A stretch of 64,000 nucleotides of DNA from Pseudogymnoascus verrucosus (lineage: Eukaryota). Below are positions 1 through 64,000 of the stretch, in pieces. The notes beneath the pieces are model-generated. The model had not been told where the DNA came from and did not search any database. It was given only the letters and a program-made list of their open reading frames with translations. The stretch lies in NCBI GenBank assembly GCA_001662655.1, contig KV460224.1. The stretch is one strand, 5' to 3'. The position numbers and the translations under genes were made by a program. Within the stretch, counting starts at the first letter, position 1, and each line of letters opens with the position of its first letter.

Positions 1-1426
1 CTAGACCGCCCACGCAGGATGGGAATGGGTCCGGCGAGTGGGGTGCGAGTAGCACCACCAACGGCGGTGGTGGGGAGACGTATGATAAGCTGTGTAAGGG
101 TGATATTGGCTACGGCGGAAACGCATTTGCCACCCCTCTCCTACAGGGACGACAGGTTGCGGAGGGTTTGTTGGCTTTGAAGTTGAGGGGGTTGGGTGTT
201 GGGAGGGGAGATGGGGGGGTGGATGAGGGGAGATGATAGTGATGGAGTGGCGCTGGACGTACTTATCTACCTACCTATCCGCACAAGGGAGGGAATAGCT
301 GTTGGAGTATTTGGAGTTGGAGTGGATTGAATTGAATTTGGGGGATGGGAGGGATTGAATTGCAAGATTAGATACCATTTACTTAGTTTGATATATAAAC
401 AGATAGCCAGACCCCTCTCACTCACGGGGAGGGGGGTGAATAGAAATTGTTTGAAGGAAATAAATTAAACCCTCCGATGCAGATGATGATGCAGATGATG
501 ATGATAAATACCCTCACCACCACCCATCACTCCACACGCCCATCTCAAACCCCTTCATCCACCACAACCGACCCTCTCCCCCTCCACTATGCTCTTTCCT
601 AAGCACAAAATCGATACGAGACAGTTTTAATTTTTCAACTTCCATTATCAGTAGAACCCATCCCCCTTTCTCACATCACCCAAACCCACCATACCACACC
701 CCAACACACTCAATTAACCCCCTCCCACGCACCATCCCACCGCCTACACCCAGTACCCCCTTCAACCAACCAACCAGTAAGAACCAGCCTCCACAGCCCC
801 AACCAGCACCCCACCCCTTCCCGCCTCATCCGCGAAAGCCCAATTTCCCCAATACGCCCCAAGTGTTCCAAACCCGTCTTCTTTCCCCACGAAGCTAAAT
901 CTCCACTGCGATCCCGAAGCAGCGCCAGAAAGACTATACCACGTTTCATCGAGCGCGGCAATGAGGGTGTTTGCCGATTGCCATGACCCGTTTTTCTCGC
1001 TGGGGAGAGGGGTGTATTTCATTTTGTTGTCGACTGCGTTCTCACTGCCGCCGCCTAAATTAATTCGCTGTCGATTGCATTCTCACTACCGACTAACTCT
1101 GCTACCACCACCCTCAACACACATATATTTCCACAAGAGCAAGAGCAAGGGCTTCTACCTTCTGCCTTCTGCGCCGTGGATGTTTACATCACAATATCCT
1201 AGCGCATTGTGTTTGCTGACGTCGGTCTCGATGGTTTGAGTTAGAAAGGTATATTATCATACATTACAAAAAACACTATCACATAACATATCTTACTCTC
1301 CCTCTCTCCCAATCGAACAAGAAAACATCACCAACCAACCCACAAAAAAACAAAACAAAAACACCCACCACCCCCTTCTACTTTTCCTCCCCCCCCGCCT
1401 TTTCCCCCAAACTTTTTCCCCCTAAC

Positions 1427-4400
1427 CTACACCCCCCCCGCCTCCCTCTGCCTCTTAACAATATAATAAGTAATCAAACTCTTCCCATCCCCCCCCACCC
1501 CCCCCATAACCTCCCAGAACCTCCCCTCCCCCACCCCCCTATGCAGCGCCACACACATCCCCACCCCATCCATTCTAACCCCACTATTCCCGCTCTCCAG
1601 ACACCTCCCTGCCAGACGTCCCATCTCCGCCGCCCTATCCTCACCAGGCACGTAACCCCCTGGTCCCTCGAGAAGACCAGTTAACATCCGTAATCCCATA
1701 CTGAGAGTTCGGCACCCCTCCACCCCCATCTCCTCCCCTTCAAGTCTCCGCACCACAGTCCCAGCAACCGAATCCGCGTCACCCAACCCCACCAGCTCCT
1801 GAGCAAGCACCTCAAGCCCCGCAACGATATGCGCGCGCCCTTCATACCTCGCCCTAGCAGCCAGAAGCGCCGCGATCCCCTCCTCCCCCCTCGCCGCGAA
1901 CGCATCACGATCCTTCCTCAGCATCGCGCGGATAGTAGCTAGGATCTGCGCCTTGACATCCTGAACCTTCTCTGGTGCCAGGGCGGTGGCGGGGCCGGCG
2001 AGGTATGTGAATAGCCCGCTCAGCAAGGCGTCGAATCTCCCCTCACCACCGGGGGTAGCAGGGCCCCAGATGTCGCGGCTGGAGTCGCGGATGAGGGATT
2101 GCAGTTTCCTGAACCCGTGGACGTCAAGAGACTGCGCCTTAACCTTCGCGATCCCGCTATCCAACAACCGCACATCCTTCTTCGCCCTCTCCGGCGACGC
2201 AAGAAGTCCATTCGTCGACGCCTTAGGCGGCGATGGCGGAGGTGGAAGCGAGAAAGTCTCCTCGTTCACGGAGACTTCTTCCAGTACCGTAGCGGGGAGC
2301 GGGGGACGGGGTGTGGTCTCGTCGTCGCCGGCGGAGGAGAAGGGGTCTTCGTAGACCTTTACCGATTTGGCGGGCGTGGCGAGGCGGGGAGCGGGTTCCT
2401 TTTGCTGTGTTGGAGGTGGTGGGCTGGCTGGAGGCGGTGCGGAGGAGGAGAAGGGGAGACTGGTGAGGGTTGGGATTACCATTGTGAAATCCTCGTCTGC
2501 TTTTGAGGGGCTGGACATGTAATCACGCGTCTGCGTCTGCGTCTGCTGTTGCGGCCTCGGACGAGGGCTCTCCCGTGCCATCAGCGCTTCCTCCCTGGAA
2601 ACACGAGGGCTCTCACGCGCTGCTACCATTTCCTCCCTAGCAACACGAGGGCTCTCCCTCACCACCATTTCCTCCCTAGCAACGTTGGCCTCGCGAGCTA
2701 CACTCACCTTCTCCCGTATAGGACTCGCATTAGACGACTGGCTCGCATGACTAGAATGACTCGTATTCGGTCTCGGCACCGCACTCCGCTTCGGTGACAC
2801 CGTCGCCGCGCTCGGCGTCCTCACCGCCGGCCTCGTCGTCGACGGCGTCGCAGTAGCGCCAGCAGGGCCCTGCCTCACCGAATACGGCCCCGCAGTAGCA
2901 GGTCGCGGCGGCTCCTTGGGTCGGAACTTAGTCGGTCGCATCGGCGCAACTGATAGTCCACCATGGCTCGTCGTTGTGCTCTCCGGCCGCGAGCGTCCCG
3001 GCTGCGCAGTGGCGGTCGAGGAATTCGACTGTGCGCTCGCGGTGCGCATTGGGGAGAAGGAGGACATTGCTGAGCCTGGGCGGGTTGGGAGAGTCTTAGC
3101 TGCCATTGCAGCCTTCTTCTGCGCGAGGAGTGCCTCTCTCAATGATGGTTTCGGCGGGCCGGTGCTCTTTGACATGGCGAGGCCGGGGCGGGCGACGGGG
3201 TTGGTTTTCTTGGGGGAGTTGGGGTTACCCGGGTCGTTTTGGAGGAGCTTGAGTTGTGCGGGCTCGAGGGCTGACATTACTGCCTCTGCCTTAGCGGGCC
3301 ACATCTGCGCAAACGGCCAGAAGGTTCCGCGCATCTTCTCGCGGACGCCGGGATTGGGGTCCGCGAGGCCCTTCTTGACGCACTTCTCGACGATGTCGAG
3401 GCCGCCGGCGTGCTCGATTGTGCTCTTGTGGTTCGCGAGTTTCTTGAGCAGTGTCTTCAGCCATCCCGCTGCGTAGGTGCGCGGCTGCACATTCTTGTCC
3501 TGGCATGCGAGCCAGACGTGCTGGAGGATGCGCTGGTTGTATGATACGTGAAGGATGATGATATCCACCGTCGCATCACCCGCCTGCGACGCGATCTTCT
3601 TCGTCCCACCACAGAGCTTAATCAGATTCTGCAACAAAATCTCCACCATCGGATCCAGCCCCGGCCCCGCCGTCCTCGCAATCTCCTGCACCACCGCACA
3701 CCCCTCCTTCGACAAGCTCGTGCGCAGCGAATTCACCGACTTCAAAATCCCATCCAGCAGCCCCTTAACACCCACCAGCCACGCGTCGTGGAAATCCGCA
3801 GGTGCGTTCCCGGCATTCAGCTTCCGAAGCTTCGAGCAGCTCTGCTCGCGCTTTAGCCAGTTGTGCTCCGACTCCTTGCCCTCGAAGAAGGGGTGCATGT
3901 CGCGCAGGGTGTCTTCCAGCTCGCGCACTGTGTTGACGTAGGCGGGTTCCACGTGCTCGAGCACGCGCTGCTCGATGACGGGGGTCACGGGGCGGGCGGT
4001 GGTGGAGGAGGCGGAAGTGGTGCTCTCGGAGTGGTGGGAGCGGAGGTTGGGGCTTGCGGTGTGTTGGTCGATTGGGTCGGGGTCTGCGCCGGTGGGGCTG
4101 AGTTGGCTGGTGATGGCGGAGACAATGGTGGTGCGGACGTTGAATGCTTTGAGTTGTTTCTTGAGGTCGGATTTTGCTGCGTTGGGTGCGTTTCTTTGGC
4201 TTGTTAGTGGTTGGGCTGTGAGTGAGTCGGGTGGGCAATACGTACTGGAACAGCTCAATGACTGTGTTCCTGGCACAATCTCTAACCATGCCATCTGCAT
4301 CTTCGAGGAGCTCCATGAGACTGGGCACAAACGATCTGAACTGTAGTCCGTACTCCTCGTGCATCTGTATGTGTCAGCTGTGTCTTCAAAATCCGCTGTC

Positions 4401-5044
4401 CCAAAATCTCCGCTGTGACCTATTCAGCGAGCACGAAATCCTGTGACCTCCTTAACACCCCCAAAGAAAAGCCAACCTTCCCCAACCCTCCCTCTCACCC
4501 CATCACCCCCCAAAACAGCGAAGAAAAATAACACCAAAAACAAAAAGCCCAAAAAGACAAAAATAAAAAATAAACCCACCTGCACAATCCACCCCATCCC
4601 TCCCTCCTTCGCTCTCCCACTCCTCCCCCCCAACACCCCCTCCCTAACCCCCCTCTCCACCTCCGGCCCCGCCACCCTCCAAAACGCAGTCAAACACAAC
4701 CCCGCCAACCCCCTATACTTCTCCCTCGCATCCCCAACCCTCTCCAGCACAAGCGGCAACGTCGCTTTCGTCTCCCTCACAATCGCTCTCGGTTCCTGCC
4801 TCGTCATGCGCGTGAGCAGGTGGTTCAGCGTCGTGAAGCCGGCGTTGACGAGGGCGGTGTGCTGCGAGACCATGGCGAGACGCGCGGATTCGAAGAGGGG
4901 GGGGACGCAGGCGTCGGGGAGGTTGTGTTGTTTTATGGATGATTTTGCGGTGGTGAGGGAGGCGACTTTGGAGTCGACGGAGGAGTCGCTGCGGAGGAGG
5001 GTGAGTAGGGCTTGCGCCGCTACATCGGTGAGTTTCTCGCCCAT
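1427..5044 (-). CDS. STU1: CLASP-family microtubule-associated protein (Stu1), ~1116 aa, 3 exons (5044-4580, 4364-4246, 4193-1427)
   Basis: TOG/HEAT-like helical repeats (SLRTSLSKEGC, KGLADPNPGVREKMR), long S/P/R-rich linker and C-terminal helical domain ending LITYYIVKRQRE. GT-AG introns join three ORF-track pieces in frame. Confidence 0.9.
2561..2683 (-). repeat. Coding tandem repeat in STU1 (3 units of 42/42/39 bp; VAREEMVxxRESPR)
   Basis: acgagggctctc...ttcctccct..aac recurs at 2561, 2603 and 2645 on the + strand. Confidence 0.85.
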
Positions 5045-5836
5045 CGTGGTGGTCGTGTGCGTGTGTGCTGCTCCTTGTGGTGGTGTGGTGTGGTGTGGCA
5101 GCTGCTTGTAGTGGTGGGTGGGTGGTGATAAGGGGCCGTAGCCAGAGTAGGTGTTATTGCGTGTGTTGCGTTTTCAAGGGCATGTGTGCCTCTTCCTTTG
5201 GTAGGTAGTATATATCAACAGTATCACCTTGTCGTCGCTGTACTATCGTCGTCGTCGTTGTCGATTGTTTCTATCCGATATATCCCCGTCGCTGTGTCGT
5301 TGTCGTTGTTTACACACAGACGCGCAGAGTTGGTTTAGTTTCGGTACTGGGCGGATTTAACTGTGGAACCTGAGGTCAAGTCACCACCCTTTCACTCACG
5401 CTGGGACGCGTGGTGGTCTGTGCGCTAGTGGTAGTGGTGGTGCCCCGCGATAAGGAACTAGAGGTGTGGTAGTCAGGCACAAGATAAGGTCAGGCTGTGA
5501 TCTGGCGGTGCCTGGGTGTTCCTGTCAGGTGTCAGCCTCGTCTGATGGGGGGTGTCATTTTTGGAAGGGGGTCATTTCGAAGGACGGTGTGTATATTGAG
5601 GTTGTATTGAGAGTGTATATAAAGCTGCTATCCTACTTCCTATTTAGCTTTTGGGTTTTTACATTCAGCCTAATATCACTTCACGCGCCAGAAGGAAGGA
5701 AGCAAGCAAGCTCTTTCTAGCTATCACACTCTTTATCAAGTTCCCCGCCTTCCGAGCTCGAGGATCAAGCATCACCACCTCATCTCACATCACCTCACCT
5801 CAACTCACCACCATCACCACCACGACAACCACCAAA

Positions 5837-6619
5837 ATGACCGTCCCCCAGCCCCCCACCTCCCCAACAACAACCCCCCTCCCCATCACCAAACCCGCCG
5901 CCGCCTGCCCCGCCGACACCCCCACCACCACCGCCGCCGCCCCCCCCTCCTTCACCATCCCCCCCCTCTCCCTCCAAATCCCCACCCTCACCCACCCCGG
6001 CGCCACTGCCCTCCTCAGCAACACCATCATCTCCACCGCCCTCCCCAAGCACATCACCACCGTCCTCACGCACCTCTACGTCTCCCCCAAGGAGCCCACC
6101 ACGCACCTCCCCCCCACCAAATCCGTTGCCCTGTTTCTGCGGCCTATGGACGGGGTTGCCTACACGATCGGCACGCAGGCTGTTGATGGGGCGAAGGAGA
6201 TTCATTTCTCCGTCGACTATATCTCCCGCATCGCCGCCGCGAGAGTCAAGGATGAGATTGCGGGAGTCCTAGTGCATGAGCTGGTGCACTGCTTCCAATA
6301 CAACGGGCTCAACACCTGTCCCTCCGGTCTCATCGAAGGTATCGCTGACTGGGTCCGCTTGCGCGCCAAGCTCGCCCCGCCTCACTGGAAGAGGAGCACG
6401 GATGGGGGGTGGGCGGCGGGATATGAGAAGACGGGGTTCTTTTTGGAGTGGCTTGATCAGAATAAGGGGGATGGGAAGGGGGGGGTGGTGAGGAAGATGA
6501 ATGAGTGGTTGAGGAAGAATAAGTATCAGGAGGGGAAGTTTTGGAGGGAGTGCGTGGGGGGGGAGGTGGGGGGGTTGTGGAAGGAGTATGGGAAGTTTGT
6601 TGCGGGAGGGGGGAAGTAG
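5837..6619 (+). CDS. BSP (plant basic secretory protein-like) family zinc metallopeptidase-like protein, 260 aa
   Basis: ATG at 5837 in caaaATG context. Motifs GVAYT, KEIHFS, GVLVHELVHCFQ (HExxH), GLIEGIADWVRL and GYEKTGFFLEWL are typical of the BSP/PBSP family. Confidence 0.85.
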   Translation: MTVPQPPTSPTTTPLPITKPAAACPADTPTTTAAAPPSFTIPPLSLQIPTLTHPGATALLSNTIISTALPKHITTVLTHLYVSPKEPTTHLPPTKSVALFLRPMDGVAYTIGTQAVDGAKEIHFSVDYISRIAAARVKDEIAGVLVHELVHCFQYNGLNTCPSGLIEGIADWVRLRAKLAPPHWKRSTDGGWAAGYEKTGFFLEWLDQNKGDGKGGVVRKMNEWLRKNKYQEGKFWRECVGGEVGGLWKEYGKFVAGGGK

Positions 6620-9600
6620 ATGGGGGAGTGAGGGGGGTGAGAAGGAGGGTGGTGTGAGAGGTGGATGGAAGGATGGTGGGATATGGGAGGTTATATGAGT
6701 GATATATATATATATATTTTGGGCGGTATATCGATATTTAACCTAGCAGTTAGACGCCGTAGAAGATTTGGAAATTGTATACTTGACATCTATTTCTCAC
6801 ACCCTCACATCCCTCTCCCTCACACCCTCCCCCATGCCCCCAAGGTCCTGCGCCACACCCCTCTCCATCCCCTCATCATCAGCGCCACACCCAGCCATTC
6901 ACCTCTCAGCCACACAAACCACCAGCCCTCACCCACCCTCATCTCTCCACCACCGCTCAATCTCCCATCTCCCCAAGTGGATCAACCCATCACCCACTCA
7001 CCCACCAACCAACACTTACCCACCAATCCCCCTCCCAAGCCACGAACGTGAGGGGGATGAAGTCGGGAGCGTGGGTGGAGTAAGTGGAGACGACGGCGTT
7101 CGTTGCGACGGCGTTCGTTGTCTAGAGGATAAGTACGAAGAGGCGTGCGTGTCTGTGCTGTCTGTGCAGCAGCATAAGTACGGGGGTTAGTGAGATAGGA
7201 ACAGGAAGGAGGGACTGTGTGTGTGTGTCTCGCTGTGGTGGCTAGGGGGATTTTTTTTTGTTTACGTGGAGTAGAGCAGAGTAGAGTAGGTAAGAGGTAA
7301 GGCGAAGGAGGGAGAGAGGGAGGGAGGGTTAAAACCTACGTATACTCCGGTACTCTACCCCTATCTATAACAGCCTATATCCCACCCTCACCTCCACCCT
7401 CACTCCCCTCCCTCACCCCAGCTGCCATACTTACTGTACATACTCGGCACGGCAGCAGACTTCATCCGTATCCACCGTCCTCTGTGCGCGAAATCCCTCC
7501 CCCCTACCACGCCAAAACTGCTCCCTCGCTATCCGCGCCTCAAAAGGTAATGATCGCCTCTGCACGGTATGGAGTCTAGAGCGCCTTTGATCGGCACGGG
7601 ATGCGTCGAGAGAGACGAGGGAGGGAGGGGTGAAACGGCGGGTTGCTGCACTGCGGTATAACAGCTGTGTGTGGTGCGGGAAGGTGCGACAGTTGTGGCG
7701 TACTCGAGTGTGTTTGGCGGGTGTTGCGTTTATAGTGCTCTCTCTTGCCATGGGTTTCTACTTTTCTAGGGGCATGGGATGCGGTGGACGAGGGATGGAT
7801 TGGGGAGGGAAGAAGGAGGAGGAGGATAAATTATCCCCGGATATAGCTCCCGCTGTCTCTCTGGCACTTACCGCCGTTTTGGTCCCCCTAATGGGAAGTG
7901 GTGAGTGATGGTTCAGGGTGGTGAGAGCTTTAATAGAGTGTCCCCATCTCCATCCCCAGTTCAATCATACCCTATAAGATTACCGCCACACTCTACCCTT
8001 ACCCTACCATCCATCCTCCATGCCCATCTCCGTCACTCACCAGCGGAGAAAAGGAAAGGGGACCAGACGGCACATATCCCCAGTCTCTACTACTCCAGAG
8101 TAGTACTGGAGATGGAGACCGACCGACCACACAGACGCGTTCGTAGATCACCCACAGACGACGGCCAGCCATTACCCGCTCGTTTTGACAGGTACAGGAG
8201 GAGGAGCTTTTTGAGTGCCGCTGTTGCCGTGTCTGGTCTGGGGCGTGGGAGTGGAAGTTGCCGTTGCGGTTGATGTGATGGGTAGGGGATGGTTGTGATG
8301 AGCGTGGTATGTGTGATATGTGTAATATGTGTAATGAGATGAGATGAGGCTTCACAGTGATTGATCTCCCCGCGTGGCAGCCACGAGGGTCGGGAATCCG
8401 TCACTTCGATTACTCCTATCACTCCTATCACTTGCATACAACGACTAATCGAATGGTGAGGATGATCTGTACTACTACCTACCTACCATCTATTCTCCGT
8501 ACCAAATCCCACCTCTACCATGCATGTTAACTGCCATCCATCCCTGATACACTCTGAACTGCTATAGCAGATCCCCAACAGTAGTGTTGTACACTCGTAC
8601 AGGAGATGAAACGCGCCCTTTTACTCGGCGTGGAGGTGGCTGCGTATGTGCGGAAAGAGAGAGAGACGGGGGGGCCGACGCAGTGTGGTAGTAGTGGGAG
8701 GAGGACCGTTGTAGTGGTAATGTTAGTAATGTTAGTGGTTGGTAGCGGTAGAATAGAATGTGGCGTATCTGGTAGACAGGGGGTGACGGGTGAAGTGTGA
8801 GGGTGTGAAACGCGTTGGGGGCGGAGAGGGGGGAGGAGGTGTGTTTGATGAGTGTGGGATATAGACTGAGTTTACGTATGTATGTGTGTGCTGTTTGTAT
8901 AGGGTATAGGGTGGTTATAGTTAGTCGTGGATTGGGGGGATTGGTGGGATTAGTAGGGGATTGCAAGATTTAATAACAGTAACCAAAAGAATTACTTATT
9001 AATATTGATAGTAATTGGGGAATAACCTCACCTCGACCTTAGTCACGTACTTTACCTTACTGTACAGTACTGGCTATAGCAATAAAATACGTAAATACGT
9101 CCCTCCCGTAGTGATTTCCCGTGGCTTGACTCTAAGATCCACCTTTTAGTATGGCTAGTAACTAGTGGCTAGTGGGCCAGAGTACTGACTAGACTCGACT
9201 AGACTAGACCACGGACTAGCTGTCTGGCCTGTCCTCTCTGTCTTGTCCTCTCTCCACTAAACTTATCCTCCTAAACGATGTAACGCACTGACAAGAGGGG
9301 TACATGAGTTGGGAGTTGCGATTATAGTCTTATAGCTGAGAAGATGCATAGAGGGAGTTAGAGAGAATACTGCTGTCCTGTGTACTACACCCCTAACTTA
9401 TCCTACGGCAATCCCTAGGCTAGACGACTCTCGTGTTAGCTCTCGTTCTAGAGCTATCCGTAGTACTGGACGGACTGCTGTTATTTGTTAGAGGAGATAG
9501 ATGGCTGTAGTAGTGGTTAGTGATTAATCTTAGTAGTGGTGTACCTTGATCTCTCTCTGTGTGCACTGGCAGTAATAGTACGGTAGTATGGGTATAGTAC

Positions 9601-10954
9601 GGTAGTATACGGCAGCAAGTGGATAATACTGCAGTAACAGGTGGATCGTGTTACTATTATCGTCTTGTCTCGTCTGTGTGTCTGTCTGTGTGTCGTCGCC
9701 GTGTCTCTCTTGTCTCTGGTTGCCGTCTGTCGTCGTCGTCGCTCTCCTGAGATGTGTTGTGCACTATAATAATACATACATACAGAGAAAGTAAAGTTAC
9801 AGCACATTATACTACCACCAACCACCATAGCTGTCCTATCTGTCCTGTCTGTCCTGTTTGTACCTACACTCTCAGAATACAGCTCACTCACGGCTCTGGT
9901 TGATACCATTGTCACCATTACACACTCCTAAAGACACTCAATCCCCTCATACAATCATCCCATCTCATCCATCTCATCCATCTCATCACCCACAGTACTA
10001 CACTCTACCACTCTATCACTCTACCACAGTACTACAATCTGCCACTGTATACCACACTCTACCACTCTACCACTACATCCCACCACCACCACCATATCCC
10101 ACACCAAGCAAGGGACAGCAAACCCCAGCAAGGGACAACAACAACACTTTCATATTTTACATTTTACAATTTCTCTAGCATCAGGGACAAAATAATATCC
10201 ATCCCCTGCCAACCAGCCACCACTGAACTGCACTGTACTATACTACACTAAACTCTACTCTACTACTTTTTATACTGCTACTGCACAAAGTAATAATCCC
10301 CCCCTTTCAGTCAAAGATCAACAATCTCAACTGTGGCTGACTCTAATCCACCCACCAAGACCCAAGAGGACAGTAAGTACGTACGAGGGTACGGGTTCCG
10401 GTACGGGTACACAGGTACACTGCAACGAGTAAGGTAAGTGAACTATTTCCACCACAACCACCACTTACCACCACCACAACCACAACTCCACAACTCACCA
10501 CCCAACACCGCTCACCTCACTTTCTGAAACCCTTGCGCCCACCGCAACTAACCTCTACCGTCCCTGCTCCTAGCATTGCAAACTCTCTCTTTGGCTGCTG
10601 CTGCACTGGCATCCACTCCACAAGAAACGAACAGCAGTGAACCGCGTACCACACACCTCTCCACCGCCGCTGCTGCCACGCCGCAGACGACGATCTCACA
10701 GATCCCGATCTGCTCACCCTCACCTCACCTCACCTCACCTCACCTCACAACCTCACCTAACAAACACCTCCTCGACAAACCTCACATAACCTCAAACCAA
10801 CCCACGCGCCAATCCCCCAGCGCACCACACACACAGCTCCTACACACCACGCGACAGACAGACAGACACACCCCACGCATGCCCCGACACCAGCATCCCC
10901 ATACCCATACCTTACCACCAGCTCTGAGCTGGAGATAAAGAGGCAGCTTGCGCC

Positions 10955-13900
10955 ATGGAGGCGCCTGAAGCTGCTGTTGCGGCGGGAGAATACCCTGATT
11001 CTGCGGGGGAGGAGGAGGCGTATCCGTGTAAGGGATGTGGAGAGGTGAGTTTTGTTGAAGGGGGGATTGAGAGGCTTGGGATGGGATTGTGCTGACTTGG
11101 ATGTGTGGTAGATTCTGGAAGAGGGGAAGGCTTTTGAACTTGGTGAGTTTTTGTTTTTTTGTTCCATTGACGATCTGGATTGTGAGGGGGAGCTGAGTTT
11201 GGTGGATGTCGTTGCGCTGCTGCTTGCCCTCATGCTCTTCAGTGGGTGAGGGTGAGCTGTGTTTGGTGAACACCGTTGCGCCACTGCTCTCCCTCATACT
11301 CCTGGACTGTGAGGGCGAGCTGCATCTGGTGAACACCGTTGCGCCGCTGCTCTCCCTCATAGCCTACCAACCATCCCATTGAGCACACAGCTAACCTCCC
11401 ATCCTACAGCAAACAACAGATGGCATCTCGACTGCTTCCGCTGCAACCAATGCCACACCCTCCTCGACTCCGACGCCAACCTGCTCCTCCTCGGCGACGG
11501 CTCCCTCATCTGCAACAACTGCACCTACAGCTGCAGCGCCTGCGGCAACAAGATCGAAGACCTCGCCATCCTGACCGGCGACCAGGCCTTCTGCGCCACC
11601 TGCTTCCGCTGCCGCAACTGCAAGCGCAAGATCGAGAACCTGCGCTATGCCCGCACCTCACAGGGCATATTCTGCATGAGCTGCCATGAGTCGCTGATGG
11701 CGCGTCGTCGTAAAAAAAGCAAACTCGCCGCCGCCGCGGCGAAAGCTAAAGAAAAAGATAGCATGCTCGTAGATAAATCCCTGCCGGCCCTTCCACCGAG
11801 TGAGAAGGCCGCTGCGGAGGCTGCCCAATCGAGAGAGCCGCCCATGAACCTGCACACCGAGCTCTCACCTCGTCCGCGCCCACAGTACCCGGACGAAGCG
11901 TCGAGAAGCAGCTCGCGCCGCGCCGAATCACCCAGCGATATGGGACATAGAGACGGCCTAACCCTCCCAACAACCACATACCGCAACAACCGCCACTCGC
12001 AGGCCTCGGACATGACCGCCGACGGCGACGGCTTCTTCATCCCGCTCGCGCTCGACCCGAGCCCCGCGCCAACTCCGCGCCCAGCGCAGAATAACAAGAA
12101 GGAGAATGCCGCGGCGAAGGACATGCTGAGCCCGTCGGCGAGAAGCACGAGGGGACAAGTCCCAATGAGCCAGTCGACCCCGCACATCGCGTTCCAGGAG
12201 AAGGGCCGCACGACATCGAGCGAGTACTCCGAGTCCAGCAAGGATGGCGGCGCGACCACGAGGAGACCACCACCTCGTCCGTCGGCGGGCAGCCGCACCA
12301 CGTCTGCCACTGCGTCGCCGGCGCTCGGGGGCGAGGAGCCCAAGAGACAGCACCTCGCTAACTCTATGAGTAATGGGAATGCGAATGAGAAGGCGCAGTC
12401 GGCGCAGGAGAAGTTTAAGCTGCAGGATGTGCCGAAGCGTAAGCGCTCGAATGAGTCGAGGAATAGTGGTAAGACGGAGGCGGTGGAGAATCCACAGGCT
12501 AGACCGCTGGTGAAGAGAGAGAATCTGTCGAGGACTGAGAGCGCGGAGTCCACGAGAGTGTCTCAGGAGAGACCGAGGGGAGGCGTAAACCAGTATCTTG
12601 GTGCGGAGTCGGAGTCGAGACCTTCGACCGATTCGGCCATGTCTCCTCCTCCACGCGACCAGGCTAGGACTGAGCTGCCAACTGCCTCGAAGCCCATCCC
12701 CAGAAAGGAGGTCGGAGGTAGTAAGTTGGGCAAGACGCAGCCACCATCCTACGCCGCCTCCGACGCAATGTCCTCCTCCGTCTCCTCCACCGACAGCACC
12801 GCCCTCTCCACCCCAACCGTAAACGGAAAATCCATCTCCAGCCCCGTCATCAAGCCCTCCGAGGACTCCGGACCACGTCTCCCCATCCGCCCTGCCCCGC
12901 CCCAGCAGAAGCCGAGCGACACCTACATGGCCCCTCGCGCCCCTCCCATCCCTCCCCCACCCTCCCAGCCCAAATCAGGCAAACAAGCCATCAACCCAAT
13001 AACCGGCGAGCCTATCTCCCCCAAGCTCCCTAGATGGAGCGCCGGCGGCGATTTCACCATGGACGAGGACATGGCGCGTATACTCGGCACAGACGAGCGT
13101 GCTGAGTCCCTCCTCAGACGCGTATCCAACGCCGTCCGCCACGGTCGCACACCGAGCGACCACAGCGCACACCGCCACGGCGGCCACGGCCGCAGCATCA
13201 GCGAGACGACGAGCCGCACCGCGACATCCGGTCACTGGCCTAAAACCCCCATCGCCGAAGACGGCATCGTCGCGAGCCCGCAGTCCATCTCCATGGGTTC
13301 ACCCCGCGCAGGGGGCGACGACTCCGCCATTCTCCGTCGCCAACTGCGCAACTCCGAGCAGCGCGTCGCGGAGCTCGAGCGCGTTTTCGTGGCGAGCGGC
13401 GAGCTAAAGTCCGTCACTAAGCAGCTGGTTGAGAAGCGCAAGACTGTACATGAGCTTGGTTCGCAGGCGGAGATAATGATTCGTCAGATCGAAGTGCTGG
13501 CTGGGTATGTAGAGCGCGCTAAGCGCGCGGAGGGTAAGCATGAGCTTGATATGGAGGAGATGGAGGAGAGTGCCATTAAAGATTTCGTCCTGAGAATCGA
13601 GCGCCTCAAGCAATCCATGTCCCGCGAAGTGGAAACCCTGTTCGAAGAGCGCGAGACCCTCTTCGATGAGAAAGCCGCTGCTATCAAGTCGCGCGACCGC
13701 GCACTGGCGGAGTTCGAACAGCTGTCCATCAAGAACGCCCAGTTGGCGGATCTGAATAACGATCTCACCACCCAGATCCAGGAGCGTTTCCGCGCCCAGA
13801 GCGGGGCGGCTGCTGGTGTCGAGTCCCCCAAGCCCCCGATGTCGAGTGGAGGCGCCTCAGCGAATGGACTGGGGATTTATGGACACAGCAAGGATAAACT

Positions 13901-15238
13901 CTCCCTCCCCACCCTCGATGACGCATCATCCACCACCGCGGCAGCCACATCCTACGCCCCCTCCCTGGCAACCGCGCACTCCTACCCCCACGTCCTCGAC
14001 GCGGACGCTGCTCTCGAGCCCGCCACCGTCCTCTCCGCGCCCCACGTGGTCAATATCCGTAAAGCGCAAGCCAAGAAGTTTAACTGGAAGAAAGGCGGCG
14101 CCACAGTCGCCAAGGGCGTAAGCAAGGGTTTCAAGGGCGCGTTTGGAAGCGAGCGCGAGCGTAACGCTGCTGCTGCTGCTGGGGGCATGGGGGAGATCGG
14201 TATGCCGTATAACACGACCGTCACACCCGTTGATTCGCCGAGCTTGATGGCGCCGCCGCAGAACTCGCAACTTGGTGGTGGCGGTGGGTCGTTGCCGAAA
14301 TCCCAATCGAGTGATCCAAGAGGCTTTGGGCTGTTCAAGAAGTCCCACGCGAACTCGAAGTCCGCTGGTGGAGCGACAGCCTTGAACCCCGCGGCTGAAT
14401 CCCCCGCCACCCTCTTCGGCTCCGACCTCGTGGAGCGCGCAGCCTTCGAGCGCCGCCACATCCCCTCCGTCGTGATCCGCTGTATCGAGGAGGTCGAGCT
14501 CCGCGGCATGGATGTAGAGGGTATCTATCGCAAGACTGGCGGGAGTGGGCTGGTGAAGGCGATTCAGGAGGGGTTTGAGAAGGAGACGCCCGGGATGGAG
14601 ATTGATATCAGTGATCCGGATGTGGATATTACGGCGGTGACGAGTGTGTTGAAGCAGTATTTTAGGAAGTTGCCGGTGCCGCTTTTGACGTTTGATGTTT
14701 ATGAGAGGGTGTTGGAGGCTTTGAGTGAGTTTTCCCTGTCCCCCTTCTTTGCTTTGCTTTTGTTTCTTTTGCCGGGGTTGGGGTTCTTTGTTGCGGGTTG
14801 TCGACTTCTCCGGAGTTGGCGATCTGGGACCTCGATCTCGACCCCGATCTCGCAAATTCCCTTTGTCCCCGAGTCGAGCGTGCTGTTTTTCTTCCCTCTT
14901 CTTCTTCGTCTTCTTCCTCTCTTTTTGGACCTCGTACTAACCATCCACCAGCAATCCCCGAATCCGACCCCACCGCCCGCTGCGCCCACCTCCGCCACAC
15001 CTTCTCCCTCCTCCCCCCCATCCACCGCGACGTCCTCGAATTCCTCGTCTTCCACCTCGCCCGCGTCGTGTCCAAGGCGTCGGTCAACCTCATGACGCCC
15101 AAGAACGTGGCTGTTGTTTTCGCGCCGACGATCATGAGGGATCGATCAGTGGAGAGGGAGATGAGCGATGTGGCACGCAGGAATGAGGTCGTGCAGTTTG
15201 TGGTGGAGAATAGTGAGGAGATTTTTGGGGGGGAGTAG
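10955..15238 (+). CDS. LIM-domain Rho GTPase-activating protein (Rga1/Rga2-like), ~1240 aa, 4 exons (10955-11044, 11112-11142, 11410-14724, 14952-15238)
   Basis: N-terminal CKGCGEILEEGKAFEL-ANNRWHLDCFRC tandem LIM domains, central coiled coil, and RhoGAP motifs RGMDVEGIYRK, SVLKQYFRKLPVPL and NLMTPKNVAVVFAP. Splicing restores the frame. Confidence 0.92.
11175..11361 (+). repeat. ~63-bp minisatellite, 3 diverged copies, inside intron 2 of the RhoGAP gene
   Basis: The unit tgaggg.gagctg....tggtg...cgttgcgc..ctgct..ccctcat recurs with a period of about 63 bp. Confidence 0.8.
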
Positions 15239-16685
15239 GAGGGTCCCGCCCGAGGCTGTTGAGAGTTTTGTCGATGGATTTCGTGTATATTTTGTTTGTG
15301 GGAGTTGATAAAATGGTTCTTCATGCGCGCGCTTCTTTGTTTGTTTTGTTTGGTTGGCACGTCTTTATTCCTGGATCGATTCGATGCCCTATTTTGCGTC
15401 TTTTTGCTTTCATTGTCTGGTTGTCCGAGTCCCATTTTCCTTTGGTGGTGGCTCTTTCTCTTACGAAGATCGTTTCTTGAGAAGATTTGTTTCTTTAAGA
15501 ACGGAAGACCTGATCTCGTGTTAGCTTGCTTTTTTCTTTTTTGATATCCCCGGATTAGTTATAGTTCTTCTCCTCTTCCATCATCGTTTTGCTGTTTCTT
15601 GTTTTTATGGTGGTTACCGTCATGGTTGTTGATGTTGTTGATAAGAAGATGAAGAAAGGAAGAAGGAGGGTGGCCGAGGAGGTGGCTAAGTGAATCCAGC
15701 GAAACGGAGGCTTTCAGAACCTAGCGGACGTCTCGTCTCGGCAACGGGGGGTGGGTGTAGACGTGTGTTGCCGCGGCGATTTCGTTAGGCGTTTACGTTC
15801 ACGTTTATGTTGTCGTTGTTGCTCATACGTACGTACGTACGGTTACCGCGCCGATGAGCTAGGGGGGTAAACGTTTACACTTCCGTCTACGTCTACGTTA
15901 CCGCGGCGATATCTTCGTTTACCGTGCGTGCGGTATCGCAGTATACGGCGAGCATGAAGGAAGGGGAAGAGCGAGTCGGCACTGGCAACAGATATGAAGG
16001 AGGAGAAAGCCCGTGGATGTTCGTTGTTGGATGATATCACCACTTCCAGGCCTAGTTGGGGGTGAGTTCACTGTTGTTGGAATTCTGTCTTGCCTCCAGG
16101 TCGAGAGAGAGAGGATAGGGGCCGGGAAGAGCTGAATTTTATGGGAGACCTGGGGTGCTGGTTGTATGTATGTTATGTTGCCCTGGCCATTTTGTGGGGG
16201 GTGTAGATATGGGGGTGGTAAATGGGGATGAATAAATGGAAAGGGGTATATCAGAGAAAGGGGTTTTTAGGGGTGGTGACTTGTGATTGTGTTGACTGTG
16301 ACTGACAGTGGTTGATTGTTGATTGTTGTAGAGGTGATTCGAGTGCGAGGTATAAGAAGGAAAGTGTAGAGTAAACGTGAAGATTGGCTTTTTTCATATG
16401 TGACAATAAAGGGGAAGGGGATAAAGGGCGTACACACTCCCACACCGAAGATTAAGGGGTGTATATGATAACAAGCTACAGTATCTACGTCAACACACCC
16501 CCTAGCCCTTACTTATACCCCCCCCCCCCGGTTCCTCAGGGAATAGGAAAGATTACAGCAAGACAATCTTTAATGGACACATCCAAGAGTTATGGGGTGG
16601 AGAAACCTGGTGTCGTGGCGCTGGGCGGTGGTGGTTCTTGTGCTGTGGGAGGGGATGGTGGGTGGTTGTGACGGTGGGGATGGAA

Positions 16686-17592
16686 TGGTGGTGAGAATAG
16701 CAGGTAGTGAGAATAGAAGTAGTGATAATAGCAGTTAGTGAGGATATACAAGCAACAAGAAACCTCAACAGTGAGATGCCTACAACACTATCCCTGCTTT
16801 CAACTGAGCGGCCTCATCCCGCTTTCTAGAGATCCTCCTGGAGAGAAGCAGCAGCGTCAGGTGGCGAAGACAGATCTTTTGCTGGTATGATGGGCGCAGC
16901 TGTCTGTAGCTCGGAAGATTTGCGTGTGTGGTTTTGATCTTTCTATGTTTCAACACAAGCGCAGCTGTCTGCTCCTTCTTCAGCCTTTCTTTCTTCGGTC
17001 TTATTTCCTCGGAGTGAGTGCTGTAGACACGCGAGAAATACTGGGTTTGGGGGGTTTTCTGCCATAAGTCTTGTAGGGTAGGGTGGCTTTTTATTTTTCT
17101 AGATCTTTTATGAACGGAAGTATCTCTACGTTTTTATACTCTCCGCTTACAACTCAATAGTCTAACCAAATATTTCCCACTCTCCCCCTCCAAACCCGCA
17201 AATCTTCCGATCTACAGACACCCATCTTATCCCTCTAGAGAATCAAAAGCGAGTGGTGGTGAGAATAGACCATAGAGTGAGAATATAGAAGTGACAAGGA
17301 ACTTTGATAGTGAGAAAATGCGTTTTCCTACAACACTATCACTGCTTTTGGAACGAAACTGTCTGTCTCTCTGTCTGAAAACCCAACTGGTGATATTTTT
17401 ATATGTCTGGTTCTGTCACGACCAAGTCCGTTTGTTTTCCTACTGTGCTTATTTTTGTAGCTAGAAGTCTTGCAGGGCAGGGTAGTTTTGTTTCTAGATC
17501 TTTTATGAACGGAACTATCTCTACGTTTTTATACCCTCCGCTTAGAACCCCCAATAGTCTGACCAAATATCTCCATCTCCCCCCCCCCCCCA
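16686..17592 (+). repeat. Imperfect tandem duplication of a non-coding module (copy A ~16686-17190, copy B ~17254-17592)
   Basis: Both copies share the blocks tggtggtgagaatag...cctacaacactatc.ctgcttt and aagtcttg.aggg.aggg...tctagatcttttatgaacggaa.tatctctacgtttttatac.ctccgctta...caatagtct.accaaatat. Confidence 0.85.
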
Positions 17593-17675
17593 CCCCCAAT
17601 TAGAGCACACCCACGTTGCCTCCCCCATCCCTCCCTCCCTCCCTCACCCCAAAGCCGCAGAAACAGGCGGGGAGT

Positions 17676-19240
17676 ATGGAGAAAGCTGCGCTCGTTACTC
17701 AAGCGGACGACCAGTTTTTGTTCGTTGAATCTTCCGAATCTGAGGTGACGGCAATGAAAGAGAACCGCAGACTCTCGCTCGGGATGCACGGAGAGACACA
17801 AGAAATGCACTCCAAGACTTTTGAACGCGAAGACAATGCGAAAGAGGAGGAGACAGTTCTACCAATGGAGCAGCAGGGAACTCAAGGCCGCACCAGCAAC
17901 TCTGTAGAGAAACAGACGGAGAGCATGGAGCAGACACACACAGTCTCGCCCAAGATGAACGGAGAAACACAGATTCACCACAGTAAGTCTTTTGAACTTC
18001 AATAGAACATAAATGAGAGGTAGTCAAGTTCACTTCTGACGCCCATCGAAGATCACCAAAACCAGCCCCGTGGAGCGACAGGACTTCAAAAACAGCAACG
18101 GAACCCAGCAAAGTGGGAAGACTGGCTTGCGCTTCAGGAACACGCTAGAGAACTTCGAAAGGCTTCTGAGAACATGGCAAAACAGGTAGAGATATATCAA
18201 CCCAAGAAGTGGATAGAACGTCAGATGATCCGCAATGCTTTAGAGTGTCAGGCTTTAGAGCGTCAGGCCAAGAAGACAACAATGATCGATAGGCTGCAAC
18301 GTTCGACCTCCGTGAAAAAAATAGACCGATATTACGCAAAGATCCGACAAATGAATAAGGAAGAGGCGGATGAGGCTGCCCTCGATATGATCGAGAAAAA
18401 TCTATACTCCGAATCCTATTATCCTTGTGCTCTCGTGGATAAACCTTGGATACCCTCGACACTAAAGTGGCTGAGAGATTTTCGGGCAAAAACAGAAAAG
18501 CCGCAAAATACACTCCTCATGACCTATGAACCCAAAGCGAAGGTGAAAGAGTGGCTGAAAACTGTATGCACGAACAAGGAAGAAATGGAAGGCACCCTCT
18601 TCATGGACACCGAAACATCAGTGAAACAAGTCACCGCCGCATCCTTCATGGATACCGAAACCAAAGTGAACTCGGACACCGCCGCAACCCGCAAGCAATA
18701 TGCAGAAATCCAGAGCAAGATCTCTCCGCCTAAACCGGCGACCAAAATGAGTAAGTTCACCTCTCTCTCACCTGTGCAGCTCCAAGGTCAATGTACCCCA
18801 TACTGACACCCCCCCCAGTTCCCTGGACGTCCAACCTCCCCATCCCCCCACCCGAAGGACGATATATCTTCTACAAACCTGCCGAAACCCGCACCCCACT
18901 GGGTTTTGGGGCGGCTTCTCCCTTCGTGAGCCAAGAGCAATTGAAGAAGCGGAAGAGGGAGGAGAAGAAGCGGGAGGTGGAAGAGAGGATGATGGATGAG
19001 GAGTTGGATACGGAGGTGCTGCCGAAGCCCAAGAGAGGGAAGAGGTTGAATGAGTTTGAGGAAGCCATGAGGGTTGCGGGGCTGTGTCCTGAGGATCCGG
19101 ATAAGAAGGAGAAGGGGAAGGGAAGAGGAAAGGGGAGGGAGAATGGGGGGAAGGAGGAGAGGCCCTGGGAGGAGAAAGAGAAGAGGGGAGGGGGGAGGGG
19201 AGGAGGAAGAGGGAAGAGGGGTGGGTTTGGGATGATGTGA
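17676..19240 (+). CDS. Orphan hypothetical protein, ~475 aa, 3 exons (17676-17982, 18052-18750, 18819-19240)
   Basis: Two GTAAGT donors with CTGAC branch points and AG acceptors join three ORFs in one continuous frame. The product is hydrophilic with a K/R/G-rich C-terminus. No family recognised. Confidence 0.65.
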
Positions 19241-19306
19241 GAATGCGTGCAGATTGTGTGGGATTAGAGGCTGAGAATGTCTGGTTCTTGACACTCAGCG
19301 AAGAGA

Positions 19307-19412
19307 AAAACGGATGGACTGTACTTATAGGGCTGATTTCACAAGAGAGCCATGCGATGAAAACGGATCGACTGTACTTATAGGGCTGAATTCACAAGAG
19401 AGCCATGCGATG
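19307..19412 (+). repeat. 53-bp direct tandem duplication
   Basis: aaaacggat(g/c)gactgtacttatagggctga(t/a)ttcacaagagagccatgcgatg occurs twice with 2 mismatches. Confidence 0.92.
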
Positions 19413-19915
19413 TTTTATAAAACCTATCTTCATGTTATTGTGCACTCGTGTGACTGGTGAATAGGGGGGAGACTGGCTTTTAGCAAGCAAATTACCGTTT
19501 ATAGAGCACAGAGTAGCATATAGCGCAAACTTAGTCCTCACCAGACGTAAACACCATGAATATACAACAATAAACTATATTATTTGTATATTGCTATTGA
19601 ATATAAAGAATCGACGCGCTCATTCTCAATGATGTCGTCGCGCCTACTGTACGGAGCACGGAGAATCCAATCGCACTAGCGCAATCTCGTTACGACGGCG
19701 AGCTTCTACGCGACTGGCCCCCAAGCTCTCAAAGAAATAAATGTTGCCGCGACCTCGACCCAACTCGACACCGACGACATAATCCACAACCTCACTGGGC
19801 CGAACCCCCCCAGAACAAGCTCACCCCGCCCCTCGATGCAATCACCATAACCACTAAACCCATCCACCTGAGCGCGCCGCGACTTTCTCGGGAGGCTGGC
19901 GGCACCGAGCCCACC

Positions 19916-22900
19916 ATGTCTTTTCCCTCCCTCCAGACGCCTCAGCGCCCCCTTCCTGGCGCCTTCGTGCAGACCCCAGCGGCCTCGCGATACCCCGGGC
20001 CCAACCCCGTTCGACAGCTCTTCCGAGCCCCGAGCTCCAATCCCGCTGCCGTGGGCGCGCCGACCGCCCAAGGGTCGCAGTCAGCAGTCGCTCTGCTCCC
20101 CCAGGCTCAAAGCCAGTCGCAGGCGTTGAAGCCGGTGCAGCGCGCGGGGAGGACGATCAATGAGGTGTTACGCAAGGATGCAAACTTTCCTGAACTCGAT
20201 AGCTATGTCAAGCGTAAGTGATGCGGGTTGTTTCTGCTAATAAACACGGGGGACGACAGGCTAATCTGGCACACAGAGGGCATCTCGTCCGACTATGAGA
20301 TTCCGTCCGTATTAGGGCACGACTCGGCATGGGCGCCGTACCAGAAGACGAAGATGTATGATATCCCGGATCGCATTTTTGAGCAGTACAATCATGCGCA
20401 GGTGTCGACGATGATGGGGTTGTTTTCGGAGCTGAACCACGCGTGGATTACGATTGACAACGCTTTGTATATTTGGGACTACACACAGACGAACCCCGAG
20501 CTCAATGGCTTTGAGGAGCAGTCGAATAGCATTACGGCGGTCAAGCTGGTGGTTCCGCGACGCGGCGTGTTTCTCGATACCATCACCCACCTTTTGGTGG
20601 TGGCTACGACGGCTGAGATTATACTTCTGGGAGTTGGAGCGACTACGAATCCGGCGACTGGCGCAAAGGTTGTGACCCTCTTCAATACTGGCATGTCACT
20701 TTCGATCAAGGGCATTGATGTCAGGGTGATTGAGGGCTCGGCCGCGAGTGGGCGGATATTCTTCAGCGGCGGAGGAGATAACGAGGTGTACGAACTCACA
20801 TACCAGCAGGAGGAGAAGTGGTTCGCGAGCCGATGCGGCAAGGTTAACCACACCAGCCCGGGATATACGTCTTTGGTCCCGACAAAGATCATCTGGGGGA
20901 CGAGCTCCAAGGAGTATGTGGTGGATATGACAGTAGACGACAGCAGGAACCTTCTTTACACACTCTCGTCAGAGTCATCGATACGAATCTTCCACATGGA
21001 TACGCCAGCCTCGCTCAAGCAAGTCGTCGAGAAAAAGCGCCACGAATGTCTCCGCGATATCAGCCACATGATCTCGCAATCCCCCTTGTTGGACAACAAT
21101 CTCAAAATCGTCTCAATAAGCCCCATCTCGGCCACTGAAGCCGCAAAACTCCATCTTCTGGCGGTTACTTCCACAGGCTGCCGTCTGTATCTCTCTGCTA
21201 CCCGAGGATACGGATACCTGGCTGGCAAGGTCGAGGCACCTACGAGCATGCAGGTCCAGCACATTAAATTCCCGCCGCCGGATCAACAAGATCCCCAGCC
21301 ACGATCGCCAGCACAGCCATCTGGCTACCAACCTGTTGAGCAGCCTATAAACACCCAATCACGCGCTCTTCAGTACGCCCGTAGGGGACTACGATACCCA
21401 CCAGGCTTCTTCCTGTGTTTCGTTGCAAAGGATACCAATCCCAACACAGACGTCCTCTTCCTCTCTGCACCTGACACTGGGCGCATCGCCGCGGAATCCC
21501 GCGACATCTCGGGCCAGAGCTCAAAGTTCTACGAGCAAGGCCTCTGGCTGAAGCTCGATAGCCGTGCGGAAGCTATTGGACTTGTTAGCAACACCTTCGC
21601 AGCTGCATCCACCCCAATTGGATACGGGAACGAACTTGCTGTTCAGTTTGATGAGCCCTCGACAGAGATGGCCGTCCTGACCAACACAGGTATTTACATC
21701 ATCAAGCGAAGGCGGCTTGTGGACGTTTTCGCAGCCGCAATCAGGCAAGGCGATGCCGAGCAGGGTCTGGAAAAGCAGATGGCGCAGTTCATTAGGCATT
21801 ACGGGAGAAGCGAAGTCACAGCCGCGGCACTGGCAGTTGCTTGCGGACAAGGCTCCGAGGGATCCTCGGGAGAAAGAACGGCGAAGGTGTCGGACCCGTC
21901 GACGCTTGAGGCGGCTCGCAAGGCCTTCATCGACTATGGTGGCTCTGCATCCTTGAATGCGGATGCTGTTTCTGATGCCAATGAGCCGGCCATCAACTTC
22001 GTGCGCCCCTCGGCACGCCATGACGGCCTGGCGATGTATATTTCTCGTCTGGTGAGATCGATATGGAAGGTTCCTGTCGTAAGAGAAGCGACACTCAACG
22101 TTGGCGCCGGTGCCAATGGAACCATGTCGCTGCAATCAACCGTCTCTGGCGCCAAGTTGACGAGCATCCAAGACGACATGGCGCGCCTAAACACCTTCCT
22201 TGAGAAGAACAGCACGTTTATCCAGGGGTTGGCTGGCCCCGAAGGCCCGCAGCGAGCTGCTACACAGATGGAGGAGATCACGCTTCAAGGAGAGCACCAG
22301 GCTCTTCGTTCGCTCTGGGCGCTTGCCAGCAATATAATCGAAGGCATCTCGTTCGTGATGATGTTGTTTGAAGAGCGCATGGATGAGCTCTGGGCGTCGT
22401 TGGATGACACCACTCGCCAGCAACTGCGCGATCTCACATACGAGTCGCTGTTCACCTCTGATGATGGGAAGAACCTGGGGAAGGTGCTCGTTAAGGCGAT
22501 CGTGAACAGAAGTATTGCGAATGGCTCGAATGTGGAGACTGTTGCCGACGCGTTGAGGAGGAAGTGCAAGAGCTTCTGTAGCGCGGATGATGTTCTTATT
22601 TTCAAGGCTCAAGAGCAGCTCAAGAAGGCGTCGGAGCTGGGCAGTGGTACCGAGGTTGGGCGAAGCATGCTTAATGGGAGTCTACGATTGTTCGAGAGAG
22701 TGGCTGAAAGTCTGACATTCGAAAATCTCCAGTCGATTGTGGAGCAATACGTGAATCTACAGTTCTACGCTGGAGCAGTCCAGCTGTGTCTCACGGTTGC
22801 GTATCAAGGGGATAGAGGGAACATGGCGTTGTCTTGGGTCAACGACAACAGGCCTGCTGGTGATAGCCGCGAGAAGTTTTTCGAAAGCCGGAAGCGCTCT

Positions 22901-24183
22901 TACGATCTCATCCACCTTGTTCTAGAGGACTTGGACAGGGTTTCTGGGCAGCAGCCAGAGTTTAATGCAGATGGCATGTACACAGTTGTCGCCATGAAGA
23001 GGCAGGAGGCATATGCCATTGTCAACGAGTCGACGGACGAGGTGTTCCATTACGACCTGTACGACTGGTACCTTACCCAAGGCTGGACCGATCGCCTGCT
23101 CGCCATCGATTCTCCATTTGTAATCTCCTATCTGCAAAAGCAGTCCCTGACCAGCATCGACCGCGCCGACCTTCTGTGGCGCTTCTACGCCAGCGGGAAG
23201 CGATACCACGACGCCGCAAGTGTGCAAGTGGGCCTCGCCAAGAGCGAGTTCCCGCTGGACCTCAAGACGCGGATCGAGTATCTCAGCCGCGCCAAGGCGA
23301 ATGGCTCCACCACGACTATTGGTATTGCTCGGTCGGCGCAGCAGGTACTTCTGCGTGAGGTTACTGAGCTCTTGGAGATTGCGAATATCCAGGATGAAAT
23401 CCTCCAGCGCTTGAGGAATCACCCTAGACTGGACCAATCGAGGCGTGAAGAGATCGTCCGTGAGCTTGATGGCCCAGTTCATTCGCTTTCAGAGGTATGT
23501 CAAGTGAGAATTCCGACAGAATTTGTGTTACTAATTACCCATAGCTGTTCAACGAATATGCGGATAAGGCCAACTTCTATGACATCTGCCTCGAGATTTT
23601 CCAAGCTGCTGGCCACTCCAACCCATCGGATGTCGACGTGACCTGGACCAACTTCCTAGACTCCACCCACGGCCAGATCCTCGAGAAGGCGGCAGCCGCA
23701 GGCCCGAACGAGCCCCTACCAGCAAAACCCTACGAAGCAATCATCAACGCCGTGCGCGACCTCGCCTACCGCCTGAACCGCAGCGAATCTACCTTCCCCC
23801 CCGAACTCCTGATCCCCAAGCTAGAACGCTACGCCTACGAGCAACAGCGCGGCGTCGGCCCCCCAACCTGGGTAATGGACCTCTTCATCGAGATCGGCAC
23901 CGCCTTCGAGCGCATCATCCCCATCCTCGAGGGCATGATCCACAACGACGAAGCGCCCTTCCACGGCCGCAACAGACGCTTCATCGCCAACGACGCGCTG
24001 TACGTCATCGAGAAGTGGTACCAGGACTGCATCCGCCACAACAGGGAGGTGTTTGGCGGCGTCGACTACGCTGCGGGGATCAGCACCTTCCTCAACATGC
24101 TGACGCAGAATGGGCTCGAGGGCGATAAGGTCTACGAGGCGCAGGAGCTGCGGGTGAAGATCGAGCGGGTGCTGAGGAGGTAG
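19916..24183 (+). CDS. NUP170: Non-repetitive nucleoporin Nup170/Nup157 (Nup155 family), ~1384 aa, 3 exons (19916-20213, 20277-23494, 23545-24183)
   Basis: Motifs MGLFSELNHAWITIDNALYIWDY, VYELTYQQEEKWF, LRRKCKSFCSADDV and RIEYLSRAKAN, with canonical introns. Confidence 0.93.
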
Positions 24184-25060
24184 ACGTTGCGCGGTTTGTA
24201 TTTGGATCTTTGGGAACGGGGAATGTGGTACTGTGGCACCGTTGTTTGGGTGTTGTATGGGCGTTTTTGTTTGGAGGGGAGACAGACGGATGATGAATTG
24301 ATCAAGCACCCCCGGGGAGAGCGCATTACTGGGCGAGCATATAATCTCAGCACATAGTTGCAAGAATTCCAATGAGGAGACTAGGATGTTGTGTGTATTA
24401 CTTCGGCCATAGTTAGTTCGGATGGGGAGAGAATAAATCAGGAATTACGGGTTATAGTTTTATATTATATCAGGGGTACTTGACTATTGGAGTGAAAGGG
24501 AGTAATCATTTTAAGGGTCTTGTATAAATTCCGTAAATAGGGACTTGAATTCACTTAAATTCGCCAATATATTGTTTGGTACGGTACTGTACGGTCCGTG
24601 CATTACATAAGCATGATAACGCGGGGGGTTTGTTTGTATTTGTGTGTGGACGTCTAAGCCACGAAGGGCCTCGTACTTGTGGTTCACTTCCTACTTTCCA
24701 CCCTGCGACACAATTTCACCCCCTATATTCATTCTTCTTCTTCAAACCTCCAAACTTATATCCAAATCAATCCTCGAGTCGCGATTCAATTTGAGGCTCA
24801 AGATAATATCTTCCATCGCTGAGCTTCTCCCATCGCACATCCGCGCCGCAGTTGCCGAGGAGAGTACCTTGGCGGGGCATAATCAAGTACCAACCAACCC
24901 ACCAACTCACTCACTAGTGACGACGGACTGCTATCTCACCGTTCCAGCACAACCTACGACATCAACGCGTGCCCAGAACGGCGACAGGACAGCCCCCTCA
25001 CGCCTCCCTTGATCTTTCCGCACATCTAAATACCCCTCCTCCTCCTCCTCTTCCTACACA

Positions 25061-27315
25061 ATGTCGTGGAAAATCACAAAGAGTGCGTGTCCATCCCGAT
25101 CTTCCTCTCTTTCGTCACCTCCTGTTTGCCGATCTGGCTGGTGGCATCTGCTTGTGTGCGGGGCTAAAGCCACAAGAGAACGGTGATGCACCAACAGTGA
25201 TGCACCGACGGCGCTTGGGGAGTGGTTTTGTCGCTGTGTGCTGTGCAGCGATCTGTTTATACACTGCTAATATCTTGTGTTTATAGAACTGAAAGAGACC
25301 CATTTGGGGCCCCTCGCAAATACCTTCTCCCGCACACCCTCTACTCCCTCAATTAGCACCGATGCGTCCAAGGAGGAGAAGCCGGGGGTACCGATCTCAC
25401 CCTCGACCAGTCTTTCCGCCGATAATGGCATCGGTATGTCGACCAATACGAGGCCTGGATAGAGGGGTGCTCTCACTGACTTTGATACAGCTGTCTCCGA
25501 AGCCATGGTGCAGCAGCCCCCAACTGAGCCGCGACCAGGACTCCTTATCGTGACCCTCCACGAAGGAACTGGGTTCTCCTTACCAGAGCAATACAGACAT
25601 ATTTTCCAAAGTCAACACACTCAAAACTCCATGTCAGCTGGCAATGGATTCGGCATTGCAGGCTCCATGCGCCCGACCTCTTCACAACAAAACGTTGCCG
25701 GCTCGTTCGCCAGCGGCAGCGTACGTCCCTCAACCTCCGGTGGTGGAGGCTTCTCCTCAGTCCCGACAAACCACGGTCGATACTCCTCCAAATACCTCCC
25801 CTACGCGCTTCTCGACTTCGACAAAGTACAGGTCTTCGTTAACTCCGTGTCCGGATCGCCAGAGAACCCCTTATGGGCCGGCGACAACACCCAGTACAAG
25901 TTCGATGTCTCCCGTGTGACCGAGCTGGCCGTGCATCTCTACTTGCGGAATCCCAATGCGACCCCTGGATCTGGACGAAGCCAGGATATCTTCCTTGGTG
26001 TCACGCGCATCAACCCGAGATTTGAGGAGAGGCAGAAGTTCGTGGAGGACCCGAAGGCCAGCAAGAAGGACCGCGAGAAGGCGGCTGCGGAGTTTGCGAC
26101 CCGGGAGAAGTCGATGGGACAGAGTGGAACTGAGTGGCTGGAGGTTCAATACGGTACGGGAAGGATTAAGCTCGGGGTTGAGTACGTGGAGAACAGACAG
26201 AGGGCGCTGAAGATTGACGATTTCGATCTCCTCAAGGTGGTGGGCAAGGGAAGTTTCGGCAAGGTCATGATGGTTAAGAAGAAGGACACCCATCGCATTT
26301 ACGCCCTCAAGACGATCCGCAAAGCTCACATCATCTCGCGTTCTGAAGTCGCCCATACCCTGGCTGAGCGTTCTGTTCTGTCGCAAATCAACAATCCATT
26401 CATTGTGCCGTTAAAGTTTTCGTTCCAGTCGCCAGAGAAGTTATACCTTGTCCTGGCCTTTGTCAACGGTGGAGAGCTGTTCCACCATCTCCAGAAGGAG
26501 CAACGCTTCGATATCAACCGTTCTAGATTCTACACGGCGGAACTGCTGTGTGCGTTAGAGTGCCTCCACGGCTTCAACGTCATTTATCGTGACTTGAAGC
26601 CCGAGAACATTCTCCTCGATTATTCCGGACACATCGCTCTTTGCGACTTTGGTCTATGTAAGCTCGACATGAAGGATGAGGACAGGACCAACACATTCTG
26701 CGGCACTCCAGAGTATTTGGCACCTGAGCTTCTACTGGGCCAGGGCTACACCAAGAGTGTCGATTGGTGGACCCTTGGTGTCCTCCTCTACGAGATGTTG
26801 ACTGGACTTCCTCCCTTCTACGACGAGAACACAAACGAGATGTACCGCAAGATTCTGTCCGAGCCCCTCCACTTCCCTGGATCGGACATCGTACCCCCAG
26901 CGGCGAAGGATCTCCTCACGAAGCTGCTCAACCGCAAGCCAGAAGAGCGTCTGGGAGCGAACGGCGCGTCGGAGATCAAGGCGCACGTTTTCTTCCACAG
27001 CATCGATTGGCGCAAGCTTCTCCAGAGGAAGTACGAGCCAACCTTCAAGCCCAATGTGGTAAGTAACTATTTTCCTTCTATTTATACCTACTCTAACACA
27101 AGTCACAGGTCGACGCGCTCGATACCGAGAACTTCGACAAGGAGTTCACACGCGAGGCACCAGCGGATTCATTCGTCGAAGGCCCGCTCCTGTCATCCAC
27201 CACACAAGATCTCTTCCACGGATGGTCCTACAACCGTCCCGTGGCCGGTCTTGGCGATGCGGGAGGCAGTCTGAGGGACCCGTCGTTCGTGGGAAGCGTG
27301 CAGGACAACAGGTAA
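25061..27315 (+). CDS. YPK1: AGC-family Ser/Thr kinase Ypk1/Gad8, ~647 aa, 4 exons (25061-25082, 25287-25433, 25491-27058, 27109-27315)
   Basis: MSWKITKKLKETHL start, C2-like domain, GKGSFGKV, YRDLKPEN, DFG, activation loop TFCGTPEY and hydrophobic motif FHGWSY in the last exon. Confidence 0.95.
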
Positions 27316-28397
27316 CATGGTGAAATGGGGTTTCTTGCGCCAGCAGTGTCTCTTCCATCCTTGAATGGCACACATGTGCACGTCCATCTATGGCCGCACA
27401 TGAATGAGACTGATGATTACATTACTGGGGGAGGTCTTTATCTGTCTGAGAGCGAAAGTCTGGTCTGGCCCGAGCTCTTCTTATGAGATATCAGGCAAAT
27501 TGATTGCCGATGGAGAGAGGGCATTGATTTATCATGAGGCGTTTTTATGGCATGTGCTGGAGAATACTTTACTTGCCTGCGTGCGTGCTTTGTTTTGAAT
27601 CTATGATGATGTGGCGGGCGGGGGAGAAGAGACAGACAGTGGGGGGCGGGTTGGGTACTCTAGCACACACAGATACATGAATAGAGATGGGATTTTGTGC
27701 CGTGATAACTGAGTTATACTCACTCTACGGCGGCTGGTTTGATGGGTTTTGTGGGATGTAGGATGTGGATATCCATCCGTATGTGTACGTGCGTTTGTGT
27801 TTTGCCTGAATGTGCGTCCGTCTCTCTCCAGCCCCACCATGGCAGCACAACTCCGATGACGCCACAAAAGAAAAAAAAGGGCGACAGTCTCCCGACCAAC
27901 CCCTCTCCCTCCACGCCCTGAATATATCTCATATAGGCCATTCTGCATTATACCTACGATCTGTCATGGTATATTCTTTGCTTATTCACGGCATTAGAGC
28001 GGAAAAATATATGCAAATGTCATGTAATGCATGCTGAGTCAAATGGACTCTTCGCGACCAAGCGCTGCGGACTGTTGCGGACTGTTGATTACCATATCTA
28101 CTCATAATATTAGTCTTACCCTTACTACCCCATTTCCGTAAAAACGGCGCTAATGGTGGGGTGAGACGGCCCCAACGTCACCAATGTTGTGTTAGGCGAG
28201 GGGGAGGGGGTACTCAATCGTCCATAGCTCCTCCGAACCTCGCCCTCCTCTCTCAAGAATCTTTTTAATACTCATACTTCCCCGTGCAAAAACTTCTTCG
28301 GATCACGATTTGATATTGTAATCCGTGAGACGACGAGAGATATATACAGCTGAGATACCATCGAGTAAGCTGAGTGTGAATTGGACTATCTTCGTGA

Positions 28398-30305
<1,908 letters not shown>

Positions 30306-30892
30306 GTGGGGGGGGGGTGTCGAATACTGACTGGAGTAGATGATATGTTGTTGTGTTGCTGAGTGATGATTTATGGTGGATGAGAGATTTTCAAGAAATG
30401 TTACTTAACTGGTTTTTTGTGAGCTATGTTTTTTTTGTTGTTGCTATTAGCTAGATTGACTTGCGTGGCTTTAGGACATAAATGAAAAGCAGAGCTTGTA
30501 TTTATCTTTGGAAATGGGTGGTCCTTCCTTGAGGTGTTGTTGTAATTCGTGAAGTAAGGGTCTTTGGGCCTCAGAAAAATCCCGTCCCGCAGTATACCAA
30601 CCACCCTTCGATATATATTACAATTACCCACCACTACCAGCACATACACATAAATCAAGCATTTTAACCCTCATAATAAATATCATCCCTCAAAACCCAT
30701 CGCTGCAATCCCAATACCCCCCTCCCACCCCCCATGCATCCAAAACAGGCTTAGCCCCCTCAGCCCCATCAAGACAATTTATAAACACCAACAAGGCTGA
30801 GTGAGATCTTCCCTCACCCATCCAGCCAGCCGCATCCACGACGACCACCAAAAAGCCCAACTCAAGGCATAATCGCACCCCAAGCCCTGAAA

Positions 30893-31588
30893 ATGGCGAC
30901 TCCCATCCTCCAACGGAAGCGCGATACTGCGTATCTTGTCTACTTCCTAATCCACATCGTCGTGCTTTTCCGTTCGTCCCCCCCACCCCCTTTTTCTCCA
31001 CCCCCATCCCGTGACGGGAAGCAAGCTAACCCACCCAGTGGTCGACCTCTCCCCCCTCTACCCCTCCTCCCTCCGCCCCGCACTAAGCACGAAGCTCCTA
31101 GCTTACCAGGCGGAGGTATACCAGGACCGCTTCTTCGCGATCGAGATCCCGTTTTTTGAGTTCTTCCGGTACATGGAAGCCGTGATCCACCTTCCAGTCA
31201 GTTTCTGGGCCATCAGGGCCCTGGTAAATGCAGACCACAAGGTGCCTCTCGTCCTCTTTGCCTACGCCCTCCAGACCGTCATCACGACTGCTACGTGCAT
31301 GTACGACTTCAGCCAGTGGGAGGGCGTGGCGGTGGAGGCGAAGTGGCATTTGGCGAGCTTGTATGGGCCGTATTTGTTGATTGGTTAGTGGATGCTTTTC
31401 TTTTCCTTTCGTTTTTTTGCGGTGGGTGGCGGGGGAGGGGAGGTGTGGGATGGTGGGTGGGAAGGGGCGTGTGGGATTGAGACTAACTGACTGGGGTAGC
31501 TACGTATATGGCGGTGGATATGTGGGGGAGGTTGAGTGGGGATTTGAAGGAGTTGAGGCGTTTGAGGGCGGGGAAGAAGGGGAACTGA
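30893..31588 (+). CDS. EXPERA-domain membrane protein (TMEM97/Ema19-like), 170 aa, 3 exons (30893-30971, 31039-31383, 31500-31588)
   Basis: RKRDxxYLVYFLIH...VDLxPLYP...Y.DRFF...E...HLP...T.ITTATC...LYGPY...MAVDM pattern, several hydrophobic segments, and a C-terminal KKGN dilysine ER-retrieval-type motif. Confidence 0.82.
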
Positions 31589-31875
31589 GGCTGCTGCTTT
31601 TGGGGTAGCTGAGGGGGTTGGGATTGGATGGGATGGGATGAGAGATGCCGTGCCTGCTGGCCCAGCGAGATGGGAGTTTGACAATGGCACGAGAAAGATG
31701 TAATGGGATGATAGGGGATAATATCAGAGTTCATTTCAAGGTATGCATTACTATAGGATACAAGTTTAATACCGAAAAGCCTCCCCGGCGCCAAAGGGCG
31801 CGTATCAGCATTCCAAGGACTACATATCATATCATAAATCGTATCCTCCCTCCTCCTCCCCCCCAAAAACCCCCC

Positions 31876-32954
31876 CTAATCAATCCTCTTCCCGCCCCCC
31901 ATCCCCCATCCATTCCCCAACCCCGCACTATTAATCCCATACCCCCCCCCCAACGGCGTCGCCCCCCCCATCCCTCTCGCCCTCGCCTGAAGCCTCTTCG
32001 GCAACACAATCCCCCAGAAGTAAACCGTGCACACCAACACCCCCGCCCCAAACGCAACAAGCACATAAAACACCGTGCTCGCATACACATGCCCCCCCAT
32101 CCCATTCCACTCAAACCTCCCATTCGTCGTCGGCAGCGCCGGCGTCGGGAACCACCGCACCGAGAAGCTGAGAGGCAGCGGATCCCCAATAATGAGCTTG
32201 TGGTTGCTGTTCGCGAAGTACGGGAACGCGAGGTGTGGGTCCTTGGAGCTCGAAGCTAGCGGACTCGTCGAGTACGCGGCGCCTGAATCGACGACGCCCG
32301 AATCGTGCTTGTGGAGGTGGTGCTTCGGCACCGAGTGGAGGAGGATGTTAAGGTGTGTGCTGACGTGGAGGTGGGACCTTTGTAGAGTCCCCGCGAGCGC
32401 GAACACGAGGGGCACGTATTCCTGCTCTGGCGGCTGGGTGCCGGCGAGGGAGACGGTGGCTGGGGGCCGGGCGGGGAGACGGCACGAGAGCGGTGCGTCG
32501 TTGTGGATGTAGAATTCGAGGAGGTGGAAGAGAGGGTCGGAGACGGAGGCGATGGTGCAGTTTATGTCGGCCTCGACGCCGTATTGGAGGTCGAGGGGGA
32601 GACCGGTCTCTTCGCACGTCGCGAAGGGGACGTATTTCAGCTTGTCGCCTTCTTGGATGTGTTCTCCTGTCTCGCTGGGGAAGGGGGTTAGTGATGGTTC
32701 TGGATGGTAGGGGAGGTGGGACACGTGAAAGGGGTAGGTGGCGGTTTGTGCCATTGCGAAGGCAGCGGGAGATGGAAGAATGGGACGTACATTGAGCGAT
32801 CTAGACATGTAATTGGGATCCTGGCGCCGTAGTGATACTGGGGCCTTATATCGGAATCCTCAATCGCAGCAGCGGCGAATCCGACGATCGAGGAGAGGGC
32901 GAGCACGACCGCCAGCAGGAAGGAGCTGCATGGCCATCGCCGTTGCGCAAACAT
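31876..32954 (-). CDS. Hypothetical type I membrane protein, 320 aa, 2 exons (32954-32791, 32674-31876)
   Basis: Signal peptide (FLLAVVLALSSIVGFAAA), Cys-containing luminal domain, one TM segment (TVFYVLVAFGAGVLVCTVYFWG) and a Gly-rich tail ending GKRID. The intron restores the frame. Confidence 0.8.
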
Positions 32955-33515
32955 GGTGAGTTAGATGTCTGCGACCTGGGAGGAGAATTGTGGAGAGAGA
33001 GAGAAAGTTGGTTTATAGACTCATGCCACCGGGATATTAGATCCTCAGCCTCTTGTTGCGTCGTGAGGTGCTTTCTGGCATGCCCCAGTATTTATCCAAG
33101 CTCTGAAATCTGGGGTAAACTATGCCGAATGAGGCCACGAAACACGATATGGTCCCTGCGAGGCTGGGATACGAGGCTGAGTCGCGAGGCTGAGAAAGTA
33201 TGGTAAACACGAATGGTCCAGAGGGGCCGGTCATCGTGATGCCTTGGAGCTGTGGGAAGTAATTATTTTTGTTATTCTATGTAATTCTATTGCCATGGAT
33301 GTTATCGTATTATTTGTGGGTTGGCCTGAAAACAGGCCCTTCTTTGTTGGTTGGCTGTGTTGGTTGTGTTGGTTGTAGCCTTGCTGCGCATAATGCATTC
33401 ACCCGTCTAAGCCCAGCTCCCCCTTCAGTTCACCTATAAACCCATCTTCTCTTTCAACTTTCAAACAAACAATCCACCAGAACCAACAAGAGAATACCGT
33501 TGTACTCACTCCAAA

Positions 33516-34565
33516 ATGTCCCCAAAAGTTATTAAACGTTGCTCTTGTGGTGAGAAGTTGAAGACCGGCAAGGCTTGGTCTGACCACATTCGCGATTCAC
33601 CAAAACACAATACCAATCATTTCATGAGAAACAGATTGCCGAAGCCTTGGAATTTGAAAGCAGAGCTTGCGGCCATGGAAACCAATCCAGAAAGCTCCAC
33701 CCAAGTGAATAACATGCCGATCACCGCTGTGGTAAGTACACACCCAACAACGAACAACTTCACGACTGTTGCTGACCGACAAACTTAGGCCAGCTCTACC
33801 CCATCAGTTTCTGAAGCAGCAACTACACCTTCGATTCACTGTACTGCAAAAGATAAAGGCAAGGAGCCTGAGATCATTGAAACCACCATCGAAGAAACAC
33901 CAACGGAGAAGCTCGAGAAAGCTAACGCCAAGGTGGAGGAAGTCCAGAGTCTTCACAATAGACTGAGAGCGAAGCTCAGCGAACTTCTCCAATTCGAAAT
34001 CACGAGTGAGCTCAAGGCAGCAATCAAGAGAGACCTCGAGGATGACATCAAGGCGGAATTCGGAGGCGATCTGAAGAAACTCAAGTCTGAGATGATGTCT
34101 GATCTCATCTCAGAGATCAAGTCAGACTTCAAGAAGGTCGTTAAAGAGGAGATCAAGAATGAATTCAGAATGACAGTCGCATACCAACTCAGCAGCAAGA
34201 CCGAACAGAAAATAGAGCCCATGGACGATCTGAAGTCTGAACTCAAGGCTGAACTCAAGATCGAACTCATGGAGGAATTCAAAAACAGCAACAAGTTCGG
34301 ATCGAGCAAGAAATCCGCGGAGAAACTAAAGAGGGGTTGGAGGGTACCTAGCAAGAAAGCCGCCCTGACTGATGATGATCTCGATCTGATTGGGGATCCT
34401 AACCCAGCTTGGAACGAATTCAGAAACAGCAACAAGCCTCAGTCAACTGAGGAATCCACGGAGGAACAGAAGGGGGGTACGGATATACGCAACGAGGAAC
34501 CTGCCCTGACTGAGGATGATCTCGATCTGATCGGGGAGCCTAACCCAGATTGGATTGAGCTGTAG
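33516..34565 (+). CDS. Orphan protein, 330 aa, 2 exons (33516-33731, 33789-34565): N-terminal C2H2-like finger, coiled coil, C-terminal repeat
   Basis: The GTAAGT...GCTGAC...TAG intron joins two ORFs in frame. Motif CSCGEKLKTGKAWSDHIRDSPKH and a heptad-like LKSELKAELK region are present. Confidence 0.7.
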
Positions 34566-35019
34566 TGCGTATAGTCGCGAGATGAGGGCTTCCACAAGTT
34601 GTTATCGTCCATAGATACTTTGCTTATAATTGAGAACGATTGCTCACCGAGATTGCGATTGTAAAATGATGAACCTGTATGTGGGCTCACCACATTGAAA
34701 ACGGAATAGAGGAGGGGGATCCACAGCTATATTTCTCGTTATCCCTTCCCACAGCCCTTTCACGTACTTTAGCCCACCAAGTAGTACAATTCTGCTTTCC
34801 TGATTTGATATCCTAGGAGTATTTCACTACCAAACAGAGGCACAACCCCCCAAGCCACCCTATGCCACCCCGTCCTCCACGGACATCATTTCCCATATCC
34901 CTTAAAAACGCCACGCCAAACGTCACAGCTGGTATTCCCAAAGTAAACCGCTTTCACCTTGCCTCCCTCCACTCCCCATAAAAACGCCAATAACAATACA
35001 CCCCGGTAACCCACAAAAA

Positions 35020-36653
35020 CTACGCCTTGGCAATCCACCCACTCGTCACGAAGAATTCAAAGATCCTTCCACCGCGCTGACTCTCAAGCCTACAAATCTC
35101 CCTCGCCTGCTTCTTCTTCATCTGCCCATTCGTCTTCACTGCCTCCTTGAGAATAGCCTCCTTGACAGCAAGATACGGCTTCGGTTGCAGTCGCAGTGTG
35201 CGGCAGAGCTCAATCTCCTCTTTCGTCAGGAGGTGGATATCCGGCGCGTTCTCATGGTTGATATTAAGTGGCTGTATTCCGGGTACCGGCTGGATGACTG
35301 TTTTCTGCCGAACCGAGAGGGGAGTGGAGATGCCGTTGGTGTGGCCGTTGACGCCGTTCGGGCGCGGAGAGTCGGTTGGTGTATCCACTGCGCTACTCAC
35401 GCCATTCGCCATACCACTGGGCCCATTCTGGAGAAGCCTGAGCGGTAGCTCGGGAGCCACAAGCGCCGCAGCACCGGAAGGAACCTCCATTGCTGGCTGA
35501 GCCTTCGCGCGCTGCGACGCAAAGCGCTCACGGTCCAGAGATCCCATAGGCTGCGTCTTCTGCGCGCGCAACGTCTTATCGCCCTCGTACTTCTCACCAC
35601 TGCGCAGGTCGCCAACGCGATTATGTCTCCAGTCCTGGAGTTGGTGCACAGCTTGGCGTAGGTTTAATTCCTCAATAAGGCCTTTGTTGAGGTCATCGAA
35701 GTCATCGTGGTTCATCATGCGCGCGAAGGGTTTGGCTTTTGTGAGAAGGTCACGCTCCTCCTTGGTGCGCTTCTTGTCTGCGGCTGCGTTCTTGCGGTAT
35801 TCCAGAATGTTGTGTTCGAAGATTACCTTCTTCCGGTCCGCACGCCCCGTGAGTCGGTTATTGTAGATGTCCATCACTGTCATCTTGAGCTCCATCTCGG
35901 GCTCCATCTCGCCAGTGCGGGGGTTGATTCCATCGCCTGGTTCGAATTGCATGTGCTGTACTGCCTCTTCCGCCTCGTTCGCCCACTCCGTCTCAAACTC
36001 CAACCGACCAGGCATGTATCCCTGAATTTCGTGACATGACGGCACACTAGCTGTAGGCTTCTTCTTTGGCAGCGCAGGCACAGCATTCTTTGCATCTTCC
36101 TTCCGCTTCTCAATTCGCTGTTTCTTCTGCTGCTGGAACCGTGCCCGTGTTCCTTCGTCTGACAAGTCGATTTCCTCCGGCGCTTGTCGCTTCGGTAGGG
36201 GAAACGAAGGGCTCTCGACATACGTCTTTACGTAATGATCTCGCACCTCATCCTTATCTCGATATCCGCCAATGTGATCCGCTATATCAGCCCAAGACCC
36301 CAGACCGTAGATCTCCGCGCCCTCAAGCAAAAGCAACTCCTCATCTGCTCCCCAGCTGCTATCGTAAATCGGGACCGAATTCTGCTCAATAACGCGGTAC
36401 GGGTGGGTGGCAGGATTATGGTCGCGATTCGACTCCCCATTGGAGAAACATTGCACACAAACATCGTACTCGTTGCAAACGGCGTGCGCGCAGCGGATGC
36501 GCACCTAGAAAGTGTCAGTAACCCAATTCAGAGCCATTCAAGGCGCCAAATTTCACATACCGTAGATGTAATATCCGCCGAACAGACATCGCAGACGTAT
36601 TTCACGCCTCCCTCACCCCCGCGCGCGGCAGTCTTCTTTCGGATGACTCCCAT
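35020..36653 (-). CDS. ADA2: SAGA complex transcriptional adapter Ada2, 525 aa, 2 exons (36653-36561, 36504-35020)
   Basis: MGVIRKK start, ZZ finger ([16 protein letters not shown]), SANT domain ([12 protein letters not shown]...[11 protein letters not shown]), GYMPGRLEF and a C-terminal SWIRM domain. Confidence 0.96.
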
Positions 36654-37248
36654 CGCGACTTATGGCTCCGGTCATGCGCCGACGCGCTTGATGCGCCAAA
36701 TCCGGTGGCAAGGCGGCGAGGCCGCGTAACCGGGCAGGATGTGCTGATTCCGGTAGGTTAAGGGTGAATGGATTGGAGATCGTGGAGGTCGAGAGGGAGA
36801 TGTTGGTGGTTTGGTCAATAATGTGGCGTTGGGACCTTTGAGGTCGGTTTAAGCGTTGGTCGCGAACGATCCGAACATGGAAGTGGAGTGTGGCACTCCT
36901 GCGTGTGCCTTCCGGAAGGCTGACAGCCGCCACCCCGCTTATTGCGGCTGTCGGATAATTATTATACCGAGTTCCGGTATATCACGTTTGTTGACGGCGT
37001 CCATACACGTTCAGATTCTCACGAGTGATACGATGGTGGGAATGGACAGGAAAGAAATACTGACTATAAAGCTGGCAGATTCATTGGATTGTCGTCGGTT
37101 ACAGAATGGGTCACGTGATGCGATAGATCGCATTCGTTTAAGGATCACTGCCGTTTACTAGAGAAAAAGAGCATGTTCGCTGCAAGGTTGTATACTCTTA
37201 GTAGGGTCTAGAGATATTCTTATTCCAATACCATCCAATCTCTGTCTA

Positions 37249-39403
37249 TCATTTACCCACAATCCCCAACTCGCGGTAAAACGCCTCGGTGCTCGGCTTC
37301 CGTCCCAAGAACGCCTCCAGAGTCACCATCTCATCCTGGCTCCCACCCTTCTCAAGCACCATATGCCTATAGCGTCTCCCCTCCACCGCGCTCATCGGGT
37401 CCTTCGCGAACACGCTGTGGAACATGTCCGCCGAGTAGACCTGCGACGACAGGTACCCGTAGTATCCGGCATCGTACCCTCCGATCAGATGTCCAAATGT
37501 CGCAGGGCCGTTACCCCAAGCATTACCCTGGCCAAGCTCCTCTGGTCCCTTCATCCCCGAGATCTGCATGCGAAGCTTGTTGTACAGCTCTGAGATCTCC
37601 AGTCCGATGGCCTCCTCGTGTGTCTTGGGCGTGTGGACCGCCATGTCGAAGGTACCGAAATGAAGCTGGCGAAGGTTGAACAGCGCATCGTTGACGTGTT
37701 TTGTCCCAATCAGCTTCTCAATAAGGTCATCGGGGATAGCTTCCCCAGAGACGTAGTGCTTGCTAAGTCCCTTAAGCTGCGCGGGAGCCCAGCACCAGTT
37801 CTCCAGCATCTGACTAGGCGCCTCGACGAAATCTCGCACGACGCTAGTCCCGTGGAAGCGAGAGTACTGCGTGCGGCCAACGAGATCGTGGATTCCGTGA
37901 CCCAGCTCGTGGAAGAGCGTGACGACCTCGTCGTGCTTGAGGAGCGATGGCTTGTCGGCCGTCGGCTTGGAGAAGTTGCATACGAGCGCTGTGGCGGGGT
38001 AGCGGCGCGTGCCGTTCGCGGCCACGAAGCCGCTCTGGAGGTTGAAGTTGGCGGCGTGGCCGTACTTTCCAGGGCGGGGGTGGAGATCAAGGTAAAGGTA
38101 ACCAGAGAAGGCACCGCCCTCACCAGCATCATCCCAGACGCTGAAGAGCTTAACGTCTTCGTGCCAGACGATGTCATCGCGCTTACCGGTGGGGGAGAGG
38201 GCGTCGCGGGCCTCACCTTCAATCTCGACGAAGACGAGACCGAAGAGGGACTCAAAGATGTTGAGCATGCTGTTGACCGTAGATTCGAGGGGGAAGTACT
38301 CGGCGATCTTCTGCTCGTCGATGGTGTACTCCTGCTCGACCATCAGGCGGTCGTAGAAGCGGTGATCCCAGAGGTAGTAGTTGCCGTCATAGGTGCCTTC
38401 CAGGCCGCGGCTCTTCAGGTCGGCCACCTTCAATTCCTTGAGGTGCTCAGTCTCCTTGACGCCTCCCGGGGCCAATTGGGTCCTCAAGTCGCCCAAGAAA
38501 TCAAGGACAGTCTTGGGGGTCTTGGCCATCTTGTCTTCAATCCTGAAGGTAGCGTGATCGGGGTAGCCCAGAAGTCTGGCAGCCTCGTCACGAAGGACAA
38601 TAGCCTCCTTAAAGAGAGGGACGTTGACGTTGCACTATTTCATACATTAGCATGGAACTAAACTTTTGGGCAAGAAGACAAACCTTGTTCTCGTTCTCAA
38701 TGAACAGCTTCTGCCTCAACTCGGCACTGAGTGCAAACTTGAGCGTCGGGAACAGATCAGGGTACTTGAAGCTCAGCCTCAACTTCCCCTCATTTTCCCC
38801 AGTCCCCTTCTCCAACCCACCCAACACATCCTCAGGGACGCCCTTCATCTCGTCCCTCGTAACCCAAATGCCTCCATCCTCCTCATTCAGGTTCTTCTGG
38901 AAATCAGTGCTAATCTGACTCAATCTCAACTTGATCTCCTTGAACCTGTCCCTCTTCGGCCCAGCCGGCAACCCCAGACCATTGCGGATATAACTCTTTC
39001 GCTCCTTCTCCAACAACCGCTGGCTCTCCGGGTCGAGCTTTGCGCCCTTTTGGAACGCCGCTTCGACCAGCTTATACACGTCCTCGCGCATACTCGCCTC
39101 GATCGCAAACTCATCCATTATCTTCTCAGCCTCGGTACTAGCATCACGCAGCGCCTTGTCGGTTGATACAGCCTGGTAGAAGCCGATGATGCGGGCCTCG
39201 AGAGAGCCCTCGTTCTCATCGACCGCCATAGGCAGAACGACGCTCTGGAATGCGGCATCCTCCGGCTTAACGGAGCTGACGATGTTGTCCATCACGCTCT
39301 TGGAGTTGGCGCATAGCTTCTTCGCATCAGCGACCAGCGAGGCCGTCGTAGCCGTGAAGAGCGGGGGTGCCTGCGGCGGCGTACGGTACTGAGCCGGCGC
39401 CAT
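37249..39403 (-). CDS. PRD1: M3-family metallo-oligopeptidase (MepB/saccharolysin/thimet-like), 701 aa from the first ATG, 2 exons (39403-38684, 38634-37249); possible 64-aa extension from GTG at 39595
   Basis: Motifs YLDLHPRPGKYGHAA, TLFHELGHGIH (HExxH), DFVEAPSQMLENW and GHLIGGYDAGYYGYL. Confidence 0.93.
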
Positions 39404-40008
39404 GGTGGAAGTAGTTATCGGAGCGGTTGCAGTCCAAGGGGGCCTCGAAGTAGCTGCTGTTGCGGCTGGTCGGAGGTGACTATATATGGACGACAGGCGG
39501 GGCCCGAGACGGAAAGAAGGAGCCAGAATGAAGAGTGAGCCTGCGAAGATGACAAGGGCAAGAACGAACAGGCGGAATGGCGATGATGGCGCCACTTTGG
39601 AGGATTGGGGATTGGGAACGGACGGTGTGTGGGGATGTGTGCTGTTAGGTGGCTAGCCGAGTTGTGGGACGAGGCTGCTGAGATGGTTTAGGGATCAGTG
39701 ATCAGTGGTGGATAGAGAGATGTTGTGGAGTGGTTACGAAACCGTCAGCTCCAATGCAGCCGGCTAGATGGCCTTGATGACACGCGAGGCTTGGGGGTTG
39801 CATGGCGGGGAGTTAATCCGCCCACGGCCCAGCCAGCCTTGCGCTTACATTGGAGCTCAGTTCTTGACATCTCAGCCTTGCCTTCTGTTCATATACCAAC
39901 CAACTTCCTCTTCACGTACAACTCATAGCCACCTTACCTCCTTACAACCGCCTTACTTTACGACGACCTCCTCCACACCGACCTCACGCCCTACACACAA
40001 CCCCCACC

Positions 40009-40503
40009 ATGGCGACCCCCCAAATCCACACCTACCACTGCGCCTGCACCTCCCTCCTCCTCGCGACAACAACCCCCCTCCCCTCCCTCCCCCGCCGCGC
40101 CACCTCCCTCGACCGTGCGACCATCCTCCCACTGCACTCTGACGCCCACCCTCCCTCCGCCACAATCCCTCACACAACACTCCTCTCCATGACGCCCGAC
40201 CGCCGCATCACGACCATCCGCCGCGAAGACGGCTTCGAGAAGCGCATCCTTTGGAGGTGTGGGCGCTGCCGTGTTGTGGTGGGGTATGAGCTTGACCCGT
40301 CGCATTTTGAGGCTCCGACAACAGCTGTAGGTGGGGAGGCGGAGGAGGGAAGCAGTGCTGCACCAGAGAGTGGGGTAGCGAAGGTGTTGTATATCCTTCC
40401 TGGCTGGGTTCAGAGCACCGAGCACATGGCATCTGGGAAGAAAATCGGCGAACAGGGCGCCGTGCTAGAAGGTGCACAGCTAGGTGTTGCGGCGTGGGAA
40501 TAA
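40009..40503 (+). CDS. STEEP1/CXorf56 (UPF0428)-like zinc-binding protein, 164 aa
   Basis: IHTYHC.C...L..LPRR..DRA.I...IRREDGFEKR..WRCGRC..VVGY pattern, with caccATGG start context. Confidence 0.75.
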   Translation: MATPQIHTYHCACTSLLLATTTPLPSLPRRATSLDRATILPLHSDAHPPSATIPHTTLLSMTPDRRITTIRREDGFEKRILWRCGRCRVVVGYELDPSHFEAPTTAVGGEAEEGSSAAPESGVAKVLYILPGWVQSTEHMASGKKIGEQGAVLEGAQLGVAAWE

Positions 40504-40792
40504 GCAGGTGGGATTCTGGAAGTCGGTATGACTGTACTATGAGCATTGCGGGCGTTAAAAACCATGGGTTTGGGATTCACATATCAAGGGGAATACAGAA
40601 GCACAGTTTTGTTCTAGTCAATCGATTGCTCTATGATGCGAGCCGCAATAAGGCAAAAACTATCGAAACGACTTCCCTCCTCCGTCCGTCCGGCCGGTCC
40701 ATTGTACAAAGTGAACGACAGCAAAGCCCAGCTAATCGTGTCATGCATCTCGTAACCTCATGCAACTCTCCTAATCCCCATCATACGCCCAT

Positions 40793-41675
40793 CTAGTTCG
40801 CCAATACTGTCCTCACGAGATCTACGCATAACCCGTTAGCTTTTGCATTTGAATACCCCGCTTCCTCCCCTCCCCCAATGAGTGGTGTCAACATACCAGT
40901 GTAGTTGATCTCCCCACTGCTCGTATCCACAGCCTTGAGCAGCTCATCGACCTCCTCGTCGCTCATCTTCTCTCCCAAGTTGGTCAAGATGTAGCGAAGC
41001 TGTCCAACGCCGATAAATCCCGTCATGTCCTTATCGAAGACCTGGAAGCCGCGGCAGTACTCCTCCGGCTCGCCTGGGTCGCGGAATCCGCCGGGGCGGT
41101 TGAGGATCTTGGAGAAGGTCTCGAAATCGACTATTTGATTGTCCCTCGTTAGCTTCGTCTCTTCGCACCTCCCGGTTCAACGCATTTCTGCCTTTCTCTC
41201 CAGATGTCTATTTCCTGCACCCCCTGAGGTACAGGGTCATGGCGGGGAAGACGTACAATCCGACCCAACATTCTTCTCCAAATCCCTGATCTCCGACAAT
41301 GTCGGGTTCTGTCCGCACGCGCGCAGCAGATCGCCGAGCGACTCGAGCTGTACGCGCTGGTTACCGCGCTTGTCGAAGAGGGCAAATGCCTCCTTGTAGT
41401 TCGTTGAGGCCTGGGCGTCGTAAGAATTGTTAGCTGCCATCTTGAACACTCGTATCTTTCTGATGCGGTCGGTGCGTAGTTTATTCTGCTTATAGGACGA
41501 GTAGAGATGATGTGGTGGGTGTCACAGAGGTGGGAAGCGTGTTGTTGTTGACGTCGTGGTCGGTGGGCTGTCGTCCCACAGCTGGTTTGTTTTGGTTGCG
41601 GGAGCCAAAATAGCGGTTCTCCTTTCGGGCAAGGGAAGGGGACCAGGGTGTGCGGGTTGCGGGGAGACTCACCAT
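40793..41675 (-). CDS. cdc4: Myosin light chain (Cdc4/Mlc1, EF-hand), 139 aa, 4 exons (41675-41673, 41410-41257, 41130-40897, 40821-40793)
   Basis: ATG|GTGAGT first exon, then ASTNYKEAFALFDKRG, GDLLRACGQNPTLSEI, GFQVFDKDMTGFIGVGQLRYILTNLGEKMSDEEVDELLK. Confidence 0.93.
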
Positions 41676-42133
41676 TATGAGGTTTTGTATGTGTGCTTTT
41701 GAGGATTTGAGGGTATCGCGAGTGTAGAATTGCAGAGATGATGGTTTTAGACAGGAGGTTATTTGGAGATTGGAGGTTTATGATCGCCGGGTCCGTGCCT
41801 TTTGTGCGGTGAGAGAGTTGTGTTTATGCCGTTGTGTTCAACCGGTAGGGGACAGGGTTGCTGGCACGGCAACGTACCGATGATACGCGGAATGGGTGAT
41901 GGATATATATATATGCAACTTCAAAGTGCTTGCATAAAAGTTCACGATATATATTGTCTACAGTAACTATTATTGACCTTAACTATTTGTATTGTAATTG
42001 AATACTATAGGTCTACTATATTCTTCTATATCTAATATATACCGGCAAGATTGGAGAGTTGTCGTCGATATCTCTATTTATACATCCTCCTCTTCCTCCC
42101 CACTCGACCTACCCCTCGGTCTCATCCCCAGTC

Positions 42134-43097
42134 TCACTTCTTCCTCGCCATCAGCATTATACTCCCCCACTCCATCTCAACCTCGACATCCCTCCAGTTC
42201 TCGCCGGCTTCCTTCCACTTCGGCTCCGCCGCGACCATGGCATCAAACAGGTCATCGACCACATCTCCCTTCCCACCATCCTTCCTCGCCTTCCTATCCG
42301 GATTTGCATCCGCCCAATTGATAAACGCACTAAACGTCCTCGTATACCCTTCCACATCCCTCAGCGTCATCCTCTTCGCCATCACCACCTCCCCCTTCCC
42401 CTTCTGTTTCCCCGTAGTAGCAGGCTCATACTCCCTCCTCTCCACCGCCTCCCACCCCTCAGCCGGCGGCACAATCTCCCTATACAAATCCCTCAACTTA
42501 TTCCTCCCCGGCTGCTCCCAATGCGGCCCCATCATCCCCTCCTCCATCGCATAGCAGTACCTATCCAGAATCGCCGTCGCCCTCGGATGCTCCACAAAGA
42601 TATTATCCTTGTACCCCCAGAACGCCACCGTCCCCTCCTTCCGCACCACGCGACTCAGCTCCGGCCACACCTTCGCAAAGTCAAACCAATGCGCCGCCTG
42701 TCCTGCTATCACAGCATCGACACTCCCACTCGGTATATCGTCGAGGCTCTCCGCAGACGCCTGCCGGAAATCGATGTTGCTGAACTCTGGGCGGTCGACG
42801 ATGGAGGAGCGCGCCTGCGCGATCATGGATGGGGAGGGGTCGGTGGCGACGATGTGCTTGAATGTTGGGGAGAGGCGGCGCGCGATCAGGCCGTGGCCGG
42901 TGCCGAGCTCGAGGAGGGAGGCGGTTGGGCCATGGTGGTAGCGGAGGAGGGTGTTGTAGAAGGTCTGGGAGTAGGTTGGGCGGAAGGAGGCATAGGAGGA
43001 GGCCGAGAAGGAGGATTTACTTGGAGGGGGGGTCAGGATTGTGGACTTGGCTTGGAGGGGAGGAAGGGATGGGTGTTGCGCACGCGAATGTAGCCAT
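42134..43097 (-). CDS. Class I SAM-dependent methyltransferase (trans-aconitate 3-methyltransferase/Crg1-like), 299 aa, 2 exons (43097-43084, 43019-42134)
   Basis: MATFAKSSFSASSYASFRPTY start, motif I LELGTGHG, TDPSPSMI, AGQAAHWFD and a PHWEQPGR motif. Confidence 0.88.
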
Positions 43098-44594
43098 TGT
43101 TGGCTGTTTCCTGTGTAACGTCGGCTATGGCTTGGAAGGACAGCTGGTTCGTCGATAAGCGCGGTCGGAAGTAATTCCCAAAAGCAAGTTCGCTGAGTAC
43201 AAAATAAACAGCGGCGCAATTCAAACTCTTAATTTGATAGTATATGTTAGAGTAACTATGATACAGCTGGTAGACTGTTGGAGAAATATGAGGGGGAGCT
43301 TGTTAGCCTAGGTTCTCCACAAAACCCCACGGATGGACGGATCCATAACGCTGACATCCCCCAACGGACGCTAAACACAGAATTCCGTATTCGACAAGTA
43401 AGAAGTAAATTCAGAAAATTCAGCTTGTGCTCAGTGTCAATTAATATCTGTATATACCACGAGTAACATTGGCGCACATTTATCTATTGCATATCGAGTT
43501 TTACACTTGTCATTGTTGTAAGATAGCATCATATTTTTAGATACAGATCACGTGCAAAGCCATGAGGTAAACAGCATTATAGCGGTGCTAAGACGGAGAG
43601 TATTTAGACCGTACCCTTCTTATTGAACTGCGTTTGGCCTTCATAATCATAACTGAGAGTTCTACGGATCTAATTTCTAACTTATGTGACCCCTACTACC
43701 CCTATTCGCCAAGACCCCCCCTTAGACCTTTATATAAGCCATTTTCGTAACCTTGCCGAGGAGCAGATAATTTGAAAATAAAAGCATCTTTCCTCTTAAA
43801 ATTCATACTATACCTCTATCGCCCAAAGTCCGAGATAGACAGTGAGGAATGACGCTATTTACAGTAATTATAAGTAAAATAATTGCTTTTACTTACGCAA
43901 GCATATAATTATCACATATAATTGCTCCAGAGTATGGTAAAAATAAGAAAATCTACGAATTTAATAGAATAATAAATCCTCGGATATCACAGTGTCAATT
44001 AACACCCTTGGATGGCACCAGTATCATTGGAGGCAATCATATTTAATTGCATGAAATAATTCAACTACATTAATAAATTCTTACTCTCCAGCCGTGTGTC
44101 TGAGAAGCTGCTTCATCAAAACGACGTGGGTCGGTTGTTTAAAGCCACGTGCATATCTACCGGCTGGGCCTGGCCGGATCTGCGACAACAACGTTAATGT
44201 TGACGTCCCCTCACACTCTCATGGCACGAGTCAATAATACAGTTCCTTCCGGAATTACGGTTAATCATTCATAATTTAGAAATAAATATTGGCACGCCAT
44301 GCAACTTTAACTCCATCTCTCCGCCATTTAGTTCTCCCGTCCTGCCAGGGCCTGCATTTCGATTCATGGGTTAATATATTATAGATTGCCATGGGCCCTG
44401 CCTCGGAATCCGGACCATGTCTCCTTCTACGTCCCCCGCAATATCTCTTTCTTTTCTTCGGAACCACGCTGCCGCGAGACCTGTCTCAATGTAAGTGCTA
44501 AAATGACGGCATCACTTAGCTGCTATAAAGGTAAGGGATGCGCCTCACCCTGGCGCCATCCGCATCTCCTTCTTCACCACTAGGTTTTCCTATC

Positions 44595-46613
44595 ATGCGT
44601 TCCTTATCTGCGGTGGCCCTGCTGGCCGCTGCATCGACTACCTCCGCGGCAGTTTTTGAGGCAGAATCTGGGACTCTTGCTGGCGGCGCAGTCATCGCAT
44701 CTGACCTTCCCGGCTTTTCGGGTACTGGATACGTGACAGACTTTATCGATGATACTGCCAAGCTCACCATCAACGTGGGGGGACTCGATGCTGGAGACTA
44801 CGAGGTCAAAGTTCTCTATAATGCTCAGTATGGAGATAAGTTCACAACCCTCACTGTCAATGGGGGCTCTTCAACCGAAGTAGCTCTCCCAAATGTCACG
44901 ACGACGACGTGGCAGACAGCAACAGCAGGAGTGTTCACCTTCACGGCTGGCACGAATACTGTAGCCTTTGCCCGCGATTGGGGTTACTACCTCATCGATG
45001 CCATCACTGTCAACCCCCCGCCCGTAAAGCCTGTCGTTGTCGTCGACGTTACAAAGGGGGCCGTAGCTCAAGCAGAAGATGGAATCCTCAACGGCGTGAC
45101 TGTTGGCAGCTCTGTCGCTGGCTTCTCTGGCACTGGATACGTAGAAGGTTTTGACGCGGATACCGACAAACTCACCTTTTCGCTCCATAGTGACAAACAG
45201 GCTCTGTACGATGTGATCCTAGGCTATGCTGGCATATACGGAGGCAAGCAGACAACCATGTCGGTGAACGGTGCCGGAGGAGGCGAAGTCGTCCTCCTCG
45301 ATACGTCTGCGGCTGCTTCGCCATGGGCCAATGCCACTGCCGGCCAGGTCCTTCTCAACGCTGGGAACAACACCATCTCCTTCTCCAATGACTGGGGATG
45401 GTACCTTCTTGACGCACTCTACGTCTCCCAATCGCCACCACCAGCACCACACCAGGTCACCAAGGTGCTCGTTGCCCCCAACCCCCTCCCAGAGACACAA
45501 AATCTCTACAACACGCTTCTTGCTAAATACGGCTCCGGAACTATCTTCTCCGGCCAAGCCGACACATCCGGCGTTACCTGGCTCGAGCAGAATGTTGGAG
45601 CCACCCCCGCAATCATTGGCCTGGACATGATCGAATACAGTCCCACCCGTGTCGTAAGTTCCGCTCCCAGCAACTCACTCGCAACCCCCGCTAACAGATA
45701 CAGCAATATGGATCTGTCAGCACAGCTGTCGAAGATGCCATTGCATTTGACAAGCGCGGTGGCATCGTCGCCTTCCAATGGCATTGGAACGCCCCTAGGT
45801 ACGGCCCCTTTATCTTCCCTACCATACATAACCTCTAACACTTATAGTGGCCTGATCAACAGTGACACTGTCCCATGGTGGAAGGGCTTCTACAGCTACG
45901 GCACAACCTTCAACCTAACCGCCGCCCTCGCCAACCCCAAAGGCAGCGACTACGCCCTCATCCTCCGCGACCTCGACGCCATCGCGCTCCAACTCCTCCG
46001 CCTCCAAGCCGCCCAAGTCCCCGTCCTCTGGCGCCCCCTCCACGAAGCCGACGGCACCTGGTTCTGGTGGGGTAATTTCGGCCCAGAGAGCAGCAAGGCA
46101 TTGTACAAGCTCATGTACACGCGCTTCACGCAGCACCACAAGCTCCGCAACTTGATTTGGCTGTGGAACTCCGTTACCCCGTCTTGGTACCCTGGTAATG
46201 ACATCGTCGATATCCTCAGCTACGACTCCTACCCCGCAGCCGGCGACCACGGTCCCGTTGGCGTGCAATACCAAGCCCTCCTCGCCCTCGGCGGGAACAA
46301 GAAGATGGTCACCCTCCCAGAAGTAGGATCCATCCCCGACCCAGACATCCTCAAGGCCTACCACGCCGATTGGTCCTACTTCGTGACCTGGAACGACGAG
46401 TACATCAATGCGGACACCTATAACAACCTTGCGTTTAAGAAGAAGGTGTATGCGGACCCAACGGTGTTGAAGCTTAAGGATCTAGGGAACTGGAAGGGCG
46501 TCCAGGTGAAGTATGGACAGTGTGGTGGGAATGGGTACACGGGGCCGACGTTGTGTGTTGTTGGGACGAAGTGTATGAGCATTTCGCCGCCGTGGTACTA
46601 TCAGTGCTTGTAG
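44595..46613 (+). CDS. Secreted GH26 endo-beta-1,4-mannanase with two CBM35-like modules and a C-terminal CBM1, ~639 aa, 3 exons (44595-45653, 45704-45798, 45848-46613)
   Basis: Signal peptide; two EAE.G.L.G...GFSGTGYV...WG(Y/W)YL.D modules; WHWNAP; WRPLHEADGTWFWWG (acid/base Glu); LPEVG (nucleophile); QCGGNGYTGPT.C..G..C....YYQCL (CBM1). Confidence 0.93.
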   Translation: MRSLSAVALLAAASTTSAAVFEAESGTLAGGAVIASDLPGFSGTGYVTDFIDDTAKLTINVGGLDAGDYEVKVLYNAQYGDKFTTLTVNGGSSTEVALPNVTTTTWQTATAGVFTFTAGTNTVAFARDWGYYLIDAITVNPPPVKPVVVVDVTKGAVAQAEDGILNGVTVGSSVAGFSGTGYVEGFDADTDKLTFSLHSDKQALYDVILGYAGIYGGKQTTMSVNGAGGGEVVLLDTSAAASPWANATAGQVLLNAGNNTISFSNDWGWYLLDALYVSQSPPPAPHQVTKVLVAPNPLPETQNLYNTLLAKYGSGTIFSGQADTSGVTWLEQNVGATPAIIGLDMIEYSPTRVVSSAPSNSLATPANRYSNMDLSAQLSKMPLHLTSAVASSPSNGIGTPLGTAPLSSLPYITSNTYSGLINSDTVPWWKGFYSYGTTFNLTAALANPKGSDYALILRDLDAIALQLLRLQAAQVPVLWRPLHEADGTWFWWGNFGPESSKALYKLMYTRFTQHHKLRNLIWLWNSVTPSWYPGNDIVDILSYDSYPAAGDHGPVGVQYQALLALGGNKKMVTLPEVGSIPDPDILKAYHADWSYFVTWNDEYINADTYNNLAFKKKVYADPTVLKLKDLGNWKGVQVKYGQCGGNGYTGPTLCVVGTKCMSISPPWYYQCL

Positions 46614-46858
46614 AGGGTGGTGATGCAGGGAGGGAGAGGGTAGTGATGGATTTGGTATATAGGGGGTATGGGAGATTGTACATAGCATATGTACATACAT
46701 AAGCGGACGGAATTCAAGCTTGCATTGCAAGAACTTGTGCCGTCCAAAAGTTTAAACTATGTGTGATCGAACTCTTTGTCAGGAATCTGCTAGCATCTAG
46801 ACCGCGTTTCCCAAATCTCGAAGGACAACCGCCTGTGCCTTTGATCCATCTTCCTACC

Positions 46859-49800
46859 TTATAGCCCTAACTGCGAGTCCGTAACGAAGTGACCGCCAGC
46901 CGAACACCTGTAGCCGCCATTCTGTTTAATCCATCTGAAGCCGGCAGGACAAATTCCTATAGTCCTCAATTTCTGCTGTGCCTTCGCCTCCTTCCTTCGC
47001 TCTTCTTCCACCGCCTTGCGCTGTCTCTCTAACTCGGCAAAAAGCTCATCTTGAGCACGACGTTCCTTCTCATGCTGAAGACGAGCCTCCTCACGAAGCC
47101 GCTTGGCTTCTTGTAAGATAGACTGGTCTTTATTGTGCTTAATGGCTTGCTGAAAGGCTTGTTCAGACGCGTGCTCTCTCTGCTGGAGAATTTTGGTAGT
47201 ATTTGCTGCATCAGCGCTTGCTTTGATGAGTTTCTCGTATTGCTCTTCCTTCTTCTCGGCTGCTTGTTTGTCACGCTGGAGTTGTTCCCAGACAACGTCG
47301 CTAACGCCAGAGTCACGCTTGGTTTCGTTTGCCGGGGCTGCTAGTGGCACATCCTTTGCTAATTGTTGAGGAGTCTCAGCCTCCGAAGTGTTCATAGCGG
47401 AGCTACTAGAAGCAGATGTCCGAGGAGGTGGGGGTGCCTGGATAGCTTGGATATGAGCCATCATATCACTGTGGAGAGAGTTAGGTCGAATGTTCGTTGC
47501 GTCTTGCCTCTGGTTACGCTCAGAGATCATGGAGTCGAGGACGGTGCGAACATGATCCTCCGTGACGACGGCAATGGTTTCCTTCATAGCACCAGCTTTC
47601 AAAAGCAGGCCAAATATGCCCTTGGCGATTGTTTGCACGTCACGGGCATTGGCCCAATTTGCGATCCTGCTGAGGGTTTCGAATTGGTTTAGTGTTTCCT
47701 GCTTGAAGGCTGGAGCGGGAACCTCCAAGGCTGACAAGTCTAGGTCTTTCTTTTTCTTTCGCATGTCGAGTTGACGGCCTCTTAGCAGCTGAATTAGTAG
47801 GTCGAGGCAGTCAGTAGGCTCTAGTCCACGAAAGATTATGGCTTCTGGAAAGCGACTTGTGAGACCAGGATTTTGCGCCATCAAACGGTTTATATCATCG
47901 TCATAACCAGCTAGAATGACAATAAGCTTTTGAGCATATTTCAACTTCGTCAGGCAATCCACGATTTCATCCATTGCTTCCTTGGCGAATCCATCCCCTG
48001 CAAGGCGATAAGCTTCGTCGATGAAAAGGACTCTGCCTAATGCATTCTCAAGGACCTTTTGTACCTTGGGTCCAGTTTGGCCGACATAGGATCCTACCAG
48101 TTCGGTGGCGGAGCACTCGACAACATCTGCTTTAGCAAGAAATCCCATATCGTAAAAGACTTTGCCCATTTTGCGCGCAGTTGAAGTTTTTCCAGTACCT
48201 GTAATTTGTTAGACGAGTAAATATCTTGCTTGTAGTCCATCCGACTTACCAGGTGGGCCACGGAAAAGAAAGTTGAATGGAATCTCTTCCCTAGGATCCA
48301 TATCCATTGATTTTAGCTCTCGCGCCGCATTTTGGTAGCCTTCGAGCTGAGATATGATGGTCTCACAACCAATTACGCCTTTGAAGAGCAGATGGACATT
48401 TGTATCTGCACGTTCGCCTCGATCGAAGTCTTCGTCAAAGTCAATGGGCTCGAAGCGCGAGCGGTCATCACCACCGTTCCCCTCATTCAGCCTTTGCTGC
48501 TGTCTAGCTTTGGCATGATCAAGGAGAATATCAACTTCACCTGCGTTACCAAAGTTAGGTCGATTGCGAGCCCGTCGTAGCACATCCATCGCAACACGTT
48601 TGCCTAGGTCTGTCGTCTTGAATGCTAATTTCCCAAGCTTGAGGTCAAAGATCTTTGCCATTTCTCCGTCGTCGAAATCTTCAAACACAAATGCGGAGGC
48701 AAGGGGGAATCTCCTACTAAGACCAGGATTGACCTTCTGGAACATCTCTTCCATCTGCTCCTTGTAACCTGCGAGTAAAACACATCGATCATCACCTGGC
48801 ACACTCTGTACCTCGGCCACTATGGTGTCAATCACTGCAGTCTTGTAAGGATCGCTAGTAGAAGATTCACCCAAGGAACCACACAAGCCGTATGCTTCGT
48901 CTATTAGGAGAACTTTGCCTACCGTGGAGGCAAGGATCCCTTTAGTTGTAGACTCGGATGCGCCAAGGACGTTGCCAACGAAGTCGGAAGGGTTCTTTAC
49001 AACAACTGTATGATGTTAACGAAAGTCACCCTTGACTAGTGGTAGACATGATTTTACCTTCGCCATTTGATAGGAACCCAAGATCCGCCAGAACCTGTCC
49101 GTACATCTTCGCAACAGTCGTTTTACCCGTGCCAGGGGATCCAAGGAACACTTTGTTGAGGGAATACTCGATTAGAGGCGCCTCGTCCAGCTCGCGCTGA
49201 TAGTTGAACTGAACGGTGCCGAACAAGGCCTGTATTGTTTTCTTGACAGCTGACAGGCCAATGAGATTCTGAAGCTGTTTCCAAGCCTCGGAGTTGTTCA
49301 GCGCTTCAGTAGGCTCAGGGCCGAGGAGATCAGCACTCGTGAACAAGAAGTCGTCTGGTTTTTTCCCGGCACGCCTCTCTTTCGAGATTCGGACTGCTTG
49401 TCTGCTTGCAATTTTGGAGAGAGTATTTTCCATCTCGCGCGCATTGCCGAACCCCTCTCGTCCTCGTCCTCGACCAACGCGCCGGGCAACAATGCGGGAA
49501 AAGAGACCACCTGGCCCATCTTCGACGTCCATTCTGTTTTCATATCTCTTGTTCATTTTATGGGCCAGTATCTGCAGTAACTCGTCGTCTTCGTAGTCCT
49601 TGAATTGAAATTCGTGCGGAAAGCGACTTGGAAAGCCAGGGTTATGTGCAAAGAATTTTTCCATCTGTTTGTTGTATCCAGCGAGAATGAAGACGACCTT
49701 TCCCGTCAAGTTTTCCACTTCTGCGAGAATGAAGTCAAGAACAGCAGTTCCTCCAAAGTTACCACCAGATGCTAGCTGGTATGCTTCATCAATGAATAAA

Positions 49801-52800
49801 GCACCACCACCATTATTCTGAATATCCTCTAGCTTCTTTATGCAGCCCGGCACTCCTTCATTTGCGAGAGCTGCACCTGTTGTCTCGATAAATTGACTCC
49901 CAGGCAAAGCTCCGACAGAAGTGAGGAACTTGGCATAGAGCCGAGCGACAGTGGTTTTGCCTACGAGTGTCAACAATTGAGCTCGATTATTATTACAGAA
50001 GGGAATAACAATTGCTTACCAGTTCCAGGATTGCCTAACAAAGAGGCCCCGAAGCGTTTGCTCGACATATCGAGACCTTGACGCACAGCAGTATCCACCT
50101 CTAACTTGATAGCAAGGAACTTGTCCTTAACGTCTTCCAAGCCAATCATGCTCATCAAATCATCAAGAGCTTTATTGTCTGCACCTTCGTAGCGTTTGAA
50201 ATGCTCCCACTGCTTTTTTGCTGTTGACCAGTCTTCTTCGTTCTCCACAGCCACTTTCTTGCCCGACGACTTAGACGCAGGAGACGCTTGTGGTTTAGTG
50301 CAGGACTGTCGCTGCTTTTCAAGATTATTTGCTGTTACTTTAAGATTGGCTAGGTCCTGCTTCATTTGCTCAAGTACCCTGGCCGAGTCTTCAGCCTCAC
50401 GGTGATCTTTTAGAATGCGTTTCTGGTGATCAATCTCAGCTTGACTTTCCGCAAGCTGTCGTGCATAAGCAGCCATATTGCTGTCACGTTCGGCATCGAG
50501 TTGTGCATTTCGATTTCGAATTCGTTCTCTCTGTCGATCTTCCTCTGCACAAATCGCGCAAGCCGCCTGAGACTTTGAGCAAGGGCGCTGGGATCTATGC
50601 TTCTGTGAACAGACAAACTGAACCAATGCCTGGCATTCCATCTTGGAGTGATCATACAGTTGATGGCATTTAGAAGGGCAGTAATGAGTGCCACAGCTTA
50701 ATTGTGTTCCGCTTTTTCATATTAGCTAAATAAATCTTGGTGTCGAGCAAGACGAACTTACCATGGCTCCGAACATCCGCCATCAGGACATTCAATGTCA
50801 AAATCTCGAGCTGTCTTCAAAAGGACTTTCTTGTGCGGATGCTGCTGGCACTGGACTGGAAGACCGTCATATAGATGGCCGTTCTCCTTCATGAAGTGCA
50901 GGAACGGCGACCATGCTTGATCTGCATTGCGACTCTTGAGGAAGGTTTGTGCATTGCCAATCATGATGAGTCCGTCACGGGCTCGAGAAAGCAGGACATT
51001 AAGTCGCTCAGGCGAAAACATGAACCCAATGTCGCCTTTTTTGTTGCTACGCGTGAGAGATACAATGACAATTTCACTCTCTTCACCCTGGTAGTTATCT
51101 GATGTAAAAAAAATTAGAAAAGGCCTTGGAACATAACAGCCATTAACATACCGATCGTGGAGATTTTGATAGGGCGTTTGTTGATATTTGCGCTGACCTC
51201 CGAAAGTAAACCTGCTTGAACAAGATCGAAAGAATCGAGATCGTTGAGAACCGGATCGTTCTCTACCATAAGTTGATCACGAAGGAGGCGTAGCTGCCCG
51301 AGATATGGAGTAAGTATGACAAGCTTGTCAGTCCCGTATCCTTGTTGCCCAAGATAGCGGACGCATTTCAACACAAGGTCAACCTCGAATGAATTACTCT
51401 TGCTAGTCTTCGATTCAGGGTCTCGACGGTCTGCAATCTCTTGAGCATCAACCTCTGGATACACGTGGTTGAAGAAGACTACTCGGTCTCGGATCCCACG
51501 CACCGGTGCCCGATTCAGTGTCTTATCAGCATCTTGAAGGCTAGGGTATGTTAAGTGCCTGACTAAAGATGAGATTTCCGGACACATGCGGTGTTGCTTA
51601 GACAACGTGGTATGGGTATAATTTGCGAGCACAAGCCGTTCAAACATGGAACGATTGAGGTCATATCCATCGCCTTTTTCGACACTGATTGCGTAATTGC
51701 TATACTTTGGACGCAACTGTTTGTGATCTCCGATGAGAATGAGCTGCTTAGTATTAGGCGACAGTGCAGTCAGAACGTGGCTTTCCAGAATTTCGCCAGC
51801 TTCCTCAACCAGGACAACTCCTGGTGCGGCATTGCGAAGATCAGAAGCATACTTAGCGGCAGCTGTTGTGGTGCAACCAATGACTCTCATGCTATTAAGA
51901 GTCTGTGCTGTCCTCTCGCCTAGGGCCTGTGCTAAACGCTGCTGATATCTGTTATATCGTGAAAGTAGAGTGGCGACTTTGGACGCTTGTTCGTCTAGCA
52001 GAGCGGTACTCCAACGTTTCAAACGTTCCAGTCTAGAAGTCGCGTCCATGGCCCAAACTTCATTATGTTCTGCAATTTGCTTTTTGAAAATACCAGCATC
52101 CTCACCTCGCGACCATCTGTCATAGAGGTAATCTGGTTTGATTTCCTTTCCACCCTTGCCAACGCGCGTCATTCCATCTTCCTCGTCAGGTACAAGTAGT
52201 GCTGGGTAAAAATGATCATCATCATCGCTGAATTCAAGATAAGCAAGTATGTCCTTCCACGATACTCCAGTCTGGGAATAAGACTTGAGCTCAACTGACA
52301 GCTCAGTCCGGTAGTCCTCGACGAGTTTTTCTAAGTTGTTGACTATCTCCCACCCGGCGCGAGATTTATTATAGCCACCAGTTTTTTGTCTCTCGAACAA
52401 GTTCAAGGGCGCGGTTCGTGGTGTAGATTTCGATCCAAGTCGAACGACACTCTGCGGTGGAATCCCATTGTCAAGAAGGTCCTCAAGAAACTGATCTAGT
52501 GCATGATTGGTATAACTTAGAACAAGAATAGTCTCACTTGTGTGCTCGTACAACGCTTTTGCGATCAAAGCACCAATAAAAGACTTGCCCGTTCCTAGTG
52601 ATGTCAATAGTTGTGATTAAAAGAGCACACAGTTGATGAACTTACCTGGCGGTCCTTGTATCAGACTCACAGACTGTCCCAGTCCAGCGATGAGAGAATC
52701 CATCTGAGATTGATCGAGATCGATAGGTTGGTCTGTTTTAAGCAGGCGTTGGATGACCGAACTGCCCTTAACTCGCAGCTCGTTAACAAATGCGCTGTCA

Positions 52801-54113
52801 ACGGCTAAGGTAGTCTGAGATGCCTCGTCTGGAACTGTCCCTAGGAGAAATTGCGCGAGTGGAATATCTTTCATATCCTGCAGACATCGCAGCACAGGCT
52901 CATAGGCAAAGAACGGAGTGTCAACTTGGATATAGTCAACTGGCGTTGCTCCCTTTAAAGCCAATAAAAGGGTTTTGAAAGCATCGTCTCCGCATATCTT
53001 CAAGGTGATAGCCGGAGGATCTTCAAGCAATCCAGCTTCATCTCTATCCAGGATGGCGAAAGCAACGATCTGGTCTCCTTGTAATAAACAGCCGAACGAT
53101 TGATGTTTGAGGGATCGTGGGTTGTTTTTGAGGTAAGTCTTTCTTTCCAAAGCAGACATCTTTTCAAACTTTTCCATGCCAACCCCGCAGTGTAGCTTCA
53201 AAGCACATTGCTTCCATTTCTTCGGCTCACCACATTCACTTCCAGCAAGACTGAGGCTCTCAAGGATGACGGGAGATCGTCTCCCTTTCTTCTTTCCAGT
53301 CGCGATGCGAACATCGTCCCTCAGCTCAGCAAGCATGTCTTCCCGAAGGAGGCGAAACTGGTTATCCAGGTGAATTCCGACGCGATTTTCAGGCTCAGCT
53401 AGAGGTATTTCTTTGGCCGGTCTGTAGAATGGTTGCGTGTCCGACATGAATTCGTCTGCAGTGGGAAATATTGCTATCTCGCGGTAGTCAACGAAGTCGT
53501 TGTCATGTCGACCTCCTGGTCCAGTATTGTCCGGGTTGGAATGTGCGCTACTTTCTTTAGCTTTTAAGAAGTGCTGAATTTTGTAACCGAGAACGCGAGT
53601 TTCATGGGATGATGATTCTAGAAGAGATCTTGAATTCGTTACAGATTTCGCGGTTTCCATTACTTCGATGTTGTCATTAGAAGGCATCGAGAGAAGCTCC
53701 CAAAGGAGCCAAGCAAAACCATGTGTTGCATTCTCACTGAGAGAGCCATTTTCATGTGAAACAACTAAGGCGTTCCAAAGAGTGGGAGGATCAGCAATGA
53801 TGACAAGGATATCCTGAAGAAACTGGCCGCTAGAAATTTGCTTGATGGCAGGGTCAGAGATATATCCAAGAAATACTGCAATGGATTGGTTGATGTAGTT
53901 TACAGACGTGTCGAGCCTCAGAGCTCGACGAAGTGCGTCAATAGACAGTTGCTTTGCAAAAAGTCTCTCTACACAGGTTACACGGTCTTCTTGTGCGCAT
54001 AGAGCTTCCAAAAATAACTTTGCACGATCAGCATTAGTGATGGAGGACTTCCCAAATGCAATGGATCGAAGGAACTTGTTCAATTGGATCGCTCGATCTC
54101 CGTTGGATGCCAT
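46859..54113 (-). CDS. ZNFX1/Upf1-like SF1 helicase + NF-X1-like Zn finger + coiled coil + three CbbX/SpoVK-type AAA+ ATPase modules + C-terminal Cys/His motif, ~2312 aa, 7 exons (54113-52646, 52594-51152, 51098-50762, 50711-50020, 49960-49058, 49005-48250, 48198-46859)
   Basis: Helicase motifs QGPPGTGKS, VEEAGE, IGDHKQLRP, QHRM, DNYQGEE and RLNVLLSRAR. Zn-finger motif CGTQLSCGTHYCPSKCH. Three AAA+ modules: GNPGTGKT/FIDEAY/NPGFPSRF, GSPGTGKT/LIDEAY/NPGLSRRF and GPPGTGKT/FIDEAY/NPGLTSRF. All six introns are GT-AG and keep the frame. Confidence 0.92.
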
Positions 54114-54879
54114 TAGTATATGGCAAGGAGAAGACGCCGTTTGCCAATAGTGACTTTGAGGGAGCAGTGGAGTCTAAAAACAGTAGTTAGTTAGTGATAA
54201 ATCAGAACATGTTGTAGGTGAATCGTAGCTGAGAAAGTGCTTAACGTACCTCTAGCTAGCAGTAGGGACAAGTCTTCGTGATGCAGCCTCCAAAAATTTC
54301 AAACAAATCTCGATCGACTTGTATATTCCTGGTAGAGAATTGTTTTCCGATATGAGCCTTGTAGACAGGATCGACTAGTGTAAAGGGCAGGTAAATGGGA
54401 TTTCGACACCAAGAAGAGCTCTGTACATTCTACTTCCAGGCAGTCTGTCTAAGCTCCTCACCTGTCAATGACCAAGAATTGTAGCCTAAAAGGAAGTTCT
54501 GTGAACACCAACTATAGTTCTACTTCTCTTCAAAAACGAAAACAAAGAGGATAAAAAAGAAGGAATCCTGGGACCATCGAACAAGGCGCGATGGTTGCCT
54601 TCTTCACGTTACACAGCCGCACTTCTCCACCAATAGGGATCTTTAGCTATCAAAGACAATGCAAGAGACCAAAATCGACGTGCTCTGCAGCCGAGAAGCA
54701 AAGGGATAGACCTACCTCATGTGGTGCCAACAAACCCTACATAAACGCTCATTTCTTGTTTCCGGACCAAGCCGCTGTAGCAGCTGGTTGAAGCCTTTCT
54801 TCCCCGATGATCAAACTTAATCTTGCTTCAGCGCGAACAATATTTGATTCAAAAGTTGGTGAGAGAGAAAATTTACGAG
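54114..54879. promoter_or_regulatory. Probable shared bidirectional promoter region between the helicase-AAA gene and the DXO-like gene
   Basis: 766 bp separate two divergent start codons, with no credible coding sequence in between. Confidence 0.6.
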
Positions 54880-56435
54880 ATGTTCTCGTCAAGCAGTTAT
54901 GATCGATTTGGCGGGCGTTCTCGTGGTGGTTACACTGCAACACGTCGAGGCAGTGGACAAGGCCGGCGTTCAGTAGCTCCTGCGACTCCAAGAAGTCCAT
55001 CCCCGCCAATCGGTCTAGTCTTGACTACCATCCGTTACAGCGAGTTGGAGGCCGATCAAGCCTCATCTAGCGATGCCAAAATCACAGGCCTAGAAGATGT
55101 CGCATCGTACAACTGGCTCAAAGCAAACGAGCCAACGATCATGACTCCTGGTTAGTATTCTCACAACTTGAGTTCTTATAACATCAAAAAAGCCCTAACA
55201 TAAGAACAGGCAAGCCTCCAAAGTGGACGCCCACAGCTAGGCCGACTAAGCTCGCGGAAGACAATCCTAACGGCATTTACTATCGAGACCAAAACGCTGC
55301 ATACTTTCCATCGTATCCTATGGAGCCGGTGGTTCGTTCTATCTTCGAGGAGCGCCCTGATTTCAATGCCCAGGAAGTTGATGTCTTCGGTTGCGGAAGT
55401 ACGTTTGGAAACTTGCTCAGGTTCGCCCGCAATGTCGAAACTGAGAAGCCATTTCGATTTCTAGTTGAGGCGGTGGGGGAGACAGTCTTTTTTATCCGAA
55501 GAGAGAACTCGCCAAAGGAAGTGATTACAGACATTCGTGGTTATGGGCATAGTTTCCCTGAAGCGAACACTACCTGGGATGCCGACCTCCAGAGTTCCAA
55601 TTCTCATCAACGCATCATCCGCTACCAGCTTGGTCATCTCAACACAATCATTCGATTTGAAGCGGACGGCTATCTTACAGAGAAAGTTCCAGAGAAGAAG
55701 ACGTATGCCAGCGCGGAAAATCGGGAGGTAAATGAAGACTTTCTCGTGTCAGCCCTCGCAGCAAACACCATTAGTGCCCACACGCCCAAGAACTCAGACA
55801 GCCTAAAGGTTACTCGAGGTCAAGGATCTGTACCCCAGTCTGCAGTTTTCGATCTGAAGACGCGCTCAATCAAAAAGAAGCACAATGACACCACGATATC
55901 CGACCAAATTCCCCGGCTTTGGATCCGCCAGATTTCATTCTTCGTTCTCGCGTACCACGACCGTGGCCTCTTTCGATCAGAAGACGTCACGGTCCACAAC
56001 ATCGAACCAGATGTCGCCAGGTGGGAGAGCGATAACAAGGGAGACGTGCGTAAATTGATCGGCCTTATCAAAAAGATTGCGGACGTTGTTAAGGATACCC
56101 CGAGACGAAAGCTGGAAGTCCGGTATCGATATGGGCTTGGATTGGAACTGAGGGAGCAAGTCGAAGGAGTGGCCTCCGTCTTGCCTAATGATCTTGCTGC
56201 ACGGTGGGCTGATCAAGGTGATCGGGCAGAATCTATTGCTGTAGCTGTCGGTAATAGCTCCGTTGATGGAGCCATAGGTCTTGAGGATGATTCTATTGAG
56301 AAAGGGGTGCCTCTTGACGAAAAGATTGTTAATGCTTTGGACGATGATGATGACGAGTATGATTGGGACAAGAAGGAGGATTATACGGCATGTTCGATGG
56401 AGAGTTGTAATTATTGCGGTCATTGCTCGTATTGA
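54880..56435 (+). CDS. Putative DXO/Rai1-like PD-(D/E)XK nuclease-fold protein, 498 aa, 2 exons (54880-55150, 55210-56435)
   Basis: RG-rich N-terminus; VASYNW...PG.PP.W.P; YRDQNAA; ordered motifs GYGHSFPE, SHQRII.Y, RFEADG, FDLKT and RLWIRQ; C-terminal DYTAC..CNYCGHC.Y. The GTTAGT...CTAAC...CAG intron restores the frame. The CDS is solid, but the fold assignment is an inference. Confidence 0.78.
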
Positions 56436-57420
56436 GATTTTGAAGGGATAGCGGTCATATATATCAGAAGGGGTTGCTTGATGAACAGATGTTCAGCAAA
56501 TAGTTCCTTAATAGGAGAGTAAGTGGCAAACGTCATCATACATTTTCGATGGGTTGTGTCTCATCTTTATGAAACACCACACGACCATTAGCAGAACCCA
56601 AGGTCATTATAATTGAATGAGTCTACGAGTCTTAGTCTTATGAGTAAAATAGTAGAGTAGGATCCTGCTATTAAGTTAGGTTGGTGATCTTGGGACCCTG
56701 GAAGCCAAGAAATTGAAATTTCGTCGCGACACCACTCACTCTTCAAGAGCCACACTATTCTCAACGCAAATTCCCAGTAGAATACAATCCCGAATCGCGT
56801 CATAGAAAACGTGTTAGCCACAGCTTCAAAGCCAATTCCATTAATCATACTGATTGCCACCAGATCGCTTCACCGTTTCGGATTATTGACGTGACTGGAC
56901 CAACCAAATGTGCAATATTATTCTCTCCATTGATAGACACCAACGCATTCATATGATTCAAAGAAGCTCATTGACTCTATGTGCTGTATATGTTCGCTAT
57001 AGCGTTGAATACTAAAATTATTGGCTAAGACAAACGTCATTTTATGTAGAATATGACAATGTACACGTACTCTTGCCATATCTTACCTACATTTGCGTGC
57101 CTATCTTCACTAATTCTAGCAGCAAAGGGCTGTTTTATCTGGCTTAATGAGCTTAATTAATTCTGTTAATTAGAAGAAGTTTACGTAGGGGGGATCGGTA
57201 GTTGGGGTTAAGGAGGAAGAGGTTGGTATAGTTTGTTGGGATATAACTCAAAGTCAGTCAATTAATGATATTTAAAAGTATTCAAATACACTCATCTTCA
57301 CAGCAGCGTCACGTTGAACTAATGGCTCAAGTAGTGATATCTTTAGTAAAGATAATTAAAAAATAAACGAAACAGCAGGGAAGTGTGCCTATTGCCACAC
57401 ACACAATACATTCCACCGCG

Positions 57421-58114
57421 TTAAACTGGCGCATCCTTGAATTCCCCCCTCAAGACCCTTTCGCACATCTCTTCAAGCCTGTATGCGGCCCACTCAAAAT
57501 TTTGCAGTTCGAGATATACCTGACCACTTATCCTGCACCAGACCTCTCCTCTATAGAACTTAACTGGAATCATGGTTTCGTAGTCCTTAATAGATCTCTC
57601 TGTCATCCACTTTGAAATTTCCGTGGCATCCGTATCTCTGATGTACGAAATCTTCTTATTTTCCTGCACGTTCACTGCTTCCTGATCCTGTGCGGGCTCG
57701 GCGCGAGTATCGTAAGAAGCAGCCCCATTCGTAACTACTAACGGTAAACGGGCGTTCACGAAGCAGCATCGATGGAGTGTCGGGGTCTCGTTTTCCATTA
57801 TTTCGGTACCCATAATCTCTGCTATTCTCTTGCCTCCAGCCTGGGCGATATGCTCGCAGTACTCCCTTACTGCTGCCTCACCGCCGCACGTTAGCTCGCG
57901 AAATTTCAGAGCTTCCTCAACGCAGACATATGGTGTGGGGTCGACGGTGGAAACTTTCTTGAAAAGCTCGCCAAATGCCTTATCTCCTCCTAGAACGGAT
58001 CCTCCTTCTAGTAGTGGTTGATATCCCCACGAAGTCGGTAGGGATGTGCGTATCAAATGATGGTTACGGGCTGGTACGTGTAGCACAGCACAACCACGCG
58101 GTACAAAAAGCCAC
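57421..58114 (-). pseudogene. C-terminal part of a class-V aminotransferase-fold PLP lyase (hercynylcysteine sulfoxide lyase Egt2-like), apparently 5'-truncated
   Basis: After a CTGAC...TAG acceptor the frame reads WLFVPRGCAVLHVPARNHHLIRTSLPTSWGY and ends W.RISGQVYLE..FEWA. No DGAH or SNxHK-encoding upstream exon was found in 58115-58600. Confidence 0.6.
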
Positions 58115-59589
58115 CTAATATAGAGTCAGTAACGGAGGCCAGTCGTTGCCTTGCACATCTCGCGGCGACTGTCTCTCGGTCGTGCAAGTATTTGTACCTA
58201 GCGTCAAGCTATTCGTACTGTTGCTGCTAGTGTGGCAAGACGTCTTGATACTTCAGGCGACTTATCCAATTGTTTGGCCTAGGATTCTTCACGCTGAGTG
58301 AAACCCCTTGAGCCACTTTCGGATTTCATGTACGATGCAGCGATGCGGGCTAAGAATGGTGAGGTGAGCAAGGCCACGGACCTTCAGCAAACTCCATATC
58401 CTAGGGTCATCCACAGAGGATATTGCATTAAAGTCAAGAAGGCAGAGTGGAAAGGCCAGCCGTAACCGCGATGGGTTTGGGTTTGCGAGCAGCGTTGAGG
58501 CGTTTATCGGCCACAATCAAGCCACATTTAGCCACGGAACGAATCTACACTAGCCCCACTTGCCCGTATCATCCTGATTTCGTATGAGAGTACCGCAGAT
58601 GCTAACGAAGCAATGAAGGCTGCCACCTAAAAATAATTTCTATAGCCACGAGCAATCAAAGTGTGAAGGACTGAGACAACATGTAAGACAATGGCTCAGG
58701 TTTCAATAAATCAGGTAGAGAGGTGAAAGGCATACTCTATTGTTGAATTTTACGGTATAGATATAATTCATGCCGCGTTCGAGCTTGGTCCCGCGGAGCC
58801 CACGCAGGCTAGTAATTGTACGACTGCCGCTACTAATCAATTTACTCGTGTGGAGATACTACTTGCATACGGCCGACTGGCGAGAGGAAAGACTATCCAA
58901 GAAACAACAAAGGCCTCATAAGTTTGCACGTCATGATTGCACCTATCCCTGCTAGCCAGGGTCAGGCACACCGACTGGCATCAGCGGCATAAGAACAGAG
59001 CCATTCGCCGCCCATTATCCTTGGCGGTTGGCACAAATGTCTCCGTGCGCTGAAAGCTGTCATAGTTTGGACGAGGCAAGTTTTAACGAGGCAAGTAAAC
59101 AAGATTCACAACTAGCAACAAGGATCTAGTATTAGATCAACCACAGGATTAACAGTGAACTATTTATATTTAATAATTTATCTTTATAAGACGACACCAA
59201 GTCGCGCACTTGGTATCATCACACCAAAATTTATATGTAAAGGTACCTTGTCACGTTTTGTCAGAAGTACCATTACATATAAATGTTGGTGTGGTGATAC
59301 TAAGTGCGCGACTCGGTGTACAACCACGTTACTACAAACAAGATTATCTACCCTTGTCCTACGTGGCTACAACCTCCACTATCGTCGTCATCATCTGGAA
59401 TTTTAAACATATCAACCCTATAAGTAAACCGACTCATCAATTGAGGTGAATCTTTTCTCAATAAACTCATAGTTAATTGATTGGAATCCCTCTACAGTAT
59501 ATTTCGCTCTAACTCGTCCACCTCTACGCTCCTCAGTCCACTCTCCACTCGCATCCCTTTCCTCTGAAAGACGAAAGCGTTCCCCTACA

Positions 59590-60079
59590 ATGTCAGACGG
59601 GTAAAATCAAAAAAACTTCTTACCCTGTCAACCCCCCGTCCCATCTTGTAAATTCCAAGTATTTACTTCGGGATCATCCCCCTCACAGACAAGAAGACAA
59701 AGCGGACGCCCCACAGGGGTATAACAACAATGACGCTGCATACAAATCTGAAAGCGAGTCTGACAACATCAACGATGGCAATGCTGTCACGAAAGGCAAA
59801 GCCAATAACCAGGGCCAAAAATCAAAATCACTCTATCAAGCCCGAGCCCAACGTCAGGAGGCAGCTCGTAACGGCAACGCGGCACAGCCATCGCGCGACG
59901 AAGCTAGAGAAAAGATGGGGTATAGGGCAGCGGCGATCAGGGAGTCGAGGATCAAAGACCGGCCTGTGAATAAGAAAGCGTCGGATAGCGCGCTTAAGAT
60001 TAAGATCGAGCTTGATCTAGAGGTTGAAGTGGATTTGTATGCGAGGGTGAAGGGTGATGTTACTATTGGGTTGATGTAG
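59590..60079 (+). CDS. Small hydrophilic protein, 133 aa, 2 exons (59590-59600, 59689-60079), with C-terminal LKIKIELDLEVEVDLYARVKGDVTIGLM motif
   Basis: acaATG start and GG|GTAAAA...CAG|A intron. The frame stays open to TAG at 60077-60079. The C-terminal motif matches a pattern I recall from fungal hypothetical proteins. Missed by the ORF track. Confidence 0.72.
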
Positions 60080-61727
60080 GATGGTCCGGTAGTGCTCAAG
60101 ATGGGCTCTGGTTGTCTTTACAGTTATTGGTGGGGCGCGGAACGAATACATCGTTCGAACCACTCACGGACATGCCAACTCCTTTTACTCATCAATCTTG
60201 ATCTCGTTATGGCCTTTGTCCTCCGTCCGGCACGGATATTTACCCTCTCACCGTTTCCATTACAGCGCAACGGGGAGATTCATCACCACTGGCTCCTGTT
60301 GAACGCCAGCGGCCCGTCCTGTCGAGGTCTGGCTGGGAAACTCAGGGAATGTATATGTCATGCTCGATTCCTAGAATAGCATAAAATTGAATCGGGATAC
60401 TGCAATGGCGTCTGGGCAGCTCACGATATCCCTCCTATTTGTATGCTAAGTACTAGACACAAAATCCCCATATTTCGAACAAATAAAGGACAGTTTCCTT
60501 CATGGCGCGCGTTTAAGATGCTGTCCAAGAACTAGACTAGGTATTGCCCAACGAGTGTCCCGTAACTCATGAAAGACCAAGACGATTCGATCACGCCGTT
60601 AATATCCTTCGCTTGTTCCATGAAGCCGAAGAGCTCCCGAAACGAAAGGAGACCGGTCAGATCAAACGATTTCCTAAGGCCAAATGATCTGACACTGCCG
60701 AGCCTCGCGGTTGACTTCAGTGATGACCTGCTTTTACTAGTTGTCCTGGATGTCCTGGCATCGAAGGTCAATGCCCCAGTCAGTTTGGAACGCGCTTAGA
60801 TAATTTATACCTTTATATATAATTTGCTATGTAAAGATACCTACAAATTTGGCCCTACGCGAACGCCGTCTGGTTACCATGACGGTTAATGGTGGGAGTG
60901 TCTTTGATGATGAAAGTTCAAGGCGGGGGAGGAGAGTGATCAGTGAGTCGGACTCGGCTTACGTTGATTGCTAGAGCTCTCGTCTTCGTTGCCTTGAAAT
61001 TAAGTCCAGATCTGTGTGGCTCTTGGCGACCCCAGGCCCCCCGGACATAACATTCAACAAATAGACCCTTGTCAGTGGCCATCTGAATTTGTGGCCGGAG
61101 TACAAGAGTTTCTTTTGGTTTTTGAGCCAACCCTTATGTGGCACGCTCAAGCAAGAAGAAATTCAGGCAGTATGGTATCGAAATTGTTCCTCACTACGTT
61201 GATGAATTTCAAGAATAAATCCAGAGGAGATAAGACTCTACCCAATTGATCTCTAGTGAGGGGTCATTGAGACTATCAACTGCTGCCAGATAGCCACGAA
61301 ATAATGTCGCTGTGCCATGATAGTAACCGCGCTCATGCGTCACTTGAAAAGGCGTCGTAAAATAAGCTTTGTTTAGTTAGTGTGTGTTTATTTGAATAAT
61401 TATGTAGTTATCACCGAACGCTCCGAAGGCTGATGCCGTAAACGGTGCTGCTTGGTGGGGCTAAAATTGCCCATCACGAAGCAAATGGCGGGGCATTTGG
61501 GATGTGAAGGGAACGCCCTCGCCAAAGATCTTTGGACGTGACAACGCATATCAGGACTGCGTCTTCTTGCACATGCGGACTAGCAACACCGCACATGTTT
61601 CACCAGAGAACCAGCGCTCCGTTATATCGTTATAGCTTTATACGCTCCGCTCTCAACTCATCTTAGTATTGCACCATCTTGACCGTGCGAGCGCGGAATC
61701 GTCTCGTATCGCTCCCCGCGATACGGG

Positions 61728-64000
61728 ATGGCGCCACAGTTGAATGGAGCCCGGGCAAGGCGGCTCAAGATCGTTACAGAGCCAGTGCGCGAACGAGAGA
61801 CGTTTAAGTAAGTCTGTTTCAGTCCAAATCTGCGCCGCCATCGCCGCCCTCTCGCTAACGGCCCACGTCACATTGCAGATACTACTCAACCCTGACCACT
61901 GGAGGTACGTCGAACCATAGCGGTGAACCGACTTCGAGTTCCGAGCTGTCGAGTTGCGACGACGCTGTCCTTACGGCCCTCGCCCAGGCCGGAGCCTTCC
62001 AGACGGGGACTGATCGATCGCTCATTTCCCTGTTTGATTCCGATAACCAATATATTGTCGCCGAAGCAACACAATCTTCGCGGTTGTTGCCATCAGTGAG
62101 GAGCGGGGACTGCCGCCAGCCCCTATGGCTGTGCGGCACCTCTATTCCTCGCAGCCATGGCGTCTGCGAGCTTAGCCTCCTCGGCGAGAACACCACCCGG
62201 ACAGATGAGGCAAGGAGCGAGACGTCGACGGAACTACCACTCACCCTGGCGGACGACTTGGTCATAGATCCTCGATTTTGCTCCAAACCCTACTGTCAAC
62301 CCGGAACCCTGTGCCGGTTTTATGCCGCCGTACCCATCCGAACGCGACGGGGCATCAATATCGGCGTGTACTGTGTCATTAATGAAACTCCAGGCAAAGT
62401 CTGGACCGAGGAGTATACTCAAACATTACGCGACATATCCCATACTATAATGGATCATCTCGAGTCAAAACGATTGGGAGATTTACATAGAAGGAATGAA
62501 CGCATGAATCGAGGCTTAGGGTCCTTCATCGAAGGCAAATCGACGCTATCCGGCTGGCAACCTGGCCCTCATGCGGCAGCTTTTGTCGATAAACCCGCAT
62601 TTGAGGGTGACCTTAATCATAAACAACAGTCCCTGCAGCTCGAACAAAATGACCTGGCGAATAATGCTGCCAAGTCTGGAATATTACCCATTGCGGCATC
62701 AGTCGATCCAACCGTTCCTCCTAGGCAGAACGCGGAAGCACGGTCATTTGGGGGTTCTTTCCGACATATTGAACGTCCGTTAGAAAATAGGGATGGCATG
62801 TTGGACTGTGAAAGCCCAACTGGTGTCTTTTCGAAAGCTGCCAATATTATCAGGGAGTCAACAGAGGTTGAAGGATGCTTGTTTGTCGATGCCACGATGG
62901 AGGCTTATCGATCTCCATCACGGACTAGTACCAACGTCAACTCGATGGGACTATTTTCTGCGGCAAGCAGTAGCGATGACAGTTCAGATCATGCACCTGG
63001 CGAGCAATCTTGGCGGCATTGCAGGGTACTTGGGTATTCGACTTCCGAGAAGTCAAGCATCGACGGAGATTCATCAAAGCAACATGCCACAGCGTTGCCG
63101 GAAAAATTTCTAGCCAAGCTGCTGCAGAGATATCCTAAAGGCAAGGTTTTCAATTTTGGCGCAGATGGAGTGCTTCAATCCTCTGACTCATCCGAAGAAG
63201 ATGGGAACTTCTCGACGTCAGAGCTTACTGAAATACTTCCTTTACTATCTGACAGCCGGGACAATATGCCTAACGTATCCATGCGTGATAAATCTCTAAA
63301 GAAGCCATGGGCTCGACACCGAGAGGGGAGCGTTCTCATGAAAGCTTTCCCCGGTGTTCGAAGCGTCGCATTTACCCCGGTTTGGGACCCGAGGAAAGAT
63401 CGATGGTATGCCGGTTGTTTCATCTATACCAACATTCTAACCCGAAGCTTTACCGTCGAGGGTGAACTAAGCTATTTGAGAGCATTCGGAATGCTCACTA
63501 TGGCTGAGATCTTGCGTGTCAACGACTGGCAAGTTGATAAAGCAAAGTCTGATATTCTCGGGTCGCTCTCACACGAACTACGCTCCCCCCTTCACGGGAT
63601 TATATTGAGCGCCGAATTACTAGGCGACACAAGACTCAGCGTCTTCCAAGGTAACGCCGCTCACACCATAGAAGTATGCTCTCGCACACTTCTCGACACT
63701 ATAGATCATCTCCTCGACTATTCCAAGATTAACAGCTTCGCGAGGAGGGGTTCCAAATCGAAAGTTAGTCGCGGACCTCAACCTGTTGCAGTTGTGGACG
63801 ACTCGGGACAATTTTGCGAGAAGAGCCTAACGTGCAACACTCAGCTTGACCGTCTTATTGAGGAAGTGACTGAAAGCGTTTTTGCTGGCTATACGTTTCA
63901 GTACTTGTCCATTACGCAGCCTTCTGTAAGGCAAGCCAAATCGATAGATCGCGACGGCATGGCCAGTCACCAGTCAAATCCCATGCAAACTATAGTCCAA
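61728..64000 (+). CDS. GAF-containing sensor histidine kinase (probably hybrid HK), 5' part only; exons 61728-61807 and 61879 to beyond 64000
   Basis: VTEPVRERETFK|Y across a GTAAGT...GCTAAC...CAG intron; LTALAQ.GA....DRSLISLFD..QYIVAEAT; RFYAAVPIRT..GINIGVYCV (GAF); H-box LGSLSHELRSPLHGI in the same frame. No stop before the window end, so it is absent from the ORF track. Confidence 0.9.

What the first reader, a model, noticed from the sequence alone, without database searches (positions are those of the whole stretch)
46859..56435. Head-to-head pair: giant ZNFX1-like helicase/triple-AAA+ fusion and a DXO/Rai1-like nuclease, a candidate fungal RNA-surveillance or antiviral module
Seen in sequence: two intact spliced genes diverge from a 766-bp spacer. 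One encodes an SF1 helicase with ZNFX1/Upf1-type motifs, an NF-X1-like finger, three AAA+ modules and a C-terminal CPAGFRW..GGYRCSAGGH motif. The other has PD-(D/E)XK-like motifs. Established: animal ZNFX1 is an RNA-sensing helicase linked to antiviral and small-RNA pathways, DXO/Rai1 proteins remove aberrant or NAD caps and act as 5'-3' exoribonucleases, and divergent gene pairs are a recurrent layout for fungal allorecognition/defence modules. Inference: the pair could be a co-regulated sensor/motor plus nuclease effector acting on foreign RNA such as mycoviruses. It lies in an accessory-looking block. I know of no functional description of such a pair.
Basis: partly seen in the sequence, partly recalled or inferred. 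Interest (0 to 1): 0.88.

Follow-up and report, generated by a model that had tools for sequence, protein, structure and literature searches.

The report
Conserved fungal helicase–nuclease gene pair
Two back-to-back fungal genes, a giant ZNFX1-like RNA helicase fused to three AAA+ motors and a protein with the fold of DXO/Rai1 RNA 5'-end nucleases, stay together across filamentous ascomycetes and seem to move between species as one unit, which points to an undescribed RNA-surveillance module.

Summary
On the minus strand, 54113-46859 encodes a 2312-aa protein from 7 exons. On the plus strand, 54880-56435 encodes a 498-aa protein from 2 exons. The start codons are 766 bp apart. All seven introns are removed exactly as modelled in RNA contigs of ~93%-identical relatives from three studies.

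The large protein is a ZNFX1-family SF1 helicase (PDB ZNFX1 E 1.5e-45, against UPF1 2.8e-11). It has an ARM-like N-terminus, one NFX1-pattern finger, three CbbX/EccA-type AAA+ modules and a conserved C-terminal Cys/His motif.

The small protein has no Pfam hit. Its model matches DXO/Rai1 structures (VIA-align Z 19-20; Foldseek E 9e-11), and it keeps the acidic/lysine metal-site motifs.

In 54 of 60 testable metagenome loci (37 of 42 clusters at 90% identity), the helicase lies upstream on the opposite strand. The divergences of the two genes are correlated (Mantel r 0.85).

This window's clade also shows a horizontal-transfer signature. The pair is 84-93% identical to Amylocarpus, against 59% for Nup170, and homology stops about 90 bp beyond each gene.

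Function, including any antiviral role, is inferred. I found no published description. Verdict: a real, undescribed module built from known families.

The parts
46859..54113 (-). Big gene CDS: 7 exons, 2312 aa. ZNFX1-family helicase fused to three AAA+ modules.
   Evidence: Gene model. All six splice junctions are seen in RNA contigs. About 2300-aa homologues with the same Pfam set occur across Pezizomycotina.
52646..54113 (-). Exon 1 (aa 1-489): ARM-like helical domain (1-190), an invariant GGRHDND linker motif (200-206), a long helix and a beta-barrel (241-396) before the helicase core.
   Evidence: AF2 model pLDDT 80.6. The best Foldseek hit is ZNFX1 9q9z at E 2.2e-7, followed by Aquarius and SETX. 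Residues 207-268 match ZNFX1 417-475 at E 2.3e-5.
50762..52594 (-). Exons 2-3 (aa 490-1082): SF1 helicase core, all motifs intact.
   Evidence: Pfam AAA_11 7.5e-19 and AAA_12 1.7e-18. PDB ZNFX1 E 1.5e-45 against UPF1 2.8e-11. PADLOC MkoA E 1.1e-34. Helicase motif residues are invariant in 34 homologues.
50020..50711 (-). Exon 4 (aa 1083-1313): Cys/His-rich finger region (about 1074-1137), then a charged helical linker.
   Evidence: Cys and His are nearly invariant. A recalled NFX1-type pattern matches once, at 1089-1109. Pfam zf-NF-X1 gives only E=4.
46859..49960 (-). Exons 5-7 (aa 1314-2312): three CbbX/EccA-type AAA+ modules and a charged tail.
   Evidence: Pfam AAA plus AAA_lid_6. Module 1 matches CbbX at E 5.5e-27 and EccA1 at 2e-20. 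Walker A and B residues of all three modules are invariant.
46883..46957 (-). C-terminal Cys/His motif (aa 2281-2305), family unknown.
   Evidence: Present in 86 of 90 full-length homologues. No Pfam hit and no Atlas hit. The RZ-finger spacing of ZNFX1 is absent.
54114..54879 (.). 766-bp divergent spacer, a probable bidirectional promoter with both 5' UTRs.
   Evidence: Sequence. RNA contigs of the two genes run into it from both sides, to about 54518 for the big gene and from about 54861 or further upstream for gene 2. Contigs cannot fix true 5' ends.
54880..56435 (+). Gene 2 CDS: 2 exons (54880-55150, 55210-56435), 498 aa. RGG-rich N-terminus, DXO/Rai1-fold core, acidic tail.
   Evidence: Gene model. 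The junction is seen in 3 RNA runs. There are 1028 homologues, mostly named 'hypothetical' or 'geranylgeranyl pyrophosphate synthetase'.
55212..56219 (+). DXO/Rai1-fold core. Putative active-site residues (full-length numbering): E208, E241/D243, D305/K307, Q331.
   Evidence: AF2 model. Foldseek's top 30 hits are all DXO/Rai1/Dxo1. VIA-align Z 19-20.3 over 248-282 residues. Motif conservation; numbering.
56379..56432 (+). C-terminal four-Cys motif that ends the protein.
   Evidence: Invariant or near-invariant columns. Present in 195 of 267 family members by regex.
46770..56529 (.). Extent of nucleotide homology shared with relatives' loci: the two-gene unit.
   Evidence: blastn against L001 gives one 9.8-kb match at 91.7%. 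L003 and L005 match at 90% and 85%. Homology stops about 90 bp beyond each stop codon. The flanks have 0 tblastx hits to the whole window.

Best explanation
The locus is a two-gene functional module of filamentous ascomycetes that most likely acts on RNA 5' ends.

Shown: gene 2 has the DXO/Rai1 fold and keeps the metal-binding acidic residues and lysine. The big gene is a ZNFX1-family, Upf1-like SF1 helicase with every ATPase motif intact, fused to three CbbX/EccA-type AAA+ modules. The two genes are transcribed divergently from a short shared spacer, are kept head-to-head across deep divergences, and are co-inherited. In this window's clade they were apparently co-transferred.

Inferred: the helicase binds and translocates on a target RNA or RNP. 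The AAA+ modules remodel or strip bound proteins, or drive oligomerisation. By analogy, CbbX pulls on a protein tail and EccA1 acts as a chaperone. The DXO-like enzyme then removes an aberrant or non-canonical 5' end (triphosphate, incomplete or NAD-type cap) and/or degrades the RNA 5'-3'.

Which RNAs are targeted is not known: faulty own transcripts, transposon RNA, or mycoviral RNA. A defence-type role is the more speculative layer.
For: Fold and active site:
- Foldseek's top 30 PDB hits are all DXO/Rai1/Dxo1 (E 9e-11 to 1e-7).
- VIA-align gives Z 19-20.3 to DXO1/Rai1/DXO, 15.3 to Dxo1, 12-13.5 to eIF3d and 5.6 to lambda exonuclease.
- The motifs follow the order and secondary-structure context that PMC4513879 describes (passages read; model).
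- They are conserved in 204-246 of 267 family members.

Helicase:
- ZNFX1 is by far the best solved relative.
- ATPase motifs are invariant.

Linkage:
- The helicase-AAA gene lies upstream on the opposite strand in 54 of 80 loci fetched with gene 2. Six loci are negative and 20 are too short to test.
- At 90% clustering, 37 clusters are positive, 5 negative and 13 untestable.
- The loci reach relatives nearest to Eurotiomycetes, Dothideomycetes and Leotiomycetes, plus many unassigned lineages.
- In the NCBI names, five assemblies have consecutive locus tags and seven more species have both genes on a contig of the same length.

Co-inheritance: Mantel r 0.85, 0 of 2000 permutations as high.

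Expression: spliced transcripts of both genes occur in the same 3 RNA runs from 3 studies.

Precedents (papers, passages read):
- ZNFX1 in antiviral immunity (10.1101/2025.10.14.682297).
- The DXO paralogue EOL-1 in the C. elegans pathogen response (PMC13129544).
- Upf1-like helicase plus nuclease two-gene defence, Mokosh (10.1101/2022.05.11.491447).
Against: - No experiment and no binding prediction was possible (complex prediction unavailable).
- No member of the gene 2 family reaches Pfam RAI1, even at E<=10 (0 of 32). A family profile finds no PDB chain by sequence.
- Motif II carries an extra residue. Motif VI (GhR) is not visibly kept, and motif I could not be placed. The equivalences rest on order and secondary structure, not on a residue-level superposition.
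- Five of 42 testable clusters hold an unpaired gene 2 relative.
- In Pyrenophora seminiperda the listed hits lie on contigs of different length.
- The reverse question, whether every helicase-AAA gene has the partner beside it, was not tested.
- A shared promoter could conserve adjacency without a shared pathway.
- Nothing here shows virus or stress induction. Contig depths cannot rank expression.
Confidence: 0.55

Rival explanations
1. The genes are neighbours held together only by a shared bidirectional promoter. The two proteins work in unrelated pathways, and adjacency persists because splitting the compact spacer would damage both genes.
For: The spacer is short and the transcript contigs of both genes run into it. 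No evidence of binding exists. Some gene 2 relatives live without the helicase.
Against: The head-to-head layout persists down to 36-45% identity of gene 2, across many lineages. That is unusual for fungal microsynteny. The spacer sequence itself is not conserved beyond close relatives: an 8-mer is shared by only 14 of 30 spacers. The pair appears to have been transferred together, with homology ending just outside both genes. Both proteins are RNA enzymes by family.
Confidence: 0.15
2. The pair is an endogenous small-RNA or heterochromatin cofactor module, like the ZNFX1 relatives Hrr1 (S. pombe RDRC) and SAD-3 (Neurospora meiotic silencing). The DXO-like enzyme would prepare 5' ends of templates or small-RNA precursors. 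It would not be an antiviral or quality-control system.
For: The helicase belongs to the ZNFX1 family. That Hrr1 and SAD-3 are ZNFX-1 relatives is recalled; only search listings of papers holding these terms were seen. [quoted passage not shown]
Against: The horizontal-transfer signature and the variable genomic context fit a dispensable, self-contained module better than a core silencing factor. No RdRP, Dicer or Argonaute gene lies in the window.
Confidence: 0.18
3. The pair is a selfish or mobile two-gene element, or the cargo of one. It spreads horizontally and persists for its own sake, with the nuclease as a potentially harmful activity that the helicase-AAA protein controls.
For: The pair is 84-93% identical between Pseudogymnoascus and Amylocarpus, while Nup170 is 59%. 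Venturiales sequences nest inside the Leotiomycete clade with support 100. Homology ends sharply and the flanks are unrelated. In L005 the pair sits between 143-nt direct repeats that are 91% alike.
Against: No transposase, recombinase, terminal inverted repeat or flanking direct repeat occurs at the unit's ends in the window. Most lineages carry pairs whose divergence looks broadly vertical, at 50-60% between classes, like Nup170. All catalytic motifs are under strong conservation.
Confidence: 0.12

Closest known systems
Animal ZNFX1 / C. elegans ZNFX-1 (NFX1-type zinc-finger helicase)
   Same: The SF1 helicase core is closest to ZNFX1 (E 1.5e-45). Also shared are the pre-helicase segment, an ARM-like N-terminus with a stalk and barrel and a Cys/His finger after the helicase.
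   Different: The C-terminal Miz and RZ ubiquitin-ligase part described in 10.1101/2025.10.14.682297 is absent, and the RZ spacing was not found. In its place are three CbbX-type AAA+ modules and a different terminal Cys/His motif. There is only one NFX1-pattern finger, with weak Pfam support.
DXO / Rai1 / Dxo1 decapping 5'-3' exonucleases
   Same: Same fold (Z 19-20; Foldseek E 9e-11). Equivalents of motifs II, III and IV and the Gln of motif V are conserved.
   Different: No sequence-level match to Pfam RAI1 or to PDB chains. Motif II has an extra residue and motif VI is not kept. Additions are an RGG-rich N-terminus, an acidic tail and a terminal four-Cys motif. It is a large separate family (2875 clusters at 50% identity), whose named members are mostly Pezizomycotina, and it is currently misnamed 'geranylgeranyl pyrophosphate synthetase'. 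PMC11571810 (passages) states that eukaryotes typically encode one family member and does not mention this family.
Rat1-Rai1 complex
   Same: A DXO-fold protein paired with a processive RNA enzyme.
   Different: The partner here is a helicase-AAA+ fusion, not an Xrn-type exonuclease. Binding is untested.
Mokosh (bacterial MkoA helicase + MkoB PLD nuclease) and MOV10L1-PLD6
   Same: A two-gene layout of an Upf1-like RNA helicase plus a nuclease. The helicase core hits the PADLOC MkoA profile at E 1.1e-34. ZNFX1 is listed among human MkoA hits in 10.1101/2022.12.12.520048.
   Different: The nuclease has the DXO fold, not PLD, and gets no PADLOC hit. There is no kinase domain. Extra AAA+ modules are present.
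CbbX (red-type Rubisco activase) and EccA1 AAA+ ATPases
   Same: AAA plus AAA_lid_6 modules, with best PDB matches CbbX (E 5.5e-27) and EccA1 (2e-20).
   Different: There are three tandem modules in one chain, fused to a helicase. The substrate is unknown.
C. elegans EOL-1 and the expanded nematode DXO paralogues
   Same: Extra DXO-family copies beyond the housekeeping one, tied to a pathogen response (PMC13129544). A nematode RAI1-bearing cluster is the nearest non-self cluster in the Atlas (0.89, a lead only).
   Different: There is no helicase partner gene in that system, and no evidence of common descent of the two expansions.

Membership tests
DXO/Rai1/Dxo1 (Pfam RAI1, PF08652) | Significant match to the family's sequence profile | tested here: not met
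   No Pfam hit for the window protein at E<=10. Zero of 32 family members hit RAI1 at E<=10. The family profile finds no PDB chain.
DXO/Rai1/Dxo1 | DXO/Rai1 fold | tested here: met
   Foldseek's top 30 are all DXO/Rai1/Dxo1, E 9e-11 to 1e-7. VIA-align Z 19-20.3, 248-282 residues aligned, rmsd 3.5-4.3 A.
DXO/Rai1/Dxo1 | Motif II G-Phi-X-Phi-E (metal ligand Glu) | tested here: inconclusive
   The G-H-S-F-P-E motif carries one extra residue. The Glu (E208) is kept in 206 of 267 members by regex. No residue-level superposition was available.
DXO/Rai1/Dxo1 | Motif III E-h-D and motif IV E-h-K | tested here: met
   E241-A-D243 lies at a strand end and D305-L-K307 lies in a strand. The Asp is in 246, ExD in 204 and (D/E)hK in 237 of 267 members. 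Motif definitions come from PMC4513879.
DXO/Rai1/Dxo1 | Motif I Arg, motif V K-X4-Phi-h-Q, motif VI G-h-R | tested here: inconclusive
   The W-x-x-Q at a helix end is kept in 209 of 267 members, but the Lys is not at the expected distance. G-h-F replaces G-h-R. The Arg of motif I could not be assigned.
DXO/Rai1/Dxo1 | Decapping, pyrophosphohydrolase or 5'-3' exonuclease activity | not testable with these tools
   Needs an enzyme assay.
ZNFX1 family | SF1 (Upf1-like) helicase core closest to ZNFX1 | tested here: met
   9q9z_A E 1.5e-45 against UPF1 2.8e-11. [quoted passage not shown]
ZNFX1 family | N-terminal armadillo-type domain and ZNFX1-type pre-helicase region | tested here: met
   Ten-helix domain, long helix and barrel in the model. 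Best Foldseek hit is ZNFX1 at E 2.2e-7, with ARM proteins only at E about 0.1. Sequence match to ZNFX1 417-475 at E 2.3e-5.
ZNFX1 family | NFX1-type zinc fingers | tested here: inconclusive
   Pfam zf-NF-X1 E=4. One match to a pattern recalled from memory, at residues 1089-1109. Cys and His are nearly invariant.
ZNFX1 family | C-terminal Miz and RZ-finger E3 ligase region | tested here: not met
   The RZ Cys/His spacing, taken from residue numbers in 10.1101/2025.10.14.682297, is absent by exact and by loose regex. The region is occupied by AAA+ modules.
CbbX/EccA-type AAA+ | AAA core plus AAA_lid_6, with intact Walker A and B | tested here: met
   Pfam hits. CbbX E 5.5e-27 and EccA1 2e-20 for module 1. 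Walker residues of all three modules are invariant in 34 sequences. The module 2 AAA hit is below Pfam's cut-off, and no lid hit is listed for module 3.
Mokosh defence system | MkoA-type RNA helicase | tested here: met
   PADLOC MkoA E 1.1e-34 over the helicase core.
Mokosh defence system | PLD-family nuclease partner (MkoB) | tested here: not met
   The partner has the DXO fold and no PADLOC hit.

The most novel reading that the evidence does not exclude
The pair is a self-contained, horizontally mobile innate immune module of filamentous fungi. A ZNFX1-type helicase with a built-in AAA+ remodelling engine would recognise foreign (mycoviral or transposon) RNPs. Its dedicated DXO-like partner would destroy RNAs that lack a proper host cap. 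This would be a fungal antiviral system outside RNAi, and it would tie the ancestral role of ZNFX1 helicases to 5'-end surveillance.
Probability: 0.2. Interest if true: 0.88.

Novelty: new variant of a known kind. Interest (0 to 1): 0.72.

Why it matters
Filamentous fungi are known to fight RNA viruses and transposons mainly through RNAi. ZNFX1 is an important but poorly understood immune helicase in animals. DXO-family enzymes police RNA 5' ends.

This locus joins a ZNFX1-type helicase to a private DXO-like enzyme in a pair that is conserved, expressed and apparently transferable. Helicase-fusion homologues occur in Aspergillus, Penicillium and Talaromyces, and a gene 2 homologue in Podospora.

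That gives a concrete, genetically tractable hypothesis for a second RNA-surveillance pathway. It also corrects a widespread misannotation ('geranylgeranyl pyrophosphate synthetase') and adds a large unrecognised branch to the DXO/Rai1 fold.

Tried and rejected
- Complex prediction on the Amylocarpus orthologous pair (helicase residues 1-489 plus the full partner) was not available. Binding remains open.
- No whole genome is held for the window, so a second copy in this organism could not be sought.
- The search of earlier findings by place and by both sequences returned nothing.
- A sequence profile of the gene 2 family against PDB gave 0 hits. Pfam at E<=10 gave nothing relevant.
- The Atlas gave no usable hit for the C-terminal Cys/His motif.
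- A search for terminal inverted or direct repeats at the unit's ends in the window found only short, chance-like matches.
- ORFs in the gene-poor right flank (56.5-61.9 kb) have no Pfam hit. No transposase or recombinase was seen anywhere in the window.
- A shared promoter element was sought. One 8-mer occurs in 14 of 30 spacers (maximum 8 in shuffles), but the extended motif is confined to about 7 related loci, so it is not a general signal.
- The N-terminal and C-terminal short motifs of gene 2 do not separate paired from unpaired relatives.
- RNA runs other than the four laid held small shares only and were not examined.
- Contig depths (gene 2 higher than the helicase gene in X4 and X7) were not used, because contigs cannot rank expression.


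Full report
**Gene models**

The region holds two intact spliced genes in head-to-head orientation.

The minus-strand gene has seven exons: 54113-52646, 52594-51152, 51098-50762, 50711-50020, 49960-49058, 49005-48250 and 48198-46859. Its six GT..AG introns are 50-59 nt long. It encodes 2312 residues without an internal stop.

The plus-strand gene has two exons, 54880-55150 and 55210-56435. They are separated by a 59-nt intron with a CTAAC branch site. It encodes 498 residues.

RNA evidence confirms the models.
- Contigs of two metatranscriptome runs from different studies (X4, X7) come from relatives about 93% identical.
- They cover the whole large gene in single pieces of 7490 and 7312 nt, with all six introns removed at exactly these junctions.
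- A third run (X18) shows two of the junctions.
- The intron of the small gene is removed in all three runs.
- The contigs of the two genes are separate and run into the spacer from both sides, so the spacer is a compact divergent promoter region. Contigs cannot fix the true 5' ends or expression levels.

**The large protein**

Pfam finds the SF1 helicase pair AAA_11/AAA_12 and three AAA regions, two of them with AAA_lid_6.

Against solved structures, the helicase core is far closer to human ZNFX1 (9q9z, E 1.5e-45) than to UPF1 (2.8e-11), Aquarius or SETX. A segment before the helicase (residues 207-268) also matches ZNFX1 (E 2.3e-5).

A model of the first 489 residues (pLDDT 80.6) shows a ten-helix ARM-like domain, a long helix and a beta-barrel. 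Its best Foldseek hit is again ZNFX1 (E 2.2e-7). This is the layout reported for ZNFX1 in preprint 10.1101/2025.10.14.682297 (passages read).

After the helicase comes a Cys/His-rich stretch with nearly invariant ligands.
- It matches a recalled NFX1-type finger pattern once.
- It gets only E=4 from Pfam.

The part of ZNFX1 that carries the Miz and RZ ubiquitin-ligase domains is not present. Instead there are:
- a charged helical linker;
- three AAA+ modules, whose best solved relatives are the Rubisco activase CbbX (E 5.5e-27) and EccA1;
- a second charged stretch;
- a terminal Cys/His motif, found in 86 of 90 full-length homologues. I could not place this motif in any family.

All helicase motifs and the Walker A and B residues of all three AAA+ modules are invariant in 34 homologues. 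All four ATPase sites are therefore probably active.

The roughly 2300-residue architecture is found in Leotiomycetes, Dothideomycetes, Eurotiomycetes, Lecanoromycetes, Orbiliomycetes and Sordariomycetes, and in one basidiomycete.

**The small protein**

It has no Pfam hit. Its 1028 detected homologues are called 'hypothetical' or, wrongly, 'geranylgeranyl pyrophosphate synthetase'. The family is large: 2875 clusters at 50% identity with E<=0.001, and 840 with E<=1e-30.

An AlphaFold model built on 35 sequences has a confident core.
- The top 30 Foldseek matches in the PDB are all DXO, Rai1 or Dxo1 (E 9e-11 to 1e-7). The eIF3d cap-binding domain comes next.
- VIA-align gives Z 19-20.3 over 248-282 residues to DXO1/Rai1/DXO, 15.3 to Dxo1, 12-13.5 to eIF3d and only 5.6 to lambda exonuclease.

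The six motifs of the family are defined in PMC4513879 (passages read). The small protein has conserved counterparts in the same order and in matching secondary-structure elements:
- a Glu after G-H-x-F-P (E208);
- E241-x-D243 at a strand end;
- D305-x-K307 in a strand;
- a Gln (Q331) at a helix end.

By regular expression these are present in 204-246 of 267 family members.

Points against simple membership:
- No family member reaches Pfam RAI1 (0 of 32).
- No PDB chain is found by sequence.
- Motif II has an extra residue.
- Motif VI is not kept, and motif I could not be assigned.

I therefore call it a separate, divergent branch of the DXO/Rai1 fold that probably keeps the two-metal active site. 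It is not a member of the Pfam family.

It also carries an RGG-rich N-terminus, an acidic tail and a terminal four-Cys motif.

PMC11571810 (passages read) says eukaryotes typically have one DXO/Rai1 gene and does not mention this family.

**Are the two genes linked elsewhere?**

I fetched 80 metagenome loci that encode gene 2 relatives at 36-92% identity and searched them with the large protein.
- In 54 loci the helicase-AAA gene lies upstream on the opposite strand. Its N-terminus is 590-1300 bp from the start of the gene 2 exon-2 match.
- Six loci with at least 1500 bp upstream lack it.
- Twenty loci are too short to tell.

After clustering at 90% identity, the count is 37 positive, 5 negative and 13 untestable of 55 clusters.

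The paired loci include relatives nearest to Talaromyces and Exophiala (Eurotiomycetes), Alternaria and Zasmidium (Dothideomycetes) and Pseudogymnoascus. Twenty lineages are less than 70% identical to any named sequence I had.

In the names returned:
- Five assemblies have consecutive locus tags for the two genes (Trizodia, Trichoglossum, Sarea and two Trypethelium).
- Seven more species have both genes on a contig of the same length.
- Pyrenophora seminiperda has them on contigs of different length.

These tables list only the best 120 hits each.

Pairwise identities of the two genes across 29 non-redundant loci plus the window are correlated (Mantel r 0.85, 0 of 2000 permutations as high; Spearman 0.53). 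Linked genes are expected to show this, so it shows co-inheritance, not co-adaptation.

The unpaired relatives sit in other contexts. In L055/L056, for example, the gene lies between an SNF2-like fragment and a SIR2 gene.

I could not run the reverse test starting from the helicase.

**A transfer signature**

The window's Nup170 is 100% identical to that of Pseudogymnoascus verrucosus. It is 59% identical to Amylocarpus, 62% to Phlyctema and 57% to Sarea.

The pair does not follow this pattern.
- Against Amylocarpus, the helicase core is 93% identical, the least conserved N-terminal 489 residues 88%, and gene 2 84%.
- Against Phlyctema, gene 2 is 80% identical.
- Against Sarea, the values are ordinary: 61% for the helicase and 44% for gene 2.

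In a tree of 35 full-length proteins, the window groups with four Leotiomycetes and with the Dothideomycetes Tothia and Venturia (support 100).
- This group is sister to a Sordariomycete.
- The path from the window to Tothia is 0.16 substitutions per site. Between Aspergillus and Penicillium it is 0.65.
- A basidiomycete sequence is nested among ascomycetes.

At the nucleotide level:
- The window matches L001 over one 9.8-kb stretch at 91.7%, introns and spacer included. It matches L003 and L005 at 85-90%.
- Similarity ends about 90 bp beyond each stop codon (46770 and 56529).
- The flanks of those loci have no similarity to anything in the 64-kb window.

I read this as horizontal spread of the two-gene unit within and beyond Leotiomycetes, with confidence about 0.7. 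Unusually slow evolution, or contamination of single assemblies, are the alternatives.

No mobility gene or terminal repeat marks the unit in the window. In L005 the pair lies between 143-nt direct repeats that are 91% alike.

The genes to the left are core genes: CLASP, RhoGAP, Nup170, a kinase, PGI, Ada2 and an M3 peptidase. GC content drops from about 0.54 to 0.44-0.48 over 48-60 kb.

**What it most likely does**

Shown:
- the family and fold of both proteins;
- intact catalytic motifs;
- divergent transcription;
- conserved pairing and co-inheritance.

Inferred: the two act on the same RNAs. The helicase, a member of the 5'-3' Upf1-like class (by family knowledge), would engage an RNA or RNP. 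The AAA+ modules would remodel bound protein or assemble the machine. The DXO-like enzyme would remove a non-canonical 5' end and/or degrade the RNA.

A defence role is suggested only by analogy:
- ZNFX1 in animal antiviral immunity;
- the DXO paralogue EOL-1 in the C. elegans response to Orsay virus (PMC13129544);
- the bacterial Mokosh system, an Upf1-like helicase plus a nuclease (10.1101/2022.05.11.491447). The window's helicase core matches its MkoA profile at E 1.1e-34, while the partner does not match any PADLOC model;
- the transfer signature above.

Rivals are a purely promoter-driven adjacency, a small-RNA or heterochromatin cofactor role like Hrr1/SAD-3, and a selfish mobile pair.

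**Novelty**

Eight full-text searches found no description of this pair, of the helicase-AAA+ fusion or of the DXO-like family. The search terms combined ZNFX1, NFX1-type, DXO/Rai1, CbxX, helicase, fungal terms and the misannotated name.

[quoted passage not shown] Supplementary tables were not examined. Subscription journals are outside the library.

The components belong to known kinds. The fusion, the dedicated partner and the unit's behaviour are new, so I rate it a new variant of a known kind.

Noticed in passing
window 20222-23641: The Nup170-type nucleoporin ORF is 100% identical to Pseudogymnoascus verrucosus VE01_04801. The window is therefore from that species or a near-identical strain.
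   Followed up: partly
window 52595-52645, 49961-50019, 48199-48249: Three of the six introns of the large gene fall inside Walker A (P-loop) codons. The helicase and the third AAA+ module are split at the same Gly codon and phase. The first AAA+ module is split two codons later.
   Followed up: no
L005 578-720 and 12738-12880: In a relative's contig the pair lies between two 143-nt direct repeats that are 91% alike and 12,160 bp apart. These could be dispersed repeats or the ends of a larger element. They are absent from the window.
   Followed up: partly
L055/L056 about 4165-13524: An unpaired gene 2 relative sits between an SNF2-related fragment (upstream, opposite strand) and a SIR2-family gene (downstream). 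This is a different possible partner set.
   Followed up: no
L028, L041, L015: In some distant loci the whole 2300-residue helicase-AAA gene aligns as one uninterrupted segment, so it appears intron-less. For L028 and L041 the nearest named relative is only 46-47% identical.
   Followed up: no
window 53496-53516 (aa 200-206 of the large protein): An invariant GGRHDND motif lies in a low-confidence linker between the ARM-like domain and the pre-helicase helix. Its function is unknown.
   Followed up: no
spacers of L014, L015, L025, L026, L027, L029, L036: A shared element (core CAAGGCTGAGC) lies about 340-350 bp from the helicase start in seven loci. The 8-mer occurs in 14 of 30 spacers, against at most 8 in shuffles. 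It is probably a lineage-specific promoter element.
   Followed up: partly
window 44535-46613: A GH26 mannanase with two CBM35 modules and a fungal CBM1 lies directly beside the 3' end of the large gene.
   Followed up: no
window 56500-61850: A gene-poor stretch of 5 kb with GC 0.44-0.49, whose ORFs have no Pfam hit, lies between the pair and a GAF-HisKA histidine kinase gene.
   Followed up: partly
one search hit P0233: A full-length helicase-AAA homologue is attributed to the basidiomycete Athelia psychrophila and nests among ascomycete sequences in the tree. This could be transfer or contamination.
   Followed up: no
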